From assembly GCA_964188305.1 (NCBI GenBank), contig OZ076889.1: a stretch of 64,000 nt of DNA; one strand, written 5' to 3'. A model generated the notes under the pieces. That model ran no database searches. It was not told the DNA's origin and saw only the letters and a program-made list of their open reading frames with translations. A program made the position numbers and the translations under genes. Shown here piece after piece: positions 1 through 64,000 of the stretch (positions within the stretch are counted from its first letter, which is position 1; each line of letters begins with the position of its first letter). Origin of the DNA: Podarcis bocagei (taxonomy: Eukaryota).

Positions 1-1132
1 TCCAGACCTCTCATTTAACAGAAATAGCACTTCACCTACTTAATATAGCACTTGTGATCACACATAATCTGAACAGAAACACTTTTAAAATATGATGGCA
101 TTCTTCTGCTTACTTAAATAATCTTGCAAATCACTGTGATTTTCATTATAGACATACTGTAATTCCCTAAGTGATGTTATTGTGATCTCCTAAAATCTGT
201 GGTTCGCCTTGTCCAGTGTATAACAGCCCATTTTGGTACTCTAAGATTTTTGGATCAGGAGTAGGAACTGTTGCAACCAATTTTGGAGACAGTCAGCATT
301 CCAGATGCAATTTTCTCTTCCATTCCTGCTCACAGCTTTAGTCCCATTTGTTAAAGCACACTGATATCCACATACAGTTGTGTCAGTTGCATTATTTTAT
401 CTATTTGTTATATACTATTTCCACACATCACATACTTTGTGCTTATCTAATGCAGAGTGGCTGATTTGGAGGTTGTCAGGGGTTTTTTTTCAATCAATAG
501 GAGGAAATGAAGGACTTTAGGACCATTTCACAGACAATGAGCATCTCCAAATATTCCCCAAGACTCATTCTAGTACTCAATGAAACAAAGAATGCCCCCC
601 CCAAAAAAAAAAACAGACAAAGTAATCATAAATATAGGAAGCCAGCAGCATTTATGCTGGTTTACCTTAAACCAGCATATTCCAAACTCCTATTCCAAAC
701 TCTATCCAGGAGCTAGGCTATGGCTGGCTTAGCCAGCCTGAGTCTGAAAGATGGGAAACAAGCTTTAAAAATAGAGTTTGACTTGCACCACCCTTTTTGC
801 CAGTGTAGGTTTTGCTGAGTTGCCAGCTTATGTCACTGAGCTGAAAGGAACGGGTTTATGTCTCTCCTTGACCTGACCTACCATGCTGTCCGCAGTGGCC
901 ATTTTGAGGATTTAGCCTGGCTTCAGTTGCGCCATCTTAAGTTATGCCAGCTGAGCCAGGATGAAAGACTTACTCTGGCAGATCTCCAACTGAGTCTGGA
1001 TATGGGAGTCATGCCAGCAGAGTCTGAATCAGCTGAGGCAGCTCAGGTTGCCATATGCCCTCTTTTTCCAGGACACGTTCTCTTTTTCATAAGTATGTAA
1101 AATGAGAGTTGGCATAGTGATCCATAGTTAAA

Positions 1133-1543
1133 AGTCTTCTTTGGCGATCACTTGTAGCCGAATAAGATTGTCTTCCATAAACACGGTTTTAACAGTGAAT
1201 CTGTAAGTGGCTGTGGAGGCCAATTCTGGATCCACACGTCCTTCCACAGTGGGGACATCGGTTTCCGAGTGGGAGTTGATCACGGTGTGGATTTGCCAAA
1301 CATGCCTTCCTCTTAGCACGTTTCTCCCTTGCGTCCTGAATTCGAGTGTCTTCAAAGCCCATGGCACCTTTGGTAAAGGCTGTTCTCCAACTGGAGCGCT
1401 CACAGGCCAGTGTTTCCCAGTTGTCGGTGTTAATACTACATTTTTTTTAGATTTGCCTTGAGACAGTCTTTAAACCTCTTTTGTTGACCACCAGCATTAC
1501 ACTTTCCATTTTTAAGTTCAGAATAGAGTATTGCTTTGGAAGT
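1133..1543 (-). mobile_element. RTE-clade LINE 3' fragment
   Basis: Minus strand reads ...NAGGQQKRFKDCLKANLKKCSINTDNWETLACERSSWR...CPHCGRTCGSRIGLHSHLQIHC*, the typical RTE C-terminus with a C2H2 finger; frameshifted. Confidence 0.8.
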
Positions 1544-1955
1544 AGAAGTCGGCAAATATATCTTCTTTTTTGCTCTTCAAAATATGGCAACCCTAAACCT
1601 CTTCCAAACTCACTCATCTGGGAACATCTTGGGTTTGGGTGGCACTGTAAGCCCTTTGTCCAAAACAATCAGTGAAAGTTTTGTTTTCCTTTTTCCTGAT
1701 GGTTGATCTGTTTTGAAGAGCGCTGTTAACTTCAATGCCAACATGATTGATTGCTGCTCTTATCAGCTTAGCGTTGTTGGCACACACATAAACACAAGCA
1801 CGGTGTGTTTTCTCATCACATTTGAATTTCTAATTCTCCCAGTGCTTGGTAAATTGCTGAATTAGTAAAGTTGTATTAAGTTTAAATAGGTAAGCAATTT
1901 CCATGTGCCCAATGTTGTAAGACTGTTAAAGATACAAGAAAGAGCACACACTCAT

Positions 1956-2100
1956 GGGAACATATAGCTCAGTCGGTAGAGCATGAGGCTCTTAATCTCA
2001 GGACAGTGGGTTTGAGCCCCACATTGGGCAAAAGATTCCTGCATTGCAGGTTGTTGGACTAGATGACCCTTGTGCCCCTTCCAACTCTTCAATTCTATTA
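1956..2100 (+). mobile_element. tRNA-derived SINE with CR1-like tail (Squam3-like)
   Basis: tRNA-Lys-like head (TAGCTCAGTCGGTAGAGCATGAG, degenerate B box) followed by the CR1-type 3' end GGACTAGATGACC...CCCTTCCAACTC...ATTCTAT. Confidence 0.75.
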
Positions 2101-2257
2101 TTATTCAATACTAAGATGGTGTGGGATGTTCATTGGATTAAAAATCGTATGAGGTCCACTTTTTGATAGTCCTGAACTTCATCATCTAGAACCAACTAAA
2201 TAATCAGGGATGATCTGATAACTGACATTTCCATACTTTTTGTTTGCATGTTTTATT

Positions 2258-2450
2258 ATATTTATGTTCCATATTTCCTCCAAGGAGCTCAAGGTGGTGT
2301 ACACAGTATGCTCCCTCATCATTTTATCATTACAATGACCCTGCGAGGTAGCAAGCGACTGGCCCAAGGTCACCCAGTTAGTTTCCTGGCTGGGTGAGGA
2401 TTTGAACCCTTGTCTCCCAGATCCTACTACAACACTCTAACCAATACGCT
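2258..2450 (-). mobile_element. old tRNA/MIR-like SINE
   Basis: GACTGGCCCAAGGTCACCCAG core plus GGATTTGAACCC (B box on the minus strand). Confidence 0.6.
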
Positions 2451-3167
2451 TCTGGGCTATTAACACTTTGCTGCCTTGATCTGTTTATACCTACCTATGT
2501 TCTTTTTAATAAATGTTTTCATTTCAGATTTTATAATGAGAATAAATAACAGGATAAAATACAACAGTACCTGCACTCTTAAACAGGAGCCCATCAGACT
2601 CAGAAGTGATGTCCTTCTGAATCTTTGTGCACTGACCACTCAGTGAGAATTAAACTACTCGTGTTCCTCTTTGCTTTGCTCCTACGTTAAAAAGAAAGCA
2701 TTGCTCATTGCTCATCTTCAGAGGCATAAAAGTACCATTTCAGGTTTCAAAGGCAAGGGGATCACAAAGAGATTCCAGCAGGAGGACCAGATTCAGAGCC
2801 ATATCCAGAGCTTTACATCTGGAAATATAAGGCTAAGTTGTAAAAATGGAAGCACTGTGGAGTGCTTTTTAATACTGCATAGTAACAAGAGATAAGAAAT
2901 ATAGGTGCCTCTGAAGAACAGTCATATGTGATTTGGAACACAGGGGGTGGGCAAAATCATCCCCTCCCTCCAAATGGCTCTCTTTTTATGTCTTGATTAA
3001 TGAAAACACAGGATTCTGCCTTTTTTTAAAAAAGGGCATCTCTACCCACCTATTTCTATCTTACTCAACCTGGGGCCCTCCAGATATTTTGGACTACAAT
3101 GCATTATTTTAGTGTTGTTAGCCGCCCTGAGCCCGGCTCCGGCTGGGGAGGGTGGGATATAAATAAA

Positions 3168-3223
<56 letters not shown>
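3168..3223. repeat. (ATT)n microsatellite inside an interrupted palindromic MITE
   Basis: Pure ATT run; flanks (~3063-3100 and ~3225-3305) are the two halves of the CCTCCAGATGTTTTGGACTACAA-type MITE. Confidence 0.85.
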
Positions 3224-3224
<1 letters not shown>

Positions 3225-3624
3225 CAGCCCCTGCCAGCACTGACAATCGTCAGGGATGGTGTAAGTTGTGGTGCAAAACACCTGAAGGGCACCAGGTTGG
3301 GGAAAGATTCTCTAGGAGACCAAAAACAATTAAGGCCTAACAGAAGGATGTCATAAAACTCATGGGGAGGCCACAAAACAATTATTGCATTGAGCAATCC
3401 ATACCCCGACCACAAAGTTTATAAATCATCATGGGCCATGTAAGGTAAGTTGTGAAACTTCCATGCATCACGTCTCTGAAGGTTTCTTGGCAAACGACAT
3501 AGAGCACCATGATGCTGAAAATATTTGCCATGGAAGACCATTTTTAGCCTTTCAGCGCTCCATATGATAGCTCCAAGCCCTTATTTTGAATTCCAGAACT
3601 TGTACAGCCACCTAAAACTTGTAG

Positions 3625-3805
3625 GAACATAGGAATGTGCCTAATACAGAATCAGACTGTTGGTCCCTGTAGCTCACTAACGTTTATACTGACTTTCCGT
3701 GGTTGTCCAGAGTTTCAGACTTGAGAGTTTCCTAACACTACCTTGAAAGGCTAGGGATTGGACCTGGGAGCTTTTTCATGCAAAGCATGTACTCTAGCCA
3801 CAGCT
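3625..3805 (-). mobile_element. degenerate tRNA-SINE
   Basis: Same layout as 46736-46920 (GAACATAGGAA...CAGA...TTGGTCC...TAGCTCA ... ACCTGGGA...CATGCAAAGCA). Confidence 0.55.
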
Positions 3806-6067
3806 CTTTCCCAAGTATGACCTACAGCACTAGAGTCAGAAATGCCAATGACAGACCAGTTTAAGCTGCAAACTGGCAGTACAATGTGAGTGCAAAGGCA
3901 CCCAATAGCAATTAGAAATGAATGAATGAAGTCATAATATTGCTGAACCAAGCTAGAAGGATTGGTTTCCTTTAATTAATCTTCAAATTCAGACTTGTAC
4001 CAATGCAAGTGTTCAGACACACTCTTTGGCTTCATTTAATCCCCTTAATTTGGAAGCATTGCAAAGCTAAACTTGTTTCATTAATTTGCAACTGCGTTCA
4101 TTACTACAATTTTTATTGAAGTCAGTTCAAACTCAACATCATAAGCAGCATTCACACAATCTAATCATTTTGGTTTTGTAAATCAGAGATTTACTGAAAC
4201 CAATTTTTTTTTTGACGCTGAAGAAATCCATTGGTTGTAGCATTGCAGTAACCAGACAATTACCTAAGTTTTGAACTAAGGAAGAAATTAACAGATAAGG
4301 AAGAAAATACTAGGAACCAAATTCAGGAAATGAAGGAAATGATCATACTTAAGCCTCATTGAACTCAAAGGGTTCAGTGGTTTGGTTAAGCACATACAAC
4401 TTTATTGAGGCTGAATCCTACATGAGCAGGTATATAATTATGGAAAACTGAATTATTTGAGAATTTATAATGAAATCCACCACTGATGATTAAGAAAAAA
4501 TGAATCAAATGATAACTGACTGACAGCGAAAAATGAATAGCCATCCAATAGTGATTTCCTTCATGAATATTAAATAGCAGATTCTAACTGAATAAATGAG
4601 ATAAAATATATGGAATGCACTGCAAAATTAGCACATATAATTCAGTGTTTATATTTGTCAGTGAATGAAATAAGATGAGCATTAATTTGTTTGACATAGT
4701 TGCTACACCTCTAAGCACTTTTTATTGATTGATTGATTGATTGATTGATTTGATTTGATTCTGTGCAGCAATGTGTGTCCAAGCCTCAAGATGGTGTGCC
4801 AATTTTTTTAAAAAAAGAACTTTAAAATCATAACATCCAGCAACAGTGTATTACAATAAACCCATATACAACTAAAAACAGAAGGAACAACACCAGCCCT
4901 CCTCTTATGAAAGGCAAGCAAGCCTTGAGAAATAAGTTTTGCATTGACTCTGCAATACAATGAGGCTCGGTTTCAAACAAGCTTCGGAAGAGGATAAACT
5001 TCCAGAATCTCACTGTAGTTAACTAGTGGCCTGCAGGCCAGATCTGGCTCAGCAAGCTGTAGAAAATTGCCCAACAGACCCGCCTCCGAATCTCAGCTCT
5101 GAGATTGGGAGATAAAGTGCTCTGGCTCCTCTTTAGAGAGCAATCATTACAGAGGAGGAGTTTTTGTCTCCCAATCGCAATACTGTGATACTCAGTGCTG
5201 AGATGGAGAGGGGGGAAACCCTCCACCTTCTCCTTTGGAGAGCAATTCCAGGAAGCAGGAGGAGATTTTGGTTTAAAAAACAAAACAAAACTCTACTGAA
5301 CTCAGTGATTAGAAGAAAACTCCTTTGCCTGCTCTTTAGAGCTGAAGCGTCAACAGCAACATCACTCCTATCGCCTGTGCTGTGAGGGAGACAGTCCTGG
5401 AAACATTGTCTTTTACTCTTCCCAAGTGCTTTTGTGAAGGATCTCTAAAAATATGTGAAGAGTAAAAAGTAGCTTTAGCTTATAACTACAACAGAAAATA
5501 ACTCCTCATGTGCTTTTGAAGTTTGACATGTCACATTTTCTGAATTGGTGCATCTGAGCGCTACCCTGAGTATCTCTCAAGGATGTTTGGAAAGAAAGTG
5601 GTCCTTCAGATATGAAGGGCCTGAAGATTTGATAAGGCAATGACAAGAAGCATAAAGTGAACCTAAAATCATGCTGGCGGCCTTCAAAACACTGTCCTAA
5701 GAATCTTGCATAATAATCACTGGAGCTGATTCACTGTGTTTCCACACCATGTTTTTCATGGTTGTACCAACCTAAAGTTCTTTACCATAATCTATTTGTG
5801 TGTGAGGTGCAAGGTCTGATGCCTGCAAGTTCACGATTAGAAGGGAAAGGGGGGGGGAGGGATTTCCTTGACGTGAATGTGGGGAGAATATGGTGTGTTA
5901 ATGCTCCAGTCTGGAAACTGTGTAGATGTGTAGGGGAGGGGGTGGCATGCACAAATGGTGCAAGGACTATGAATGACCCTCAGCAGGAGATCCAGATATC
6001 TGCTTACCCTTGCCTGCAAGCCACAGGCTCCCAGCCTTGCTAAGGAACAAGGTTTTTAAGTACAATA

Positions 6068-6292
6068 CAGTCAAATCTTGGCTCCCAAATGGCTCCATTT
6101 TGGAACGTTTTGACTCCCAAATGCTGAAAACCCAGAAGTAAACATTTTTCGGAAGCCAAACATCCGACACGGCTTCCGCTTGAGTGCAGGAAGCTCCTGC
6201 AAACAATTGGAAGCCGTGCCTCAGTTGTCAAATGTTTCAGAAGCCAAACAGGCTTCTGGAATGGATTATGTTCAACAACCGAGGTTTGACTG
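6068..6292. mobile_element. Tc1/mariner (pogo/Tigger-like) MITE
   Basis: TA|CAGTCAAATCTTGG ... CCGAGGTTTGACTG|TA: imperfect TIRs with TA target duplication. Confidence 0.75.
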
Positions 6293-6315
6293 TACTTGGG
6301 GAGGTGGGGGAGAGA

Positions 6316-6317
<2 letters not shown>

Positions 6318-6370
<53 letters not shown>

Positions 6371-6435
6371 TTATTTATTTATACCCTACCCATCTGGCTG
6401 GGTTTCCCCAGCCACTCTGGGCGGCTTCCAGCAGA
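6318..6435 (-). mobile_element. (AAT)n microsatellite plus L2-like LINE 3' end
   Basis: AAT run followed by TATACCC...CCATCTGGCTGGGTTTCCCCAGCCACTCTGGGCGGC, shared with 13901 onward. Confidence 0.6.
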
Positions 6436-9288
6436 ATATTAAAATGATTCATCCAGTATTAAAAGTAACACACTTTCAGTTGGGAGCCCAGCCTAATCTA
6501 CTTCCACTAACACACCGGCCCCGCCCTCTAGCAGTTTGTACAAGAGGAAAGCCTAATAAGTCATTTGTGTCCAAAGTGATGAAGAAAGAGAAGGAACTGA
6601 GCGAAGAATCTGTCAACAGAGTTGTTTCCAAGCAATATCCGCCCCCACTCTCCAAGTGGCACAATAGATTTTACGTCTCATTCTCCCCAGTGACACTGAC
6701 ACATGTCTTGGCCTTTGTACTGCTTAGATTGCCCTTCTTTTTCTTAAAAAAAAAGCCAGGTAGAAGTGCCTCATTGAAGCAGAAAGATTCTATTAGGTTC
6801 AACAAATCCCATTTGTTTGTTCCATTGGTCTTCTCAGTACTGGGACCGTGCTTCTAAAAGGAATGACTGTATATCCTCTTTAGCCCTGCTCATCTAACAG
6901 GAGAGGGGAATGAAGGAGGTTGGGGAGTTTGGAAGCAAGCAAAGAAATGCCATTGTTCAGACTGATTGCAAATGCCCCTGTGTTGGTTCAATACAGAGCA
7001 TCTCTATTGCTGTAGTTGGATGTCATGAAATGAAAGGATTTGGTGCACTAAAGACATTTGAAAAGACTCATTTAATTTGGCACAACCCTTCTTTCTGGCA
7101 GTGACAGCAGGGATCCTCCACAGCTGATTGAATTTACAGACTAGCTAATTCTGATACTACAAAATCATTCTCACAAAGTTCTCATCTTCATAGGAAGTGT
7201 AAGGTTTTAATCGAAAATTGCAGCATAAGCTCTTTTTCAGGTGATTAGAGTAAATTCGAGGCCTGACATTGAAAAATGAAGAATGCACAGTACAAATGAT
7301 TTTATGGTGGGTTGTTGCAACCAGAAATTCTACCTGCAATAAAGCTTATACTGAGTGTAATATAATAGCTAGCAAATGCTGGACAAGGACTGAGGAGATC
7401 TGGGTTCAAATCCCTGCTGGTTCAAATCCCTGTTCAGCTTCTTAATTTCTTCTTAATTCCTTGGGTGACTTTTCCCAGTCACAAACTTTCAGCCTAATCT
7501 GTGTTTACTACTCTGCTTGTCTTTGTGGACGGTTGTCCTCAGGAATGGATACTTGAGTTATTCACTACACCCTTGGAGCCCAATGAGAGAATATTACCGG
7601 TATATCTTTCTGCTGAGTTGGGCCTTGGACTTCTGCCCCAAAGTTCTTCTGGTATCATTGTTTTCCTCTGAATGAAGTAGTGCATATAATATACCCAAAT
7701 CTGGCTAGCTTACAATAATCAGATTTCCTAGCCTCTCTCACATCCTTGTGCTTGTAACGGTTACTTAGGCTAAAGTCATATGCCTTGAGTTTTTCTTTTG
7801 CTTGTTTGTTTTCCCCCTCAGGCATTCTTCTCTTTTAATTCACTACAGTCAGCTTCAGAGTATTTCAAGGCTGGATTTTTTTCCTCCCATGTTTGCTTGT
7901 TCACTTGCTTGTTTTGGAAGGGCATCAACAGGCTACGCTGTTGCTAACCTGCGCGATGTTCTAAGCCTTGGGCTAATTGGCTGGCAGCCAGTTTTACAAG
8001 GTAAACGTGCAACTGAGCTTGGCCGTTCCAAACCTTGAACTATATCTATCTACCTATAGATATATAGATATATATAGGAGGAAGGAAGAGAGCAGGATGA
8101 TACCTTGCACATATGCACTGTGGGCTTTCATCCTCTGCATTGCTTTGCATTTTTCTTTCAGCCCCAATCAGCTAAATAAACTTCAAGGGCTTGGTTTGGC
8201 CTTTGTGTTTGATATCTTTAGCTCATCAGAAATTGATAGTACAGATAGGTGGGTGACATACTTACTTTCCACCTTTTCCCATATTCATAAGCCTTAGAGC
8301 TCCAATAGTATATTCTTGGATATTTATTTACCGGTATATAGCACAAGTGTGTCTACCCTTCTTTGGGCCTGAGGGCCGCATTGGTGGTTAGCTACCTCTC
8401 TGAGGGCCACATACTAGTAACAGGAATGGTCAAAGAGGGCATGGCCGATGAAAATATGCATACACCCTCTGCACACACACACACACAAACATACATAAAA
8501 CAGAGAACTCATGTGTGAATATATGTGTGTGCATGCCTGAACAGAAGGTGGAAAACAGGCAGGTAAGAAGTTACACACCCATTTACTGGGTGAAATCTGA
8601 GTTAGTCATGACTAACAGTTGAATACCACCTATTATATATCAGAATAAAAAAAATTATAGTGTTTATTGGGTGGGGTACTTCATTTATTATAATGTTATG
8701 TACTTTATGCATTATGACGTTGATAAAGTGGCTACTTGTAGACCAGTGAAATCTATCCTTTTGCTGCTACAGATTTCTTTTTGGAATTAGTCACTGAGAT
8801 CCACTGTGGTAATATGGTCTGGGGAGATTGCTCAATCCTTGCTCTCCTGCGATGCTTGAATTATCTTGAGTTAGAAGCTCTCTGCCTAAATCACAGGATT
8901 GAAATACGGAGGGGGGAAATCCATGCATACTGTGCTCAAGGCTACTTGGAAGAAAGATGGGATTAAAAAGGTAATAATAATTGACATTGTTCTTCCTCAC
9001 AGTTACACTGTGAGTTGAATCATTCGTGCTCCTATTCCATAAAACGCCTGCTTTTTCAGTGATTTGCCACATGTTCCTTCCCCCAGAATCTTTTTACCAA
9101 GGCTCTTCGGAGAGAAGGCATGCGCAGTACACAACATGGCTGCCTGTACTCTCCAAAACACATGCAGTATACCTCACTGTGAGTCTCTTTGCAGTCCCAA
9201 TTGGCTGCAGCTTCAGCCCCCATTGTTTTCTTTCAAATCACCCTTCTTCCAAGTATCAGCAGGATTATCACACAGCTAACCAGATTGA

Positions 9289-9773
9289 AGCAGAGACATC
9301 ACCTTGCCAACAAAGGTCCATATAGTTAAAGCTATGGTTTTCCCAGTAGTGATGTATGGAAGTGAGAGCTGGACCATAAAGAAGGCTGATCGCCAAAGAA
9401 TTGATGCTTTTGAATTATGGTGCTGGAGGAGATTCTTGAGAGTCCCATGGACTGCAAGAAGATCAAACCTATCCATTCTTAAGGAAATCAGCCCTGAGTG
9501 CTCACTGGAAGGACAGATCCTGAAGCTGAGACTCCAGTACTTTGGCCACCTCATGAGAAGAGAAGACTCCCTGGAAAAGACCCTGGTGTTGGGAAAGATG
9601 GAGGGCACAAGGAGAAGGGGATGACAGAGGATGAGATGGTTGGACAGTGTTCTCGAAGCTACCAGCATGAGTTTGACTAAACTGCGGGAGGCAGTGGAAG
9701 ACAGAAGTGCCTGGCGTGCTCTGGTCCATGGAGTCACGAAGAGTCAGACACGACTAAACGACTAAACAACAAC
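9289..9773 (+). mobile_element. 5'-truncated Bov-B (RTE) LINE
   Basis: Encodes TKVHIVKAMVFPVVMYGSESWTIKKA...AFELWCWRR...LQYFGHLMRREDSLEK; short CAA tail; 11-bp TSD AACCAGATTGA at 9278-9288 and 9774-9784. Confidence 0.95.
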
Positions 9774-12700
9774 AACCAGATTGAGCTACAGAATAACACC
9801 AGTGAGATTTATTCAGCAAAGCTATTACAGATCGAAGGCAATGGCTTTTGATTAAGCGCTGCCTTTACTATGAATTGGCTTTGTTGGACCTCAGTAATAT
9901 TCTCACCTAGCCCAATCTCATTAGCTGTGTGTGACCATCGCTATTGCTAAGGTGAAAAGCAGTTTTAAAACAGAAAATGGCAGTGAAGCAGCACTGGTTT
10001 GGACTAGAAACACATTTTTTTTAAGGGAAAAACCCCACAACGACACTCTTTTCCTGTGGTTCTTCCCCACTGAAGGGAAGGACACTGTCCCTTTTTTTTC
10101 ACCCAGAGAAACATTGTCTTTACCATTGCATACACCAGATGAGGCAGAGATGTAACTAAGTGTTTGGAAGCCGACATATTCTGTGAGCAACGCTGCTAAA
10201 GCAGATTTATGATTAACGGCTCGACTTGCGATGCCAGCAAAGATATTAAAACAGCTGATAATCTCTGAGGGATTAGCTTGGGTTTAGAGATGCATTTCAC
10301 AGGGACTAAACCGGAACAGTCAGTTCCGTGAGCATAAAACTTTGGGTTTCAGGGAAGCAAGTGCTTTGTTTCTTGTGGGCTAAATATACTTTTGAGCCCC
10401 CAAGCCTTTTAATCCAGCTTGCATGCATCCATTTATTAGCCAATGATCTAGGTTTACATAAGATTGACGCTGCAGCCACAGCAGATTTTGAGAACATCTC
10501 CTTTTCGTGGGTAGATCCTAAGCATTTAGAAAAGATTTGGGAGCCAAGTTATAAAAGATGGGAAATGCTACATTGGAGGACATTGGCATTTAGATCAACT
10601 GGCATATACAACTGCTCAGCAGGCTTTTTCAGCACTGGAGCAGATGGTTGCAACCAAGCCACCTCCATTGTCTTCTTCATAGCCTTCCTTCTCACTTTCT
10701 TTTATTTGCTACCATCAGTTAACCTATAGCATCATCTTGCGCCTTCGTCATGAGAGATACTGATTATCAGGCAGGAGCCTTCACTGTACTATTTTTGTCA
10801 CCTGCTAAAAACATTTTTGTTTAGGCAAGCTTACCCAGATCAATTGGCATCTAGAATGCTTCTGTGTGTTTTTAGCTTATTGCTGGTTTTAATTTTCTGA
10901 ATAGTTTTAACTTGTGTTCTTATTGCACAGCCATAGGGACCTTGCGTGCAGAAGGTCCCAAATCTAATACTCAGCCTCTTCAGGTAGGGCTGGGCCAAAA
11001 TCTTAAATCTTAACTGTGGTTTAAAGTGCTGAATGAACTGAGCCTATAAGTCCTTCCTCATTTTAAGACTAATAAGGGGCTGACATACTCAATTTCCCTC
11101 CTAGAACTAGCACAGGATGGACCTTAAAGATTTGAGTTTTTTTGCAGGTTTCTTGGGGACTGTAGAAAACTTGTGTGAGTTCAGCTTTGAAGGTTCAAGC
11201 TGTGAAACCTTTGGCTGTTGTGGTTTTATGACAGTTTAATTGTTTTTCTGTAGAATGGTATGTTTCAGTTTGCACTTTTATTGGCTTTATTTTTGTTGGT
11301 GTGCTTATTGTTCACTATTTGAAATGTATTATACACACACATAAGCAACTTGTAGCTCATGAGGAGCAGGTGGGATGATAAATAAATAAATAAACAAATA
11401 AATAAATAAAATGCAGGTGAAAATGCAGCGTAAAAAATGGAATTTCTGGCATTAAGTGGGAGGCAATATCCTTTAAGGAGAGAGACGAATGGTCAAATGA
11501 TATCCAAATCATATTGTAACTTTGAGGGGGGAGTCTTTACATATCATCAAAAAGTTGGTTTGCGGAGAAAGGTTGAGATAGCACAATGAGGCCAGGAAAG
11601 CAGCTTTTACACTTTCCCTTTGTGTGCTTTATGCGAAGTACACAAAAACCAGCGATATTCTCAGCACCACAGTCCTGTCCCCCGAGGCAGGGGAGCTGTG
11701 ATGGCAGCAGACAGAGGCAAAGATGAAGAGTGATGAGGAGAAGAATGTTTAACAGTAGATTTATGGCATCATATTGCCTCTGAGAAAGATGTCTCACACA
11801 TCTGTCAATAGAGGTGCCACAGACATAACAGATAGGCTGTCAAGCTCTGAAAATCTTCATATATCATTTTTTAAAAAAAACAATGCAAAACTAAACTAGG
11901 CTTTTGTGGGACTCTTTGTGAAAGTAGGATCTTACCTTCTGGAGATATCCAAACCCATTTGTGATTGATGGCTCCAGTGCCCAAAGTTCCCACCTTCTTC
12001 CTCCCAATGAGTTTTTCAATTAAAAATGCTAGGTGAGTTAAAAATTAAACAACATATATCATACCTTGTGATGTTTCATATTATCAAGTCAAAGTGGGAA
12101 AGTAGACTGGAGCTCTATTCTAGTTTGCAATTTTTAATTTAGATACTTCCAGCTTAGCTTGCTAGAAAAGCTGTTATTTGGGGAAGGTTAATTAATAAAC
12201 ATCATTAAGGGCCGCTCCAGAATGGTGCTTTTTGCAACATGTAATTGAAACAATAATAGTTCATTAGTGGTGGATTTATACTGGACCATCTATGCATCAT
12301 TCCACTTTATTAGTTGTTCTCCAATGCTTCCCCAGTGCTTTTCATCCAGAGGGACACCATAGCACAACAAAGGTGTGTTAAAAAACAAACAAACAAATAT
12401 TTGTAGCATGAAAACTTACTGGATTTCAGTAGGAAGCTGTAGCACATGCACAGATTGGACATGAAGCGGGTGCAAATATTACTGAAAATATGATAGCATA
12501 CAACCAACCCCAAACCAACATGTGCGCAGATCATCAGGAATGTGCAATAAGCAGGGTTTCTGAAGCGGCCTGCAGTCTGAACAGCTAGGTAGATCAGATC
12601 TAGCAAAGTCCCTCCAGGACTATAGAACTGAGATATCTAGCAGTTGCCATCTAGAGCTCAAAGATGGAATAAGTAGGGTTTGTTTAAGCAGAGTAATGAC

Positions 12701-13852
12701 ACGTGAGACCAGATTTAAATGATTCATTGTTGATTAACTTCACCTGAGAAGCAGCAATATTGAAAGAAGTGTTTGAATCAAGTTGAGGCAACGCTCCAAA
12801 CCTGAACTACAAGGATCATGAGGGGTATTTGAAGGAAAGCTCCTAATTTGAGCCTAGTGGTGTTTTATCTGCTCCTAATTCTCCAGAGACAACCTGAGGG
12901 AGGACTTTATTGAGGGCAATGGTAAATCTTAGGACTCATTGCTTTCCCAACTCCACTTTTATTTCATCCTTGACTTAACCCTTTCCTAATTACCATGTAG
13001 GGAACCACTTCATTCATTTCTGTCCTGTGTTCCCAGTGGGAAGTAGCAACCATTGTGTGCACTCACCAGTACTGAGCACTGAGACGGTTGTGCCCAGTTG
13101 CTGGTTGTGTTGTCTGAACTCTGCATATGCAGTTTGTCTGCTCACCGCTGTGCATGAGCATTTTCAAGGGCTCACCGAGTGCTGTAGAATGCTGATCTGC
13201 CCACAGTTCTGCATGTGTGATCAAAATGGTCCTGGCAGGCACACACAGCAGTCACCATGCCTAAAACAATGGCGTGACTCAAACCCCCACGTCATTTTAA
13301 ACTGCCAGCTTACCTTCGGACCTTCTGCAAATAATGGACGTGCCCTGCATTATCTTCAAATAGCATATGAGTTGAAGGAGGGATGAAAACAAGTGGCAAG
13401 CAAAAGACAGCAGAGTATTTGAATTCACGCATATTGCTTCCCATGAAATGTTTTCCAACTGCAGAGCTTCCCTCAGAATCAGATCTGCTTTACTACGCAG
13501 ATGGCTTTTGAGCCAGCTCCTTTCCTTTGTGTAAATGTGATTGTTCGACTCAAGATCAACATGATGCATAACCAAAAATGAGAACCAGAAAGGCAATTTC
13601 AGACCTGCTAAGTCTCTATTATAGCAGCCTGTTCGTTTGGCATACATAAACAGCTCAAGCTTCATTAGCCCCCAGTTAGGACAATTAGGAGCCATTCTAG
13701 TGAAGATGTGTAACAACACTGTGATTTGGAAACATAGGCTAGTGAAACAAATCACCATGGCAACTGGAGTGTTTTGATGATAAATGTGAAAGATCTTTTA
13801 GATTTCCATTTTCCATAAGTGGACATGGTTTCGTTGTTGCCTATCTTGCTGT

Positions 13853-13853
13853 A

Positions 13854-13904
<51 letters not shown>

Positions 13905-14230
13905 CCCCACCCATCTGGCTTGGTTTCCCCAGCCACTATGGGCAGCTCACAGCATATATCAAAACATACTAAAACATCAAACATTAAAAACTTCCAAACT
14001 TCCTGATACTGGGCTGCCAGTCAGATAGTTGTTTATTTCCTTGACATCTGAAGGGAAGGTGTTCCACAGGGCGGGCGCCACTACCAAGAAGGTCCTCTGC
14101 CTCGTTCCCTGTAACCTCACTTCTCGCAGTGTGGGAACCAGCAGAAGACCCTCGGAGGAGGACCTCAGTGTCCAGACTCAACAATGGGGAAGGAGGCTCT
14201 CCTTCAGGTATATGGGTCAAGGTCATTTAG
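13853..14230 (-). mobile_element. (ATT)n tail plus L2-like LINE 3' fragment
   Basis: ATT run, then the same 3' terminus as 6375-6435 and an L2-type 3' region (GTTCCACAGGGCGGGCGCCACTACC-AGAAGG). Confidence 0.65.
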
Positions 14231-16993
14231 GGCTTTTCTTTGTACAAGTACATAAATATGTCTCCAAAACAGCTATGCTGTGAACCCAGGGCACAGGAAA
14301 AAGAAAGAGAAAGATGGCACTCAAGTAGGAGCTTTGTAATATTTGACAGTTTTTTTTGGGGGGGGGGGGATTTTGTATACAGCTAATGATGAAAGTAATA
14401 TCCAATGCACACATATCCACAGGAAGCTCTTACTTTAAAAAGAGTGGGGTGAAAGTAGGGATGTAAGAAAGCATCATTTTCCATTCTGCCGCATATTCAT
14501 TGCATGCTGCAATGTTTCTGTTCTGCTGCCATTTGCCTCCCACTAGAACCTTACATTCATCTTCCTTCGGAAATAGGCACAGTGGAGACTGTAGTGTCTT
14601 TATGGAATATGGTTTCTTTATACATATTTACAACCTGAGACTACCAGCATTCACATATAAAGATGATTCTTTGCTCCTCCCTTAGGAGCAGCAGGCTTAG
14701 GTCTGCAAACCAGCCATGCTGCCTGTCCTTTTGTTGCTGCCTGCTCCAGTAAGTCCTCCCTCTCCTCTGAGCTGAAACTCTAAACCTTTTCTTTTCCCTG
14801 CCCACTAACACAAACACAGCTGGCAGTCTTGCCCTCTGATGGTTTCTTTCAAGGGCCATTGCCAGACTTTGCCCCGTGCTGATGGCGCATCTCAGCAGCT
14901 ATGCCAAGTTGGCCTGGATTGTTAACATAAACTAAATCCGGGGGGGGGCGGGGTTCAGCATTTGGCAAAGCTTGGTTAATCAAACCTTGAGTAATTATAA
15001 TTTTTACTAAATCCAGGTATTATGGAGAGTCACACACCCCTGCCACAAATTCATAACCATATCTGTTTCAGACATGGGATGAATAAGTGAACATTTCTAC
15101 TCCTTTTTCTGTTTTCATCAGAATTCTCTGACATCCCATCGCTGTTCTGGGGGTTCTTGCAAACCTTCGCTCCAGAGCCAATTGAGGGGGCACAGGGGGT
15201 GCAGGGAGAGAGGAAAGAAGCCTCCTTGCACTAGTGAAAGTCGTTGTGCAGGCTTCTGATAGCAGGACCTGCTGGTTGAATCCGGCCCATTTTAAGCCAG
15301 TGAACCTGTTTCATGGCACTAATGACTAGCTCTGACCAGCATTTTGCTACCACTTCCTTGGTAAGTTACAGTTTCTGAATGTTCTTCAAAGGCAGCCCCA
15401 TGCTGAGTGCATTGCAGTAGTTCATTCTTATAGTAACTAAAGCATGCTGTATCTAGCATGGAGTGGATGCTTTCACTTTCCACATTCACAAAGTAACAAA
15501 ATGTGGTTAAAAATGTAGCGGCTTTCTGAATGGGTTGATAGAACGGTGTCAGGTCCGAAGTACGATCAGTAATCAATTTAGCAAGTTGACGGTGCAGCCA
15601 AAGCAGAATTTGGTGGGCAGGAATGGAGGCAGAGTGGAACCTGGTGGGTTATATAGGTCGAGTCTGACACTATCTGGCTTTTACCAGCTGTTCGGACCAC
15701 AGTATAGCTTACCTTCCTACCCCAATATGACTTTTCTGGACCAGTAAAGTACTGGGTGTGTGGCAGCTTTGCAACTGCACTGGATGGTGATGAAACGTCA
15801 CACAGAGACAAAATCTGCCCCAACGTGAATGTGTGAAGTTTCTTTATCCTCATGAATATATGTTAATCTGATTAATTCAGATTTAAAAGTAGCCTGATGG
15901 GAGGGATTTTACCATCCATTTGAAAGGGATTGAGTCAGTTCAAAACGTGACTAGACACGCTCCAATCTAGCTATCTCTCTCTCTAATCGTCTTGTCTATC
16001 CTGTGCTTACTTGAGTTCCATATTCTGTGCATTGTTCTATAAATAGATTGGAAATGATGTTCTCCTGTGTTCAAGAAGATGAAATGATGCACAGCATTTG
16101 CAGTGACAATCAGTTGCTTTAATAGGGCCAAGGGCAAATAAGATTAAAAAGAAGTTCCACATAAGAGGAGAAGGGAATCTTTTATCTTTGGAAACTAATG
16201 CAGTTAGATCCACAATGAGGTGTAGCCACATTCAGTCATTTTATCAAATTATAGAGGAAAATAATGAGTTCTAGCCAATTGAATTTCCATATGCATCCTT
16301 TATATTTAATATTTTACAGTGGCAGATATCAGGGTTTCTTCCCCTCTGCCCCCAGGCCAAATGCAGCGGTCTAATGAAGAAGTTCTAAATGATTTTTCCC
16401 CCTTATTTAAAAAGAACTACACTCTCATCCTCATTATTTCTTTCTGCAATCAAATTATGTGCAAATGTTCCTGGCTTTCTATGAGAATACCTCATAATTA
16501 TATGAAGGGTAGATGGTCTTATAACTATCTGGTGCATGTACATAAATGAACATGCATCGTATTACCTTTAAATATTTCTTTTGTAACTCATTTTGAAGAA
16601 TGTGGCTTCTGTATGTCTTTTCATAAAAGTAGTGCATTTCTCACAGTTTGCTCATTAAAAAATCATGATCACTGAAGGCGCATGTTGATGTCTTAGACTT
16701 CTCCTCTGCTCTGCTTTCTTGCAAGAAACCAGTTCTCTCTAAGTCTGGCAGTAGTGCCTTGTGCAGTATGGACTCTACGTACTAATGTTCTCATGGTCCA
16801 ATAAGGCACGAAACGAAAGCATGCTCATGATTTGTGGGATTACTCCTTACCTCCTTGTGGTCTACATCTCTCCTTGATGTTCCTTGGTTTCTCCTATGGC
16901 TTGGCAGCTGTTGCTTCATCAAAGTCAGCCACAGCCATATTTTATCCTTGGATAAAGTGGGGAGAAATAGAAGGAATTTGGGAGGAATTAATA

Positions 16994-17225
16994 CAGTGGT
17001 ACCTTGGTTTGCAACCGCTTTGGATTATAACTGTTTTGGATTACAACCACGTCAAACTGGAAGTGTGTGTCCCTTTTTTTGGATTACAACCCATTTTATT
17101 TTGGATTGCAACCCATTTGGGGGGGGGGAGGCCCCACTGGCGAAAGTGCACCTTGGGTTGCAACCTGTTTTGGTTTACAATCAGACCTCTGGAATGGATT
17201 ATGGTTGTAAACCAAGGTACTACTG
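16994..17225. mobile_element. Tc1/mariner MITE
   Basis: TA|CAGTGGTACCTTGGTTTGCAAC ... GTTGTAAACCAAGGTACTACTG|TA. Confidence 0.85.
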
Positions 17226-20200
17226 TACCGGGTTTGGAGAAAGCTTGGCTGCCATCAGTGGAGGCTCTGAAACCAACACAGGGAAGTCTCAGTGTAGATC
17301 TTTGCCCACTCGCCACCGCTGCCGCTTGCCCACTTCCCATTGCCTGCCACTTGCCTGCCCACCTGCTGCCACCACTGCCACCTGCCCTCCACTGCCATCT
17401 ACCCACTCGCCACCACCGTACCTCCACCAGCTCATGTGGAGAGCAATGGGCAGGCAGTGAGCAGGTGGTGTCTGGCAGCGGTGAGTAAGCCACAGAATGT
17501 TAATCAGCCCAAGGCCTGGTTATAGAGAAATGTTTTTGCCTGGTGCTTAAAGATATGTCATGAAGGTGCCATGTGAGCCTCCCAGGGGAGAGCAGTCCAC
17601 AAACAGGAGAGCAGGCTGCAAAAGCACCTTCTCATAATTGGGGGCCCAAAAGTTCTGTTCACATCACCCAGGTGACAATCTAGTAAGAAATCTTAGCAAA
17701 TAAATGAAAGCAAAATGTGGGGATTTGTTTCATCCCTCGTCTTCTTGGCACACAGTTCTCTTTTAAAGCTGGAGATCTTTTCCTTTCCAAAGGGAAAGGG
17801 GTCACATAATAAGAAGCCTCTGATCGTTGCAGTTTGATGAAAATTAGCAGAGACTTTTCGGGCTAAATGAGTTTAAGGGCCATCTCGCTGTTTTTTTCAA
17901 AGTTGTGTGTGTACCCTGACAAAAAAGAAGAAATTACATCTCAGAACATTTTTAGATGACCTGCAGTTGGCATGTTTTAGTGACCCATACAGTAAATTTA
18001 AAACTGCCCTTGGCTGCACATTAACGTGCAATAACTACTTAATTACGCTCTGGCAGTTGCTACAGAAAGAGTTGATGTAAGTGTCTGGGGCAATTATGCA
18101 GATGATGCTTATTCACCGGGGGGGGGGGGATCTGGAGAGAATCAGCACAGAAAAGCCTGTTGCAAACCTGAGCTCTACTGGGCTGTCCCAAGGTTTTCCT
18201 AATTTCAGTTTTCACTTTGAAGATAGTAGTTTTGATGGAACAGAAATATTTCTCTAATACATTGAGGGTCGCAATGTTAATATATTGAGGGTCCAATGTT
18301 AATCCATTGAAATGAATGGGCATGACTAACTTGGGTTCTTTACTTCCCATGGTCTTTTCTGACTATAATCAAGCTGGAGACAAGCCTTTCTATTTCTTTT
18401 TCTTTAACCCTGTTCAGGGCTGTCTGCCTCCATTGCCCCCACCGGCACCTCACTCTTGCTTCTTTCTCCTTCCCAGATCAGTCACATTGTTGCTGGTCAG
18501 GGATGATGTACTGAATGGGATGGCATCATGATAAATGTTGCCTGGGCCGTGTAATCATGCCACTGGCACCAACTCTATAGGGCTGAGGTGTCCCCCACCC
18601 CTTCAATATTTGTTGGCAGGGGGCTGAGCCTCTTAAAAGTTGAGGAAGCAGAAAAGACCCTCCCCCAAGATGTGTACACAATGCGGCATGACCTGGCCTA
18701 CCACCGCCGTCTACAAACCTGTCCAGACCACTTTGGACTGCTGCCACCACCACCTGCAAGGGCACCCAAGCTGCGCCCACCTTCCACTGCCTTACCTTTG
18801 CTGGCTCTCTGCTGCCGCCACCGCAACAAGGCAAAGGCATCCTCCAACACTGCAAGGGTTCCCTTGAGGCCTGCCGTGGCTGCAGACGTACTTCCAGAAG
18901 CCTGGCCACACTGCCAGAAGTACATGTGTGGCTGTAGTAAGCCTCAACGGAGGCCTCATGGCACATTGGCCTCATCGTACCAGAGGAGAACTGGTGAAGG
19001 TAAGGCAGCAGGCGGCTGGTAGTGAGCAGGTGGGCATGGACCTGGGTGCCTTTTCAGGCAGTGGTGATGGGCTGAGGCAGCCTCAGCGCCCTTGCAGGCA
19101 ACTGGTGGCAGAAGCAGTGGCCACAGGCCACTTCACATGTGCCTCGTTGCATTCCTTTGTATTCTCTGCTTCTCCTCTTACTCTTTAGCACCTTCTACTG
19201 TACTATATTCTCCAGTCATGGTGTCCCACTGAAATATTCAAATCTGGTTTCAACACAGCACATTCACACAGAAACCCAGTAGGAACATAATGTTACGCCT
19301 TGAAGATTAGGTTTGTTCTTTGTTTTATTTTGAGTCATTTGAGCTGATTTCTAAGGCCACGGTGCGACCTGATATTCTTGGGAAAGAGATTTGTAGAAGC
19401 TGAAAAACATATTGGTTGATTGGCTGCATGTGCCTTGAAGAAAATCAATATCTCGTGGTGGTGATTCACAAATGCTAGTGTGATAAGAGCCTGTAAACCC
19501 TATTTTTGGATGTTGTTTTGGTGCAGCTGTTTCTCCTCTCCTGATCCCTTCGATGAGCACATCACTGTGTGTATAGATGCAAGTACGCTGTTAGTGTGGA
19601 AATGGCAGGGAAAGTTGCTAGGAGACTACAGCTTGTTGACATGAACATTACCAAATCTGGAAGGCAATGTACAGAGGAAGCTAAAATAACAGATTTCCCA
19701 GATACTCAAAGCACCAGGTTCGGCACCTGATCTCTGCTGAAAGTTTGCAGCCAATAATTTAAGTTATACATTGTACATAAACACTACCCATTATGATAAA
19801 ACTTTGCCCAATGGCTATCTAGAATTCACCCTTAGCTTCATAAAGAGCTATTGAAGAATCTTAGCTCAGCTGAAGTCTGAATGTATGAGATGTTCAGTGT
19901 GCAGTAGTAGCCCCACCCCCACATGCAAAGACGGAACAAGTCTTCATAACTAACCTGTTGTACCAAAACAATTTGAACCCTTAGTAATGGATTTGCCACT
20001 GTCATTTGTATTTTTGAAATTCTGCTGCTACTGTTTTACTGTGTGTTTTTATAGCAATTTTGTTCTTATCATGATCTTTGATTGTTTTTATTGTAACCTG
20101 CTTTGAGGCTCAAAAGATTAAAAAGTGGCATATACATGTACATATTTTTTAAGGGGATAAAGAAAGAAAAGGGTTTCCTTTAAAAACCAAAAGAACAAGC

Positions 20201-20964
20201 ATACCGATATGTGATGCTCTGTTGCTTCAATTTAAGAAGAGGGAAAGCTATGATGAGGTGAATCCTCCCATGGAGCTTTTTCAGATCAGGACTTGCAGGC
20301 AGCTAGGAGGTTGCAGAGCACTGGGGAAACATTTGTTGGAAAGGAAAAGACATACACCACCCACAGCTACCTTGCAAATGATAAAGTACGCTCAAAATGG
20401 CACCCACCCAAATACTAAAGTACTGTAAAAATACAGATACCGTATCTATGATTACGATTAGAGTGAAAATCCTGTCCTGAGTGGCATTAGATGTAAGAAG
20501 GAAGGGGTTGAAAATAATAATACCTCCTCTAAACATTGGTCATGAGTGGTAACATCAATTATTTGCAGCTCCTCATTTTCATAATATGGCCTTGGAACTG
20601 AACCTAAGTTGATTGTCATTGTGGGAGTGATCTTTCTGTGCCCTTCAACATAGAAAGTGATTTATTCACTAGATTAGCATTACAGTATGTAGTCCATTAG
20701 ATAGCAACAGATTAGAACCAGAATGAAATCTATGGTGCATAGTCTGGTGTGTTGCGTCGTGTGTGCGTGTGCATGCTTTAATGCCTTTTTGTGTGTGCAA
20801 ATTTCCATTTGTAGAATGGGCATAAAAGTTCCAACCATCATGTTGGGAAAATGCACCCAAACATTTTTAAATGGTGATTCAGCGGGGGGGGGGGGCTTAT
20901 TGATATGACCTTAACAATGTGATGATGACATCTTTTGAAGAGTTTCATCTCAGCTAAGCATCTC

Positions 20965-21460
20965 AGCTCCAAGGGTTTCTGAAGAAAGCTGATCATCTAG
21001 ATCCATTTCAATCTGGCTTCAAGCCTGGTTATGGGACAGAGATGGTTTGGGTTGCCTTGGTGGATGACTTACGTCGGGAACTAGAGTAGGTGTGGGTGGT
21101 CCTTGTTGGATCTGCTGGACCTCTTGGTGACTTTTGATACCATGGACCATGATGTCCTTCTGGGCCACCTTGCCATAGCTGTCAACGTTTCCTTTTTTTT
21201 TAAGGGAAATTCCCTTATTCCGAATAGGATTCCTCACAAGAAAAGGGAAAAGTTGACAGCTATGCACCTTGCTGGGATGGAACTTGGAGGCACTGTTTTA
21301 CTCACTCCTTTCCTGTAGAGGCAAGTCCTTCAGGGTTCTGTTCTGCCCCCCATGCTATTTAATACTTACATGAAACCACTGGGAGAGGTTGACAGGAATT
21401 TGGCTATTTGGTGTCACCAGTACGCTGATGACACCCAACTCTACTTTTCCTTTCCACCTT
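20965..21460 (+). mobile_element. decayed L2 LINE reverse-transcriptase fragment
   Basis: Motifs DPFQSGFKPGYGTE, LLDL..TFDTMDH, QGSVLPPMLFNTYMKPL and HQYADDTQLY, with deletions. Confidence 0.85.
21174..21264. mobile_element. 91-bp hAT-type MITE nested in the L2 fragment
   Basis: TIR CATAGCTGTCAAC...GTTGACAGCTATG; perfect 8-bp TSD CACCTTGC. Confidence 0.9.
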
Positions 21461-22904
21461 ATTCCAGAATGATACTATTAGAAAATAATATAGCAAGCTA
21501 ACAGCACATAGCAGGACAAAAATGTCCCTTATTTCAGAACACTCAACATTAGCTTCTAGAGCAAGCATTCCTCACCTTTTTGGATACTTGAGCATATTTG
21601 CAAACCAGAAAAACTGTCATGGACACCATGTGCACACCGCAACAGAGCACACACTGTAACCTATTATATTGGCTACAATAGAATGCTTCTTTCAAGTCTA
21701 ATTTTGAAAAGGGGAGAGGACCCTGTGGGTGCCAAGGAGAGCCTCTGTGGCCCCATGGGCACCATGTTGCTGATCCTTGTCCGTAAATAACAAATTTCAT
21801 GACTCTCTGGTGTACCTTGAAGCTCCACATATAGCTGACTTTTGGCTTCTTTCGTGTAACCGAACTGAGACCAATCTGTATTCGAGACACATAATTGCCT
21901 GAGAAATTGTGTATGTACGTTAGAGTTCAAAAGGTTAAACAATTCTTATTAATAGAGTGCCAGACTCACTGATGCATAAACACTAATAATGTTTCTTGGC
22001 TCATTATGTTCAGAAGTGTCCATAGCAGCTATTTACCCCTTGCTACATTGTGTGTCTTTTTGGCATGGCATATTAAAGGGAAGAGAGTGCTATAGGACCC
22101 TGGCAAGCACAGTTCAGTGTAGTCAATTTTTATTATTTTGCAGTAAACTGTATAATTATTACCTTTAATGACATTTAGGCAATTAAGGATGCCATCTTAT
22201 ACCCACTTATCTGGAGAAAGTCTCACTGAAATCACTGCCTGGGTATGTATGGATGGTATAGATTGCGCTGAAATGCCGCACACCTGTTGCACATATATGC
22301 GGGCAGAACCTCTGTTCGGCTGAGTAGGATTTATTTTCGAGTAAATGTGCATCGAGAACAGACTGCAAAACAAATCAAAGGGAAGTTATTGCTATGGCAT
22401 GCAGTACAAGTATTGCGAGTGTGCACAGCAAGATGAGAAACAAATTAGGTATGGGGGTACACAATTCTTCATAGATGAAGAAAAGCAATCTAGTATCCAG
22501 GCAAATCGGCAGAAGTTTAAAAGCTGTTTGATTAAAGAGGTCTATTCTGAACGTGATACTTGCATTAGTCACTATGATTCTGTTCAGCCCTGTAACTAAA
22601 AATCAAATGTGGACGCATTCCCCCCCCCCCCCAGTATCTATGGCTTACTGTTACTACACAAATATGCAGGTTACTGGAGAGGAGCTCATAGTTGCTTTGC
22701 TCCTCCCCAGTTCTTTTTACTCCTGCACCACACTGGGCTCAGTATATTGTGTTTTGTCTAGGATTGCTGTATCTTGAAGAAGATAAAAGAGGACAGCCCA
22801 AGCCAGAGAAAGAGGTGTGTGGGCAGGCAGGGACGCTGCGCCTGTACGCCTCTTTCCCCAACTCGGGCTGGCAGTAGTGCGCAGAGCAGCCTGAGCCCAA
22901 GCTT

Positions 22905-23140
22905 TGGATTTTGGATTTGATATCCCGCTTTAGAACTACCCGAAGGAGTCTCAAAGCGGCTAACATTCTCCTTGCCTTCCTACCCCACAACAAACACTCT
23001 GTAGGTGAGTGGGGCTGAAATACTTCAGAGAAGTGTGACTAGCCCAAGGTCACCCAGCAGCTGCATGTGGAGGAGTGGAGATGCGAACCCAGTTCACCAG
23101 ATTACGAGTCTACTGCTCTTAACCACTACACCACACTGGC
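22905..23140 (-). mobile_element. tRNA-derived squamate SINE (Squam2-like)
   Basis: Minus strand begins GCCAGTGTGGTGTAGTGGTTAAGAGC (A box) ... GGGTTCGCATC (B box) and ends in short AAATCC repeats. Confidence 0.75.
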
Positions 23141-23160
23141 TAGCTTGAAATATGGAGGCG

Positions 23161-23446
23161 TGAAATATGCTCAGAGTCGAGAGTGGATTTCATGCTCTTT
23201 ATTCAGCTCATAGTGGTGAGGAGGAATGAAAGTTCCCCCACAATATCTGCTTTATATACATTATTTACACAATGGGCTGCACGTGATTGGCTAATTCTGG
23301 GATTCTCCTGTAGGCCAATCAGGTTGTGGATTCACTTCCACCTGGAGCTGGATTGGGTGGCTCCTGCGGACCAATCATACTGCTGCATTGTTCGAGGACC
23401 AATCATACTGTTGCATTTTGGATCCTATGCAACTCAGTGCGTAACA
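23161..23446 (-). mobile_element. solo LTR (same family as 32456-32778)
   Basis: TG...CA termini, repeated CCAAT boxes, TATATAAAG and AATAAA on the minus strand; clear homology to 32456-32778. Confidence 0.8.
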
Positions 23447-24442
23447 GGGCAGGACCATAGCTCCTACCTGATCTTCACTGCGACAGCCTCACTCTGCTGT
23501 GGCGCTTCCACTTCCGGGGCACAGCGCCTCCCAAGCATCATCTGCTACTAGAGGCAGCTGTTCCACTCTTCCAACTGGTAGAGCCAGCCCTGGTGTCCAG
23601 CAGTCAAAAAGAGGCCATTTTAATCCCTACAATGGAAAGCCAGTTTCTGCCTCCCTCAACATATCTACATTTTACCAATGTCTTTATTCAACACAGAAGT
23701 AAACAAGACAGGTTCTGCTAGGAATTGGACAAATAAAAAGTATGACACACTGACCTATTTAGTATTTAAAGGGCTAAATTAGAATTCTGCTTAATTATCG
23801 TTTTTCAAAAATGTACCTGGGCTAATGTTATTTTTAATTTAATCTTTTTGTTGTTTAACCAGCCATTTGATAGCTGTTTTTTCATGAGCAGCTTTTCGGG
23901 GAGTGGCCGCAGCTGTAAGTGAATGGTGGGGCAGATTGTAGGTCTTTTCCATACACTCAGCATGCTTAAGACCCATGTAACCTGCATTGTTCACACACAG
24001 CACACATGGGACTGTATCAGAAGAGTGGCTGCCATTCAGCTCTGACTGCATGTGAAAGATATCTGAGTGTGACAAGTACATTGAGCCTCTCAAAAGCATA
24101 TTCTGGGTTGTCCTGTGGGTCTCTGACTATAGAGTGCATTGAGAAATCAAAAGCAATCAGCCCCTTATAATGGAAGCTCAGCTGCTGGGGGTGGGTGAGT
24201 ACAGTGAGCTGAACTCCAGTAGGTAGTCTATGGAAATGAGTTAGAATGCAACCCACAGCCTCATTATGTTAACTGCAAATTAACTTAACAGCTTTGTTTA
24301 AACCTCAGCTATTTCAAATAAAGGAAAGATGAACTAGGGGCTGTGTGACAAGTTTTTGAGAGTTGAGTTTCATAGGCAGCATATAATATACCAGCCTTCA
24401 TTATTCTGGTTCCCTCCAGGATCCTGGTGCATGTGAGATTAT

Positions 24443-24566
24443 TACAACCTTTGCCAACCCCCTCCAGATGTTTTGGACTACAATTTCCCCCAGTCCCAAC
24501 CAGCACTGACTGGGGCTGATGAGAGTTGTACTCCAAAACATCTGGAAGGTGTTGGCAAAGGCTGCA
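24443..24566. mobile_element. palindromic non-autonomous DNA element (MITE)
   Basis: CCTTTGCCAAC...TCCAGATGTTTTGGA ... TCCAAAACATCTGGA...GTTGGCAAAGG inverted arms. Confidence 0.75.
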
Positions 24567-24959
24567 GTATGGTCACATGCAGAATATGGATTGGACAAAG
24601 TGTACTCTGCCTACTGCTTACACGTAATCTAAAAGTATCAAAAGATCAGCAAGCCTATCCACACCCCAATACAGGAGAACCTTTGTGCAGTCCTCAACAG
24701 ATCAAGGGGTGCCCTCTGAGCAGGACCTTGGGGGCATGGCTCTACTTAGCAAAGCAAACACCCAAATTTACCAAGGCTGAGTTGATTAACTTTGAGGTAA
24801 GTGAAGTAATATTCATAAGCTGTTCCTCCTATGGCAATTAAGTCCAGAATTTAAAGCTACCTAGTTGTATGAGTGGGGGGAAACAGGCACAACGTAAAAG
24901 GCACCCAAATAGTGGATCAAGCTAGTCAGCCAAGTCATACAAGAAGCCTGTGTACCCTA

Positions 24960-25397
24960 CGTGTAGAACCTTACATTTGTCCCTTTTTAATTTCATTTTG
25001 TTAATTTGGGCTCAGTTCTCCATTCTGTTAAGGTCATACTGAACCCTGATTATATGTTCTGTGCCATTAGCTACCCCTCACAGTTTGGTGTCATGTGCAC
25101 ATTTGATGAGCATTCCCTCAATTCCTTCATCCAAGTCACTAATAAAGATGTTGAACAACAGGCCCAGGACGGAACCCTGCAGCACTCTACTTGCCACTTT
25201 TTTCTGTATGATGAGGAACCATTAATGAGCACTCTTTGGGTTTGGTCAGTCAACCAACTACAAATCCACCTAACAGGTTACCTTGTCCCATTTTACCAGC
25301 TTCTCCACAAGAATATCATGGAAGACTTTGTCAAAAGCCTTAATGAAATCAAGATACACTACATCCACAGCATTGCACTGATCCATCCAGCTTGTAA

Positions 25398-25400
<3 letters not shown>
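24960..25400 (-). mobile_element. decayed CR1 LINE fragment (left part; interrupted by microsatellite and PLE insertion)
   Basis: Minus strand shows CR1 RT remnants ([11 protein letters not shown]; degenerate FADDT as LIKCAHDT); resumes at ~31994. Confidence 0.8.

Positions 25401-25455
<55 letters not shown>
25400..25455. repeat. (TC)n(TA)n microsatellite, left flank of PLE insertion
   Basis: Seen directly. Confidence 0.95.
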
Positions 25456-25504
25456 GGTTTTGGTGTCTTCGGGTGTCTTCCCGTGTAAGAGTTGGGGTGT
25501 CTAG

Positions 25505-25542
25505 GCGACGTTTCGACGAGGTCTCACTCGTCATCTTCAGGC
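25505..25542 (-). ncRNA. minimal type I hammerhead ribozyme motif (3' pLTR, copy 1)
   Basis: Reverse complement of CUGAAGA-U-GACGAG-ugagac-CUCGUC-GAAA-CGUC. Confidence 0.75.
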
Positions 25543-28499
25543 TGGTGCTTTCGGCTTCTTGTTACTGGAACAGAGCAGGATCTCAGTGTTTGAGTTCCTA
25601 TAAATACTGTTGAGGGGGTGTGGTGTATAGCCTCCAACGTTCTGGGCAGAGAGGAAGTTCCCAGGTTAGTGTGTCTTTTCTTCTTTTGTTCATTAATTAC
25701 TTGAGGGATATCTTGAGTGATTTCTTGAGTGATATTCTGAGTACCACTTAGGAGGGTCATTAGGTGTGGATTAGTTGCTAAAGCTTTCGTGTCTTGACCT
25801 CTTGACCTTGTGAAGAGTTTTTTCTGAGAAGATGGCTGTACTGCACTTAGTTGTGCTCTGGCTTGGCTTCGTGTATAGGGGCGAGCTGTGGTTTTGTGCC
25901 CTGTGCCAGCCAGATCTGTGTAGGGATTGCAGGGGGGTGCAGCATCCGGAGGTGCCACTATGGTTTGGCTACTGGATGGTGTCTGTAATTTATCTGTGGA
26001 GAGGGTCTGGGTTTGGGTCTGGTGTGGTTGATTGGAGATGGCGTTCTGTGTGCCTCTGGTTCTGGTGTCGGTTTTTGTGGGGAGGGCTATTTTCCAGATG
26101 TCTGGCAGGCGGGACGTATCGTCACGCTTGTTCATGTTGTGAGGGTGTTTCTCTATCTCGATGGCTTCCATGATTATTCTCTTGTGGTGGTGTTCCATGT
26201 TAAAGAGCAATTTGGAATCTGAAAAATTAATTTCGTGTCCTGTTTCTTTCATGTGTTGGTAAAGAGAGGAAGTTTTTTCTTCTTTTTTGACGGCATTCTT
26301 GTGTTCTGCGATACGTGCATTTATTCGTCTGTTTGTTTGTCCAATGTACGTGGCTGGGCAGACTTTGCAGGGTATTTCATAGACCCCTTGGTTTTCTAAC
26401 TGGATTTTATCTTTGGGGTTTCTGAGGATATTGGCTATTTTTTGGTTGGTGCAAAAGGCTGTTTTGATATTGTGTTTATGGAGGATTTTGCTAATTTTAT
26501 CTGTAGTGCCCTTGATATAAGGAAGGAGGGCCATGCCATTGTTTTCTTCTGTGTCTTGCTTTTTGGGGGGTGTTTCTTTTTGGATTAGCTTCGTAACCCT
26601 GTTTTGCTGGTATCCGTTGGCGATTAACACATTTGAAAGATTCTGTAACTCAGTTGTCAAGTGGTCTTTGTCAGCCAGGCGTTTGGTTCTGGAGATGAGA
26701 GTCTTGGCTACGGAGTTTATTTGTGCAGGGTGGTGGTGTGATTGTGCATGTAAGTAGCGGTTGGTGTGTGTTTTTTTCCGGTAGATAGTGTGTCCTAGGG
26801 AGCCATCAGGTTTTTTGTAGATTAGGACGTCAAGGAAGGGAAGTTGGTTGTTGGCTTCTATTTCCATAGTGAATTGTATTTTGGGGTGTAGGCTGTTGAG
26901 ATGTGTGAGGAAGCTATCTAGTTTTTTCTTCCCGTGTGGCCAAATTACAAAGGTGTCGTCAACATACCTGAGCCAAAGTTTGGGTTTGTGTTCTGACTTG
27001 TCTAAAGCATTGGTTTCAAAGTGTTCCATGTACAGATTTGCGATGACCGGTGAGAGGGGTGATCCCATAGGTGCTCCTTCTATCTGTTTGTATCTTTGTC
27101 CATTGTGGATGAAGTACGTGTTGGTTAGGCAGTGGTTGGTCAGGTCCAGGATGTATTCGGGGGGATTGTATTTGTTTTGAATGGCTGTCAAGGCTTCATT
27201 AATGGGCACTTGTGTGAAGAGAGATACAACATCGAAGCTCACAAGTAGGTCGTCGGGATGTAGGTTTTGCTTCTTTATTGTTTCTATGAACTGGAAGGAG
27301 TTTGTAACGTGTGAAGCGATAGATTCTGCATAGGGCTGAAGTTGCTTAGCGAGAAATTTAGCGAGATTTTGTAGAGGTGAGCCTATGGAGCTGACTATTG
27401 GTCTGAGTGGTGTTCCTTCTTTGTGTATCTTGGGGAGACCGTAGAGTTTGGGGCATCTGGATGATTTTTCTCTGGGGATGATTCTTAGCTGGATTTCTTC
27501 ACTGATAGGAGAGGCTTTTATTTTGGATTTGGTGGTTTTTTCCAGATAGGTGGTGGGATCTGTTTTTATAGGTTGGTAGGTAGGGTCTTGGAGTAGATTT
27601 GATAGTTTTGCTTGGTAGTCCGATGTGTTCATCACAACAGTGGCATTACCTTTGTCTGCTGGGAGAATGATTATGTTGTTGTCTTTCCTCAGGTTGGTGA
27701 GTGCTTTCTGTTCTTCTTTGTGTAAATTGCTTCTGGGTGGTTTGCTGGAGCAGAGGATGTTGGTGACTTCAAGTCTGATTTTATTGGCTTCATCTGGGTT
27801 GATTTTGGTTAGGCTAGCTTCGACTCCGCATATGATGTTTTCCGTGGGGATGCGTCTCGGGGCGACTGCAAAGTTGAAACCTTTGGAGAGTACTTTGGTT
27901 TCAGTTGAGGTGAGGATCCTGTCTGATATGTTATGTACTGTTTGTTTCATGGGTTGTTGTGGAGGGTGGCTGGGCTTCTGGCGTTTCTCTAGTTTGTGGA
28001 GTTTGTTGGTGTGTGTGTCTGTCTTATGTGTGGACTCCGTTTCAGCTCTCCAAACGGCTAGTTGTTTGCATTTGTCCCAGAGTGCAGGGTGGATTTTGTT
28101 ACAAAGTTTGAGGTGAAGAGTGAGCAGATCTTTGTTGGTTTGGTTTAGTAGGTATCTTTTCTTATGTAGTTCGTTTCTGATTAGGGATAGTTCAGTTCGT
28201 TTCAGGATCCTTTCGGTAGCTGGGGTTTTAGAATGGAATTTAAGTTGGAAGCATGTGGGAATTAAGTTGTTGTCTCGGCAGTTGCGTAGGAACAAGAGAT
28301 CACATAAGATGGTGGCTCTTCGGATTTCTAGTTTCTCGTAGGTTCTTGTCAGCTGGAAGGTTTCCTCCCCGTAGAGGTGAGATATTTGCTTTCGTAGATT
28401 TTCACGGGTACAGGAATGCAGGTTTTGGTGTCTTCGGGTGTCTTCCCGTGTAAGAGTTGGGGTGTCTAGGCGACGTTTCGACGAGGTCTCACTCGTCAT
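25524..28499 (-). CDS. PLE polyprotein: reverse transcriptase + GIY-YIG endonuclease, 991 aa
   Basis: FLRNC..NNLIP N-terminal motif, PADKGN, LVSFDVVSLFT, GAPMGSPLSP, RYVDDTF, LPFLDV, GVYEIPCKVC..TYIGQT.R. Confidence 0.95.
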   Translation of the reverse strand: MTSETSSKRRLDTPTLTREDTRRHQNLHSCTRENLRKQISHLYGEETFQLTRTYEKLEIRRATILCDLLFLRNCRDNNLIPTCFQLKFHSKTPATERILKRTELSLIRNELHKKRYLLNQTNKDLLTLHLKLCNKIHPALWDKCKQLAVWRAETESTHKTDTHTNKLHKLEKRQKPSHPPQQPMKQTVHNISDRILTSTETKVLSKGFNFAVAPRRIPTENIICGVEASLTKINPDEANKIRLEVTNILCSSKPPRSNLHKEEQKALTNLRKDNNIIILPADKGNATVVMNTSDYQAKLSNLLQDPTYQPIKTDPTTYLEKTTKSKIKASPISEEIQLRIIPREKSSRCPKLYGLPKIHKEGTPLRPIVSSIGSPLQNLAKFLAKQLQPYAESIASHVTNSFQFIETIKKQNLHPDDLLVSFDVVSLFTQVPINEALTAIQNKYNPPEYILDLTNHCLTNTYFIHNGQRYKQIEGAPMGSPLSPVIANLYMEHFETNALDKSEHKPKLWLRYVDDTFVIWPHGKKKLDSFLTHLNSLHPKIQFTMEIEANNQLPFLDVLIYKKPDGSLGHTIYRKKTHTNRYLHAQSHHHPAQINSVAKTLISRTKRLADKDHLTTELQNLSNVLIANGYQQNRVTKLIQKETPPKKQDTEENNGMALLPYIKGTTDKISKILHKHNIKTAFCTNQKIANILRNPKDKIQLENQGVYEIPCKVCPATYIGQTNRRINARIAEHKNAVKKEEKTSSLYQHMKETGHEINFSDSKLLFNMEHHHKRIIMEAIEIEKHPHNMNKRDDTSRLPDIWKIALPTKTDTRTRGTQNAISNQPHQTQTQTLSTDKLQTPSSSQTIVAPPDAAPPCNPYTDLAGTGHKTTARPYTRSQARAQLSAVQPSSQKKLFTRSRGQDTKALATNPHLMTLLSGTQNITQEITQDIPQVINEQKKKRHTNLGTSSLPRTLEAIHHTPSTVFIGTQTLRSCSVPVTRSRKHQPEDDE

Positions 28500-28507
28500 C
28501 TTCAGGC
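28470..28507 (-). ncRNA. minimal type I hammerhead ribozyme motif (5' pLTR, copy 1)
   Basis: Same motif; overlaps the ORF start codon at 28499. Confidence 0.75.
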
Positions 28508-28704
28508 TGGTGCTTTCGGCTTCTTGTTACTGGAACAGAGCAGGATCTCAGTGTTTGAGTTCCTATAAATACTGTTGAGGGGGTGTGGTGTATAGCCTCC
28601 AACGTTCTGGGCAGAGAGGAAGTTCCCAGGTTAGTGTGTCTTTTCTTCTTTTGTTCATTAATTACTTGAGGGATATCTTGAGTGATTTCTTGAGTGATAT
28701 TCTG

Positions 28705-28775
28705 AGTACCACTTAGGAGGGTCATTAGGTGTGGATTAAACTCAGTACCACTTAGGAGGGTCATTAGGTGTGGAT
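28705..28775 (+). repeat. 32-bp direct duplication at the inversion junction
   Basis: AGTACCACTTAGGAGGGTCATTAGGTGTGGAT at 28705-28736 and 28744-28775. Confidence 0.9.
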
Positions 28776-28832
28776 AGGAACTCAAACACTGAGATCCTGC
28801 TCTGTTCCAGTAACAAGAAGCCGAAAGCACCA

Positions 28833-28870
28833 GCCTGAAGATGACGAGTGAGACCTCGTCGAAACGTCGC
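28833..28870 (+). ncRNA. minimal type I hammerhead ribozyme motif (5' pLTR, copy 2)
   Basis: CUGAAGA 28835-28841; 6-bp stem II GACGAG/CUCGUC; GAAA 28861-28864; palindromic ACGU in place of stem III; predicted GUC cleavage after 28868. Stem I is weak (GC/GC). Confidence 0.75.
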
Positions 28871-31816
28871 CTAGACACCCCAACTCTTACACGGGAAGAC
28901 ACCCGAAGACACCAAAACCTGCATTCCTGTACCCGTGAAAATCTACGAAAGCAAATATCTCACCTCTACGGGGAGGAAACCTTCCAGCTGACAAGAACCT
29001 ACGAGAAACTAGAAATCCGAAGAGCCACCATCTTATGTGATCTCTTGTTCCTACGCAACTGCCGAGACAACAACTTAATTCCCACATGCTTCCAACTTAA
29101 ATTCCATTCTAAAACCCCAGCTACCGAAAGGATCCTGAAACGAACTGAACTATCCCTAATCAGAAACGAACTACATAAGAAAAGATACCTACTAAACCAA
29201 ACCAACAAAGATCTGCTCACTCTTCACCTCAAACTTTGTAACAAAATCCACCCTGCACTCTGGGACAAATGCAAACAACTAGCCGTTTGGAGAGCTGAAA
29301 CGGAGTCCGCACATAAGACAGACACACACACCAACAAACTCCACAAACTAGAGAAACGCCAGAAGCCCAGCCACCCTCCACAACAACCCATGAAACAAAC
29401 AGTACATAACATATCAGACAGGATCCTCACCTCAACTGAAACCAAAGTACTCTCCAAAGGTTTCAACTTTGCAGTCGCCCCGAGACGCATCCCCACGGAA
29501 AACATCATATGCGGAGTCGAAGCTAGCCTAACCAAAATCAACCCAGATGAAGCCAATAAAATCAGACTTGAAGTCACCAACATCCTCTGCTCCAGCAAAC
29601 CACCCAGAAGCAATTTACACAAAGAAGAACAGAAAGCACTCACCAACCTGAGGAAAGACAACAACATAATCATTCTCCCAGCAGACAAAGGTAATGCCAC
29701 TGTTGTGATGAACACATCGGACTACCAAGCAAAACTATCAAATCTACTCCAAGACCCTACCTACCAACCTATAAAAACAGATCCCACCACCTATCTGGAA
29801 AAAACCACCAAATCCAAAATAAAAGCCTCTCCTATCAGTGAAGAAATCCAGCTAAGAATCATCCCCAGAGAAAAATCATCCAGATGCCCCAAACTCTACG
29901 GTCTCCCCAAGATACACAAAGAAGGAACACCACTCAGACCAATAGTCAGCTCCATAGGCTCACCTCTACAAAATCTCGCTAAATTTCTCGCTAAGCAACT
30001 TCAGCCCTATGCAGAATCTATCGCTTCACACGTTACAAACTCCTTCCAGTTCATAGAAACAATAAAGAAGCAAAACCTACATCCCGACGACCTACTTGTG
30101 AGCTTCGATGTTGTATCTCTCTTCACACAAGTGCCCATTAATGAAGCCTTGACAGCCATTCAAAACAAATACAATCCCCCCGAATACATCCTGGACCTGA
30201 CCAACCACTGCCTAACCAACACGTACTTCATCCACAATGGACAAAGATACAAACAGATAGAAGGAGCACCTATGGGATCACCCCTCTCACCGGTCATCGC
30301 AAATCTGTACATGGAACACTTTGAAACCAATGCTTTAGACAAGTCAGAACACAAACCCAAACTTTGGCTCAGGTATGTTGACGACACCTTTGTAATTTGG
30401 CCACACGGGAAGAAAAAACTAGATAGCTTCCTCACACATCTCAACAGCCTACACCCCAAAATACAATTCACTATGGAAATAGAAGCCAACAACCAACTTC
30501 CCTTCCTTGACGTCCTAATCTACAAAAAACCTGATGGCTCCCTAGGACACACTATCTACCGGAAAAAAACACACACCAACCGCTACTTACATGCACAATC
30601 ACACCACCACCCTGCACAAATAAACTCCGTAGCCAAGACTCTCATCTCCAGAACCAAACGCCTGGCTGACAAAGACCACTTGACAACTGAGTTACAGAAT
30701 CTTTCAAATGTGTTAATCGCCAATGGATACCAGCAAAACAGGGTTACGAAGCTAATCCAAAAAGAAACACCCCCCAAAAAGCAAGACACAGAAGAAAACA
30801 ATGGCATGGCCCTCCTTCCTTATATCAAGGGCACTACAGATAAAATTAGCAAAATCCTCCATAAACACAATATCAAAACAGCCTTTTGCACCAACCAAAA
30901 AATAGCCAATATCCTCAGAAACCCCAAAGATAAAATCCAGTTAGAAAACCAAGGGGTCTATGAAATACCCTGCAAAGTCTGCCCAGCCACGTACATTGGA
31001 CAAACAAACAGACGAATAAATGCACGTATCGCAGAACACAAGAATGCCGTCAAAAAAGAAGAAAAAACTTCCTCTCTTTACCAACACATGAAAGAAACAG
31101 GACACGAAATTAATTTTTCAGATTCCAAATTGCTCTTTAACATGGAACACCACCACAAGAGAATAATCATGGAAGCCATCGAGATAGAGAAACACCCTCA
31201 CAACATGAACAAGCGTGACGATACGTCCCGCCTGCCAGACATCTGGAAAATAGCCCTCCCCACAAAAACCGACACCAGAACCAGAGGCACACAGAACGCC
31301 ATCTCCAATCAACCACACCAGACCCAAACCCAGACCCTCTCCACAGATAAATTACAGACACCATCCAGTAGCCAAACCATAGTGGCACCTCCGGATGCTG
31401 CACCCCCCTGCAATCCCTACACAGATCTGGCTGGCACAGGGCACAAAACCACAGCTCGCCCCTATACACGAAGCCAAGCCAGAGCACAACTAAGTGCAGT
31501 ACAGCCATCTTCTCAGAAAAAACTCTTCACAAGGTCAAGAGGTCAAGACACGAAAGCTTTAGCAACTAATCCACACCTAATGACCCTCCTAAGTGGTACT
31601 CAGAATATCACTCAAGAAATCACTCAAGATATCCCTCAAGTAATTAATGAACAAAAGAAGAAAAGACACACTAACCTGGGAACTTCCTCTCTGCCCAGAA
31701 CGTTGGAGGCTATACACCACACCCCCTCAACAGTATTTATAGGAACTCAAACACTGAGATCCTGCTCTGTTCCAGTAACAAGAAGCCGAAAGCACCAGCC
31801 TGAAGATGACGAGTGA
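28841..31816 (+). CDS. PLE polyprotein: reverse transcriptase + GIY-YIG endonuclease, 991 aa
   Basis: Same motifs as copy 1; differs by one residue (ETESAHK versus ETESTHK). Confidence 0.95.
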   Translation: MTSETSSKRRLDTPTLTREDTRRHQNLHSCTRENLRKQISHLYGEETFQLTRTYEKLEIRRATILCDLLFLRNCRDNNLIPTCFQLKFHSKTPATERILKRTELSLIRNELHKKRYLLNQTNKDLLTLHLKLCNKIHPALWDKCKQLAVWRAETESAHKTDTHTNKLHKLEKRQKPSHPPQQPMKQTVHNISDRILTSTETKVLSKGFNFAVAPRRIPTENIICGVEASLTKINPDEANKIRLEVTNILCSSKPPRSNLHKEEQKALTNLRKDNNIIILPADKGNATVVMNTSDYQAKLSNLLQDPTYQPIKTDPTTYLEKTTKSKIKASPISEEIQLRIIPREKSSRCPKLYGLPKIHKEGTPLRPIVSSIGSPLQNLAKFLAKQLQPYAESIASHVTNSFQFIETIKKQNLHPDDLLVSFDVVSLFTQVPINEALTAIQNKYNPPEYILDLTNHCLTNTYFIHNGQRYKQIEGAPMGSPLSPVIANLYMEHFETNALDKSEHKPKLWLRYVDDTFVIWPHGKKKLDSFLTHLNSLHPKIQFTMEIEANNQLPFLDVLIYKKPDGSLGHTIYRKKTHTNRYLHAQSHHHPAQINSVAKTLISRTKRLADKDHLTTELQNLSNVLIANGYQQNRVTKLIQKETPPKKQDTEENNGMALLPYIKGTTDKISKILHKHNIKTAFCTNQKIANILRNPKDKIQLENQGVYEIPCKVCPATYIGQTNRRINARIAEHKNAVKKEEKTSSLYQHMKETGHEINFSDSKLLFNMEHHHKRIIMEAIEIEKHPHNMNKRDDTSRLPDIWKIALPTKTDTRTRGTQNAISNQPHQTQTQTLSTDKLQTPSSSQTIVAPPDAAPPCNPYTDLAGTGHKTTARPYTRSQARAQLSAVQPSSQKKLFTRSRGQDTKALATNPHLMTLLSGTQNITQEITQDIPQVINEQKKKRHTNLGTSSLPRTLEAIHHTPSTVFIGTQTLRSCSVPVTRSRKHQPEDDE

Positions 31817-31835
31817 GACCTCGTCGAAACGTCGC
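31798..31835 (+). ncRNA. minimal type I hammerhead ribozyme motif (3' pLTR, copy 2)
   Basis: Same motif; the ORF stop TGA (31814-31816) lies in loop II; predicted cleavage after 31833. Confidence 0.75.
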
Positions 31836-31916
31836 CTAGACACCCCAACTCTTACACGGGAAGACACCCGAAGACACCAAAACCTGCATTCCTGTACCCG
31901 TGAAAATCTACGAAAG

Positions 31917-31920
<4 letters not shown>

Positions 31921-31993
<73 letters not shown>
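31921..31993. repeat. (TA)n microsatellite, right flank of PLE insertion
   Basis: Seen directly. Confidence 0.95.
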
Positions 31994-31996
<3 letters not shown>

Positions 31997-32092
31997 TTAT
32001 CTAGCATAGCTTATTTTTGAGAAACCCATGGTGGGTCTTAATAATCACAGCATCCCTTTTCTAAATGCTCACAGACCAACTGTTTAATTAAC
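31994..32092 (-). mobile_element. CR1 fragment, continuation of 24960-25400
   Basis: GATTTATCTAGCATAGCTTATTTTTGAGAAACCCATG is the CR1 segment expected directly after ...CTTGTAACACT in this orientation. Confidence 0.7.
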
Positions 32093-32455
32093 TGTTATGT
32101 TGATATCAATTGTATCATTGTCACACATAAAATCCATGATTATGTTCTTTAAAATGTTGTAACTTACTGACAGACCTTTTTTGTGTAAAAATTGACCAAT
32201 AAGTTGTTGCTACTAAATAAAAAGCTGCTGACTTGTATGGGCAGTACTAAGCTAGATGGAACATTGGTCTTATAGCAGCTTCTTAAAATAATGACTTTTG
32301 TTTGCTGTTTCTCATTATGTCAATTACTCTGTGAATAACTTGCTCATTCTCCTGCCCCACAAAAGTAAGTGTCTCTATATGCAATTATTGGAGAGAGGGC
32401 ACCCAGATCTGACATCAGTTAATTGTGTGTGTGTGTGTGTGTGTGTTGGGGGGAG

Positions 32456-32778
32456 TGTTATGTACTGAGTTGAATAGGATCCAAAAGGCAGCAGTCTGAT
32501 TGGTCCTAGAACAATAGGGTCCATAATGCAGCAGTCTGATTGGTCCTAGAACAATGCAGCAGTATGATTGGTCCGCAGGAGCCACCCAATCCAGCTCCAG
32601 GCGGAAGTGAATCCACAACCTGATTGGCCTACAGGAGAATCCCAGAATTAGCCAATCACGTGCAGCCCATTGTGTAAATAATGTATATAAAGCAGATATT
32701 TTGGGGAAACTTTCATTCCTCACTACTATGAGCTGAATAAAGAGCATGAAATCCACACTCGACTCCAAGTATATTTCA
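32456..32778 (+). mobile_element. solo LTR (Gypsy-like)
   Basis: TGTTATG...TTTCA termini; repeated GATTGG units, TATATAAAG and AATAAA. Confidence 0.8.
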
Positions 32779-33816
32779 GGGGGACACACAAACGGACCTC
32801 TCTTCATACAGAGAGAGCCTTCTTTCCGTAATCAGCAGAGATAGATGCTTTGTAACCTTGGTAACACTGGCACAGTTTGTGTGCCAAAAAGGTGCTGCTG
32901 AATTCAAAATGTTTCACAAAAGATTTCAAGCATCAGAGCCAGTTACTGAAAGCACAATGAAACACAGTTTAACTTTTCTCCCACTAAATTGCTGGATGGG
33001 TTTCAGGAGAAAACGAAGCTTAATATGTATGGGAAAAGAAGAGTGATTGGTGTCTTAGAATAATCAAAATATGAAAAATAGATTCAGTTATGACAAAAAA
33101 AAAAAACAGCAACGGTCCATATAGAAAAGAACCTAAACAGCAGCCATGGCATGTCTTTTATTATGACCAACTGAAAGGCACAAAATACTGAGATACCTTT
33201 CTAGTTTCACAGAAGTCTTCCTCATACAGGATGTTAAAGAAGAGAAGGGTAGAAAAATAAACAGGGCCACCCTAATATGTTTTGCTGTGTGAAGCAAGAA
33301 GAAGATGGCTCTTAACTTTGGGAGTTTCTGATGGTCCTAGGAAAGGGATTGTGCCACTGCTACTCTTTAACTGTTTCCACCCTCGTCTTTGATAGTTAAG
33401 GCATTTTCATGTGACCCTCCTCTTCTGTTTCATTTAATCTATGCTGTGCCGCTTTCACTTGGAATTGTTTTACTTGTTTTTATAATTGTATATCAAATGT
33501 TTTACTTCTTTTATTGGTTTTGTTGTTGTTGTAACCCACCCTGCGACCTTACAGTGAAGAATGGGTCAAAACCCTAAAATACATAAAATGCACATGCTAA
33601 TGTTTGTGCTGTTACAGCCCGACCCATTGTGCATTATCATGTGAGTAAGCGCCACTAATTGAAGTAAGTGTGCATAAGACTGTACCATAAATGTAGAAAA
33701 TGCTTTCATTTTTTTATTTCCTAATAACCTTTTGAGATAGGGCATCAATATTCCAAGTTAACATTAGAATAAAGCTAGGAGATACTGAATTGACCCAGGT
33801 CATCCAATGAGTCTAA

Positions 33817-34135
33817 GGCTGCATCTGCACTATAACTTTATCATACTACTGTAAACAGCCATGGCTTCTCCCAGAGAATCCTGAGGACTGTGGTCTGCTA
33901 AGGGTGCTGAAAGTTATTAAGAGATCCAACTTCCCCTCACAGAGCTACAATTCTCTCAGTGGTTTAACAGTCAATCCATCTTCCCAATGAACTTTGGGAA
34001 TTGTAGCTCTGTGAGGTGAATACTGGTCTCCTAACAACTCTGGCACCATTACCAAACTACAGTTCCCAAGATTCTTTGGGAACTTTCAATGTGACTGTTT
34101 AAAGTGGTATGATACCGCTTTAAATACACAGCACA
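33817..34135. mobile_element. degenerate palindromic MITE (possibly Harbinger-type)
   Basis: Long imperfect inverted arms, e.g. CTCACAGAGCTACAATTC / GAATTGTAGCTCTGTGAG. Confidence 0.6.
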
Positions 34136-34554
34136 ACTGAGACTCAAGGCTGATCCAGGATTCTATCGTTTTCAGAATACAAACCCAGCTCTTCCCAACA
34201 TCTGGCCTCTGGAATTTTGGAAGAACACACAGTCTTAGGTTTCATTGGAAATCCTGGTTCCTTGCTTCAGTCATGTTCCTCTTCCATGAATAGAAAACAG
34301 TTTTTTTAAAAATAAATAACAAAGCTTTTCCTTTTCAGAAAGTAAGGTAAAAAAAATCACGGGGACCACAGCGCCACCCACATCACTTCTTTCAGAAAGT
34401 AAAACTAGTAAGACACATGTTTTGTTTTTTTAAAAAAGTAGGAAATAATAAAACTGTCAACAAGTACAGTATGATGAAAAGTATATCTCTTCTAAAGCAA
34501 CAAAAACTGAAGACAAATCATGGTTATCACTCACACAAAAGAAATCAAGGTTGA

Positions 34555-34800
<246 letters not shown>

Positions 34801-35222
34801 TAGGCAGGCTTGAGCTGTGCTATAATTATGCTATAATTTTACTGTATGCGCTAAATGTAGGTAGCTGGAATACAATTGCAAAAGGAAAGAGTTGCAATGG
34901 AAGCATACTGGGCTTTTTGTGGAAAGCACAGGATTGGTGCTTTAATGGTGACAGAAAGACAAAGAGTACCAATAATCCAGATCTGTGATTGGTATTCTCA
35001 ATATATTTAGACTAGTGTAAAGGTTGCTGGAGTAAATTTAGAGAACTTACATCAATGATAGGACCCTCATCAGGGTTTATGAAAACATTAGCTTCAGGCT
35101 TTACATTAAGAAGGACTTCTTAGCTCCAAGAGCAATTTAGCAATGAAACGGGCTGTCTAGAGAGGGAGCTAGATCTCTGGGGTATGTGTGTGTGTTTTTA
35201 AGGATGGACAAGCTATCTAAAC

Positions 35223-35358
35223 CAGGCATCCCCAACCTGCGGCCCTCCAGATGTTTTGGCCTACAACTCCCATGATCCCTAGCTAACAGGACCGATGGTC
35301 AGGGATGGTGGGAATTGTAGTCCAAAACATCTGGAGGGTCGAAGGTTGGGGATGCCTG
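35223..35358. mobile_element. hAT-type palindromic MITE
   Basis: TIR CAGGCATCCCCAACCT...AGGTTGGGGATGCCTG; 8-bp TSD ATCTAAAC/ATCTATAC. Confidence 0.85.
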
Positions 35359-38300
35359 ATCTATACTATCTACAGAAATGGTTAAATGCTGCATAGCCAT
35401 GAGGAGCAGCTTGTACTCTGACTCAGGAGTAGTTGAAGTGGTACAGAGACTGGTGGCCCTCCATATGTTCTTGGACCACAACTCCCATCATTCCTAGCCA
35501 TTGGCTATACATCTGAGACTGTTGGGAGTTGGAGTTCAACAAAATCTGGAGGGAACCAAAGGCAAGCTATACAGAAAATATCAGAAAGCAGCAGCAACTG
35601 CAGATATTTAAATTCCAGCCAACAAGGACTTGAAGGTTTCAGTCCTGCAGGATGGAATGTCTCCTAGCATTACCCACACAAACTACCTGTCACCGTGGTT
35701 GTTTCACGTCTAACAGCAAAGTATTTTGAAGCTAATCTTAGAAACTCAATGAAAGGGAGGAAAGTGTGAAGTTCATCAGATTTCTCAGCAGATGTAACAT
35801 CAGTATGAGCTGGTTGTTATATTAAGCCCGATCAAGGCCAGAGCAAGTATTAACACATTTTCAAGGATTTTGTTTTTTTAAAAAAGCAGTTCTCAGTCAA
35901 GGAAAATTGCCTAATGGAGGCAACCTAATGCACAGCTCGTGTGTCTTTGCTCACTCATCTGATCTGTCACACGTGGGCCTCATTATAACAGAAAATACTT
36001 GACACAGCAATCGCTACACCTGTTAGTAAGCACCACAGCCTGCCCTGACACTATGAGTATGAGAACACTTAACTGGAGGTTCAGTTATTTTGAAATCGAG
36101 GGAGTTTAGGATCAAAGCAGCACCTACTATGGTTGCTATGGGGATACCAGTGAGAATGGCCTTCCTGTGGTGAGTGTTCTCAGCCGTAACATGAAGATGT
36201 GCATGTGGACCTCCACATCTCTGCCAACAGCCAAGGCTGGTGCTAATAGCTCAGCAGTTTACAAGGCATGGAGACCTTGGATGTTTGAAAAGCCCAATGA
36301 ACTGTGATGCAACACACTCTCTAATCCTTCTGGCCCACTCCTCTTGCTGTGGGAGGTGAATTCTGCCTAAACACAGGGCACCATGGCCATTAAGAGGTTG
36401 TTCATTCCCTCTGCAGAAGCCAGCTGCTTGTTTTCCTTTCATTCTGGCACAAACTCTGGCACAAACCTCCTTTGGGTTTCCACATGCTTAGGAAACTGGT
36501 GCAGAGGGTGTGTTAAAAATTGCAAAGAATGAGGGAAATGTATGCTTTCAATGTGGGAAGGGTAGGGAGCCCACTCTAGGTCAAGAGAACCTGGAGCTGC
36601 TTGCACCAGCACCAGGTGAAACACACAAACTCTCCCATGTGGTTCCAATCTATTTCTCCATTGTGCAACTGTAATTTATGTATTATCAACTAAATGTCTG
36701 ACATGTGGCCCCTTCAAGAAAAACAGCTCTGCCCCAGGAAGCCAGCTTTTGGAGATTTGGCTAGAGAAGTAACGTGCAGGCTCCCATGTTTCATCATGAA
36801 TAAAGTTTAAGTTACCATTAATTCAGCTTGTAGTGAGTTCCTTCATAAACTGCAGAAGACAATAGAGCAGCTAGAATAGGAATCACATGCTATGCAGGAC
36901 CATTTTTAGAAGCATCCCTGTAGCACCTATAGTGTGTGTTACAGCTCTCATTTCCAATAATTCATGCTGAGAGGGTCGGGATACCATTCTTACGTTCAAG
37001 CTGAAGAGATGCTTCCTGCTTTTAAAGCCCATAAAAGGTACAACACATAGTCAACATTGTCAGGGTAAAATGCAGGGCCCCTCTACCCATGAAGTAACAA
37101 ATCCAGTTGCTAAAGGTGTTGAAAGCCTTAAATCTCTAGACCTTCTTTCCAGTCCACCAGCCCTTTCTGAAGCTTGGCACCTGTTTTGTTTTAAATCTGC
37201 CTTGACTTAGAACACTTCCCCCCTCTTCCTTTTTAGTATTCCAAACTTTTGTTTTGCTAGCTCAGCTTCACTTGAGGTAACTGGCCATTTTAAAGTTACA
37301 GAAATCTAAACGATGCAGTGTACTGTGATGAAAACAATCACAAATCCTGCAGGGGCATCTCGAAGACTTCAAAAAGTAATTGTGACATGAGTTTTTGTCA
37401 CTTGCATGCCTTTCAACAGAACCATGAAACAATTTGAAAGATGGTAGGCTGATAAGGAAAATTTAGCAGCAGCTTTCCCAATCTCTGCATCTGCAGGTGA
37501 GGAAAAGTTTGCCTGCTAAATTTTGGTCTGGTTTGTTCCACAGCTGCTAAAGGCACACAAAAAAGCCTGCCAGGAAGTGTGGGGTGCCTTGGAGAGAGAG
37601 GTAGATCAATTCCACCCCAGACTCAAACACTGACCAGCTAGGATTATTCTTTTCACTAGAATGGCCATCCTTTGTTTACTTTTCTTTGCAGAACATCCTG
37701 ATTGCCACTTCTCTGTTGCCCTCCTACATTTTTGCAGACCTGATTTGTGAGAATTTTGTTGCTGTAATAAAACACAATTGCACAGCCAGCTTGTAAAGCT
37801 CTTTTGAGGCTCTTAAAGGTTCCTGCACTTTTAATTAAACGTTGCTTGTTTGCAAGCCTAGCCTTTTTTGTTGCTGCCCGGTGAGCATGGGTGAGGGGAG
37901 GAACAGACTATTGATTGCATTTTCAGAAGTCTCTCTTACATTACAATTACACACATACACACACAGGGCTGTGCCCCTGCTCTCATTGCTTGCCAACCCC
38001 AATATGGTAGCCATCACTATAAGCAAATACAAAGTTGTATTTCCCTTGTATAAATACATACAGTAAGGGGGGGTGTTTGAGGAGGGGGAGGAGATAACAT
38101 TTGCTTAGCCTTGCAATCGGCCATATCTGGCCCTGATTCTGTTGATACCAATTTTTCATTCTCTAGCAGGCAATTGCCTTATTTCCTGCTAGATGCAGGT
38201 GGCAGTGACACCCACTGGAAGCAGTATTAAATGTTGTATTTACTGTTCCTAAAATATATCCTAAAAACAGAGATTGGTAGCAAAACACAGCAAACCCTTT

Positions 38301-41300
38301 GAACACAGCACAGTATTGTCGTGACTTGGCTCAGGCTCCGAGTGTCAGCTCAGATGAGTTAATAAGATTTGATGATTTAGCAACACAGCCACAGAGAAGA
38401 TGCTGCAGGAATCTTAAATCATGTCCAGGATTGCATAGTGTTTTAAAACATCATGTTATCTTCAAAAAAAGGCATGCAGAATTGACTGGATTCCCGCCCC
38501 CGCCCTGTTTCCTATATTGCTGCTCAATTTTTTTGCTACTAAGTCACATCCACTGAGAGACCTTTACCAAAGAGATCAGTGTCTGTAACACAGAGTTGGA
38601 CACAGCCTTCTAATTCTGTCAATAATAATACATAAATAAATAAATTGGAGAATGTGATACTTAATGCATTCTGAAATTTGCAGATTATTTATATATTAAC
38701 AATTGCAGAGCAGTAATTCATTATATCCTGCTCTTCTACTAATATATCCAACAGCATAGATCAGAAACAATAATCATAATGTACAGTACCAGGAATGCAA
38801 TAAACAAATGTACTAATCATGGTTATGGTTCTTATAGCACTTCAAGTGTAGAAAGTGCTCTGCAGAACTTATCTAGTCCTACTGAACAAAAAACATGGCT
38901 GTGTGTCATTACAGTTTTCGCTCACCCAAAGCAGCACTCAGAATGAACAAGATTGTGATTGGCTCTCAGTGAATCTGACAGCAGAACTCTGAGTTCATCC
39001 AATTCAAGTACCAGCTTCTGCGTCAAGATCTTAAAAATATCATGGTGTTTCCACTTTGCTTACTGATACGTATTTTCCAGTAGTTCAGGTGACAGATATG
39101 TACCATAGTAGATGGTGTTGGAAATAAACAGGGAAACTAATCATTTGACACTCATAAAAAGGCTTTTTTGTTTTGTTTTTGAGAAGCTTAACTAAGAAAG
39201 CTTAAATAACAAAAATAAGAAACAAGTTTGCAAATTTGCTGAGCCACAAAGCAACTTCTGTGTCGCCCTCTTTTTTCATGTTCTCAAAAGTTGCTGCTTG
39301 CAGAGGGTAATGAAAATACAACTAAACTCGGAAGATGGTTTGCTGTACCTTTTTTATATCTGCACCTCTCCATCCATCCATCCTCTTTGTCAAGGGTTCT
39401 CAGCTTCATCCCTCCTCCTACCTGCTTTCCAGCCCTCACCCCCATCCCCAATGGTTCACTGGACTACTAGCTTTATGTAGCAAATCAGAGGAAGGCTGCA
39501 GGAGGATCAGGGTAGCAATTATCTCTTAAAATCTCCCCTCTTTTCTTTAAACCCCAAATGGCACTTCATAGCTTCTGGTTCCAGGCTTACCTGGAGTCCT
39601 GAAGAGCAGGGGTGGAGGAAGAGGGGTGCAGTGGGGGGCGGACCGCCCTGGGTGTCTTTGCTGAGAGGGGTGACATTTGGCAGTTGTGGGCAGGCGGCAC
39701 ACCGAATGTCCGCCATTGGCGGCTTGCTCTGCCCCCGTGGGTGGCTCGCACCACCCCCGGCTGCAGGGCGCACACGCCGCTCCATGCACCACAGCGGCTA
39801 TCCCACACCTAGGAGGGCACCCTCCATGCCCCCCGCTCCCTCAGGAGCGTGTCCCATGCCCCACCCCCCTCGGAAGCATGTCCACTCTGGGCAGCGTGGG
39901 CATATGCTCTGCCACTGCTGAACAGAAGGGCTGCACAGTAGGGCAACGACTGGGATACGCTGCCACATTTTGCTTAATCCTGTACTGCAGCTAAATGATG
40001 TTACCAAAGCCAATGGTTTGAGAGGCCAAGTCTATGTTTCCTGTCTTGTCTGGCTCTCAGAAATACTATGGAGCCAAATATGCATTGCAAGACAGACTTC
40101 AGAAGACTGGTCGTGTTCCTGCATCTGCTAAGCTCTTGCATATGAAAGCTCGTGCCATAGTGAAGTGGTACCATGGGACTCTCTGCTGCATTTGCAGCCT
40201 AAAGCCACTCATACCACGAAATGTAGCACACTTTGTCCTTTTCTCGCCGCCACCCCACCCCCACCCCCCCGCCACCCCCCTGGTAGCTTGCAAATCTCTC
40301 CCCCCATTCTGAAATACAGTGTGTTGAACTGGAAGCAGCACACTGGATACGGTTTACTATTTGATGCCATGGCAACATGTCTTGGACTGTTCCTTTGGAC
40401 TGAAATGGGCAAACGGAGAGAGAGGATTTTTTGGCAGAGCTAGACTGTCTTGGTGTCCTGGCTCAGCCTCTAAATATTCTTCAGGGCTTCTTCTTTTCAG
40501 CAAAGAATGATTTTTCTGCTAATGAAGAGTCTGGCTTTGGATGCCTACAGCAACCTGAGACACATCCTCTGCTCAAATGCACTCTTGAAATTCACAGCCA
40601 CGCTTCTCTGAGCACTTGTGTAATACTAGTGCTTAGGCTGTCTGCTCCCATTAATCACTGAAGGAACCGATTCGAGTTGGTTGACATTAGCTGTGTTGTT
40701 TTTTGAAGTTCAGAAATGTTGGGGCTGAAAGCATTACATGATTAATCATTACAGTAAATCAATTATTTCCTTAATTGCAAGTTACAGAGTAGATTGTTTG
40801 CTGGATCTTAATTAGAACCCTTCCCTCTCAAGATGAGCTCCATTCTGAAGATATTGCTATGAACAATCTGCTTACATTTCTGAGTCAGTCAAGAGGAGCC
40901 TGCCTTAAACATCTCCCATAATGAGACACAGTGGCTATTATTCTTATTTTGAAAACTAATAGCCTCCCAGTTTTAAAACATCAAGACAAAAGTTAAACCC
41001 TGGTGCCATTTTATGGCATTCAGTTTCTATGCGCTGTTTCTAAAGAAACACAAATCTCCTCATAATATGGGGAAAGGGATTAATTACAGCATTGCCAAAG
41101 TGTAATGCATCCATCCAGGAGGATCTAAAGGACTCAAGTATTTTATCAGTGTCCATGAAGATGCATCTCAAGTTCTTTCAATTTCCTTCAACATTTACTC
41201 TCTAGCTGACCATGGCAGGAGCTGATAACTAAATAGTAAAGATTCCTCTCCTAACTCTGGTGTTTGTTTTCTAAGTCTTGCTCAACAAATGTAGCATTCC

Positions 41301-41960
41301 TGCTGAGGAATCCTTCTGGGTAGATTAAGGGTAGCACTTGCTTTTCCTATTTGCTCTTCTCTCAATCTGTTATGTAAGTTAATTTTAGTCCTATGGGCAT
41401 TCCATAAACTTCTTAGGCATGTGTGATGGAGATTCCAAAATACTGGGCCCAACTGATTTTGGGTTGTGGAGGGTCTTCTTACTGTTCAAATGATACAACA
41501 CTGAGGGCATGTACCGGTACCTTTATTTAGAAAGAAATTTCAGCTGGCAGCATCCAATTTATTGAGTTATTTATTTGGTGTTCTAATATCTCACCTTTTT
41601 TGTCAAGGACTACCTCAGTGTCTTTTACATCAAAACAAATGGAGCAATAAGGTTTTGGGGGCGGATACAATTCAAAACCATCAGTGAAGCAATAGCAATC
41701 AGTAAAAAATGCAAGACTAGAAACTGAAAAATTATAATAAACTAAGCATGGCCTGCAAAGCATTAAGAAAATGAGTGAGTTTTCCCCATGCACCAGAAGC
41801 CCATCAATGCCATGGCCATCCACACCTCTGAGAGGAGGGAGTTGCTCAGCTGGGGCACCACCACAAAGAAAGCCCCACACAACAGGCTACGCTAGCTGAT
41901 GGGACCAGAAGCAGCCCCCTCTCTGCCCATCCAATCTCAGGGCTCAGGCTGGTTGATATA

Positions 41961-42357
41961 CAGTGGTACCTCGGGTTACAGATTCTTCAGGTTACAGACG
42001 CTTCAGGTTACAGACTCCACTAACCCAGAAATAGTACCTCGGGTTAAGAACTTTGCTTCAGGATGAGAACAGAAACTGTGCAGCAGCGGTGCGGCGGCAG
42101 CAGGAGGCCCCATTAGCTAAGGTGGTACCTCAGGTCAGTAGCGTAGCGTGGGTTGTCAGCACCCGGGGCAAGGCAAGTAATTTGCGCCCCCTAACCCATG
42201 GATTTGCGCCCCCTAACCCTAACCCCCAGATGTTGCGCCCGGTGCGGCCGCCCCCCCCTGCACCCCCCACGCTACGCCACTGCCTCAGGTTAAGAACAGT
42301 TTCAGGTTAAGAATGGACCTCCAGAACAAATTAAGTTCTTAACCCGAGGTACCACTG
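41961..42357. mobile_element. Tc1/mariner MITE carrying a nested hAT MITE
   Basis: TA|CAGTGGTACCTCGGGTTA ... TAACCCGAGGTACCACTG|TA. Confidence 0.9.
42136..42282. mobile_element. hAT-type MITE with CCCTAA motifs (nested)
   Basis: TIR CAGTAGCGTAGCGTGGG...CCCACGCTACGCCACTG; 8-bp TSD CCTCAGGT. Confidence 0.9.
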
Positions 42358-44185
42358 TAATGAGAAGCACTGTGACAAATACCTAACTCCCATACTGGTG
42401 TGTGTGTATGAGTGTGCATGCATGCAAGTGTAAGGGATGGGGTGGATTATTTGTACAGTGGTGGTATGAATAGCAGGTAACAAACCACTGTTTAGTTTGA
42501 CGTCATGTATGCTGTCCAGCAACTGAATTTCATTTCATTTTATTGCTTTGTTACAATGGTGCAGAGCTGGAAGAAAGCCAAATATCAACAGAGACCAAAA
42601 CTCAAACACTGTTTCTCAACAATGTTAGCCAAGCATCAATTCCCAGCTTGTGTGTGGTTGACTACAAGTGTCCAATACATGAACATGCAACAATCTACAT
42701 GTCTGAAGGATTATTACACATTGTAATCTATGTCTAGTAGACATGCAGTATCCAACATGGAAGCAACGTTTGTGCTGGAATTTTGTGATGTGTGAAGTTG
42801 CCCTTAGGAATCTGATAAGGCAGCATTGAGAGCCCAGCCAAGGGAAGGGACCAGCCTCACCAGTTTATAGCCCTTGCTGCAGTCCCCGAGGCCATTAACA
42901 CCATTATCTGTTCCCAGTCTTTTGATGTTGAAGCACAAAATCAGTGTTTGTTCCTTGTGGCTCTACCATCAATTCCATTGGATGACCTTGTAAAAGTACA
43001 TTCTGGAAATAATGACTCACTCCCTATGGTTGTTTGGAGATTTATGTAGTCCAAGGTGAGATTGCTAAGCACACTTTTTAAATGCTATATAAAATGCAAT
43101 ATAGAAAAGATTTTGTAATTGCATGCCAATACAATAAAAGCGATCTATAGTGGCATCATGATAATGGTAATGATACATATTTTTCTAAGAATGTGTAGGC
43201 AACACTGGAAAGGGATTCCCTAAAACATCTTGTTGAACATCAACCTAAGTTTAAGGAGCTCCTTTGAATGCATAATTGCCATTTTAATGGGTCTAATGGT
43301 GTTTGAAAATCCCAACCACTCAACGCAAAAAATAAATTGATGGAAGTGATCACAGAAGACATGCTGTGAAATTGAGGTGGAGTTCAGGGTCAGGGAGTTT
43401 AAATTAAACAAGCACACACACACACAATCCTTAGCCATGTAGTTTTTAGAGCTGCTGCTGCTGCTGAAAAGGGGAAATGAAAGAATCCTATTTTCAGTGT
43501 ATCAAAAAGGCCTCACAGCCTGTATCTAGTTAGCTCCTTCCTCTCCAATTCTGGGCAAACCTTGTCCTTGAATCAAAAAGTAAGTGATGTACACAGCCCA
43601 TTCACAAAATCTGGGGCTTTGTAATATACACAAAAGCCTATCAGGCAGAGCCTGACATAACAGATACTTTTAAAAATAGGTGATGTCCTTATTAGGAGAA
43701 CAGTTTGATGAGGCCGGGAAAATAGGTCGCCCAGGGTAGGCCAGCTGATCTGCTTTACTGCACTTAAACAAGCGGGTGAAAATGTCTGTATTTTTCAAGT
43801 TTCAGTTACAATGCGTGAAGATAACAAAATATTCATTTGCCATAGTTACACATTTCAAAACCTGATCCAATGCTTTGTTCCTAGGTATTTTAAGAAGCTC
43901 CCAAACAGCATAGCTATGCCACTCAAGGGGCTCTTTTGGGGTGTGGAGAGGGGTAATGCAGACATGGAAAAAGAAGGGAGGCAACCTGCAAGGAAACTGG
44001 CATGACTCAAGCAGTGGAGCACGTTTCAGGATGGACCATGGCTCAGTGATGCACTGTATGCTTTTCTTGTCAAAAAGGGGTCACTAATGCAATGCGCAGG
44101 CACCATAGAAGCCACAAAAGCCTTTAATGACCCTAGGCTTTCATTTTTTAAAAAATGTCAGTTTCTAGTCCTCCTAGAAATAAAA

Positions 44186-44697
44186 TGATCAGGGAAGACA
44201 GGTGGCAGGGACTGGCTGGACACTGAGGAGTGGGCACTGGGAGAAGAGAGGTTGGAAACTGACTTGGAGGAAGAGATCAGTGATCTGGGGAGCCAGGAGA
44301 TGAGTGTCAGAGGCAGGAGAAGCTGCAGGATTGGAGAACAGGTACAGGAGGAGTTAGAGATAGGTCAAGCTGGTGTAAAGTCAAGGGCTGCCACTCCTCC
44401 TACTCCTGCCTTACCTCTCCTACTCCACTTTCCACCAGGACCAAAAGAGGATTGAAGGGGGAGGAGCAGAAGCAGGTTACACACAGGTGTGGTCTTTGAC
44501 TGCTTGCAGAAAACTCAGGTGGGAGAGCTGAGGTTGGGGTGGGACCCCTCTCTGTTGCTGCAACTGCCTCATTGGGTACACACGTAGGAGCAGCTGAGAG
44601 ACGTAGGACTGATGGGCACGCCTTGCAAGTGTACGTTTGACAATAAAGAGTTAATTCCTCACTCTGGACGTTCCTTACCTGACAGCCCCATGACAGA
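44186..44697 (+). mobile_element. possible decayed solo LTR
   Basis: GA-rich stretch ending with AATAAA (~44642) and TGACA; boundaries uncertain. Confidence 0.35.
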
Positions 44698-46735
44698 TAG
44701 GTGCTGCAGAGCAGCAACAGCTGAAAGGCATGTGTTCTACCTGTGGACCTGCCCATCTTAGAAAGGCATCTTCAGGGTCCTAGACAGGCACACCCAAGAA
44801 ACTAACAAGCAAAAAGAAAGCAGCTGAAAAATTCATTTAGAGTAGCTTTAGAGTGGCTGTTTGGACACAGCAGTCTGAACTGTAATAGAATGCCAATGAT
44901 ATGGCATTGCCACTGAGTGCTGGGACAATGTCAAAGGGTCCACTAGCTGGGGAAAGAATACATTTCAGTCCTCTGCAATGATGGAACAACAGCCGTAATT
45001 ACCTCGAAAAGGCTTCTGTTTCCTTTTGGAAAAGATGAATGCTGCTCTCTCACGGCGATGCAGGTGTGAAACGTCTTGGGAAGAAATATTGGCTCTGCAT
45101 AAGTGCTGATTATTAATAAGCTATATAACTACTCAACTGCAGCTCTTCACCTTTAGCGTGGGCTGAGATTCCAGTTATTTCAAGCAGATGAAGTTGCTTG
45201 TCATCCATGCAGTGCTGGGGATCCCACACACCTTGTGTGTACATCTCAGATTAGTCATTAACAAGCGACACAGAAACGCTGGCTTGTTGGCAGAGCTATG
45301 TGGCAAATGAGGACCAGTTACTTTTTCTGCAAGTAACCTCTGCTTCCCGTAAATTACAACTCTTCTGTGTAGAAAAGAATAGTTGATGTGGAGGTTTTTC
45401 CATTCTCTTTGCGTGAATCAACCACTTCTCATTTCCTTTCCCACCCCACTGCATACCATTCAACATGGATTAAATAGTTTGTGTTTTACTTTCATGTTGT
45501 AAATAAGAAGGCAGAGAGCTAGCCTAATGGCATATGCAAAGCCAAATCAGTGATGTACTTAGGGAGTTTTAGACTCTGGACTTAATGGCTTTATAGGGGA
45601 GCCCACTTAAGAAGTGAGTATGCATTATTTCAAAGTGTAATAAACCAGTACTTTTGGGGACCCTCTGCTTGTTATGCCCTGAGGTCACCACTAACCCATG
45701 GATAATGGGTATGGTTTTGGATAATGATATTGTTGGGGGTGCACATGGTTCATTCCCCTCTGTAACATGGCAAGTGATCATGGGGCGCACCTTTTGACAT
45801 GTCTTGGAAGCCAAAAAAGGAGAGACAAAGCCTTGAAACGATGCTCAAACGATTTTTTTACATGTGAAATATATACAATGCATTTTGGTGTACCACATTA
45901 TTCCGCTTATTGTACCAACTCACTGTAAAAATCACACTCTATTATTCCCTCCCCCAGCTTAGGCGGTGAGAGGGACAGCACTTTTTGCCTCCAGTCCCCT
46001 GACCTGAAAGTGAACCGTGGAGGTCAGCTGCAAAACATTTTAGCAAGGAGGGGGGCTGCATTTGGCTCCTAGTTGCTGCCTCCATTCAGTTCTTCTGATG
46101 ATTCTTGGGCTGCACGCACCTGCCCACCTTTCGGAGCCAGTGTAGGAAATGTTCTGGTTACCACTTAATTAGGGCCATGTATGATTTTCTTCCTGGAGGT
46201 CCTGGTTGGCCTTGGACATGGCAAACTTTTTGGTTACTTCACTCTGGCTTAGTTTTGGTAGTTTCCCCACATTTCCATTTGGTGGACACAGCATGGGGTT
46301 GAGTTATTTGGGAGTGATGAGCACTTTGAGGCACCTTCTAGAAGACGAAGGGCTGCTTCCTCATACCTGCCCACCAATGCCTCATGGCTGGAGAACAGGG
46401 GCGGGACAGAGCCTTGCTTGATGACTGGCCTGCTCAACCACTCAATGCCACATGGCTGGAGGGGGCATGAGAAGGTTAGAATTCCCTCGGCAGAGCTAAC
46501 AACCTGGCAAAGAAAAGCTAGGAATAGGGCATTAACTGACAAGGGAGCTCACACAAAAATCCAAGAATTAGGTTACAGGTTCCTATGCCTCGGATTCATA
46601 GGAGGCCACACAGTTTGGACCTTGTTAGAATAGTAGTGTTACCTGTTTGCAGATTCCAAAACTTCATGTCTGGTCCCTTATTAAGAGGAGGGTGTGCAAA
46701 TTAATACTGATTCTTGCCCTCGAGAAGGTGATACA

Positions 46736-46920
46736 GGAACATAGGAAGCTGCCTTATACTGAGTCAGGCGATTGGACCATCTAGCTCAGCAGTGTCCATG
46801 CTGACTGGCAGCAGCTCTCGGGGTTTTGAGAAAGGGAATCTGTCCCAACCCTACCTGGAGATGGCAGGGGTTGATCATGAGACCTTCTGCATGCAAGGCA
46901 GATGCTACACCACTAAGCCC
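46736..46920 (-). mobile_element. tRNA-SINE
   Basis: GAACATAGGAAGCTGCCTTATACTGAGTCAG...CATCTAGCTCAG...GACCTTCTGCATGCAAGGCAGATGCT; second copy at 3625-3805. Confidence 0.65.
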
Positions 46921-47270
46921 CGCCCCTGCCAAAATGTGTTGGCCACATTTCATCACAAATAAATTTGTTGAGCATCAATCACTTCAAGACCCCCGCCACC
47001 ATCACCAACTTTCTCTTTTTCTCTCACTTTCTCTGGCTTACAGTCCTCTTGGTACTGCTCTTCTTCATTTTTGGTTCAGCAACATGGCTTGGGCCAGAAC
47101 TGGGTGGAAGGATTAGGGCCTCTTCTCACACTACAATTTGACAAGGTGGGGGCGCTTTTCACATCTTTTTCCTCACTCATCTTTTCCATTCTGCATTTTC
47201 AGATGCAGACCTGATTGCCTTTTTCTCTGTGCCAGCGGTCTCACTGCAAATGCCTTTTCTCTCTGTTTAG

Positions 47271-47363
47271 GGATCTATGAAAGATGAACACAACATCAGC
47301 AAAACCACTTCTATAATTGAAAGTCAGCATCACCACCTACTGCACTGCTTGGAAAAAACAACT
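47271..47363 (+). CDS. KCND3: Kv4.3 coding exon ([31 protein letters not shown])
   Basis: 93 nt; TTTAG acceptor and GTAAGT donor; Kv4 signature [15 protein letters not shown]. Confidence 0.95.
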
Positions 47364-48342
47364 GTAAGTAGCAACAGGAAGCCTTCTAACTTTGAATCTC
47401 ACACTCTTGGGGGTGATTTCAATTGAAGAAGATGCAGGGATACTACAAAGTAAACAACACAAATACATAGATTTATGTACCCTGGGAGACATAAAAATAT
47501 GTTATTAACAGTTGATGGGATGTGCTAAATATTTTATACACGCCTTAGTTCCAGCACCATGTTTTTTTTAAAAAAATGTGTTGCACCAAGCAACCCAACA
47601 GGTAGCTTCTCTCAGGACTCAACATGTCTTTTTGCTTTGTTGACCTTCAGATGCTTTTCTTTTAAAAAGCACCAAAGTCTGATGCCTAGCAAAATATTGC
47701 CACCGAGAATTAAAGGCAGAGATGCTCAGGGTTTGCCCTTACTAGTAGTTGGCTTTGGGTTGGTGCCAACTTGAGATGCCTGCTGTGCACACCTGTCTTG
47801 CACTGCCTACAAGTTGTTGGATTATACCCAGGAATCAAAGCAGCATGGCATACTCCCAGGTGAAAGCTGTACTGCTCAGAAGATGGGCAAAGGCTTCCAT
47901 TTCAACTACTGCATACTACAGTGAAAAGTGCACAGCAGCCCTGGGAATAGAATGATGTGACAGTTGCCTGAGACCTGCACATAAAAGCAGTCTTCTATGC
48001 AGGTAGCCAATGCAGATGCACTTCTAGTTACATCCTCATTAGTATCATATTGCTCATCTGGGCTACACTCACTTGGCTAGATGAGTCATTTGATGAGCCT
48101 CACAATGCACATCCCCGTTCAGTTGTTACACGTGGCTACTTGGCCACAACTAAAGCTGCATTGGGACCCGTATCTGTGTTGTCTTTACCCCTTCGACACC
48201 ACTTCTTCAGAACATTAGATTATTATCCATCTCCAGCTGCCTGTGCCTCTGTTTCTGCAGTGCAGCAGCAGACCACCCTAATCACAGGCAGCGTACGGGA
48301 GAAAAGCAGATACCTTTTCCCATAGGGAAACTCAAGGGCAGG

Positions 48343-48511
48343 CAGTGGCGTAGCGTGGGTTGTCAGCACCCGGGGCAAGGCAAGTAATTTGCGCCCCCTA
48401 ACCCGTGGATTTGCACCCCCTAACCCGTGGATTTGCGCCCCCTAACCCTAACCCCTAGATGTTGTGCCCGGTGCGGCCGGCCCCCCCTGCACCCCCCACG
48501 CTACACCACTG
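48343..48511. mobile_element. hAT-type MITE with CCCTAA motifs (same family as 42136-42282)
   Basis: TIR CAGTGGCGTAGCGTGGG...CCCACGCTACACCACTG; 8-bp TSD AGGGCAGG. Confidence 0.9.
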
Positions 48512-50641
48512 AGGGCAGGTGCAGAATGCACAGCCCATGTTGATCTTGCTGTCGTTTCCGCCAGCTGTAGGAGCAGGTAGAAGGCACCACATCCAGAGGC
48601 ATGGCACATATGGACTGCAGAGACTAATGTGTTGCATGAGCATGTTCAACGCCCCCACCCAAGAAATAAGCACTATCAATATGCCTTGGGTAATATCTCC
48701 ATGATGAGACATTTATTCATAAACAAGCATCTCAGTGCATTTCTGTCATATTCATTTGAGAAGGGGGGGGGGAGGGAGTAAGGCTAAAGGATGAAGTTTG
48801 CTATCCCTGCTATCAAATGGATAAACAGAGATCCAGTCTGGTATGGGAGTAAACAGAGTGTTGGAAGTAGAGTGAAGAGATCTCAATTCAAATTCTCCCG
48901 CAGCCACGAATCTTGCTGGGTGGCCTTACACAAATTACCTACCTCACAAGGTCATTGTGGGGAGTGAAATGTAGTTATCTTTATGTATGCTGCCTTGGAC
49001 ACTATAGAGGAAATAAGGGGGTGGAACAGTGGTGAAGAAATAGGAGCACTGTTTATGCAAATGCTATTCAGACAACAAATGTGTGTAGAATCAACATGGG
49101 GAAAGGGGCACAATAAACTGATATATTATTCCATTTATATTGCCTCCTTCCTCCCAGTGGAGCCCAGGGCAACAAACAAGTGACAAAATAATTTAAACAC
49201 CTTAAAGCAATTCCAATACAGACGCAGACTGGGAAATCTCAGTATTGCAATTTAAAAAGCTTGTTAAAAGAGGAAAGTCTTAGGCACTCAAAGTCAAGAG
49301 ATGGTGCCTGCCTATTATTTAAGAGGAGGAAATTCCAAACTGCAGACGTCACCACACTTAATGCCCAATTCCTGCATTAACCAACCTCTTCAACTTGGGC
49401 ATCGATTGGGTCATGTATGTACATAAGCTCTGTTCAGAGGGCACAAACCACTCATGTCCCCTGCATTGATTCTACATATATTTGTTGCCTGAAAAGAACA
49501 CCGGCCTCAACAATGATGTGAAGCTACTGAAGGGATTGCCATTGGGTCAATGTTAGTATAATAATAAACTGAGGAGGGGGGAAATAGGAAAAAGAGTTTC
49601 TAATGCCTTTAAAGCTGATTGGTTAAAGAAGCAATTAATGACCAAGATATATATGAACTAATCTGATAGGAAATATAATAAATTATTTCCCATCTATCCT
49701 CCAAGCTGAGATCCTAATGTAAATATGTATAATGCTTTGTCAGAAATTGGGGGGCAGGAGTTGGAATCAGATGTGGCTCATTGCAACTTTGATCAGTGAT
49801 AAATGGCTATTTGGTTATAGGAAGGGGTATGCTACTGACCTAAACCATCCATCATTTTCAACACAGAAGTTGTCACCCACGGACTGACATGCAGCATGTT
49901 TGGTGTATGTTTTTCAGTGCACCCATCACAACAGTTCAGTCAGCATTTGTGCTGAAAACGCATGTCTTTCCATCATACTTACTTGATCAATCAAGGAAGC
50001 ATTGCACTAACAAAAGAAATTGTTGTGATAATTTATGGATTGCTGAAACACCAAAGTGTCATTCTACAATGGTACAAAGTTGTCAGAGAAATGAGGAATG
50101 ACCTACACATAAAAAGAGTTTTACCAACAGTTTTGAAAGGGTAATTCACCTTTTCCTCAAACCAGAAATCAGATTCATTGTATCACCTACGCCTGTTGAA
50201 ATTCAGTGTCATTCTAAGCTGTGGTTAATTCTCTCCAAACTCAGGCAATTGCTCAAAACAAAACCTGTAAAATAAAGAAAGATAAAACAAAGAAATAAAT
50301 TCAAGAGCCATACCCCTTATTCTGTATCACAATACATCCCATATTTTCTTCGGCAGCACTACTTATTTTACTATAATTCAGCTCTATGGCTTTTAGTTGC
50401 TCATGTGCTGCCATCTGGGGGTGCTTCAGATAAATGGCTTATAATATTTTATTCTGGGCCACTTGGCTCTCAAAGGAAGCCCAAGCATCTTATTGGTGTA
50501 ATGCGAAATGTGTTAAAGGAAATGGTCATATTGCCCATTCAAACTTGTGTGATGCCACGTGGAATGCTGGGAGTTGATTTTGGAATGCTAGGATGGACAA
50601 TCAATGGTGTTTTTATCTTTTGTTGACATGTTGTCCTGTAG

Positions 50642-50698
50642 GGATTGTCCTATCTTGGGGATGATCCCCTGTTATCTGTACGAACTTCCACCTTCAAG
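50642..50698 (+). CDS. KCND3: Kv4.3 long-isoform cassette exon (GLSYLGDDPLLSVRTSTFK)
   Basis: 57 nt, AG/GT, phase 0-0; homologous to the mammalian 19-aa Kv4.3L insert GLSYLVDDPLLSVRTSTIK. Confidence 0.93.
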
Positions 50699-51951
50699 GT
50701 ATTTCCTTCTTAATTCAATCCATTTGCTGCAGTCTCTGTGCCATGTCTTGAGTGTTGTTTCCTTCCTTGTTGTTGATCCCGTTTTTAGCAGATTGTGCAT
50801 GCTGGTGCTCTTTTGCTCTCTGGTGGCTTCCAGTGTTATTAAGACTGTCAAATGGAAAACAGCTTTATCTGTTTTTTCCCCACCCTTTCTAGCTCAAAAA
50901 AGGAATATGCTAAATATGAATGTTAAGTTATCTGCCCTTTGTGGTTGTGGGAGTTGTGTATGTTCTGAGGTCTTATCCTTTCTCGCTCCTGTGTTAAGTA
51001 CAAGACACCACTCATCTCTCCCCTGTTTTGTGCAATGTATTTTTCCCTGATCTGGCTAAAATTGCTATTCTAGGTTACACAACATTACATTTCTAGAGTA
51101 TTCTTTATATGCATACATATGGGAGTAGCGTGGAAACTGCTGTCAAAACATTCAAAAGCCTGGTGCCTCGTGGGTGCTGCCAATCACTGTCCCACAGGAT
51201 TATCTCCTTTGATCTTGGCCAGGTGTCAAGTACGTGGGAAGACCTGCTGGCATGACCCTACCCATATACTAACAGGCTTTTAAAGATTATGATAGTCCCA
51301 CAGAATAAAGTTGCAGGTAAAAAGGTCCTGTGACATATGAAGGGCACCTCTTTCCTGGAATTGGAGTCCTAGGTGGAAGCTTTCTCACAAGTTGTCTTCC
51401 TACCTGAAAGCACAGAATGACAGCTCTGTGCAATTCAGCTGGGTTGATTATAAAATATCAGCATCACCTTTCCCCTAACCATGTCGTTCTCCCTTCCATT
51501 TGCCATCCTAACCGCTTTGCTTAGGTCTATCTCTGCTTCATAATGTTAAATCAGGAAGGTCATGATAAAATCAAGATACTTATGCTCCTGCCAGACAGCT
51601 AACACGTCTTTGTCCTTCTGTGGTAAACTACAAGCAGAATTGCACATGGCTTTCTGCACTACTGGGATTGTTGAGCTCCTTCAATGTGTACATCCTATGT
51701 TCCTTCTACACCAGTGGACATGGCATAGCTGCTGTGGGTAAGGCCATTTGAAGCTCAGCACACATTTGGTATAACTTTGTGGTGGGTATTATTTTATGAC
51801 TCTTATTGATTGGTTTATTATGCATATTAAAATTACCAGTAAAACGTTTTTCCAATGGGTTTTTTTTTCATGAGAGATATAGCAGTATAACCACCATGAT
51901 GTAAAATTTTGTATAATGGTGGAGTCCCTAAGATGGTCGGATGTCATATGA

Positions 51952-52267
51952 CAGGCATGACCAACAGGTAGATCGTGATCTACTGGTAGATTGTGGGGTG
52001 TTCCTGGTAGATCCTGGTTGATCTCTGGCCTCTCAGCGATCTCCCTACAAAAAAGCAAAAAAAAAGCAACCCAACTTTGGCTTACTCAAAAAAGCTCCAC
52101 AACTTTGGCTTCCTAAAAGAAAGCTCCACAACTTTGGGTAGATCACTGCCAGTCTTTTTATGACAATGGGTAGATCACTGCCAGTCTTTTTATGACAATG
52201 GGTAGATCACTGCCAGTTTTTTTATACTGTGAGTAGATCGCAGTCTACTGGGAGTTGGACGTCCCTG
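51952..52267. mobile_element. hAT-type non-autonomous element with internal 32-bp tandem repeats
   Basis: CAGG...CCTG ends; TSD TCATATGA/TCATATGG; TGGGTAGATCACTGCCAGT units at 52135, 52167 and 52199. Confidence 0.75.
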
Positions 52268-54500
52268 TCATATGGTAACCTCCTTCCAGCAACTCCTGCA
52301 GTCTAGCTGGTGCCAAATGTATTGCTCTGCTTTCCTTTGGACATCTGAGGGGCCAAGGAGGGGGTCTTGTTCTCTGGGCAACACTGGATATCCATGCACA
52401 CTGCCCAGGCTTGCGCCTCAAGGAGTTGACTTTGGTTCTGCTAACACAGCAAGAACAACATGGAAGGAAGCAGTGGCAAGTTACTGGTCTCTGCAGCCAC
52501 AGCAGGCACTGTGATTCTCCAGCAGTTTGACTTCACCCCGAGGTGCACCCCATTGTATCTCAAGACAGATGGATGCCAACAATAACGATGCTGCAGGACC
52601 ATAATACTTTATGAAAAGAATGCAGATTTTAGGGAAATGATTTTTTCAAAAAAGCTTTTACCCTCTGCCATGACTAAGGGTTGTAACCACAACATTATAG
52701 CATTATGGGGTGGGGTTTTTTTTAACAAGAAAAAACACACTACAGTCAGAAAAGTGTTTTCGTGATATTTAAATGATTGGTTTCAGAAACAAAAATTATG
52801 CCCGCGTCATAAAATGCACCCATCACAAATGCTATAAGTGCTGAGCTGTGATTAAGTTCACTTTCCTGATATCTCGCTGCCTACGTAAAAACCACGCCTG
52901 TTGAAAAATATGGGACATTAGGCAGCTATGCCCATGGAGGTTGTGTTCTGAATAAAGATGGACTTTCTTCAGTCTGAGAAAGATGGACGAACCACAGGGA
53001 AATTTATGATAAAAATAATTGGATAATGGTATTGTGTGGATTCCCCTAAAAAGTGAGTGAGTGAAGCATGACAATTCTGCACTAAATGCCTATGGTTGTA
53101 TCCAGTGTTCATAATGCTCAGAGTATACCTATTGAAATGAATGGACATGACTGAGGTCCACCAATTTCAAGGGATCTACTCTAAGTAAAAAATAATTGTC
53201 TATAGCGTCTAAAGTTGGGGTATGTCTGCATCAGCGCTGCTTGTTGCATTGCTTTTCATTTCAATTTACTGCTGGGGGTACAACCTGCACAGCTTTCCTT
53301 TTCTTCAAGCTCAAAAAAATAAATAAATTCATGCAAAGGAGGTGGTTGGCATATGATACACATTTGCCAGTTTGTATTCCACTTCTTGGCCTTCTTGCTA
53401 GTCTTTGTCTTGCCCTTTATCGCTTACTAGTCTCTTTTCTATAATGGTAAAATTGCACCATATGCCAGCATTCCTCTCTACCTTATTTAATTTCATCTGC
53501 GAACTTCTTTTAGTAGAACCTAAACCTGAGTGCTTTGCAATCCTCACTTGAGATTCCTCCTCCCCTATTTGGGACAAATTGCATCAAATTTAGAGATGTG
53601 CATAAAGGCGAAAAAGTGCTGATTCTATGTTTATTCACATTTTAATAAACAATTCTCTGAAGAGTAAGTCCTTCTGTAGGAGGGGGGCACTCAAAGATTA
53701 TCTCCCAAACCCATAAATGACAGAAACGAAATGAAGCGAATGAAATGTGACAAGAGTTTTGGTCTGGGGAAATGAGTGTAGTCCCACAAGTAATCTTCAA
53801 ACATTTTCCACACATATGTGCTTCCTCTTCTCTCAGACTTGAAAAAAGTTAGACACAACTCCACCCTACAGCTCCAGAAACAAGATTAATTGCGGGTGTG
53901 TGTGTGTGTGTGTGTGTGTGGAAATAGCAATGCATCTTGGGTAATTGGATGCATTTTCACAAAAACTTGCTAATTTCTCGTCCAACAAGGTAAGAGACCT
54001 TTCTTCAAATTTATCATGGAAAGATTTATCATGGAACTTTTCACATGAAGTACTCTTAATTATTTTGGGTTGTATCCAAATTCTGGTCCTATTCAGAGCA
54101 GACCCAATGAGATTAATGGACTAACTTAGTTGGGTACAAGCTTTATATTAAAATGCATAAGTGTCTTCCACCTTCAGCTGCAATGGCGGCACTTCCTGTC
54201 AATGCCTGAGAAGGAACCTGAGCAGAAAATATATATATATGTTGGCTGTAGATATGGATGGATACAGCTAGAGCACATTTCCATCTGGAAGTGTCCTTTT
54301 CAACAGGAAGTGCCACCAGCACCAGCTGAAGAGCCTATTAGCTTCTCGAAAGAGAGTTATGTCATGGTTCCCAAAAGCACGACCAAACAGAATATGCAAA
54401 GGTCCTTGTTTGAAAGTTTAGTCGCCCTCCGGGTGGCGGCGGCGATTGTTTAAAGTCATCTTGGGAAGTTCCTGACATTTGCTGATGTTCTCCCTGACAG

Positions 54501-54748
54501 AACCATGAGTTCATTGATGAGCAGATGTTTGAGCAGAACTGTCTGGAGAGCTCGATGCAGAACTACCCGTCCAGCCGCAGCCCCTCCCTTTCGAGCCACC
54601 AAGGACTGAGCACCTCCTGCTGTTCCCGCCGCAGCAAGAAGACAACCCACCTCCCTAATTCCAGTGTGCCAGCGACCCGGCTGCGGAGCATGCAAGAGCT
54701 CAGCACCATACACATCCAGTGCAGTGAGCAGCCCTCACTTACAACAAG
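54501..54748 (+). CDS. KCND3: Kv4.3 penultimate coding exon ([14 protein letters not shown]...[23 protein letters not shown])
   Basis: 248 nt; CAG acceptor and AG|GTACGG donor; strong similarity to Kv4.3. Confidence 0.96.
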
Positions 54749-57700
54749 GTACGGTAGCAGGAACCCCTTGGTCTAGGAAAGAGGGTTTTAGCAGACATGT
54801 CTGTGAGCCCAAGCAGGGGCAAGTTCATTCAGGCAGTGTGTTGAGCTGGCGTCCGGGATGCTTTTCCCATGCCACAAGTCCAGCGTAGCAGAGCTGAAAT
54901 AAAATTTAGTGCAAATTGGAAGACATTTTTAGTATCGTCCATGAGGATTTGCATTGTGCATTTTCACATTCTGCTGGTGGGGAGGTTACAGATACAGAAA
55001 ATTAGTGTTTGGCACCTCCCTGTGGGGAGGTAGATGTCTCTACTCTCAGCATCACTGTATCATGGCAGTTGCTAGGAAGCAGATGGCTGGTAATGCTAGG
55101 ATTAAGAATCTACAAATAACCATTTCCCCTAAGCAGTTTCAGGCACCATATAGTAAGCTTTTAAGTGGCTAGCATGTGACACCCAGGCATCTGAATCTAC
55201 CTTTCTTTGGTGATTTCCGCCATGGACATTCGTAAGGCCCATTCAACATGGCGAAACATCGCAATTTTCTGCCTCCTGGAAAACGTTCAGAAAGTGAGTC
55301 AGATGTGGAGAGTTGCCGTCTGGAATCATATTAAGCATTGCAAGACTATTAAAAATACCAACAATTCACTGTGAAATAAACTCTTACATAGGCCAGCATG
55401 TTGTTGTGTGAATCAGCCTACAGTCAGGGCAGCTTATGTCAAAAGCAAATGAGATCTAGTATAGTGTTTAAGGAGAAAGCAGTCAAGCCTACACTGCTGG
55501 AAGAGAAAGATAATTTTAACATACACTTGCCATTGCTGCATAATAAGCAGAAATGAACAGCTGCAGATCTTATTGCCAGGGAGATGCTGTTCTGGTGGGG
55601 AAATGATACCTGCTAATATTTTCCTGTTATGCAACTATTAAATGAAATGAGGACGGTATATGGGTTAGGGAACTGTTCATATAGGAATAATCTGAAATAT
55701 ATATTGGTTTGATTGTAGATCATATGGTTGTGTTCAGCAGGAAATAGGTGATAACTGATAACTGAAATTTCTTAATTCTTAAAAATTGAAGTGGCAAAAG
55801 AAAGTGCAGCAGTGTTGTAAGTGGGTCAATTTCTTCACCCCATGCTTAATTTGTGTATCTGCTTCAGGCTAAGGACATATAGGATAATACCAAACCATTC
55901 TTTGCACTTTTTTAATGTGGCTCATACTATTTTCTAAGCTTATTCTGCCATCTGAATCCTCCCCAACCCAACACTGACACCTGCACAGCACACAGATCCC
56001 CCTGTTGGGGGATATAAAATTAATAATTCTGCGGCCCCTCCTAAAACCACATACAAGTAGTGATGCTACCAGAACGTAAAATCAATCAGATCTCAAGTCA
56101 GATTTTACTATGCTTATGATTTTCAAATGGATAATGAGCCCTGACTTCAATCCAAAAAACTGTTTTCATCATTCAAATGAGAATGATTGCAATTTCTACA
56201 CCTGTGCAAGAGAGCATTCTTAGAATTTTTGCTGCAATATGAGGTGACCTGCCAGACCCTTTTCTGAACAAGACCAGAAATGTCCCTGAAAGTGCAATCA
56301 CATGGCAATGTTTCCAGGATCTGTATGGAAAGGAGGAGGAGATGGCTGTCCCATGTCATGATGTGGGGCAGCCATCTTTATGGCTCACAGACTATCTTGT
56401 ATTATGCAAGTTTACATTTGAAATTACTTTGAAATCTTATAACAGAGAGAACTCTGAATTGCTGATGTTAGGTTCATAACACAGTGAGCAAATCGGGAGT
56501 TGTCTGCAATATTTCTATCTCACCTTTCTGCCTGGAAACTGGCCTGCAAGGCAGCTGACACTGTAAAAGCCCACACCTAGTAACACAATAATAAAATTAT
56601 TTTAAAGACAGTAATAACCTTATTTTATGAAGACTCTGGGAGGAACCTGTCCTGCCTCCAGCCATCCCCTCCAAGAGCAGGCTCCTTTGGTCTCGGCAGC
56701 TGCCCTTGCACATTCAACACAGCGCAACATTAGCTGAATGCAAATGTGCAGAGTAGGAATTTATCCCAGGTTGGCTCCGGATTATTCTTTATCTTTTATC
56801 TGCTCCATCAGGGCAATGGTAGTTAGCATTCACTGGTGATGGGAAGTTAGGTAATAGGTTCCTGGCCACAACATGCAAATCAGAGTGGGGAAAGAGGTGA
56901 GAGGGCAATCGCTGGAGAGCACCTAGAGGCACTGAGATGGGGGAGACAGTGGTGTAAGAAGGGGGAGTGCAGTGGGTGCTGGCCACCCCCAGTGCCATCA
57001 CTGAGGAGGGGTGACAAAATAGCAAAAATATGTGTTTTAGTAAAAATAACTCTTGCACCCACTGCACGCCCCTTCCTACGTCACTGCAGGAGCACTCTGC
57101 CCTCGAGTGACTTCCAGAAACCAGAAGCATTGCTGTCTCTAACTTTGCAGGCAGAGCACAGCCTTTATGGCTAGCAGCCTTCGACAGCCCTCTCCCCCAT
57201 GAATCTGCCTAATCCAGATGTGTAGCTAGGTGAGGCCGGGGGGGGGGCCACCGGGCATCACACCTTTTCTTTTCTGCAGCTTGTTTGCATTATGCAGCCA
57301 GAACTTTGGGGCTCAGGGGAGCAGCAGTAGATATCCCTCCTCAACACAGCTAGAAGTCTGACCAGAAAGAGTCAGATGCAGACAAGGAGATGGGGTCTTG
57401 CTCCCCCATAAATGGAGGGAGGCAAAAGCTTGTTGCCTGCACCCAAAAGTTCCGTATTTTGGGAAGATTGCCTCCGTAAAATAAAGAAAGCTGCAGCCTC
57501 AGTTCAACCTAATGATGTGTGCCTTATTTTGGGTGTGGGTACAACTGGCAACCGTCAAGAGCACTGAACCATTGTAAGGTTCCTACTGATATACCTAGAA
57601 TGACTGAGGTTTCAGAAGATCCTCTTTATAAGTCACTCTAAGATTACAGCCAGGGTTTCATACTGAAAGAGTTTTTTGTCTTTGTATTGAAATCCAGATA

Positions 57701-58527
57701 GGCAGTTGGCTAGAGAGCAACCCTATCATTTCCACTCCATAATTAATCATAGGATGCAACCAGTGCAGCTCTTAATAGGAATGTTTCTAGCTGCCAAGCC
57801 CTTAGGACTTCTGCAGAGTGATATTTGAGCCGGGCAAGGAGTAAAGAGACAGAATGGCAGCCAAGTAATCTAGGATGACCTGTAAGGGTAGACATGCTGC
57901 AGAAACAAAAGCAGGATTAACCATTAATTGGGCAGAATATTCAACAGCTAGACCCAACAAGATAGGATTCCATGTTGACGTTAATCAGTGTGAAGAATGA
58001 ATCTGTGTTGTTCCCTATTTAGGTTGCTTTTAGATCAGCTATGGGCAATATATGTGTTTTTCTTGGCTAGTCCTCAATTACAGGTTGGAGGAGGTCGCAG
58101 TCTCCCATTTTTACTGTCCAGGTATTTTGGGTGGCAAGGGTTTTGAGCAGAAACTCATTGGGGGCAGCTTGTCCCAAGATGCATTGATGGGGCAGGCTGC
58201 ACCACAGCCTCCAGGCTAAAACCAAAGAACAGAAAGGAGGACCCCAAATGCTGGCTTTTGGAATTTAGACCTGTCTTGCTGAATGCATCCATGCCTTTAC
58301 AGTACTGCCAATTTATCAAGAAATCTCCCATGTCCCCAACTGGGCTTGAAGAGGTTCTAGCTGCACAGAGTCCTTTGTGGCCCACCACCTAGTTTTAGCC
58401 TAGTCTTTACAACCTCTGACAAAGACAATATTGCACGAGGATATCCAACACTTGCGACAAACAACTTGCAACTTCTGCTCCTTTTAATCCTCCCCACCCC
58501 ACCCCCCGGCTGTCTTTTGTCTTTTAG

Positions 58528-58729
58528 TCGATCCAGCCTAAATATGAAATCAGACGATGGGCTGAGACCGAACTGCAAAGCCTCCCAAATAACCACAGCA
58601 ATCATCAGCATCCCGACGCCTCCAGCACTGACCCCAGAAGGCGAAAGCAGGCCTGCCCCATCCAGCCCCGGCCACTCAACGAACATTACCGCTATGAGCA
58701 GCAACATTGTCAAGGTGTCGGCTTTGTAA
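58528..58729 (+). CDS. KCND3: Kv4.3 terminal coding exon ([17 protein letters not shown]...NIVKVSAL*)
   Basis: TTTTAG acceptor, phase matches the previous exon (AG+T = Ser); ends in the Kv4 PDZ-binding motif VSAL and TAA. Confidence 0.96.
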
Positions 58730-60960
58730 GGCTGTGTCAGTCAAAGGAGGCTGATTGGAAGGCCGGCGTTTCTCTCCCTTTCCCCACCTCCATGTTCCTC
58801 CTTTGCTGCAAATTGTGCCTAGATGAGTGGCTGGGTGGACAGCTAGACCAACCTGACCGGCATCTAAGAATTAACTGCGGGAGCCTCGCAAGGCAGCTTC
58901 CTTCAAACTCACGTTCATGCTGCAGAGTGAGCTCAGAAGAACTGGGAAGCTAGAAGGGGCTGGTTGGAAGGAGCTCTCTTTTGTCTGTCAACAAGAAGAA
59001 ATGTTCCCGGATGTGGGGCATAGAAGAGTTTCCAGAAAGTGGAAGAGACGTCCTGTCATAGCTACGAGAAAGTCAATAAAGAAGCAGAATTATAACACTG
59101 TGTATCTCAGCACCTTTTCAATGGTTTTTAATGGATAATATTTATTCATGAGGATATGACTGAAAAAGGTGATTAGAAAAAAAACGGATTTTGTGATTAT
59201 TATTATTATTATTATTTCCTTCATGCAGCAGGATCTTTTAATCAACCAAAAGTACACATTTGCTTTCTTTTATAGCTGAAGGTTTTAGGCAAAAAAAAAG
59301 CCACCTTGTCACGAGAATTTGATTTTCATTCTTTTGTGAGTGCGTGTGTGGGTGAGAGCAAGCAAGAGGATTCGTGAAACTTGGCACACTCCGACTACAA
59401 AAGATCTGAGCACACTTTCCGGTTTCTGGGCTCAACCCTGCAAAGACGTACCATCTGCATGGTCCACGACAAGCTTTAAGTAGTGCCTGTAGAGCCAGGG
59501 GTTCTACTCACTGTGTACCCTTTTCTTGCATGAGTGTGTCTTTGCAGGCTTCAGCCTTTAGTGCGCAGTAGCAAAAATAGAGACCTGCATGCAGTCACAC
59601 ACACACAAGCACCAATAAAACTCTCATTGTGGATGGCATTCTTTCTTAAGACAGGGTTTTGTTTTTTCTGTAATTGCCTTTTAATTCAACACAAATTGCA
59701 GTTGCAAACAGTGTATTTGTCTGCTAATTATTGTATGTGCTGGGGGGGGGGATATTTGTTGGGGGAAAGACAGGCATTTGTAGTCCACCACAATTTTCTG
59801 CTTTTAAAAAAATTATTTTGTTATCACTGGCTTGTAAAGAGTGTGACTAGAATAACCAGTTCTGTATTTTTTAAAAAGTCTAAAGAAGTAAGCCTAGGGG
59901 GGATTTTATTTTTTAATCTTGTACACACGAGTTTCAAAGAGGGCAAAATCAGTCAAAGCAACTGCGCCAGATGTTCAGAAATACTCTGTAATCTATGCCC
60001 ATGCTTTCTTTCTTTTTTCTGTTTTATATGTGTTTATTTAATAGTATTGGAAGTGTCTCCCATTGTATATAGTAGCCAGATAGTCAGTGGAAACTGTCCT
60101 TGGTAGGATTACTTCAGGAGCCAACTGTTTTGCATGGACTGATAGTGTGTTTCATTTTGTAATACAGTCCTGTGGCTCTTAGTGACAGTCTCTGGGTTGC
60201 ATCAGTTTGATGGATAAAGCAATTTAACAATATTTGACTTTCCCTTGTTAAAGCATCATTTCCTGCCAAAGAGGAGGATCGCTTCTAGATTGTTGGGATC
60301 TACTTTATATTAGAGTACCATTTCTAAGCAATTTATAAAACACTGTTAATAGATGGTTAAATATGTTTCAAAAATAGTTCACCAATTGTTAAAATATTGT
60401 TATACTGTTTAGAAAGTGTAGGACTGTGAGTCATAACCAGCTATAAGGTTTTATACCGATGTTCTCATAATGTACCTCCCCTGGGTGCAAACCTGTGGGA
60501 CTTCTATCCATGTCAACAAGGCTTACAATAATACAGAGCTCTGTGGATTGTGTTCTTTCGTCACAAATTTTACACGATTTATTAACCTTTTCGGACTCAT
60601 TTAACGTTTCATTTTTTTCCAAATGTATTTTAGGTTCTGTATCCCATAATGTCTTTTGCAGCTTTGCAGCTTTCATTTTTGGCAAACCATCACAAAATGT
60701 GGCCCAGAATGTTTTTGATTCTGAAATTGTGTTGCTGTGAAAACATGGAGGTTTTGCAAACCCAACATCATGCTCAGAAAAAAATATAATAAGCAGCTCC
60801 AATGGGGGGGGAGGGAATCGTCTTTACTTTCAGACTTCTATTCTGATTTGCTTTTCGGCATCTAAATTAAAAGCATTGAGCAAATAGTGCTTGGAAGCCA
60901 CAAAAAGGAATAAAAACAGCTAGTTCTAATGAAATGTACCTTTCAGCCAAATAAAATTAA
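58730..60960 (+). other. KCND3: KCND3 3' UTR (extent uncertain); candidate AATAAA signals near 59614, 60909 and 60949
   Basis: Repeat-poor, AU-rich region after the stop codon with several AATAAA hexamers. Confidence 0.55.
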
Positions 60961-61297
60961 AACTTAATGTAACGTATGATCACCTACTAACAACAAACTT
61001 GTTTCTTAGTTTATTTCTTTTTTTCTCAGATACCTTATAGTGCTATGTTTTTGTTTATTCCAAAACCCCTTCCATCTTCAGATTTCAAACAAGGAATTTT
61101 GGTGCATTGTCCACAGAATCCCTTGCAAGCTCAATCCTGGAAGACAACAGGTGATGCTAGGTAACAACCAAGCCAGTTAGGTCTACATTGTCCTGCACAT
61201 ACTGAACGTCCACCTTAAAATATTCAACTGTGTCACTGTGTTGTAAGGAAAAAATGGCAATGGTGGACATGTGAACTTGTCCATCATGAAACAGATT

Positions 61298-61585
61298 CAG
61301 GTGGATAGCGGTGTTGATCTGTCATAGTCATAATAAATAACAAGATGAAAGATGAAAAAATCTTTTTTTAAAATAATTCCAGTGGCACCTTAAAGATCAA
61401 CTTCCCTGTGGGACCAACTGTTATAACAGTCATCAACAGTTATAAGGTTGAAGCAACCTCTGCTTCAGAGTATCTGACGAAGTGTGTATTACACACGAAA
61501 GCTCATACATTGAAAGCTTATATTTAGTTGATGTGCCACTGGAATTATTAAAAAATATTTTTTCATCTTTCATCTTATTTATTAT
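61298..61585. mobile_element. non-autonomous Penelope-like (Neptune-type) remnant with inverted termini
   Basis: Inverted repeat ~61330-61388 versus ~61533-61585 enclosing a hammerhead motif. Confidence 0.65.
61470..61508 (+). ncRNA. minimal type I hammerhead ribozyme motif
   Basis: GUAU-CUGACGA-A-GUGUGU-auu-ACACAC-GAAA-GCUC-AUAC: stem I GUAU/AUAC, 6-bp stem II, palindromic AGCU, predicted CUC cleavage after 61504. Confidence 0.75.
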
Positions 61586-64000
61586 CATCATAAAACAGTC
61601 TTCTCATCAAGAAATTCTCAATAAGCTTCTGAGGAACTGAAGGTTCCAAGGACACAGTTTTTAAAAGCCACTGTTCTAGTAATATGAGACAGGCCTTAAT
61701 TTACCCCCTAATGTTTGTCCAAGAACCCTTTTTCAATACCACAGTTTAGCCTTGGAACAAGAAAAGGATGTGCCTTTTGAGTGTCTGCAGAGTAATATCT
61801 CTCCCCTATCCCCAGTCCCACACATCTAGGATTAGGGGAAAGGTTTGTGGGCCAGTGGCGAACAAATAAACTTCAGCTCTGGTACCTCTGATTTCAGAAA
61901 TTAAGTACTACATTGTCCTCGAGTCCAATCATTCCATTATCTCATGGGTGATCCTGTTTAATTCACTCCAGTGAAAGCAAACTTTTGCCATTTCCCTTGT
62001 GAAACTGGTGCACAGTCTACGAGAACTGACCCATAAGAGTCTCTGTGACGCCCAATTTAAACTTTCCTTTGCTTCGTTTAACTTCATCACATCTCATTAT
62101 ACCTCTTGCCTAGTCAATTTGAAGCTTGATCCTTCACTACCCTCACCATATTGCATTGACTTTTTACATCTGTGCAAAGGGAGGCTAAAATGCAGGGTGT
62201 CCTTGCACATGCAGAATATGTCACAGCTCGAGCAGAAACAAACCCTTTTCGTCGCGAAATCACACGTTATGTAATTGGTATAAAATGAGAGTTTATATGG
62301 GGAGAAGAGCCTGGCTTCCTTAAGCCACAGTCCAATACTAACCAGTCCTTCTATAAAAACTTCTACTCCCATCTCCAATGCAGAGTTGTGGTTCTTATCA
62401 TGCGTGGCCCACAGGATGATATAGAAAAGGACCGCCTCTGGCTCTTCTGCCTCCCTGCAGCATGGCAAAAGTATCTTTGTTCAGCTGCATTGCAGGGAGG
62501 CAGTAGGCAAATGTGGGTCTGCAGTAAGGGTGCGAGGGCTGAGCAAAGCATATAGGAACATAGCAACAGGCACTATGATGCCATTAACCATTGAAATCCA
62601 TGACCAGTAGGAGAAATCACAGCAGGTAGCATTCCATGATACTGAATCATTACTAGTAGTCGCCAGATGAGATGGGGGCCCTGTACCTTTCCTATTCTGT
62701 AGGAGAAGGCATTTTGGCAAGTGGAGCTTTTCATGCAGTTCTTTATAACTGACCATTCTAGAAGAGTGTGCCTTTACTTCAAGAATTCAATGTTTCTTGG
62801 TTTCGTTGTATGGCTCCAGCAAATCAGAACCCCAGAATATTCAAATTTGCAAACTGGAAAATTGGTGTTTGGTGGATCAGGATCTTTATTTCAATATTCT
62901 GATGTTCTCATAATTTGGTTTTTCTTACAAGCCTCCAAAATGAATTTGTCTGCATCAAACCCACAAATGTAAATGTGGGTTCAATGGTCACTTGGAAAAT
63001 TGGTCTAGTCTCTTGGAATGATGGAATGTTACTTCTTTTTGCCCATCTATAGCATGACTTTGGCATGTGTGTGGTGCACTTGAGGGAGTACGGTACTTGA
63101 AAGTCCCAGGATATACCTCCTGCCAAAGACATACAGAAGTACTAACAGTCTGCATCATCAACCCCCCTCCATACCCGCATACCATTAGTCTGCTGAAATC
63201 ACATTGACTTCTATTGGATTTTAGCAGTGTAGCTGTAGGATGTGCAGCCTGTTATTTTAATAATAGTGGGAGGTAAATAATGTCTTTGCTCTGTGAAGGG
63301 CACAGGAGAATTACTCCTATGGAAAGATTCGGAAAGGTGCATGAGTGCAATGCCCCTTCCATATATGCAAGGGAAGAATAGTGGATACTGTCTAATAACT
63401 CCAGCTCCTGGGGTCCCACAATTGGGTGAGAAAAAGCAGCAATAGTTCCAAACCTGTTGGTTGTGAAGTAAGATGTGGTTTCTGCGCTATCCATCATTTT
63501 GCCCCTACTAGATGTATCCAGCTATGTGTTTTCTCTCTCGTCTTAGAAAACCAGTGATCTAGTGCATTTTCCATCCCAAACTGGCTCTGAAACATTCATT
63601 TATTCCCGCCACTTGGCAGTTGGCATCACATTTCATATGACTATTACTTTTCATAAGCAGAATTGGACAAAAATATTTCCCTGCATATATGGCATCCTAT
63701 CGTACCAGCATATCACGGCAAACTAAATGCTGACCATTCACTATTCCTGAAACACATAATCTCACTGCTGTCAGTCAGTATGATCCACAACTTCTCATCA
63801 CTTCAGCCAAGAGACCAGTGTGCATGAGAATTTTGAAAGTGTATGGCATTCCCCTGATTTTAGAAAAGGGATGTTCCTGAATATGCGGACATTAATGGGT
63901 ATATTGGGGCTGATGGATCAGAAACAATGGGCACAATCCAAGTACTTTTAAGTCCCATTGACTTCAATAGATAAATTTAAAAATGCAGTATGCTTACCAT

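Follow-up and report, generated by a model that had tools for sequence, protein, structure and literature searches.

The locus described here raises the question of how two near-identical copies of one retrotransposon, both of them complete, came to lie head-to-head in a single (TA)n microsatellite of the lizard Podarcis bocagei. The DNA analysed, called the window below, is a stretch of 64,000 nt from contig OZ076889.1 of assembly GCA_964188305.1, with 0 N. A first-pass annotation had described two inverted arms 207 nt apart that differ at only two positions, with intact ORFs and with element 3' ends at both outer junctions, and on these points it was borne out, so that the presence of two Penelope-like element (PLE) copies in this arrangement is confirmed. 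The repeat search returned reverse complements of 3111 nt each at 25456-28566 and 28774-31884, and a base-by-base comparison gave exactly two mismatches in the 3111 nt. One of them (28031 A / 29309 G) sets ACA, Thr, against GCA, Ala, in codon 157, while the other (26616 C / 30724 T) is silent in codon 628 (AAC/AAT). Both are transitions at CpG/TpG sites and look like decay after insertion, and one of them falls on each arm; they mark the arms as two distinct stretches of DNA.

The repeat unit of the element is 2965 bp, as found by blastn of the unit against the window, and both arms are longer than one unit. A pLTR of 357 nt recurs at 2965-bp spacing in the left and in the right arm. The left copy is made up of 172 nt of an upstream partial unit, the 2965-bp unit and a further 146 nt, and the right copy is without the first 172 nt of its 5' pLTR (Table 1). 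Both outer junctions lie inside the (TA)n tract.

Table 1. Features of the inverted pair and its surroundings, in window positions, with the basis for each.
Feature	Position	Strand	Basis
Left flank, read as decayed non-LTR (LINE) RT remnant (VDVVYLDFIKAFDKV...)	24901..25398	-	Translation, Atlas clusters, weak R2 motif
Left target microsatellite, (CT)16 then (TA)12.5	25400..25455		Tandem Repeats Finder and sequence
Left copy, 3283 nt, pLTR-ORF-pLTR	25456..28738	-	blastn of unit; repeats D1, I1, I2
Left copy 3' pLTR, 318 nt, without the 39-nt tail	25456..25773	-	Derived from repeat and blastn coordinates; junction read
Left ORF, intact, 991 aa, RT and GIY-YIG, Thr157 variant	25524..28499	-	ORF and domain matches
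Left copy 5' pLTR, complete, 357 nt	28382..28738	-	I2: reverse complement of 31567-31923
Centre join	28739..28775		D4 and sequence
Right copy, 3150 nt (unit + 185 nt)	28774..31923	+	Repeats, blastn, junction sequence
Hammerhead-like motif	28835..28868	+	4 exact motif matches in DNA search, 0 expected
Right ORF, intact, 991 aa, RT and GIY-YIG, Ala157 variant	28841..31816	+	ORF and domain matches
Right copy 3' pLTR, complete, 357 nt	31567..31923	+	Repeats I2, D3
Tail, 35-39 nt, right arm only	31885..31923	+	Arm comparison and junction sequence
Right target microsatellite, (AT)37	31920..31993		Tandem Repeats Finder
Right flank, read as just-upstream part of the same LINE RT (HHGFLKNKLC)	31994..32060	-	Translation, motif recognition only

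The element is a PLE, as the first-pass annotation had held, and judged by its predicted protein and its repeats it belongs to those with a C-terminal GIY-YIG endonuclease (EN+). The protein matches RVT_1 with an E value of 1.6e-15, and RVT_1 is carried by its top relatives too, along with PF28514 and PF26215, which are associated with PLEs. At aa 705-749 Pfam gives GIY-YIG with 19.6 bits, less than the gathering score of 22.6, and this region aligns with the endonuclease of PAc (GVYxIPC...YIGxT...R..EH). The partial tandem pLTRs in both arms, the 35-39-nt tail on one arm, the (TA)n on both sides and the inverted arm are PLE features as well. The nearest named relative is Poseidon_Ac, or PAc, of Anolis carolinensis (Arkhipova 2006; PMC11167929), and we call the element Poseidon-type on that likeness. 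PAc likewise has a single ORF that comprises a helical region at the N terminus, RT and, at the C terminus, GIY-YIG, and likewise shows partial-tandem pLTRs, AT-rich targets and head-to-head complexes; the two proteins are collinear over aa 33-802 with 45% identity, and RYVDDTF is conserved. They are nevertheless different families, with an ORF of 991 aa in the window against 836-847 aa in PAc, and a unit of 2965 bp against 2664 bp. Unlike that of PAc, the window ORF carries an unconserved C-terminal extension of 190 aa through the pLTR, and hence it is longer than the unit (2976 nt for the right ORF), so that the stop codon falls within the pLTR downstream. It is plausible that the family is currently active. 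Exact-protein look-ups with both ORFs matched no other contig, and a search with the family-specific C-terminus returned a single P. muralis protein, with which our survey of copies of this family ends.

The element also carries a hammerhead-like motif, of which there are three identical copies besides the one in Table 1, at 31800-31833 (+), 28472-28505 (-) and 25507-25540 (-). It is laid out as CUGAAGA-U-(6-bp stem II)-GAAAC-GUC, with the AUG of the ORF where stem II begins, and stem II is present in both the MFE and the centroid folds, whereas stem I is not evident. Rfam scans found no hammerhead family, neither in 24500-33000 at E<=1 nor in the pLTR alone at E<=10. In PAc the A of the start codon is likewise the last base of a motif core, and that hammerhead is experimentally active (PMC11167929). 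It was through this comparison alone that the motif in the window came to light; the same placement relative to the AUG makes it a putative hammerhead, a correspondence read by eye where MAFFT misaligned the region between the families.

The geometry of the pair is less symmetric than first described. The arms and their spacing stand, but the 207-bp "spacer" (28567-28773) is element sequence with no foreign DNA in it, and the two 3' ends differ. Read from the left, the spacer holds the upstream pLTR of the left copy (28567-28738, 172 nt), then AA, and then a direct re-copy of 35 nt (28741-28775) which duplicates 28702-28736 with 1 mismatch. The last 2 nt of this re-copy (AT) are common to the start of the right copy and make a 2-nt microhomology, and there is no (TA)n between the two 5' ends anywhere in the centre sequence. 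The left arm breaks off, with no tail, at +79 of the ORF of the next unit, counting from the ATG; for the right arm the end falls between +114 and +118, since 4 nt there can be assigned either to the element or to the (AT)n tract. What only the left arm has is 172 nt plus 35 nt, what only the right arm has is the 39-nt tail, and because each has sequence that is missing from the other, neither arm is a fold-back copy of the other. PAc, too, has two positions for its 3' ends, separated by about 35 nt and defining the tail, at +84 and +119 against +79 and +118 in the window, and the contexts are homologous (AACC/TG, ACAT/T). Two RT start sites have been mapped for PAc in vitro, the tail being the stretch between them (PMC11167929), and the tail of the right arm corresponds to that stretch.

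The target also bears on whether one event or two took place. We read both flanks as adjacent parts of one LINE RT, between which about 6 codons would have been replaced by the microsatellites. The nearest Atlas clusters of the left flank are RT fragments (score 0.95), and among PDB sequences it gave a weak match to an R2 RT motif (E 0.8). The right flank had no match among PDB sequences, the short flank pieces had none in Pfam, and no second copy of the flanking LINE that could serve as an empty site is present in the window. Because the target is a microsatellite, here pure (TA)n, no target-site duplication (TSD) is readable at this locus, unlike in PAc, and the single-event claim therefore rests on the continuity of the flanks, with weak tool support, and on the analogy with PAc, a family with only 45% protein identity.

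In P. muralis a head-to-head pair of the same family lies in (AT)n (locus L001); it has one tail, and its centre shows 5 nt of microhomology. At the silent site the P. muralis copies have T, as does the right arm, and they do not span the Thr/Ala site; the direction of the silent-site change is thus uncertain, and the arms could stem from two slightly different RNAs. Inverted PAc complexes were found in 8 of the 10 Anolis loci, a sample drawn through annotated proteins of one cluster and not at random. In all 8 a single TSD of 8-13 bp frames the whole complex, which means one event for each of them. Over three lizard genomes, every inverted complex has exactly one tail (10/10), and the tail-less arm extends further 5' in 8 of them. 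Both 3' ends are used among PAc copies that stand alone without inversion (+118 at L002, +85 at L003), and the divergence of PAc arms within and between loci is too low to separate one RNA from two.

A canonical PLE insertion consists of pLTR-ORF-pLTR and an adjoining inverted, 5'-truncated copy, one end carrying a tail of 30-40 bp (Craig et al. 2021, PMC8557442; Arkhipova et al. 2013, PMC3846280), and the origin of the tandem and inverted structures is still called undefined (PMC8557442). All parts of this scheme are found in the window: the pLTRs are direct repeats, the inverted copy adjoins the upstream one, only one end bears a tail, and the target is a microsatellite. What is usually described is a short pLTR in inverted orientation or a truncated fragment, whereas the inverted copy in the window is short of only 172 nt of pLTR and has kept the full ORF. 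Two complete coding copies had been taken for the extreme case, and both ORFs are indeed kept, but Anolis L004 also has intact ORFs on both arms, and the structure is ordinary for the PLE class and not unique.

We think that the locus is probably the result of one insertion of a young Poseidon-type PLE into (TA)n within an old LINE, with reverse transcription primed from both DNA ends. Twin target-primed reverse transcription, already suggested in the first-pass annotation, is the best fit and is well supported, because each arm has sequence which the other lacks, because the two 3' ends match positions homologous to the RT start sites of PAc, because the 5' ends join without (TA)n, through a 2-nt microhomology after what would be a template-jump stutter, and because one TSD frames each of the 8 PAc complexes. 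The PAc enzyme cleaves and extends both DNA strands in vitro (PMC11167929). In the window, the GIY-YIG endonuclease of the element would have cut both strands, and each of the two DNA 3' ends would have primed reverse transcription of element RNA, that of the left arm starting at the inner site (+79), giving no tail, and that of the right arm at the outer site (~+118), giving the tail. The two cDNAs would then have extended toward each other, the left one going on for another 172 nt until it reached the pLTR start, where AA would have been added and the final 35 nt copied a second time, the presumed signature of a jump at the template end. Its 3' end would have paired by 2 nt (AT) with that of the right cDNA, and each cDNA would have been the template for the second strand of the other. 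Both arms would keep the whole ORF because both cDNAs were nearly full length. The anatomy, the two differing 3' ends, the lack of target DNA between the arms and, in the sister family PAc, the single TSD around whole complexes are observed, whereas the order of these events and the number of RNAs copied, one or two, are matters of inference.

A comparable process is the twin priming of L1 elements, in which both 3' ends of a staggered cut reportedly prime reverse transcription, the products join in the middle by microhomology and one TSD frames the whole (Ostertag and Kazazian 2001); the second primer reportedly anneals internally on the same RNA, which gives an inversion without duplication. 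The window resembles this in that both 3' ends would prime and the cDNAs meet by microhomology. It differs in that both arms begin in the 3' start region and the whole unit is duplicated in inverted form, so the product is not of the L1 type.

Assemblies are known to have difficulty with PLE structures, and long perfect palindromes are a known class of artefact, so a single copy could have been turned into a false palindrome by a mis-join or by a long read that was chimeric or folded back. We find this quite improbable, as the palindrome ends exactly at the element ends and excludes the flanks, the arms are unequal at both ends, their two differences are CpG-type transitions, one per arm, unlike random read errors, no gap of N occurs, and the same architecture is present in independent assemblies of two other lizards. 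Self-priming (snap-back), a model discussed for rotifer Penelope (PMC3846280), would have a single cDNA fold at its 3' end and copy itself into the inverted arm. Centre junctions that are palindromic or have microhomology speak for it, and the geometry of locus L005 is compatible, its tail-less arm being a subset of the tailed one, but the geometry of the window already contradicts it, given the sequence that each arm has and the other lacks. L001 contradicts it too, with a 5-nt loop in sense orientation on the tail-less arm, as do 7 of the 8 PAc complexes, where, again, neither arm could have been copied from its partner. A self-copy would moreover extend into flanking target DNA, of which none is seen, and we regard this origin as very unlikely.

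Repeated hits in one tract are conceivable since (TA)n tracts are preferred targets, and a second copy could then have inserted in opposite orientation into what was left of the (TA)n, precisely against the 5' end of the first. We give such a pair of independent insertions very little credence, as no TA repeat is left between the arms, the arms differ at just 2 of 3111 nt, the same abutting geometry recurs at 9 other loci, and a single TSD surrounds the whole complex in 8/8 PAc cases. Antisense templates have also been proposed for PLEs, and one continuous cDNA could have copied sense RNA and then jumped to antisense element RNA, the 5' end of which would be the far end of the complex. Such a route would give each complex one fixed "other" end and could in this way account for the one-tail rule. 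It seems highly doubtful to us all the same, as the single PAc copies at L002 and L003 use both 3' ends, the RT starts at both of these sites on sense RNA in vitro, and the precise TSDs on either side indicate that both ends were primed. An inverted duplication at the DNA level after a single insertion (e.g. by replication fork switching or palindrome formation) would leave near-identical arms, but is scarcely credible when its breakpoints must fall on two different 3' ends, both located at known start sites of the RT, and leave the flanks unduplicated.

Twin target-primed reverse transcription may be more tightly organised than two separate primings. Tentatively, and as something we find possible but rather unlikely, the two RT start sites might, instead of being alternatives, be where the two halves of a dimeric RNP sit on a single RNA molecule, each protomer taking one DNA 3' end, with the RT at the inner site leading and that at the outer site trailing by ~35 nt. 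The inverted repeat would then be the obligate product of a coupled two-strand reaction, and no accident. The one-tail rule (10/10) together with the further 5' reach of the tail-less arm (8/10) suggests this; if start sites were chosen independently, the chance of one tail in 10/10 would be at most 0.5^10, or ~0.001.

The locus is the long-armed form of the usual inverted insertion of the PLE class. Being young, and with both cDNAs nearly full length, it would be a clean natural product of a two-strand cut-and-extend reaction, for which the in vitro evidence is only recent (PMC11167929); each arm bears a different known start site and the centre join can be read. Together with the comparison loci it argues against self-priming and for coupled priming on both strands, and one tail per complex is a simple rule that is testable genome-wide. 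A near-perfect palindrome of 3.1 kb is prone to mis-assembly or mis-annotation, and, with two intact ORFs, it is also likely to give rise to hairpin RNA and to instability.

The inverted pair described in the first-pass annotation was recovered by a repeat search of the window as two arms of exactly 3111 nt with 207 nt between them, and a base-by-base comparison found 2 mismatches in 3111 nt, which are the same two, one exchanging Thr for Ala and one silent, that had been reported. Both ORFs are intact as claimed, with an open frame of 991 aa on each strand, each containing an RVT_1 domain (Pfam, E 1.6e-15) together with a GIY-YIG match whose score is under the Pfam gathering threshold. The nearest database protein is a Podarcis muralis gene model with 95% identity, and aa 33-802 are collinear with the PAc/Poseidon proteins of Anolis carolinensis at 45% identity, an alignment in which the RT YVDD and GIY-YIG motifs are intact. 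The sign of both GC and AT skew reverses at the centre of the pair, as expected for two opposed copies with an A-rich sense strand, and the number of N bases is 0 across the whole window.

Coordinates of the inverted Penelope-like element (PLE) pair, its parts and its flanking microsatellites in the window
Feature	Position	Strand	Description
Left inverted arm	25456-28566	-	3111 nt
Right inverted arm	28774-31884	+	3111 nt
Left copy	28738 down to 25456	-	172 nt of upstream unit, one unit and 146 nt
Right copy	28774-31923	+	one unit and 185 nt
Full pLTR	28382-28738; 31567-31923		357 nt, reverse complements (inverted repeat)
Centre segment 1	28567-28738		outer 172 nt of left copy's pLTR
Centre segment 2	after 28738		dinucleotide AA
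Centre segment 3	28741-28775		35-nt direct re-copy of preceding 35 nt, one mismatch
Left ORF	25524-28499	-	991 aa
Right ORF	28841-31816	+	991 aa
Mismatch 1	28031 A / 29309 G		codon 157, Thr vs Ala
Mismatch 2	26616 C / 30724 T		codon 628, silent
Left flank microsatellite			(CT)16(TA)12.5
Right flank microsatellite			(AT)37

The geometry of the pair is less symmetrical than first described: the inverted repeat stands, but the repeat unit is 2965 bp, and the arms and their ends are unequal. Direct repeats spaced 2965 bp show both arms to exceed a single unit in length. There are two full 357-nt pLTRs (pseudo-LTRs, partial tandem copies of the unit), one opening the left copy on its 5' side and the other closing the right copy on its 3' side. 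The left copy is thus a canonical pLTR-ORF-pLTR element; in the right copy, the same element, nothing is missing but the first 172 nt of the 5' pLTR. The 207-bp gap between the arms is present, but it is not a foreign spacer and consists of element sequence, and the final AT of the 35-nt re-copy is also the first two bases of the right copy. The left cDNA has two termini at nearly the same unit position (about 2794-2796), with AA between them (window 28702-28775), and this doubled terminus is a signature of RT run-off and template jump. The element RNA may have its 5' terminus here, where the pLTR begins; directly upstream of this position we found no TATA-like motif.

In both arms the ORF (2976 nt) exceeds the unit in length and runs on to a stop 11 nt beyond the AUG of the next unit. 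The full ORF therefore requires a downstream pLTR, which both arms possess, and is complete only on a template above unit length, tandem or circular; its C-terminal 190 aa are unconserved and come from reading through the pLTR. The AUG falls within a hammerhead-like motif, CUGAAGA-U-GACGAG...CUCGUC-GAAAC-GUC, which a motif search found four times, once in each pLTR. Its stem II is predicted to fold, and an Rfam scan of the element region gave no match to the hammerhead family. The hammerhead of PAc has the same placement, with a catalytic core shown by experiment to extend as far as the A of the AUG and a cut site about 28 nt into the ORF (PMC11167929).

With numbering that starts at the AUG of the downstream unit, the 3' end of the left copy falls at +79 (...CACCAAAACC followed by ATAT) and that of the right copy at +114 to +118 (...GCAAATAT followed by ATAT), four bases being ambiguous with the microsatellite, so that a 35-39-nt extension, or tail, is found on the right arm and is absent from the left. 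Beyond the microsatellites, translation of the minus strand gives ...HHGFLKNKLC in the right flank and VTSWMDQCNAVDVVYLDFIKAFDKV... in the left, which read as two neighbouring motifs of a non-LTR reverse transcriptase with about six codons between them; the tools give weak support, and for the left piece only (Atlas RT-fragment clusters, 0.95; R2 RT motif in a PDB search, E 0.8). We read the locus as a single insertion site, a microsatellite inside an old LINE. A roughly 270-bp inverted repeat of 94% identity (23161-23446 and 32456-32778, about 9 kb apart) brackets the region, its right copy adjacent to a 40-bp tandem duplication (32473-32555), and is probably an unrelated short interspersed repeat present twice. 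An imperfect palindrome with 76-nt arms (24428-24581, 78%) has a related copy 11 kb off (35243-35339) and looks like a MITE-like or hairpin repeat.

PLE insertions are known as partial tandems, often with an inverted 5'-truncated copy adjoining the upstream pLTR, with a 30-40-bp tail at a single end and microsatellites as frequent targets, a structure whose cause is called undefined in reviews (PMC8557442; PMC3846280). The PAc enzyme, a predicted dimer, cleaves both strands of AT-rich DNA and extends each of them, and it begins reverse transcription internally, at two sites between which the tail lies, about nt 85-119 (PMC11167929). The 3' ends of the pair at +79 and +118 lie in contexts homologous to these sites (AACC|TG and A(C/T)AT|), and the features of the locus thus all match known PLE architecture, the sole oddity being an inverted copy of almost full length.

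The proposal that both strands of one cut primed the two copies is supported, mainly by this geometry and by analogy with PAc, any target-site duplication (TSD) being unreadable because the target is a microsatellite. Two sequential insertions should have left (TA)n between the 5' ends, but none is present. Neither a duplication at the DNA level nor a fold-back artefact of assembly would break off at two different RT start sites or produce unequal arms. Both differences are transitions at CpG/TpG sites, one per arm, a pattern that resembles methyl-CpG decay since the insertion, in two copies that are physically separate, more than read error. The P. muralis copies, however, carry T at the silent site, as in the right arm, so that the change there may have gone either way. 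Self-copying of one arm from the other by fold-back is ruled out by geometry, since a copy made in this way can contain nothing that its template lacks, but the left arm holds 172 + 35 nt missing at that position in the right, and the right arm has the tail missing in the left.

CpG observed/expected is 0.55 in the arm versus 0.24 in the flanks, consistent with a young insertion. Two differences per 3.1 kb would put its age, roughly, on the scale of 10^5 years, and the apparent age could be reduced by gene conversion from one arm to the other.

A P. muralis locus (L001) of the same family (97% identity) contains, in (AT)n, a head-to-head pair of 5'-truncated copies that start at unit positions 807 and 797, are 99.87% identical, and end at +118 in the tailed and +84 in the tail-less arm. 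They are joined by 5-nt microhomology, and the 5-nt loop has the sense orientation of the tail-less arm, which excludes fold-back there too. Ten PAc loci of A. carolinensis, a non-random sample reached via annotated proteins of one cluster, comprise two simple pLTR-ORF-pLTR copies, one with its 3' end at +118 and one at +85, and eight head-to-head complexes. In each of the eight, one outer end lies within +117 to +122 and the opposite one within +81 to +86, and a single TSD of 8-13 bp surrounds the whole complex, which is direct evidence of one event, with a staggered cut and both 3' ends priming. Near one simple copy there is a 267-bp tandem array (4 copies, 95-100% identity) and a 26-bp minisatellite (L002:14972-16072, L002:5288-5495). 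The centre joins, with 2-nt microhomology or short patchwork filler, resemble the stutter in the window. One 15-nt filler (GTGATCCTTTCATGG, L007:5990-6004) is an apparent patchwork of two nearby element pieces, one inverted, and would reflect serial template switches where the arms meet. Two full coding copies had been regarded as the extreme case, but they are not unique to the window: one of the eight complexes (L004, CM069367.1, 2816-11412) has three intact 846-aa ORFs, one in the minus arm and two in tandem in the plus arm. It is framed by a 12-bp TSD (GAATATTGTTTT), its arms are joined by 2-nt microhomology, and of these arms the inverted one alone has a tail.

Exactly one tailed and one tail-less end is found in all ten inverted complexes (the pair in the window, L001 and L004-L011), for which the chance with independent ends is at most 0.5^10, about 0.001, and in 8 of the 10 the tail-less arm reaches further towards 5'. 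The tail is described as usually single-ended in the literature, and in PMC8557442, PMC3846280 and PMC11167929 this is not tied to coupled use of the two start sites. We speculate that a dimeric RNP on one RNA, with the RT at the inner site ahead, would account both for the single tail and for the greater 5' reach of the tail-less arm; arm-to-arm divergence in PAc is too low to separate one RNA from two. The structure in the window is the long-arm extreme of the normal PLE range.

What the first reader, a model, noticed from the sequence alone, without database searches (positions are those of the whole stretch)
28833..31835. PLE ORF starts and stops inside its own hammerhead ribozyme and is longer than the repeat unit: candidate circRNA-encoded, ribozyme-gated retroelement
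Seen: hammerhead motifs recur exactly 2965 nt apart, but the ORF is 2976 nt. The A of the start AUG (28841) is the last base of the CUGAAGA core. The stop UGA (31814-31816) is in loop II of the next hammerhead, read in another frame (AUGACGAGUGA overlap). Predicted cleavage (after 28868 and 31833) falls downstream of the AUG, so a cleaved linear monomer loses its start. The next in-frame Met is residue 184 (29390), behind three out-of-frame AUGs (~29035, 29086, 29269), and starting there would drop the conserved FLxxC..IP N-terminal motif. Established: PLE pLTRs carry minimal hammerheads thought to act as dimers, and hammerhead retrozymes form circular RNAs. Inference: full-length protein can come only from uncleaved RNA or from a re-ligated 2965-nt circle that is entirely coding, possibly with stop/restart re-initiation.
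Basis: partly seen in the sequence, partly recalled or inferred. Interest (0 to 1): 0.92.

Follow-up and report, generated by a model that had tools for sequence, protein, structure and literature searches.

The report
Penelope retroelement ORF bridging its hammerheads
This is an intact, recently inserted Penelope-like retrotransposon of a lacertid lizard whose single gene starts inside one minimal hammerhead ribozyme and ends inside the next; the start-in-ribozyme layout is already published for an anole relative, the self-overlapping ORF without a UTR is a modest new twist, and nothing yet shows a circular RNA.

Summary
Minimal hammerhead (HHR) motifs lie 2965 nt apart. The ORF is 2976 nt (991 aa). 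Its AUG is A9 + bulged U + G10.1 of the ribozyme. Its UGA lies in loop II of the next HHR, and the predicted cut is 28 nt downstream of the AUG.

The element is a Poseidon-clade Penelope-like element (PLE), 45% identical to Anolis PAc. It was inserted as a 100% identical head-to-head pair into a (TA)n microsatellite. Its 3' ends at +79 and +118 match the published PAc reverse-transcription start sites.

The AUG-in-HHR layout, the downstream cut site, protein-assisted cleavage and the lack of cut-site read ends are published for PAc (PMC11167929). A PLE circRNA was proposed in 2014 (PMC4209133).

Two things are not in the papers I could read. The 189-codon tail after the endonuclease is kept open (p~0.0002). 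ORFs reaching or entering the next HHR recur in 7 of 12 sampled families; the sample is biased.

RNA-seq shows low-level transcription and no ends at the cut site, so a circle is neither supported nor excluded. The most likely reading is translation from uncleaved RNA longer than one unit.

The parts
28774..31923 (+). Right PLE copy, 3150 nt = one 2965-nt unit plus 185 nt; spans -67 of the first ORF start to +118 of the second
   Evidence: the repeat finder D2 and I1; sequence
25456..28738 (-). Left PLE copy, mirror image, 3283 nt = one unit plus 318 nt; spans -239 to +79; 100% identical to the right copy where they overlap
   Evidence: the repeat finder I1, I2, D1
28841..31816 (+). Single ORF, 991 aa plus stop: N-terminal domain, RT (RVT_1, aa 358-536), GIY-YIG endonuclease, 189-aa tail
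25524..28499 (-). Identical 991-aa ORF of the left copy
28835..28868 (+). 5' minimal hammerhead: core CUGAAGA, bulged U, 6-bp helix II GACGAG/CUCGUC, loop UGAGAC, GAAACGUC; cut after 28868; AUG = A9-U-G10.1
   Evidence: helix II hairpin appears in the MFE fold
31800..31833 (+). 3' minimal hammerhead, identical; contains the ORF's last codons and the stop (31814-31816) in loop II
28472..28505 (-). 5' hammerhead of the left copy
25507..25540 (-). 3' hammerhead of the left copy
28774..28958 (+). 5' pLTR of the right copy (185-nt direct repeat of 31739-31923)
   Evidence: the repeat finder D2
31739..31923 (+). 3' pLTR of the right copy
   Evidence: the repeat finder D2
31247..31813 (+). C-terminal tail (aa 803-991): no homology to PAc or to other families' tails, no Pfam match, low complexity, but kept open
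31885..31923 (+). 39-nt 'tail' extension, present at the right copy's 3' end (+80..+118) and absent from the left copy, which ends at +79
   Evidence: end points; matches the PAc tail and RT start sites (PMC11167929)
28739..28773 (.). 35-nt junction between the two 5' ends; 28744-28774 is a 31-nt direct duplicate of 28705-28735 (the left copy's 5'-terminal sequence)
   Evidence: read directly from the sequence
25393..25455 (.). (CT)n(TA)n microsatellite abutting the left 3' end (target site)
31924..31994 (.). (AT)n microsatellite abutting the right 3' end (target site)

Best explanation
A young, apparently intact Poseidon-clade Penelope-like element in a lacertid lizard genome. It was inserted as two cDNAs, each longer than one unit, primed on both strands of a cut (TA)n microsatellite. 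That gives a head-to-head pair with outward-facing 3' ends at the two known internal RT start sites. Its minimal hammerhead lacks helix III and has a 2-bp helix I, so it needs a dimer or protein and is intrinsically weak. The protein is therefore made from uncleaved transcripts longer than one unit that start upstream of the AUG, either in the pLTR or by read-through. The AUG is built from A9, the conserved bulged U and G10.1, with A6 supplying a purine at -3. This is a clade-wide layout. In this family the unit has no UTR. The tail after the endonuclease is kept open up to the next HHR. Because the unit length is 1 mod 3, the frame passes the core and stops at the first UGA, in loop II, which makes the ORF 11 nt longer than the unit. 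Shown here: the anatomy, homology, covariation, tail openness and transcription. Inferred: which RNA is translated, and why the tail is kept open. One possible reason is that the ribosome then terminates beside the RT-binding and initiation region, which would favour action in cis.
For: Homology: 45% identity to Anolis PAc over aa 33-802, with RVT_1 and GIY-YIG domains. The closest protein is from Podarcis muralis, 95% identical. Insertion anatomy: a 100% identical inverted pair flanked by (TA)n on both sides, with 3' ends at +79 and +118. PAc cuts and extends both DNA strands, starts reverse transcription 111-118 nt into the ORF, and has a tail spanning about +85 to +119 (PMC11167929). Reads from other copies also break into (AT)n at +84 and +118. 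[quoted passage not shown] The AUG = A9-U-G10.1 layout occurs in 8 of 12 families. The conserved N-terminal domain begins about residue 33, with no other in-frame AUG before residue 184. The tail is open with p~0.0002 while the other two frames carry 8 and 11 stops. Against the Podarcis copy the tail has dN/dS about 0.48 versus about 0.15 in the core, and a -1/+1 indel pair 16 nt apart restores the frame. RNA-seq shows depth 5-35 across the element and no pile-up of ends at 28868/9 or 31833/4.
Against: No transcription start site is mapped for this family. The right copy has only 67 nt upstream of its AUG, so its promoter is unknown. If the PAc requirement for the first 172 nt of the ORF at the template's 3' end holds here, copies ending at +79 or +118 cannot by themselves give a full-length competent template. 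A true tandem or a circle would then be needed. HHRs are strongly conserved, with covariation, across families, which argues that cleavage matters at some step this explanation leaves open. RNA depth was low and the reads come from many copies, so the absence of cut-site ends is weak evidence. Ligated circles would show no ends either.
Confidence: 0.68

Rival explanations
1. CircRNA reading. A transcript carrying both HHRs is cut at +28 of each. The 2965-nt monomer is ligated by a host tRNA ligase. The circle restores the AUG and the RT-binding region, is translated without a cap all the way round, and also serves as a rolling template for cDNAs longer than one unit.
For: The geometry is consistent. 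The cleaved linear monomer has no AUG. The unit is 1 mod 3, so a circle encodes the full 991 aa. Both cDNAs are longer than one unit with different permuted ends. The copies end at +79 and +118, short of the +172 that PAc needs at the template's 3' end, and a circle would repair that. A circular template for PLEs was proposed in PMC4209133. Animal HHR retrozymes do form circRNAs (PMC7761336). ORFs without a UTR recur in 7 of 12 families.
Against: No unit-length PLE circle is reported in the papers I could search. The PAc HHR is inactive without protein, and HHR mutants insert normally in vitro. Tandem or partial-tandem transcripts explain the same DNA anatomy, and real tandem arrays exist (beetle locus L006). 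Five of 12 families keep a 90-220-nt 3' UTR, and three place the AUG 60-130 nt downstream of the cut, so a fully coding circle is not a clade requirement. Neither 5' end here lies at the cut. No translation-initiation element is known for such a circle. Helix I is only 2 bp.
Confidence: 0.12
2. Switch reading, compatible with the best explanation. The AUG/HHR overlap makes translation initiation and ribozyme folding mutually exclusive. Once made, the RT binds the first ~170 nt and helps the HHR to fold and cut. That ends the RNA's life as an mRNA, giving negative feedback or a switch from mRNA to template.
For: Cleavage of the PAc HHR is protein-assisted, and the protein-binding motif lies within +1..+172, next to the HHR. 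The AUG, helix II and the cut all sit within 28 nt. The layout is conserved in 8 of 12 families.
Against: No in vivo cleavage products were seen for PAc or here. Three families with intact HHRs place the AUG well downstream. Cutting the 3' HHR would detach the RT start site from the ORF, which looks counter-productive for a template.
Confidence: 0.15
3. The ORF extension is a neutral accident. The tail is untranslated or functionless 3' UTR-like sequence that happens to lack stops in a T-poor strand, so the stop in loop II has no meaning.
For: The tail has no homology between families, no Pfam match and low complexity. PAc and four other families do well with a real 3' UTR. The stop in loop II is specific to this family.
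Against: The chance of 189 open codons at this composition is about 0.0002, while the other two frames carry 8 and 11 stops. An unrelated 184-codon tail in L002 gives p<0.0002. A compensated frameshift and an excess of third-position changes against the Podarcis copy point to coding constraint.
Confidence: 0.05

Closest known systems
Poseidon_Ac / PAc of Anolis carolinensis (Repbase; characterised in Mob DNA 2024, PMC11167929)
   Same: Poseidon-clade PLE, 45% identical over 770 aa. The AUG is A9-U-G10.1 of a minimal HHR and the cut lies 26-28 nt downstream. The 3' ends fall at internal RT start sites about +80 and +118 with a ~35-40-nt tail. Targets are AT-rich. Copies occur as tandem or inverted insertions.
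   Different: The PAc unit is 2667 nt (Repbase consensus; 2638 nt between the HHR cores in locus L011) with a 2541-nt CDS and a 126-nt 3' UTR. Here the unit is 2965 nt and the ORF is 2976 nt, with no UTR and the stop inside the next HHR. The 189-aa tail is absent from PAc. Helix I is 2 bp here against 3 bp in PAc.
Minimal hammerheads of metazoan PLE pLTRs (Cervera & de la Pena 2014, PMC4209133)
   Same: No helix III, palindromic ACGU suited to dimer formation, long helix II (6 bp), short helix I, an unpaired nucleotide between A9 and G10.1, and a G10.1-C11.1 pair.
   Different: That paper does not link the bulged nucleotide to a start codon or the core UGA to a stop codon. Here the bulge is U in 8 of 9 canonical HHR families and forms the AUG.
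Animal non-LTR retrozymes and plant LTR retrozymes (HHR-flanked units that form circRNAs)
   Same: Repeated type I HHRs delimit a unit. The 5'-OH and 2',3'-cyclic phosphate ends could be ligated. Retrozymes are thought to be PLE-derived or PLE-mobilised.
   Different: Retrozymes are short (170-1100 nt), non-coding and non-autonomous, and their circles have been shown experimentally. This unit is 2965 nt, entirely coding and autonomous, and no circle has been shown.
HDV-like ribozymes at the 5' ends of R2, L1Tc and other non-LTR elements
   Same: A self-cleaving ribozyme sits next to the ORF start of a retrotransposon and is implicated in processing and translation initiation.
   Different: Those ribozymes cut upstream of the start codon and so free a translatable 5' end. 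Here the cut is 28 nt downstream of the AUG and removes it.
Penelope of Drosophila virilis
   Same: pLTRs in direct or inverted orientation, an optional tail, a GIY-YIG endonuclease with AT preference, and an HHR with a 2-bp helix I.
   Different: Penelope has a transcription start site and an intron in the pLTR 5' UTR and a variant HHR with a bulged helix II. No intron or start site is known for the lizard family.

Membership tests
Penelope-like elements, Penelope/Poseidon clade | Single ORF with a PLE-type reverse transcriptase | tested here: met
   RVT_1 E=1.6e-15. 45% identity to PAc across aa 33-802. More than 1300 PLE homologues at E<=1e-20.
Penelope-like elements, Penelope/Poseidon clade | C-terminal GIY-YIG endonuclease | tested here: met
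   PF01541 scores 23.2 bits against a cutoff of 22.6 on aa 705-751. The region aligns with the PAc endonuclease, including GVYxIPC..YIGxT..R..EH.
Penelope-like elements, Penelope/Poseidon clade | pLTRs from partial tandem copies, often with an adjacent inverted copy | tested here: met
   Direct repeats of 185 and 300 nt at 2965-nt spacing, and 3111-nt inverted arms at 100% identity. A second locus in Podarcis muralis has the same style.
Penelope-like elements, Penelope/Poseidon clade | Optional 30-40-nt tail at one end; AT-rich or microsatellite target | tested here: met
   The ends at +79 and +118 differ by 39 nt. (TA)n lies on both flanks.
Minimal type I hammerhead of PLEs | Core CUGANGA ... 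GAAA, cleavage triplet GUC, G10.1-C11.1 pair, bulge after A9, palindromic 15.2-16.2 | tested here: met
   CUGAAGA-U-GACGAG..CUCGUC-GAAACGUC.
Minimal type I hammerhead of PLEs | Helices supported by covariation | tested here: met
   Nine families have unrelated helix I and II sequences that all pair, and three carry U3-A8 in place of C3-G8. This is a hand tabulation, not a statistical test.
Minimal type I hammerhead of PLEs | Self-cleavage, as a dimer or with protein | not testable with these tools
   Shown only for relatives (S. mansoni, D. virilis, PAc) in PMC4209133 and PMC11167929. No read ends at the cut site here.
Retrozyme / HHR-processed circRNA element | HHRs flank a unit | tested here: met
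   Two HHRs 2965 nt apart in each copy.
Retrozyme / HHR-processed circRNA element | Non-coding, non-autonomous unit | tested here: not met
   The unit is entirely coding for RT and endonuclease.
Retrozyme / HHR-processed circRNA element | Unit-length circular RNA exists | tested here: inconclusive
   Short reads cannot tell a circle junction from the pLTR or tandem junction already in the genome. There were no back-joints and no cut-site ends.

The most novel reading that the evidence does not exclude
In a subset of Poseidon-clade PLEs the functional RNA would be an HHR-processed, re-ligated, unit-length circle that is both mRNA and rolling template. Selection would keep the whole unit open (no UTR, ORF at least as long as the unit, AUG and stop both supplied by the ribozyme). 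A partial-tandem copy truncated at +79 or +118 could then regenerate a complete coding and RT-binding unit only by circularisation. That would make it the first autonomous retrotransposon encoded by a circRNA.
Probability: 0.1. Interest if true: 0.85.

Novelty: new variant of a known kind. Interest (0 to 1): 0.42.

Why it matters
The role of hammerheads in Penelope-like elements is an open question. The reviews I read still call it unknown or a mystery (PMC7761336). This element shows the tightest possible coupling between ribozyme and gene, because both the start and the stop of the only ORF lie in hammerheads. The small survey adds two points. The conserved bulged U of PLE minimal HHRs doubles as the middle base of the start codon. 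Several families also use the next HHR, often its core UGA, as the terminator, and they keep long, non-homologous tails open to reach it. That gives concrete constructs for testing three ideas: whether cleavage, translation and RT loading are coupled; whether termination beside the RT start site promotes action in cis; and whether circles exist. If only the ordinary reading holds, the locus is still a clean natural example of the published PAc model, in which both strands prime and reverse transcription starts at two internal sites.

Tried and rejected
Rfam, at E<=1 over 20000-36000, found no hammerhead family. It found only sub-threshold mir-5408/mir-727-like palindromic repeats. The minimal HHR has no helix III, so this says nothing against it.

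A metagenome scan with CTGANGATG-N14-24-GAAACGTC returned 120 contigs, but only 2 of 125 motifs lay near a PLE-like ORF. It was useless for widening the survey.

Lunse, Weinberg and Breaker 2017 (PMC5785218) is not held. I therefore could not check whether the start/stop overlap is mentioned there. Arkhipova 2006 was not available either.

Read laying gave no pile-up of molecule ends at the cut, no back-joints, and only low depth from many copies. It cannot decide between circle and tandem and does not prove absence of cleavage.

Duplex and dimer folding gave no convincing extension of helix I beyond 2 bp and no informative dimer prediction.

Assembly artefact was considered for the 100% identical 3.1-kb inverted arms and rejected. 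The end points are asymmetric and match known RT start sites. There is a distinct 35-nt junction. An independent Podarcis muralis locus has the same style.

A start at Met184, or an upstream in-frame start, was rejected. The conserved N-terminal domain begins about aa 33, and an in-frame stop lies 30 nt upstream of the AUG.
Full report
**1. The observation**

The region was read directly and ORFs were listed.
- A 34-nt motif, CTGAAGA-T-GACGAG-tgagac-CTCGTC-GAAACGTC, occurs four times in the window with no mismatch: 28835 and 31800 on +, 28472-28505 and 25507-25540 on -. None is expected by chance.
- The two + copies are 2965 nt apart.
- The ORF 28841..31816 is 2976 nt (991 aa plus stop).
- A28841 is the last base of the CUGAAGA core. 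The TGA at 31814-16 lies in the loop of helix II of the next motif.
- GAAACGUC|G puts the cut after 28868 and 31833, which is +28 of the ORF.
- An in-frame stop at 28811-13 means 28841 is the first usable AUG.

**2. What the element is**

- The protein has RVT_1 and a GIY-YIG domain.
- It is 45% identical to the Anolis carolinensis Poseidon element PAc over aa 33-802.
- The closest database protein is from Podarcis muralis, 95% identical. The host is therefore a lacertid lizard or a close relative.
- The repeat finder shows two copies head to head, 100% identical. The right copy is 28774-31923 (one unit plus 185 nt). The left copy is 25456-28738 on the minus strand (one unit plus 318 nt).
- In ORF coordinates the right copy runs from -67 to +118 of the next unit, and the left copy from -239 to +79.
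- Both 3' ends abut a (TA)n microsatellite.
- A 35-nt junction with a 31-nt local duplication joins the two 5' ends.

**3. Comparison with the published PAc work**

The PAc study (Mob DNA 2024, PMC11167929) reports the following.
- The protein cuts and extends both strands of AT-rich DNA.
- Reverse transcription starts internally, 111-118 nt into the ORF. A second site defines a ~34-nt 'tail' at about +85 to +119.
- The minimal template needs the first 172 nt of the ORF.
- C3G and G8C abolish cleavage, and cleavage needs PAc protein.
- HHR mutants do not affect insertion.
- No RNA-seq reads begin or end at the cut.

The lizard insertion matches this model closely. It has two outward-facing 3' ends at +79 and +118 in a (TA)n target. 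Reads from other copies of the family break into (AT)n at +84 and +118. The AUG-in-ribozyme layout, and the fact that cleavage would remove the AUG, are therefore already known for a relative. A circular RNA template for PLEs was proposed in 2014 (PMC4209133).

**4. Is the hammerhead real?**

Rfam does not detect it, as expected for a minimal HHR without helix III. It fits the description of PLE minimal HHRs in PMC4209133: a long helix II, a short helix I, an unpaired nucleotide after A9, a G10.1-C11.1 pair and a palindromic ACGU.

I collected relatives through the search for homologous proteins and the look-up of encoding contigs. Across nine families with canonical motifs, helix II (5-6 bp) and helix I (2-5 bp) have unrelated sequences that all pair, and three families carry the U3-A8 covariant of C3-G8. 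Helix I of the window's HHR is only 2 bp, the weakest of the set. That fits a slow ribozyme that needs help.

**5. What is conserved**

- The AUG as A9-U-G10.1 is present in 8 of 12 families: the window and Podarcis family, PAc, L002, L003, L004, L005, the beetle L006 and the cockroach L009.
- Where the 5' HHR is present, that AUG is the ORF start. In L009 a C17-to-A change in the 5' HHR creates an in-frame TAG.
- A6 of the core supplies an A at -3 of the AUG.
- Three families have a C or A bulge and an AUG 60-130 nt downstream of the cut (L010, L132, L133). A moth family has a degenerate motif.
- The conserved N-terminal protein domain starts about aa 33, so the HHR AUG is the real start.
- The stop in loop II occurs only in the window and Podarcis family. 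The wider property recurs. The stop lies at +71 of the next unit in L002 (ORF 2985 nt, unit 2911 nt). It lies right after the cut site in L003. It is the U4-G5-A6 of the next core in L005, L006 and L133. In the moth family consecutive ORFs overlap by 96 nt.
- Five families, PAc among them, keep a 90-220-nt 3' UTR.
- The sample is small and partly chosen for long ORFs, so the 7 of 12 figure is not a frequency estimate.

**6. Is the long tail selected?**

- Homology to PAc ends at aa 802. The 189-aa tail has no Pfam match and no similarity to other families' tails.
- The tail is nevertheless open with p~0.0002 by composition shuffles, while the other two frames carry 8 and 11 stops. The unrelated 184-codon tail of L002 gives p<0.0002. 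The shorter tails give 0.02-0.06.
- Against the Podarcis muralis copy, the tail shows dN/dS of about 0.48 (core about 0.15) and an excess of third-position changes. A -1/+1 indel pair 16 nt apart restores the frame.
- The tail is therefore most likely translated and kept open, with little constraint on its sequence.
- Once the frame reaches the HHR, the stop position follows from unit length mod 3. With 2 mod 3 the stop is the core UGA. With 1 mod 3 (here) the frame passes the core and ends at the first stop in the +1 frame. With 0 mod 3 consecutive ORFs would fuse; no such case was seen.

**7. RNA evidence**

One bulk RNA-seq run (raw reads, about 12% read), one single-cell run and two contig sets of a related genome were laid on 28560-31923.
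- The family is transcribed at low depth (5-35).
- The first mate lies mostly on the minus strand, which means sense RNA if the library is of the usual dUTP type.
- 43% of the laid reads of the bulk run (X24), and 33% of the single-cell run (X22), run on into unrelated sequence, so part of the signal is host read-through of dispersed copies.
- No pile-up of molecule starts or ends occurs at 28868/9 or 31833/4, and there are no back-joints.
- This agrees with the PAc report but has little power. A circle junction is identical in sequence to the genomic pLTR junction, so short reads cannot show or exclude a circle.

**8. Mechanism**

The best-supported reading (about 0.68) is as follows. The protein is translated from uncleaved transcripts longer than one unit. 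The HHR is a weak ribozyme that depends on a dimer or on protein, and its role lies at a later, still unknown step. The start and stop overlaps reflect an extremely compact unit in which the ribozyme core supplies an AUG in good context and, in several families, a terminator.

Why the tail is kept open is inferred, not shown. One idea is that termination inside the 3' pLTR places the nascent RT beside its binding and initiation region (+1..+172), which would favour action in cis.

The circRNA reading (about 0.12) is logically consistent and has one real argument in its favour. Copies that end at +79 or +118 lack part of the 172-nt region PAc needs at the template's 3' end. A partial tandem could therefore yield a complete template only as a true tandem or after circularisation. 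There is no direct evidence for a circle, five families keep UTRs, and HHR-dead PAc templates insert normally in vitro.

A translation/cleavage switch (about 0.15) is compatible with the best reading and is also untested.

**9. Novelty and score**

- Known already: minimal HHRs in PLE pLTRs and the dimer model; the pLTR including the ORF's first codons (PMC3846280); the AUG at stem II with a downstream cut (PAc); the circle hypothesis.
- Not found in any paper I could search: an ORF longer than its unit, a stop inside the next HHR, selection keeping the tails open, the recurrent use of the core UGA as terminator, and the link between the conserved bulged U and the start codon.

Noticed in passing
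window 35249-35332, 35465-35545, 24466-24543: Palindromic repeats match the Rfam mir-5408, mir-727 and mir-4650 models on both strands, well below gathering scores (33-54 bits against 81-104). They look like copies of a hairpin-forming MITE/SINE-type repeat rather than miRNA genes.
   Followed up: no
window 23161-23428 and 32514-32778: Inverted repeats, 92-96% complementary, lie on either side of the PLE pair but asymmetrically (about 2.0 kb and 0.6 kb away). They are probably two copies of another interspersed repeat. A 40-nt tandem duplication sits at 32473-32552.
   Followed up: no
window 31518 and 31534, compared with L001 (Podarcis muralis): A 1-nt deletion and a 1-nt insertion 16 nt apart distinguish the window copy from the Podarcis copy and from the expressed copies in RNA-seq. 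The reading frame of the C-terminal tail is restored.
   Followed up: yes
L001 2411-5061 (Podarcis muralis, GCA_964188315.1): A second head-to-head PLE pair of the same family. Both copies are 5'-truncated, the arms are 100% identical and only 5 nt apart, and the 3' end lies at +84 next to AT-rich sequence. NCBI annotated it as part of a 735-aa 'uncharacterized protein' gene model with introns.
   Followed up: partly
L009 3450-3484 (Periplaneta americana): In the 5' HHR the cleavage-site C17 is changed to A (GAAACGTA). This both damages the ribozyme and creates an in-frame TAG ten codons after the HHR AUG. The annotated ORF therefore starts at a downstream ATG.
   Followed up: partly
L006 570-8214 (Henosepilachna vigintioctopunctata): A true tandem array with four HHRs at 2608-2609-nt spacing (one unit is 2393 nt). 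Each ORF runs from A9-U-G of one HHR to the U4-G5-A6 of the next, leaving 2 nt between stop and start.
   Followed up: partly
L012-L131 (JGI metagenome contigs, many from termite-gut samples): More than 120 exact matches to a minimal-HHR-like pattern lie in contigs without any PLE-like ORF nearby. I did not assess whether they are chance matches, bacterial or phage hammerheads, or solo pLTR fragments.
   Followed up: no
L004 (Logan contig, 2786 nt): The two ends of the contig repeat each other over 30 nt at 2756-nt spacing. It is therefore a unit-length contig that closes on itself, from either a collapsed tandem or a circular molecule. Its ORF keeps a 134-nt UTR.
   Followed up: no
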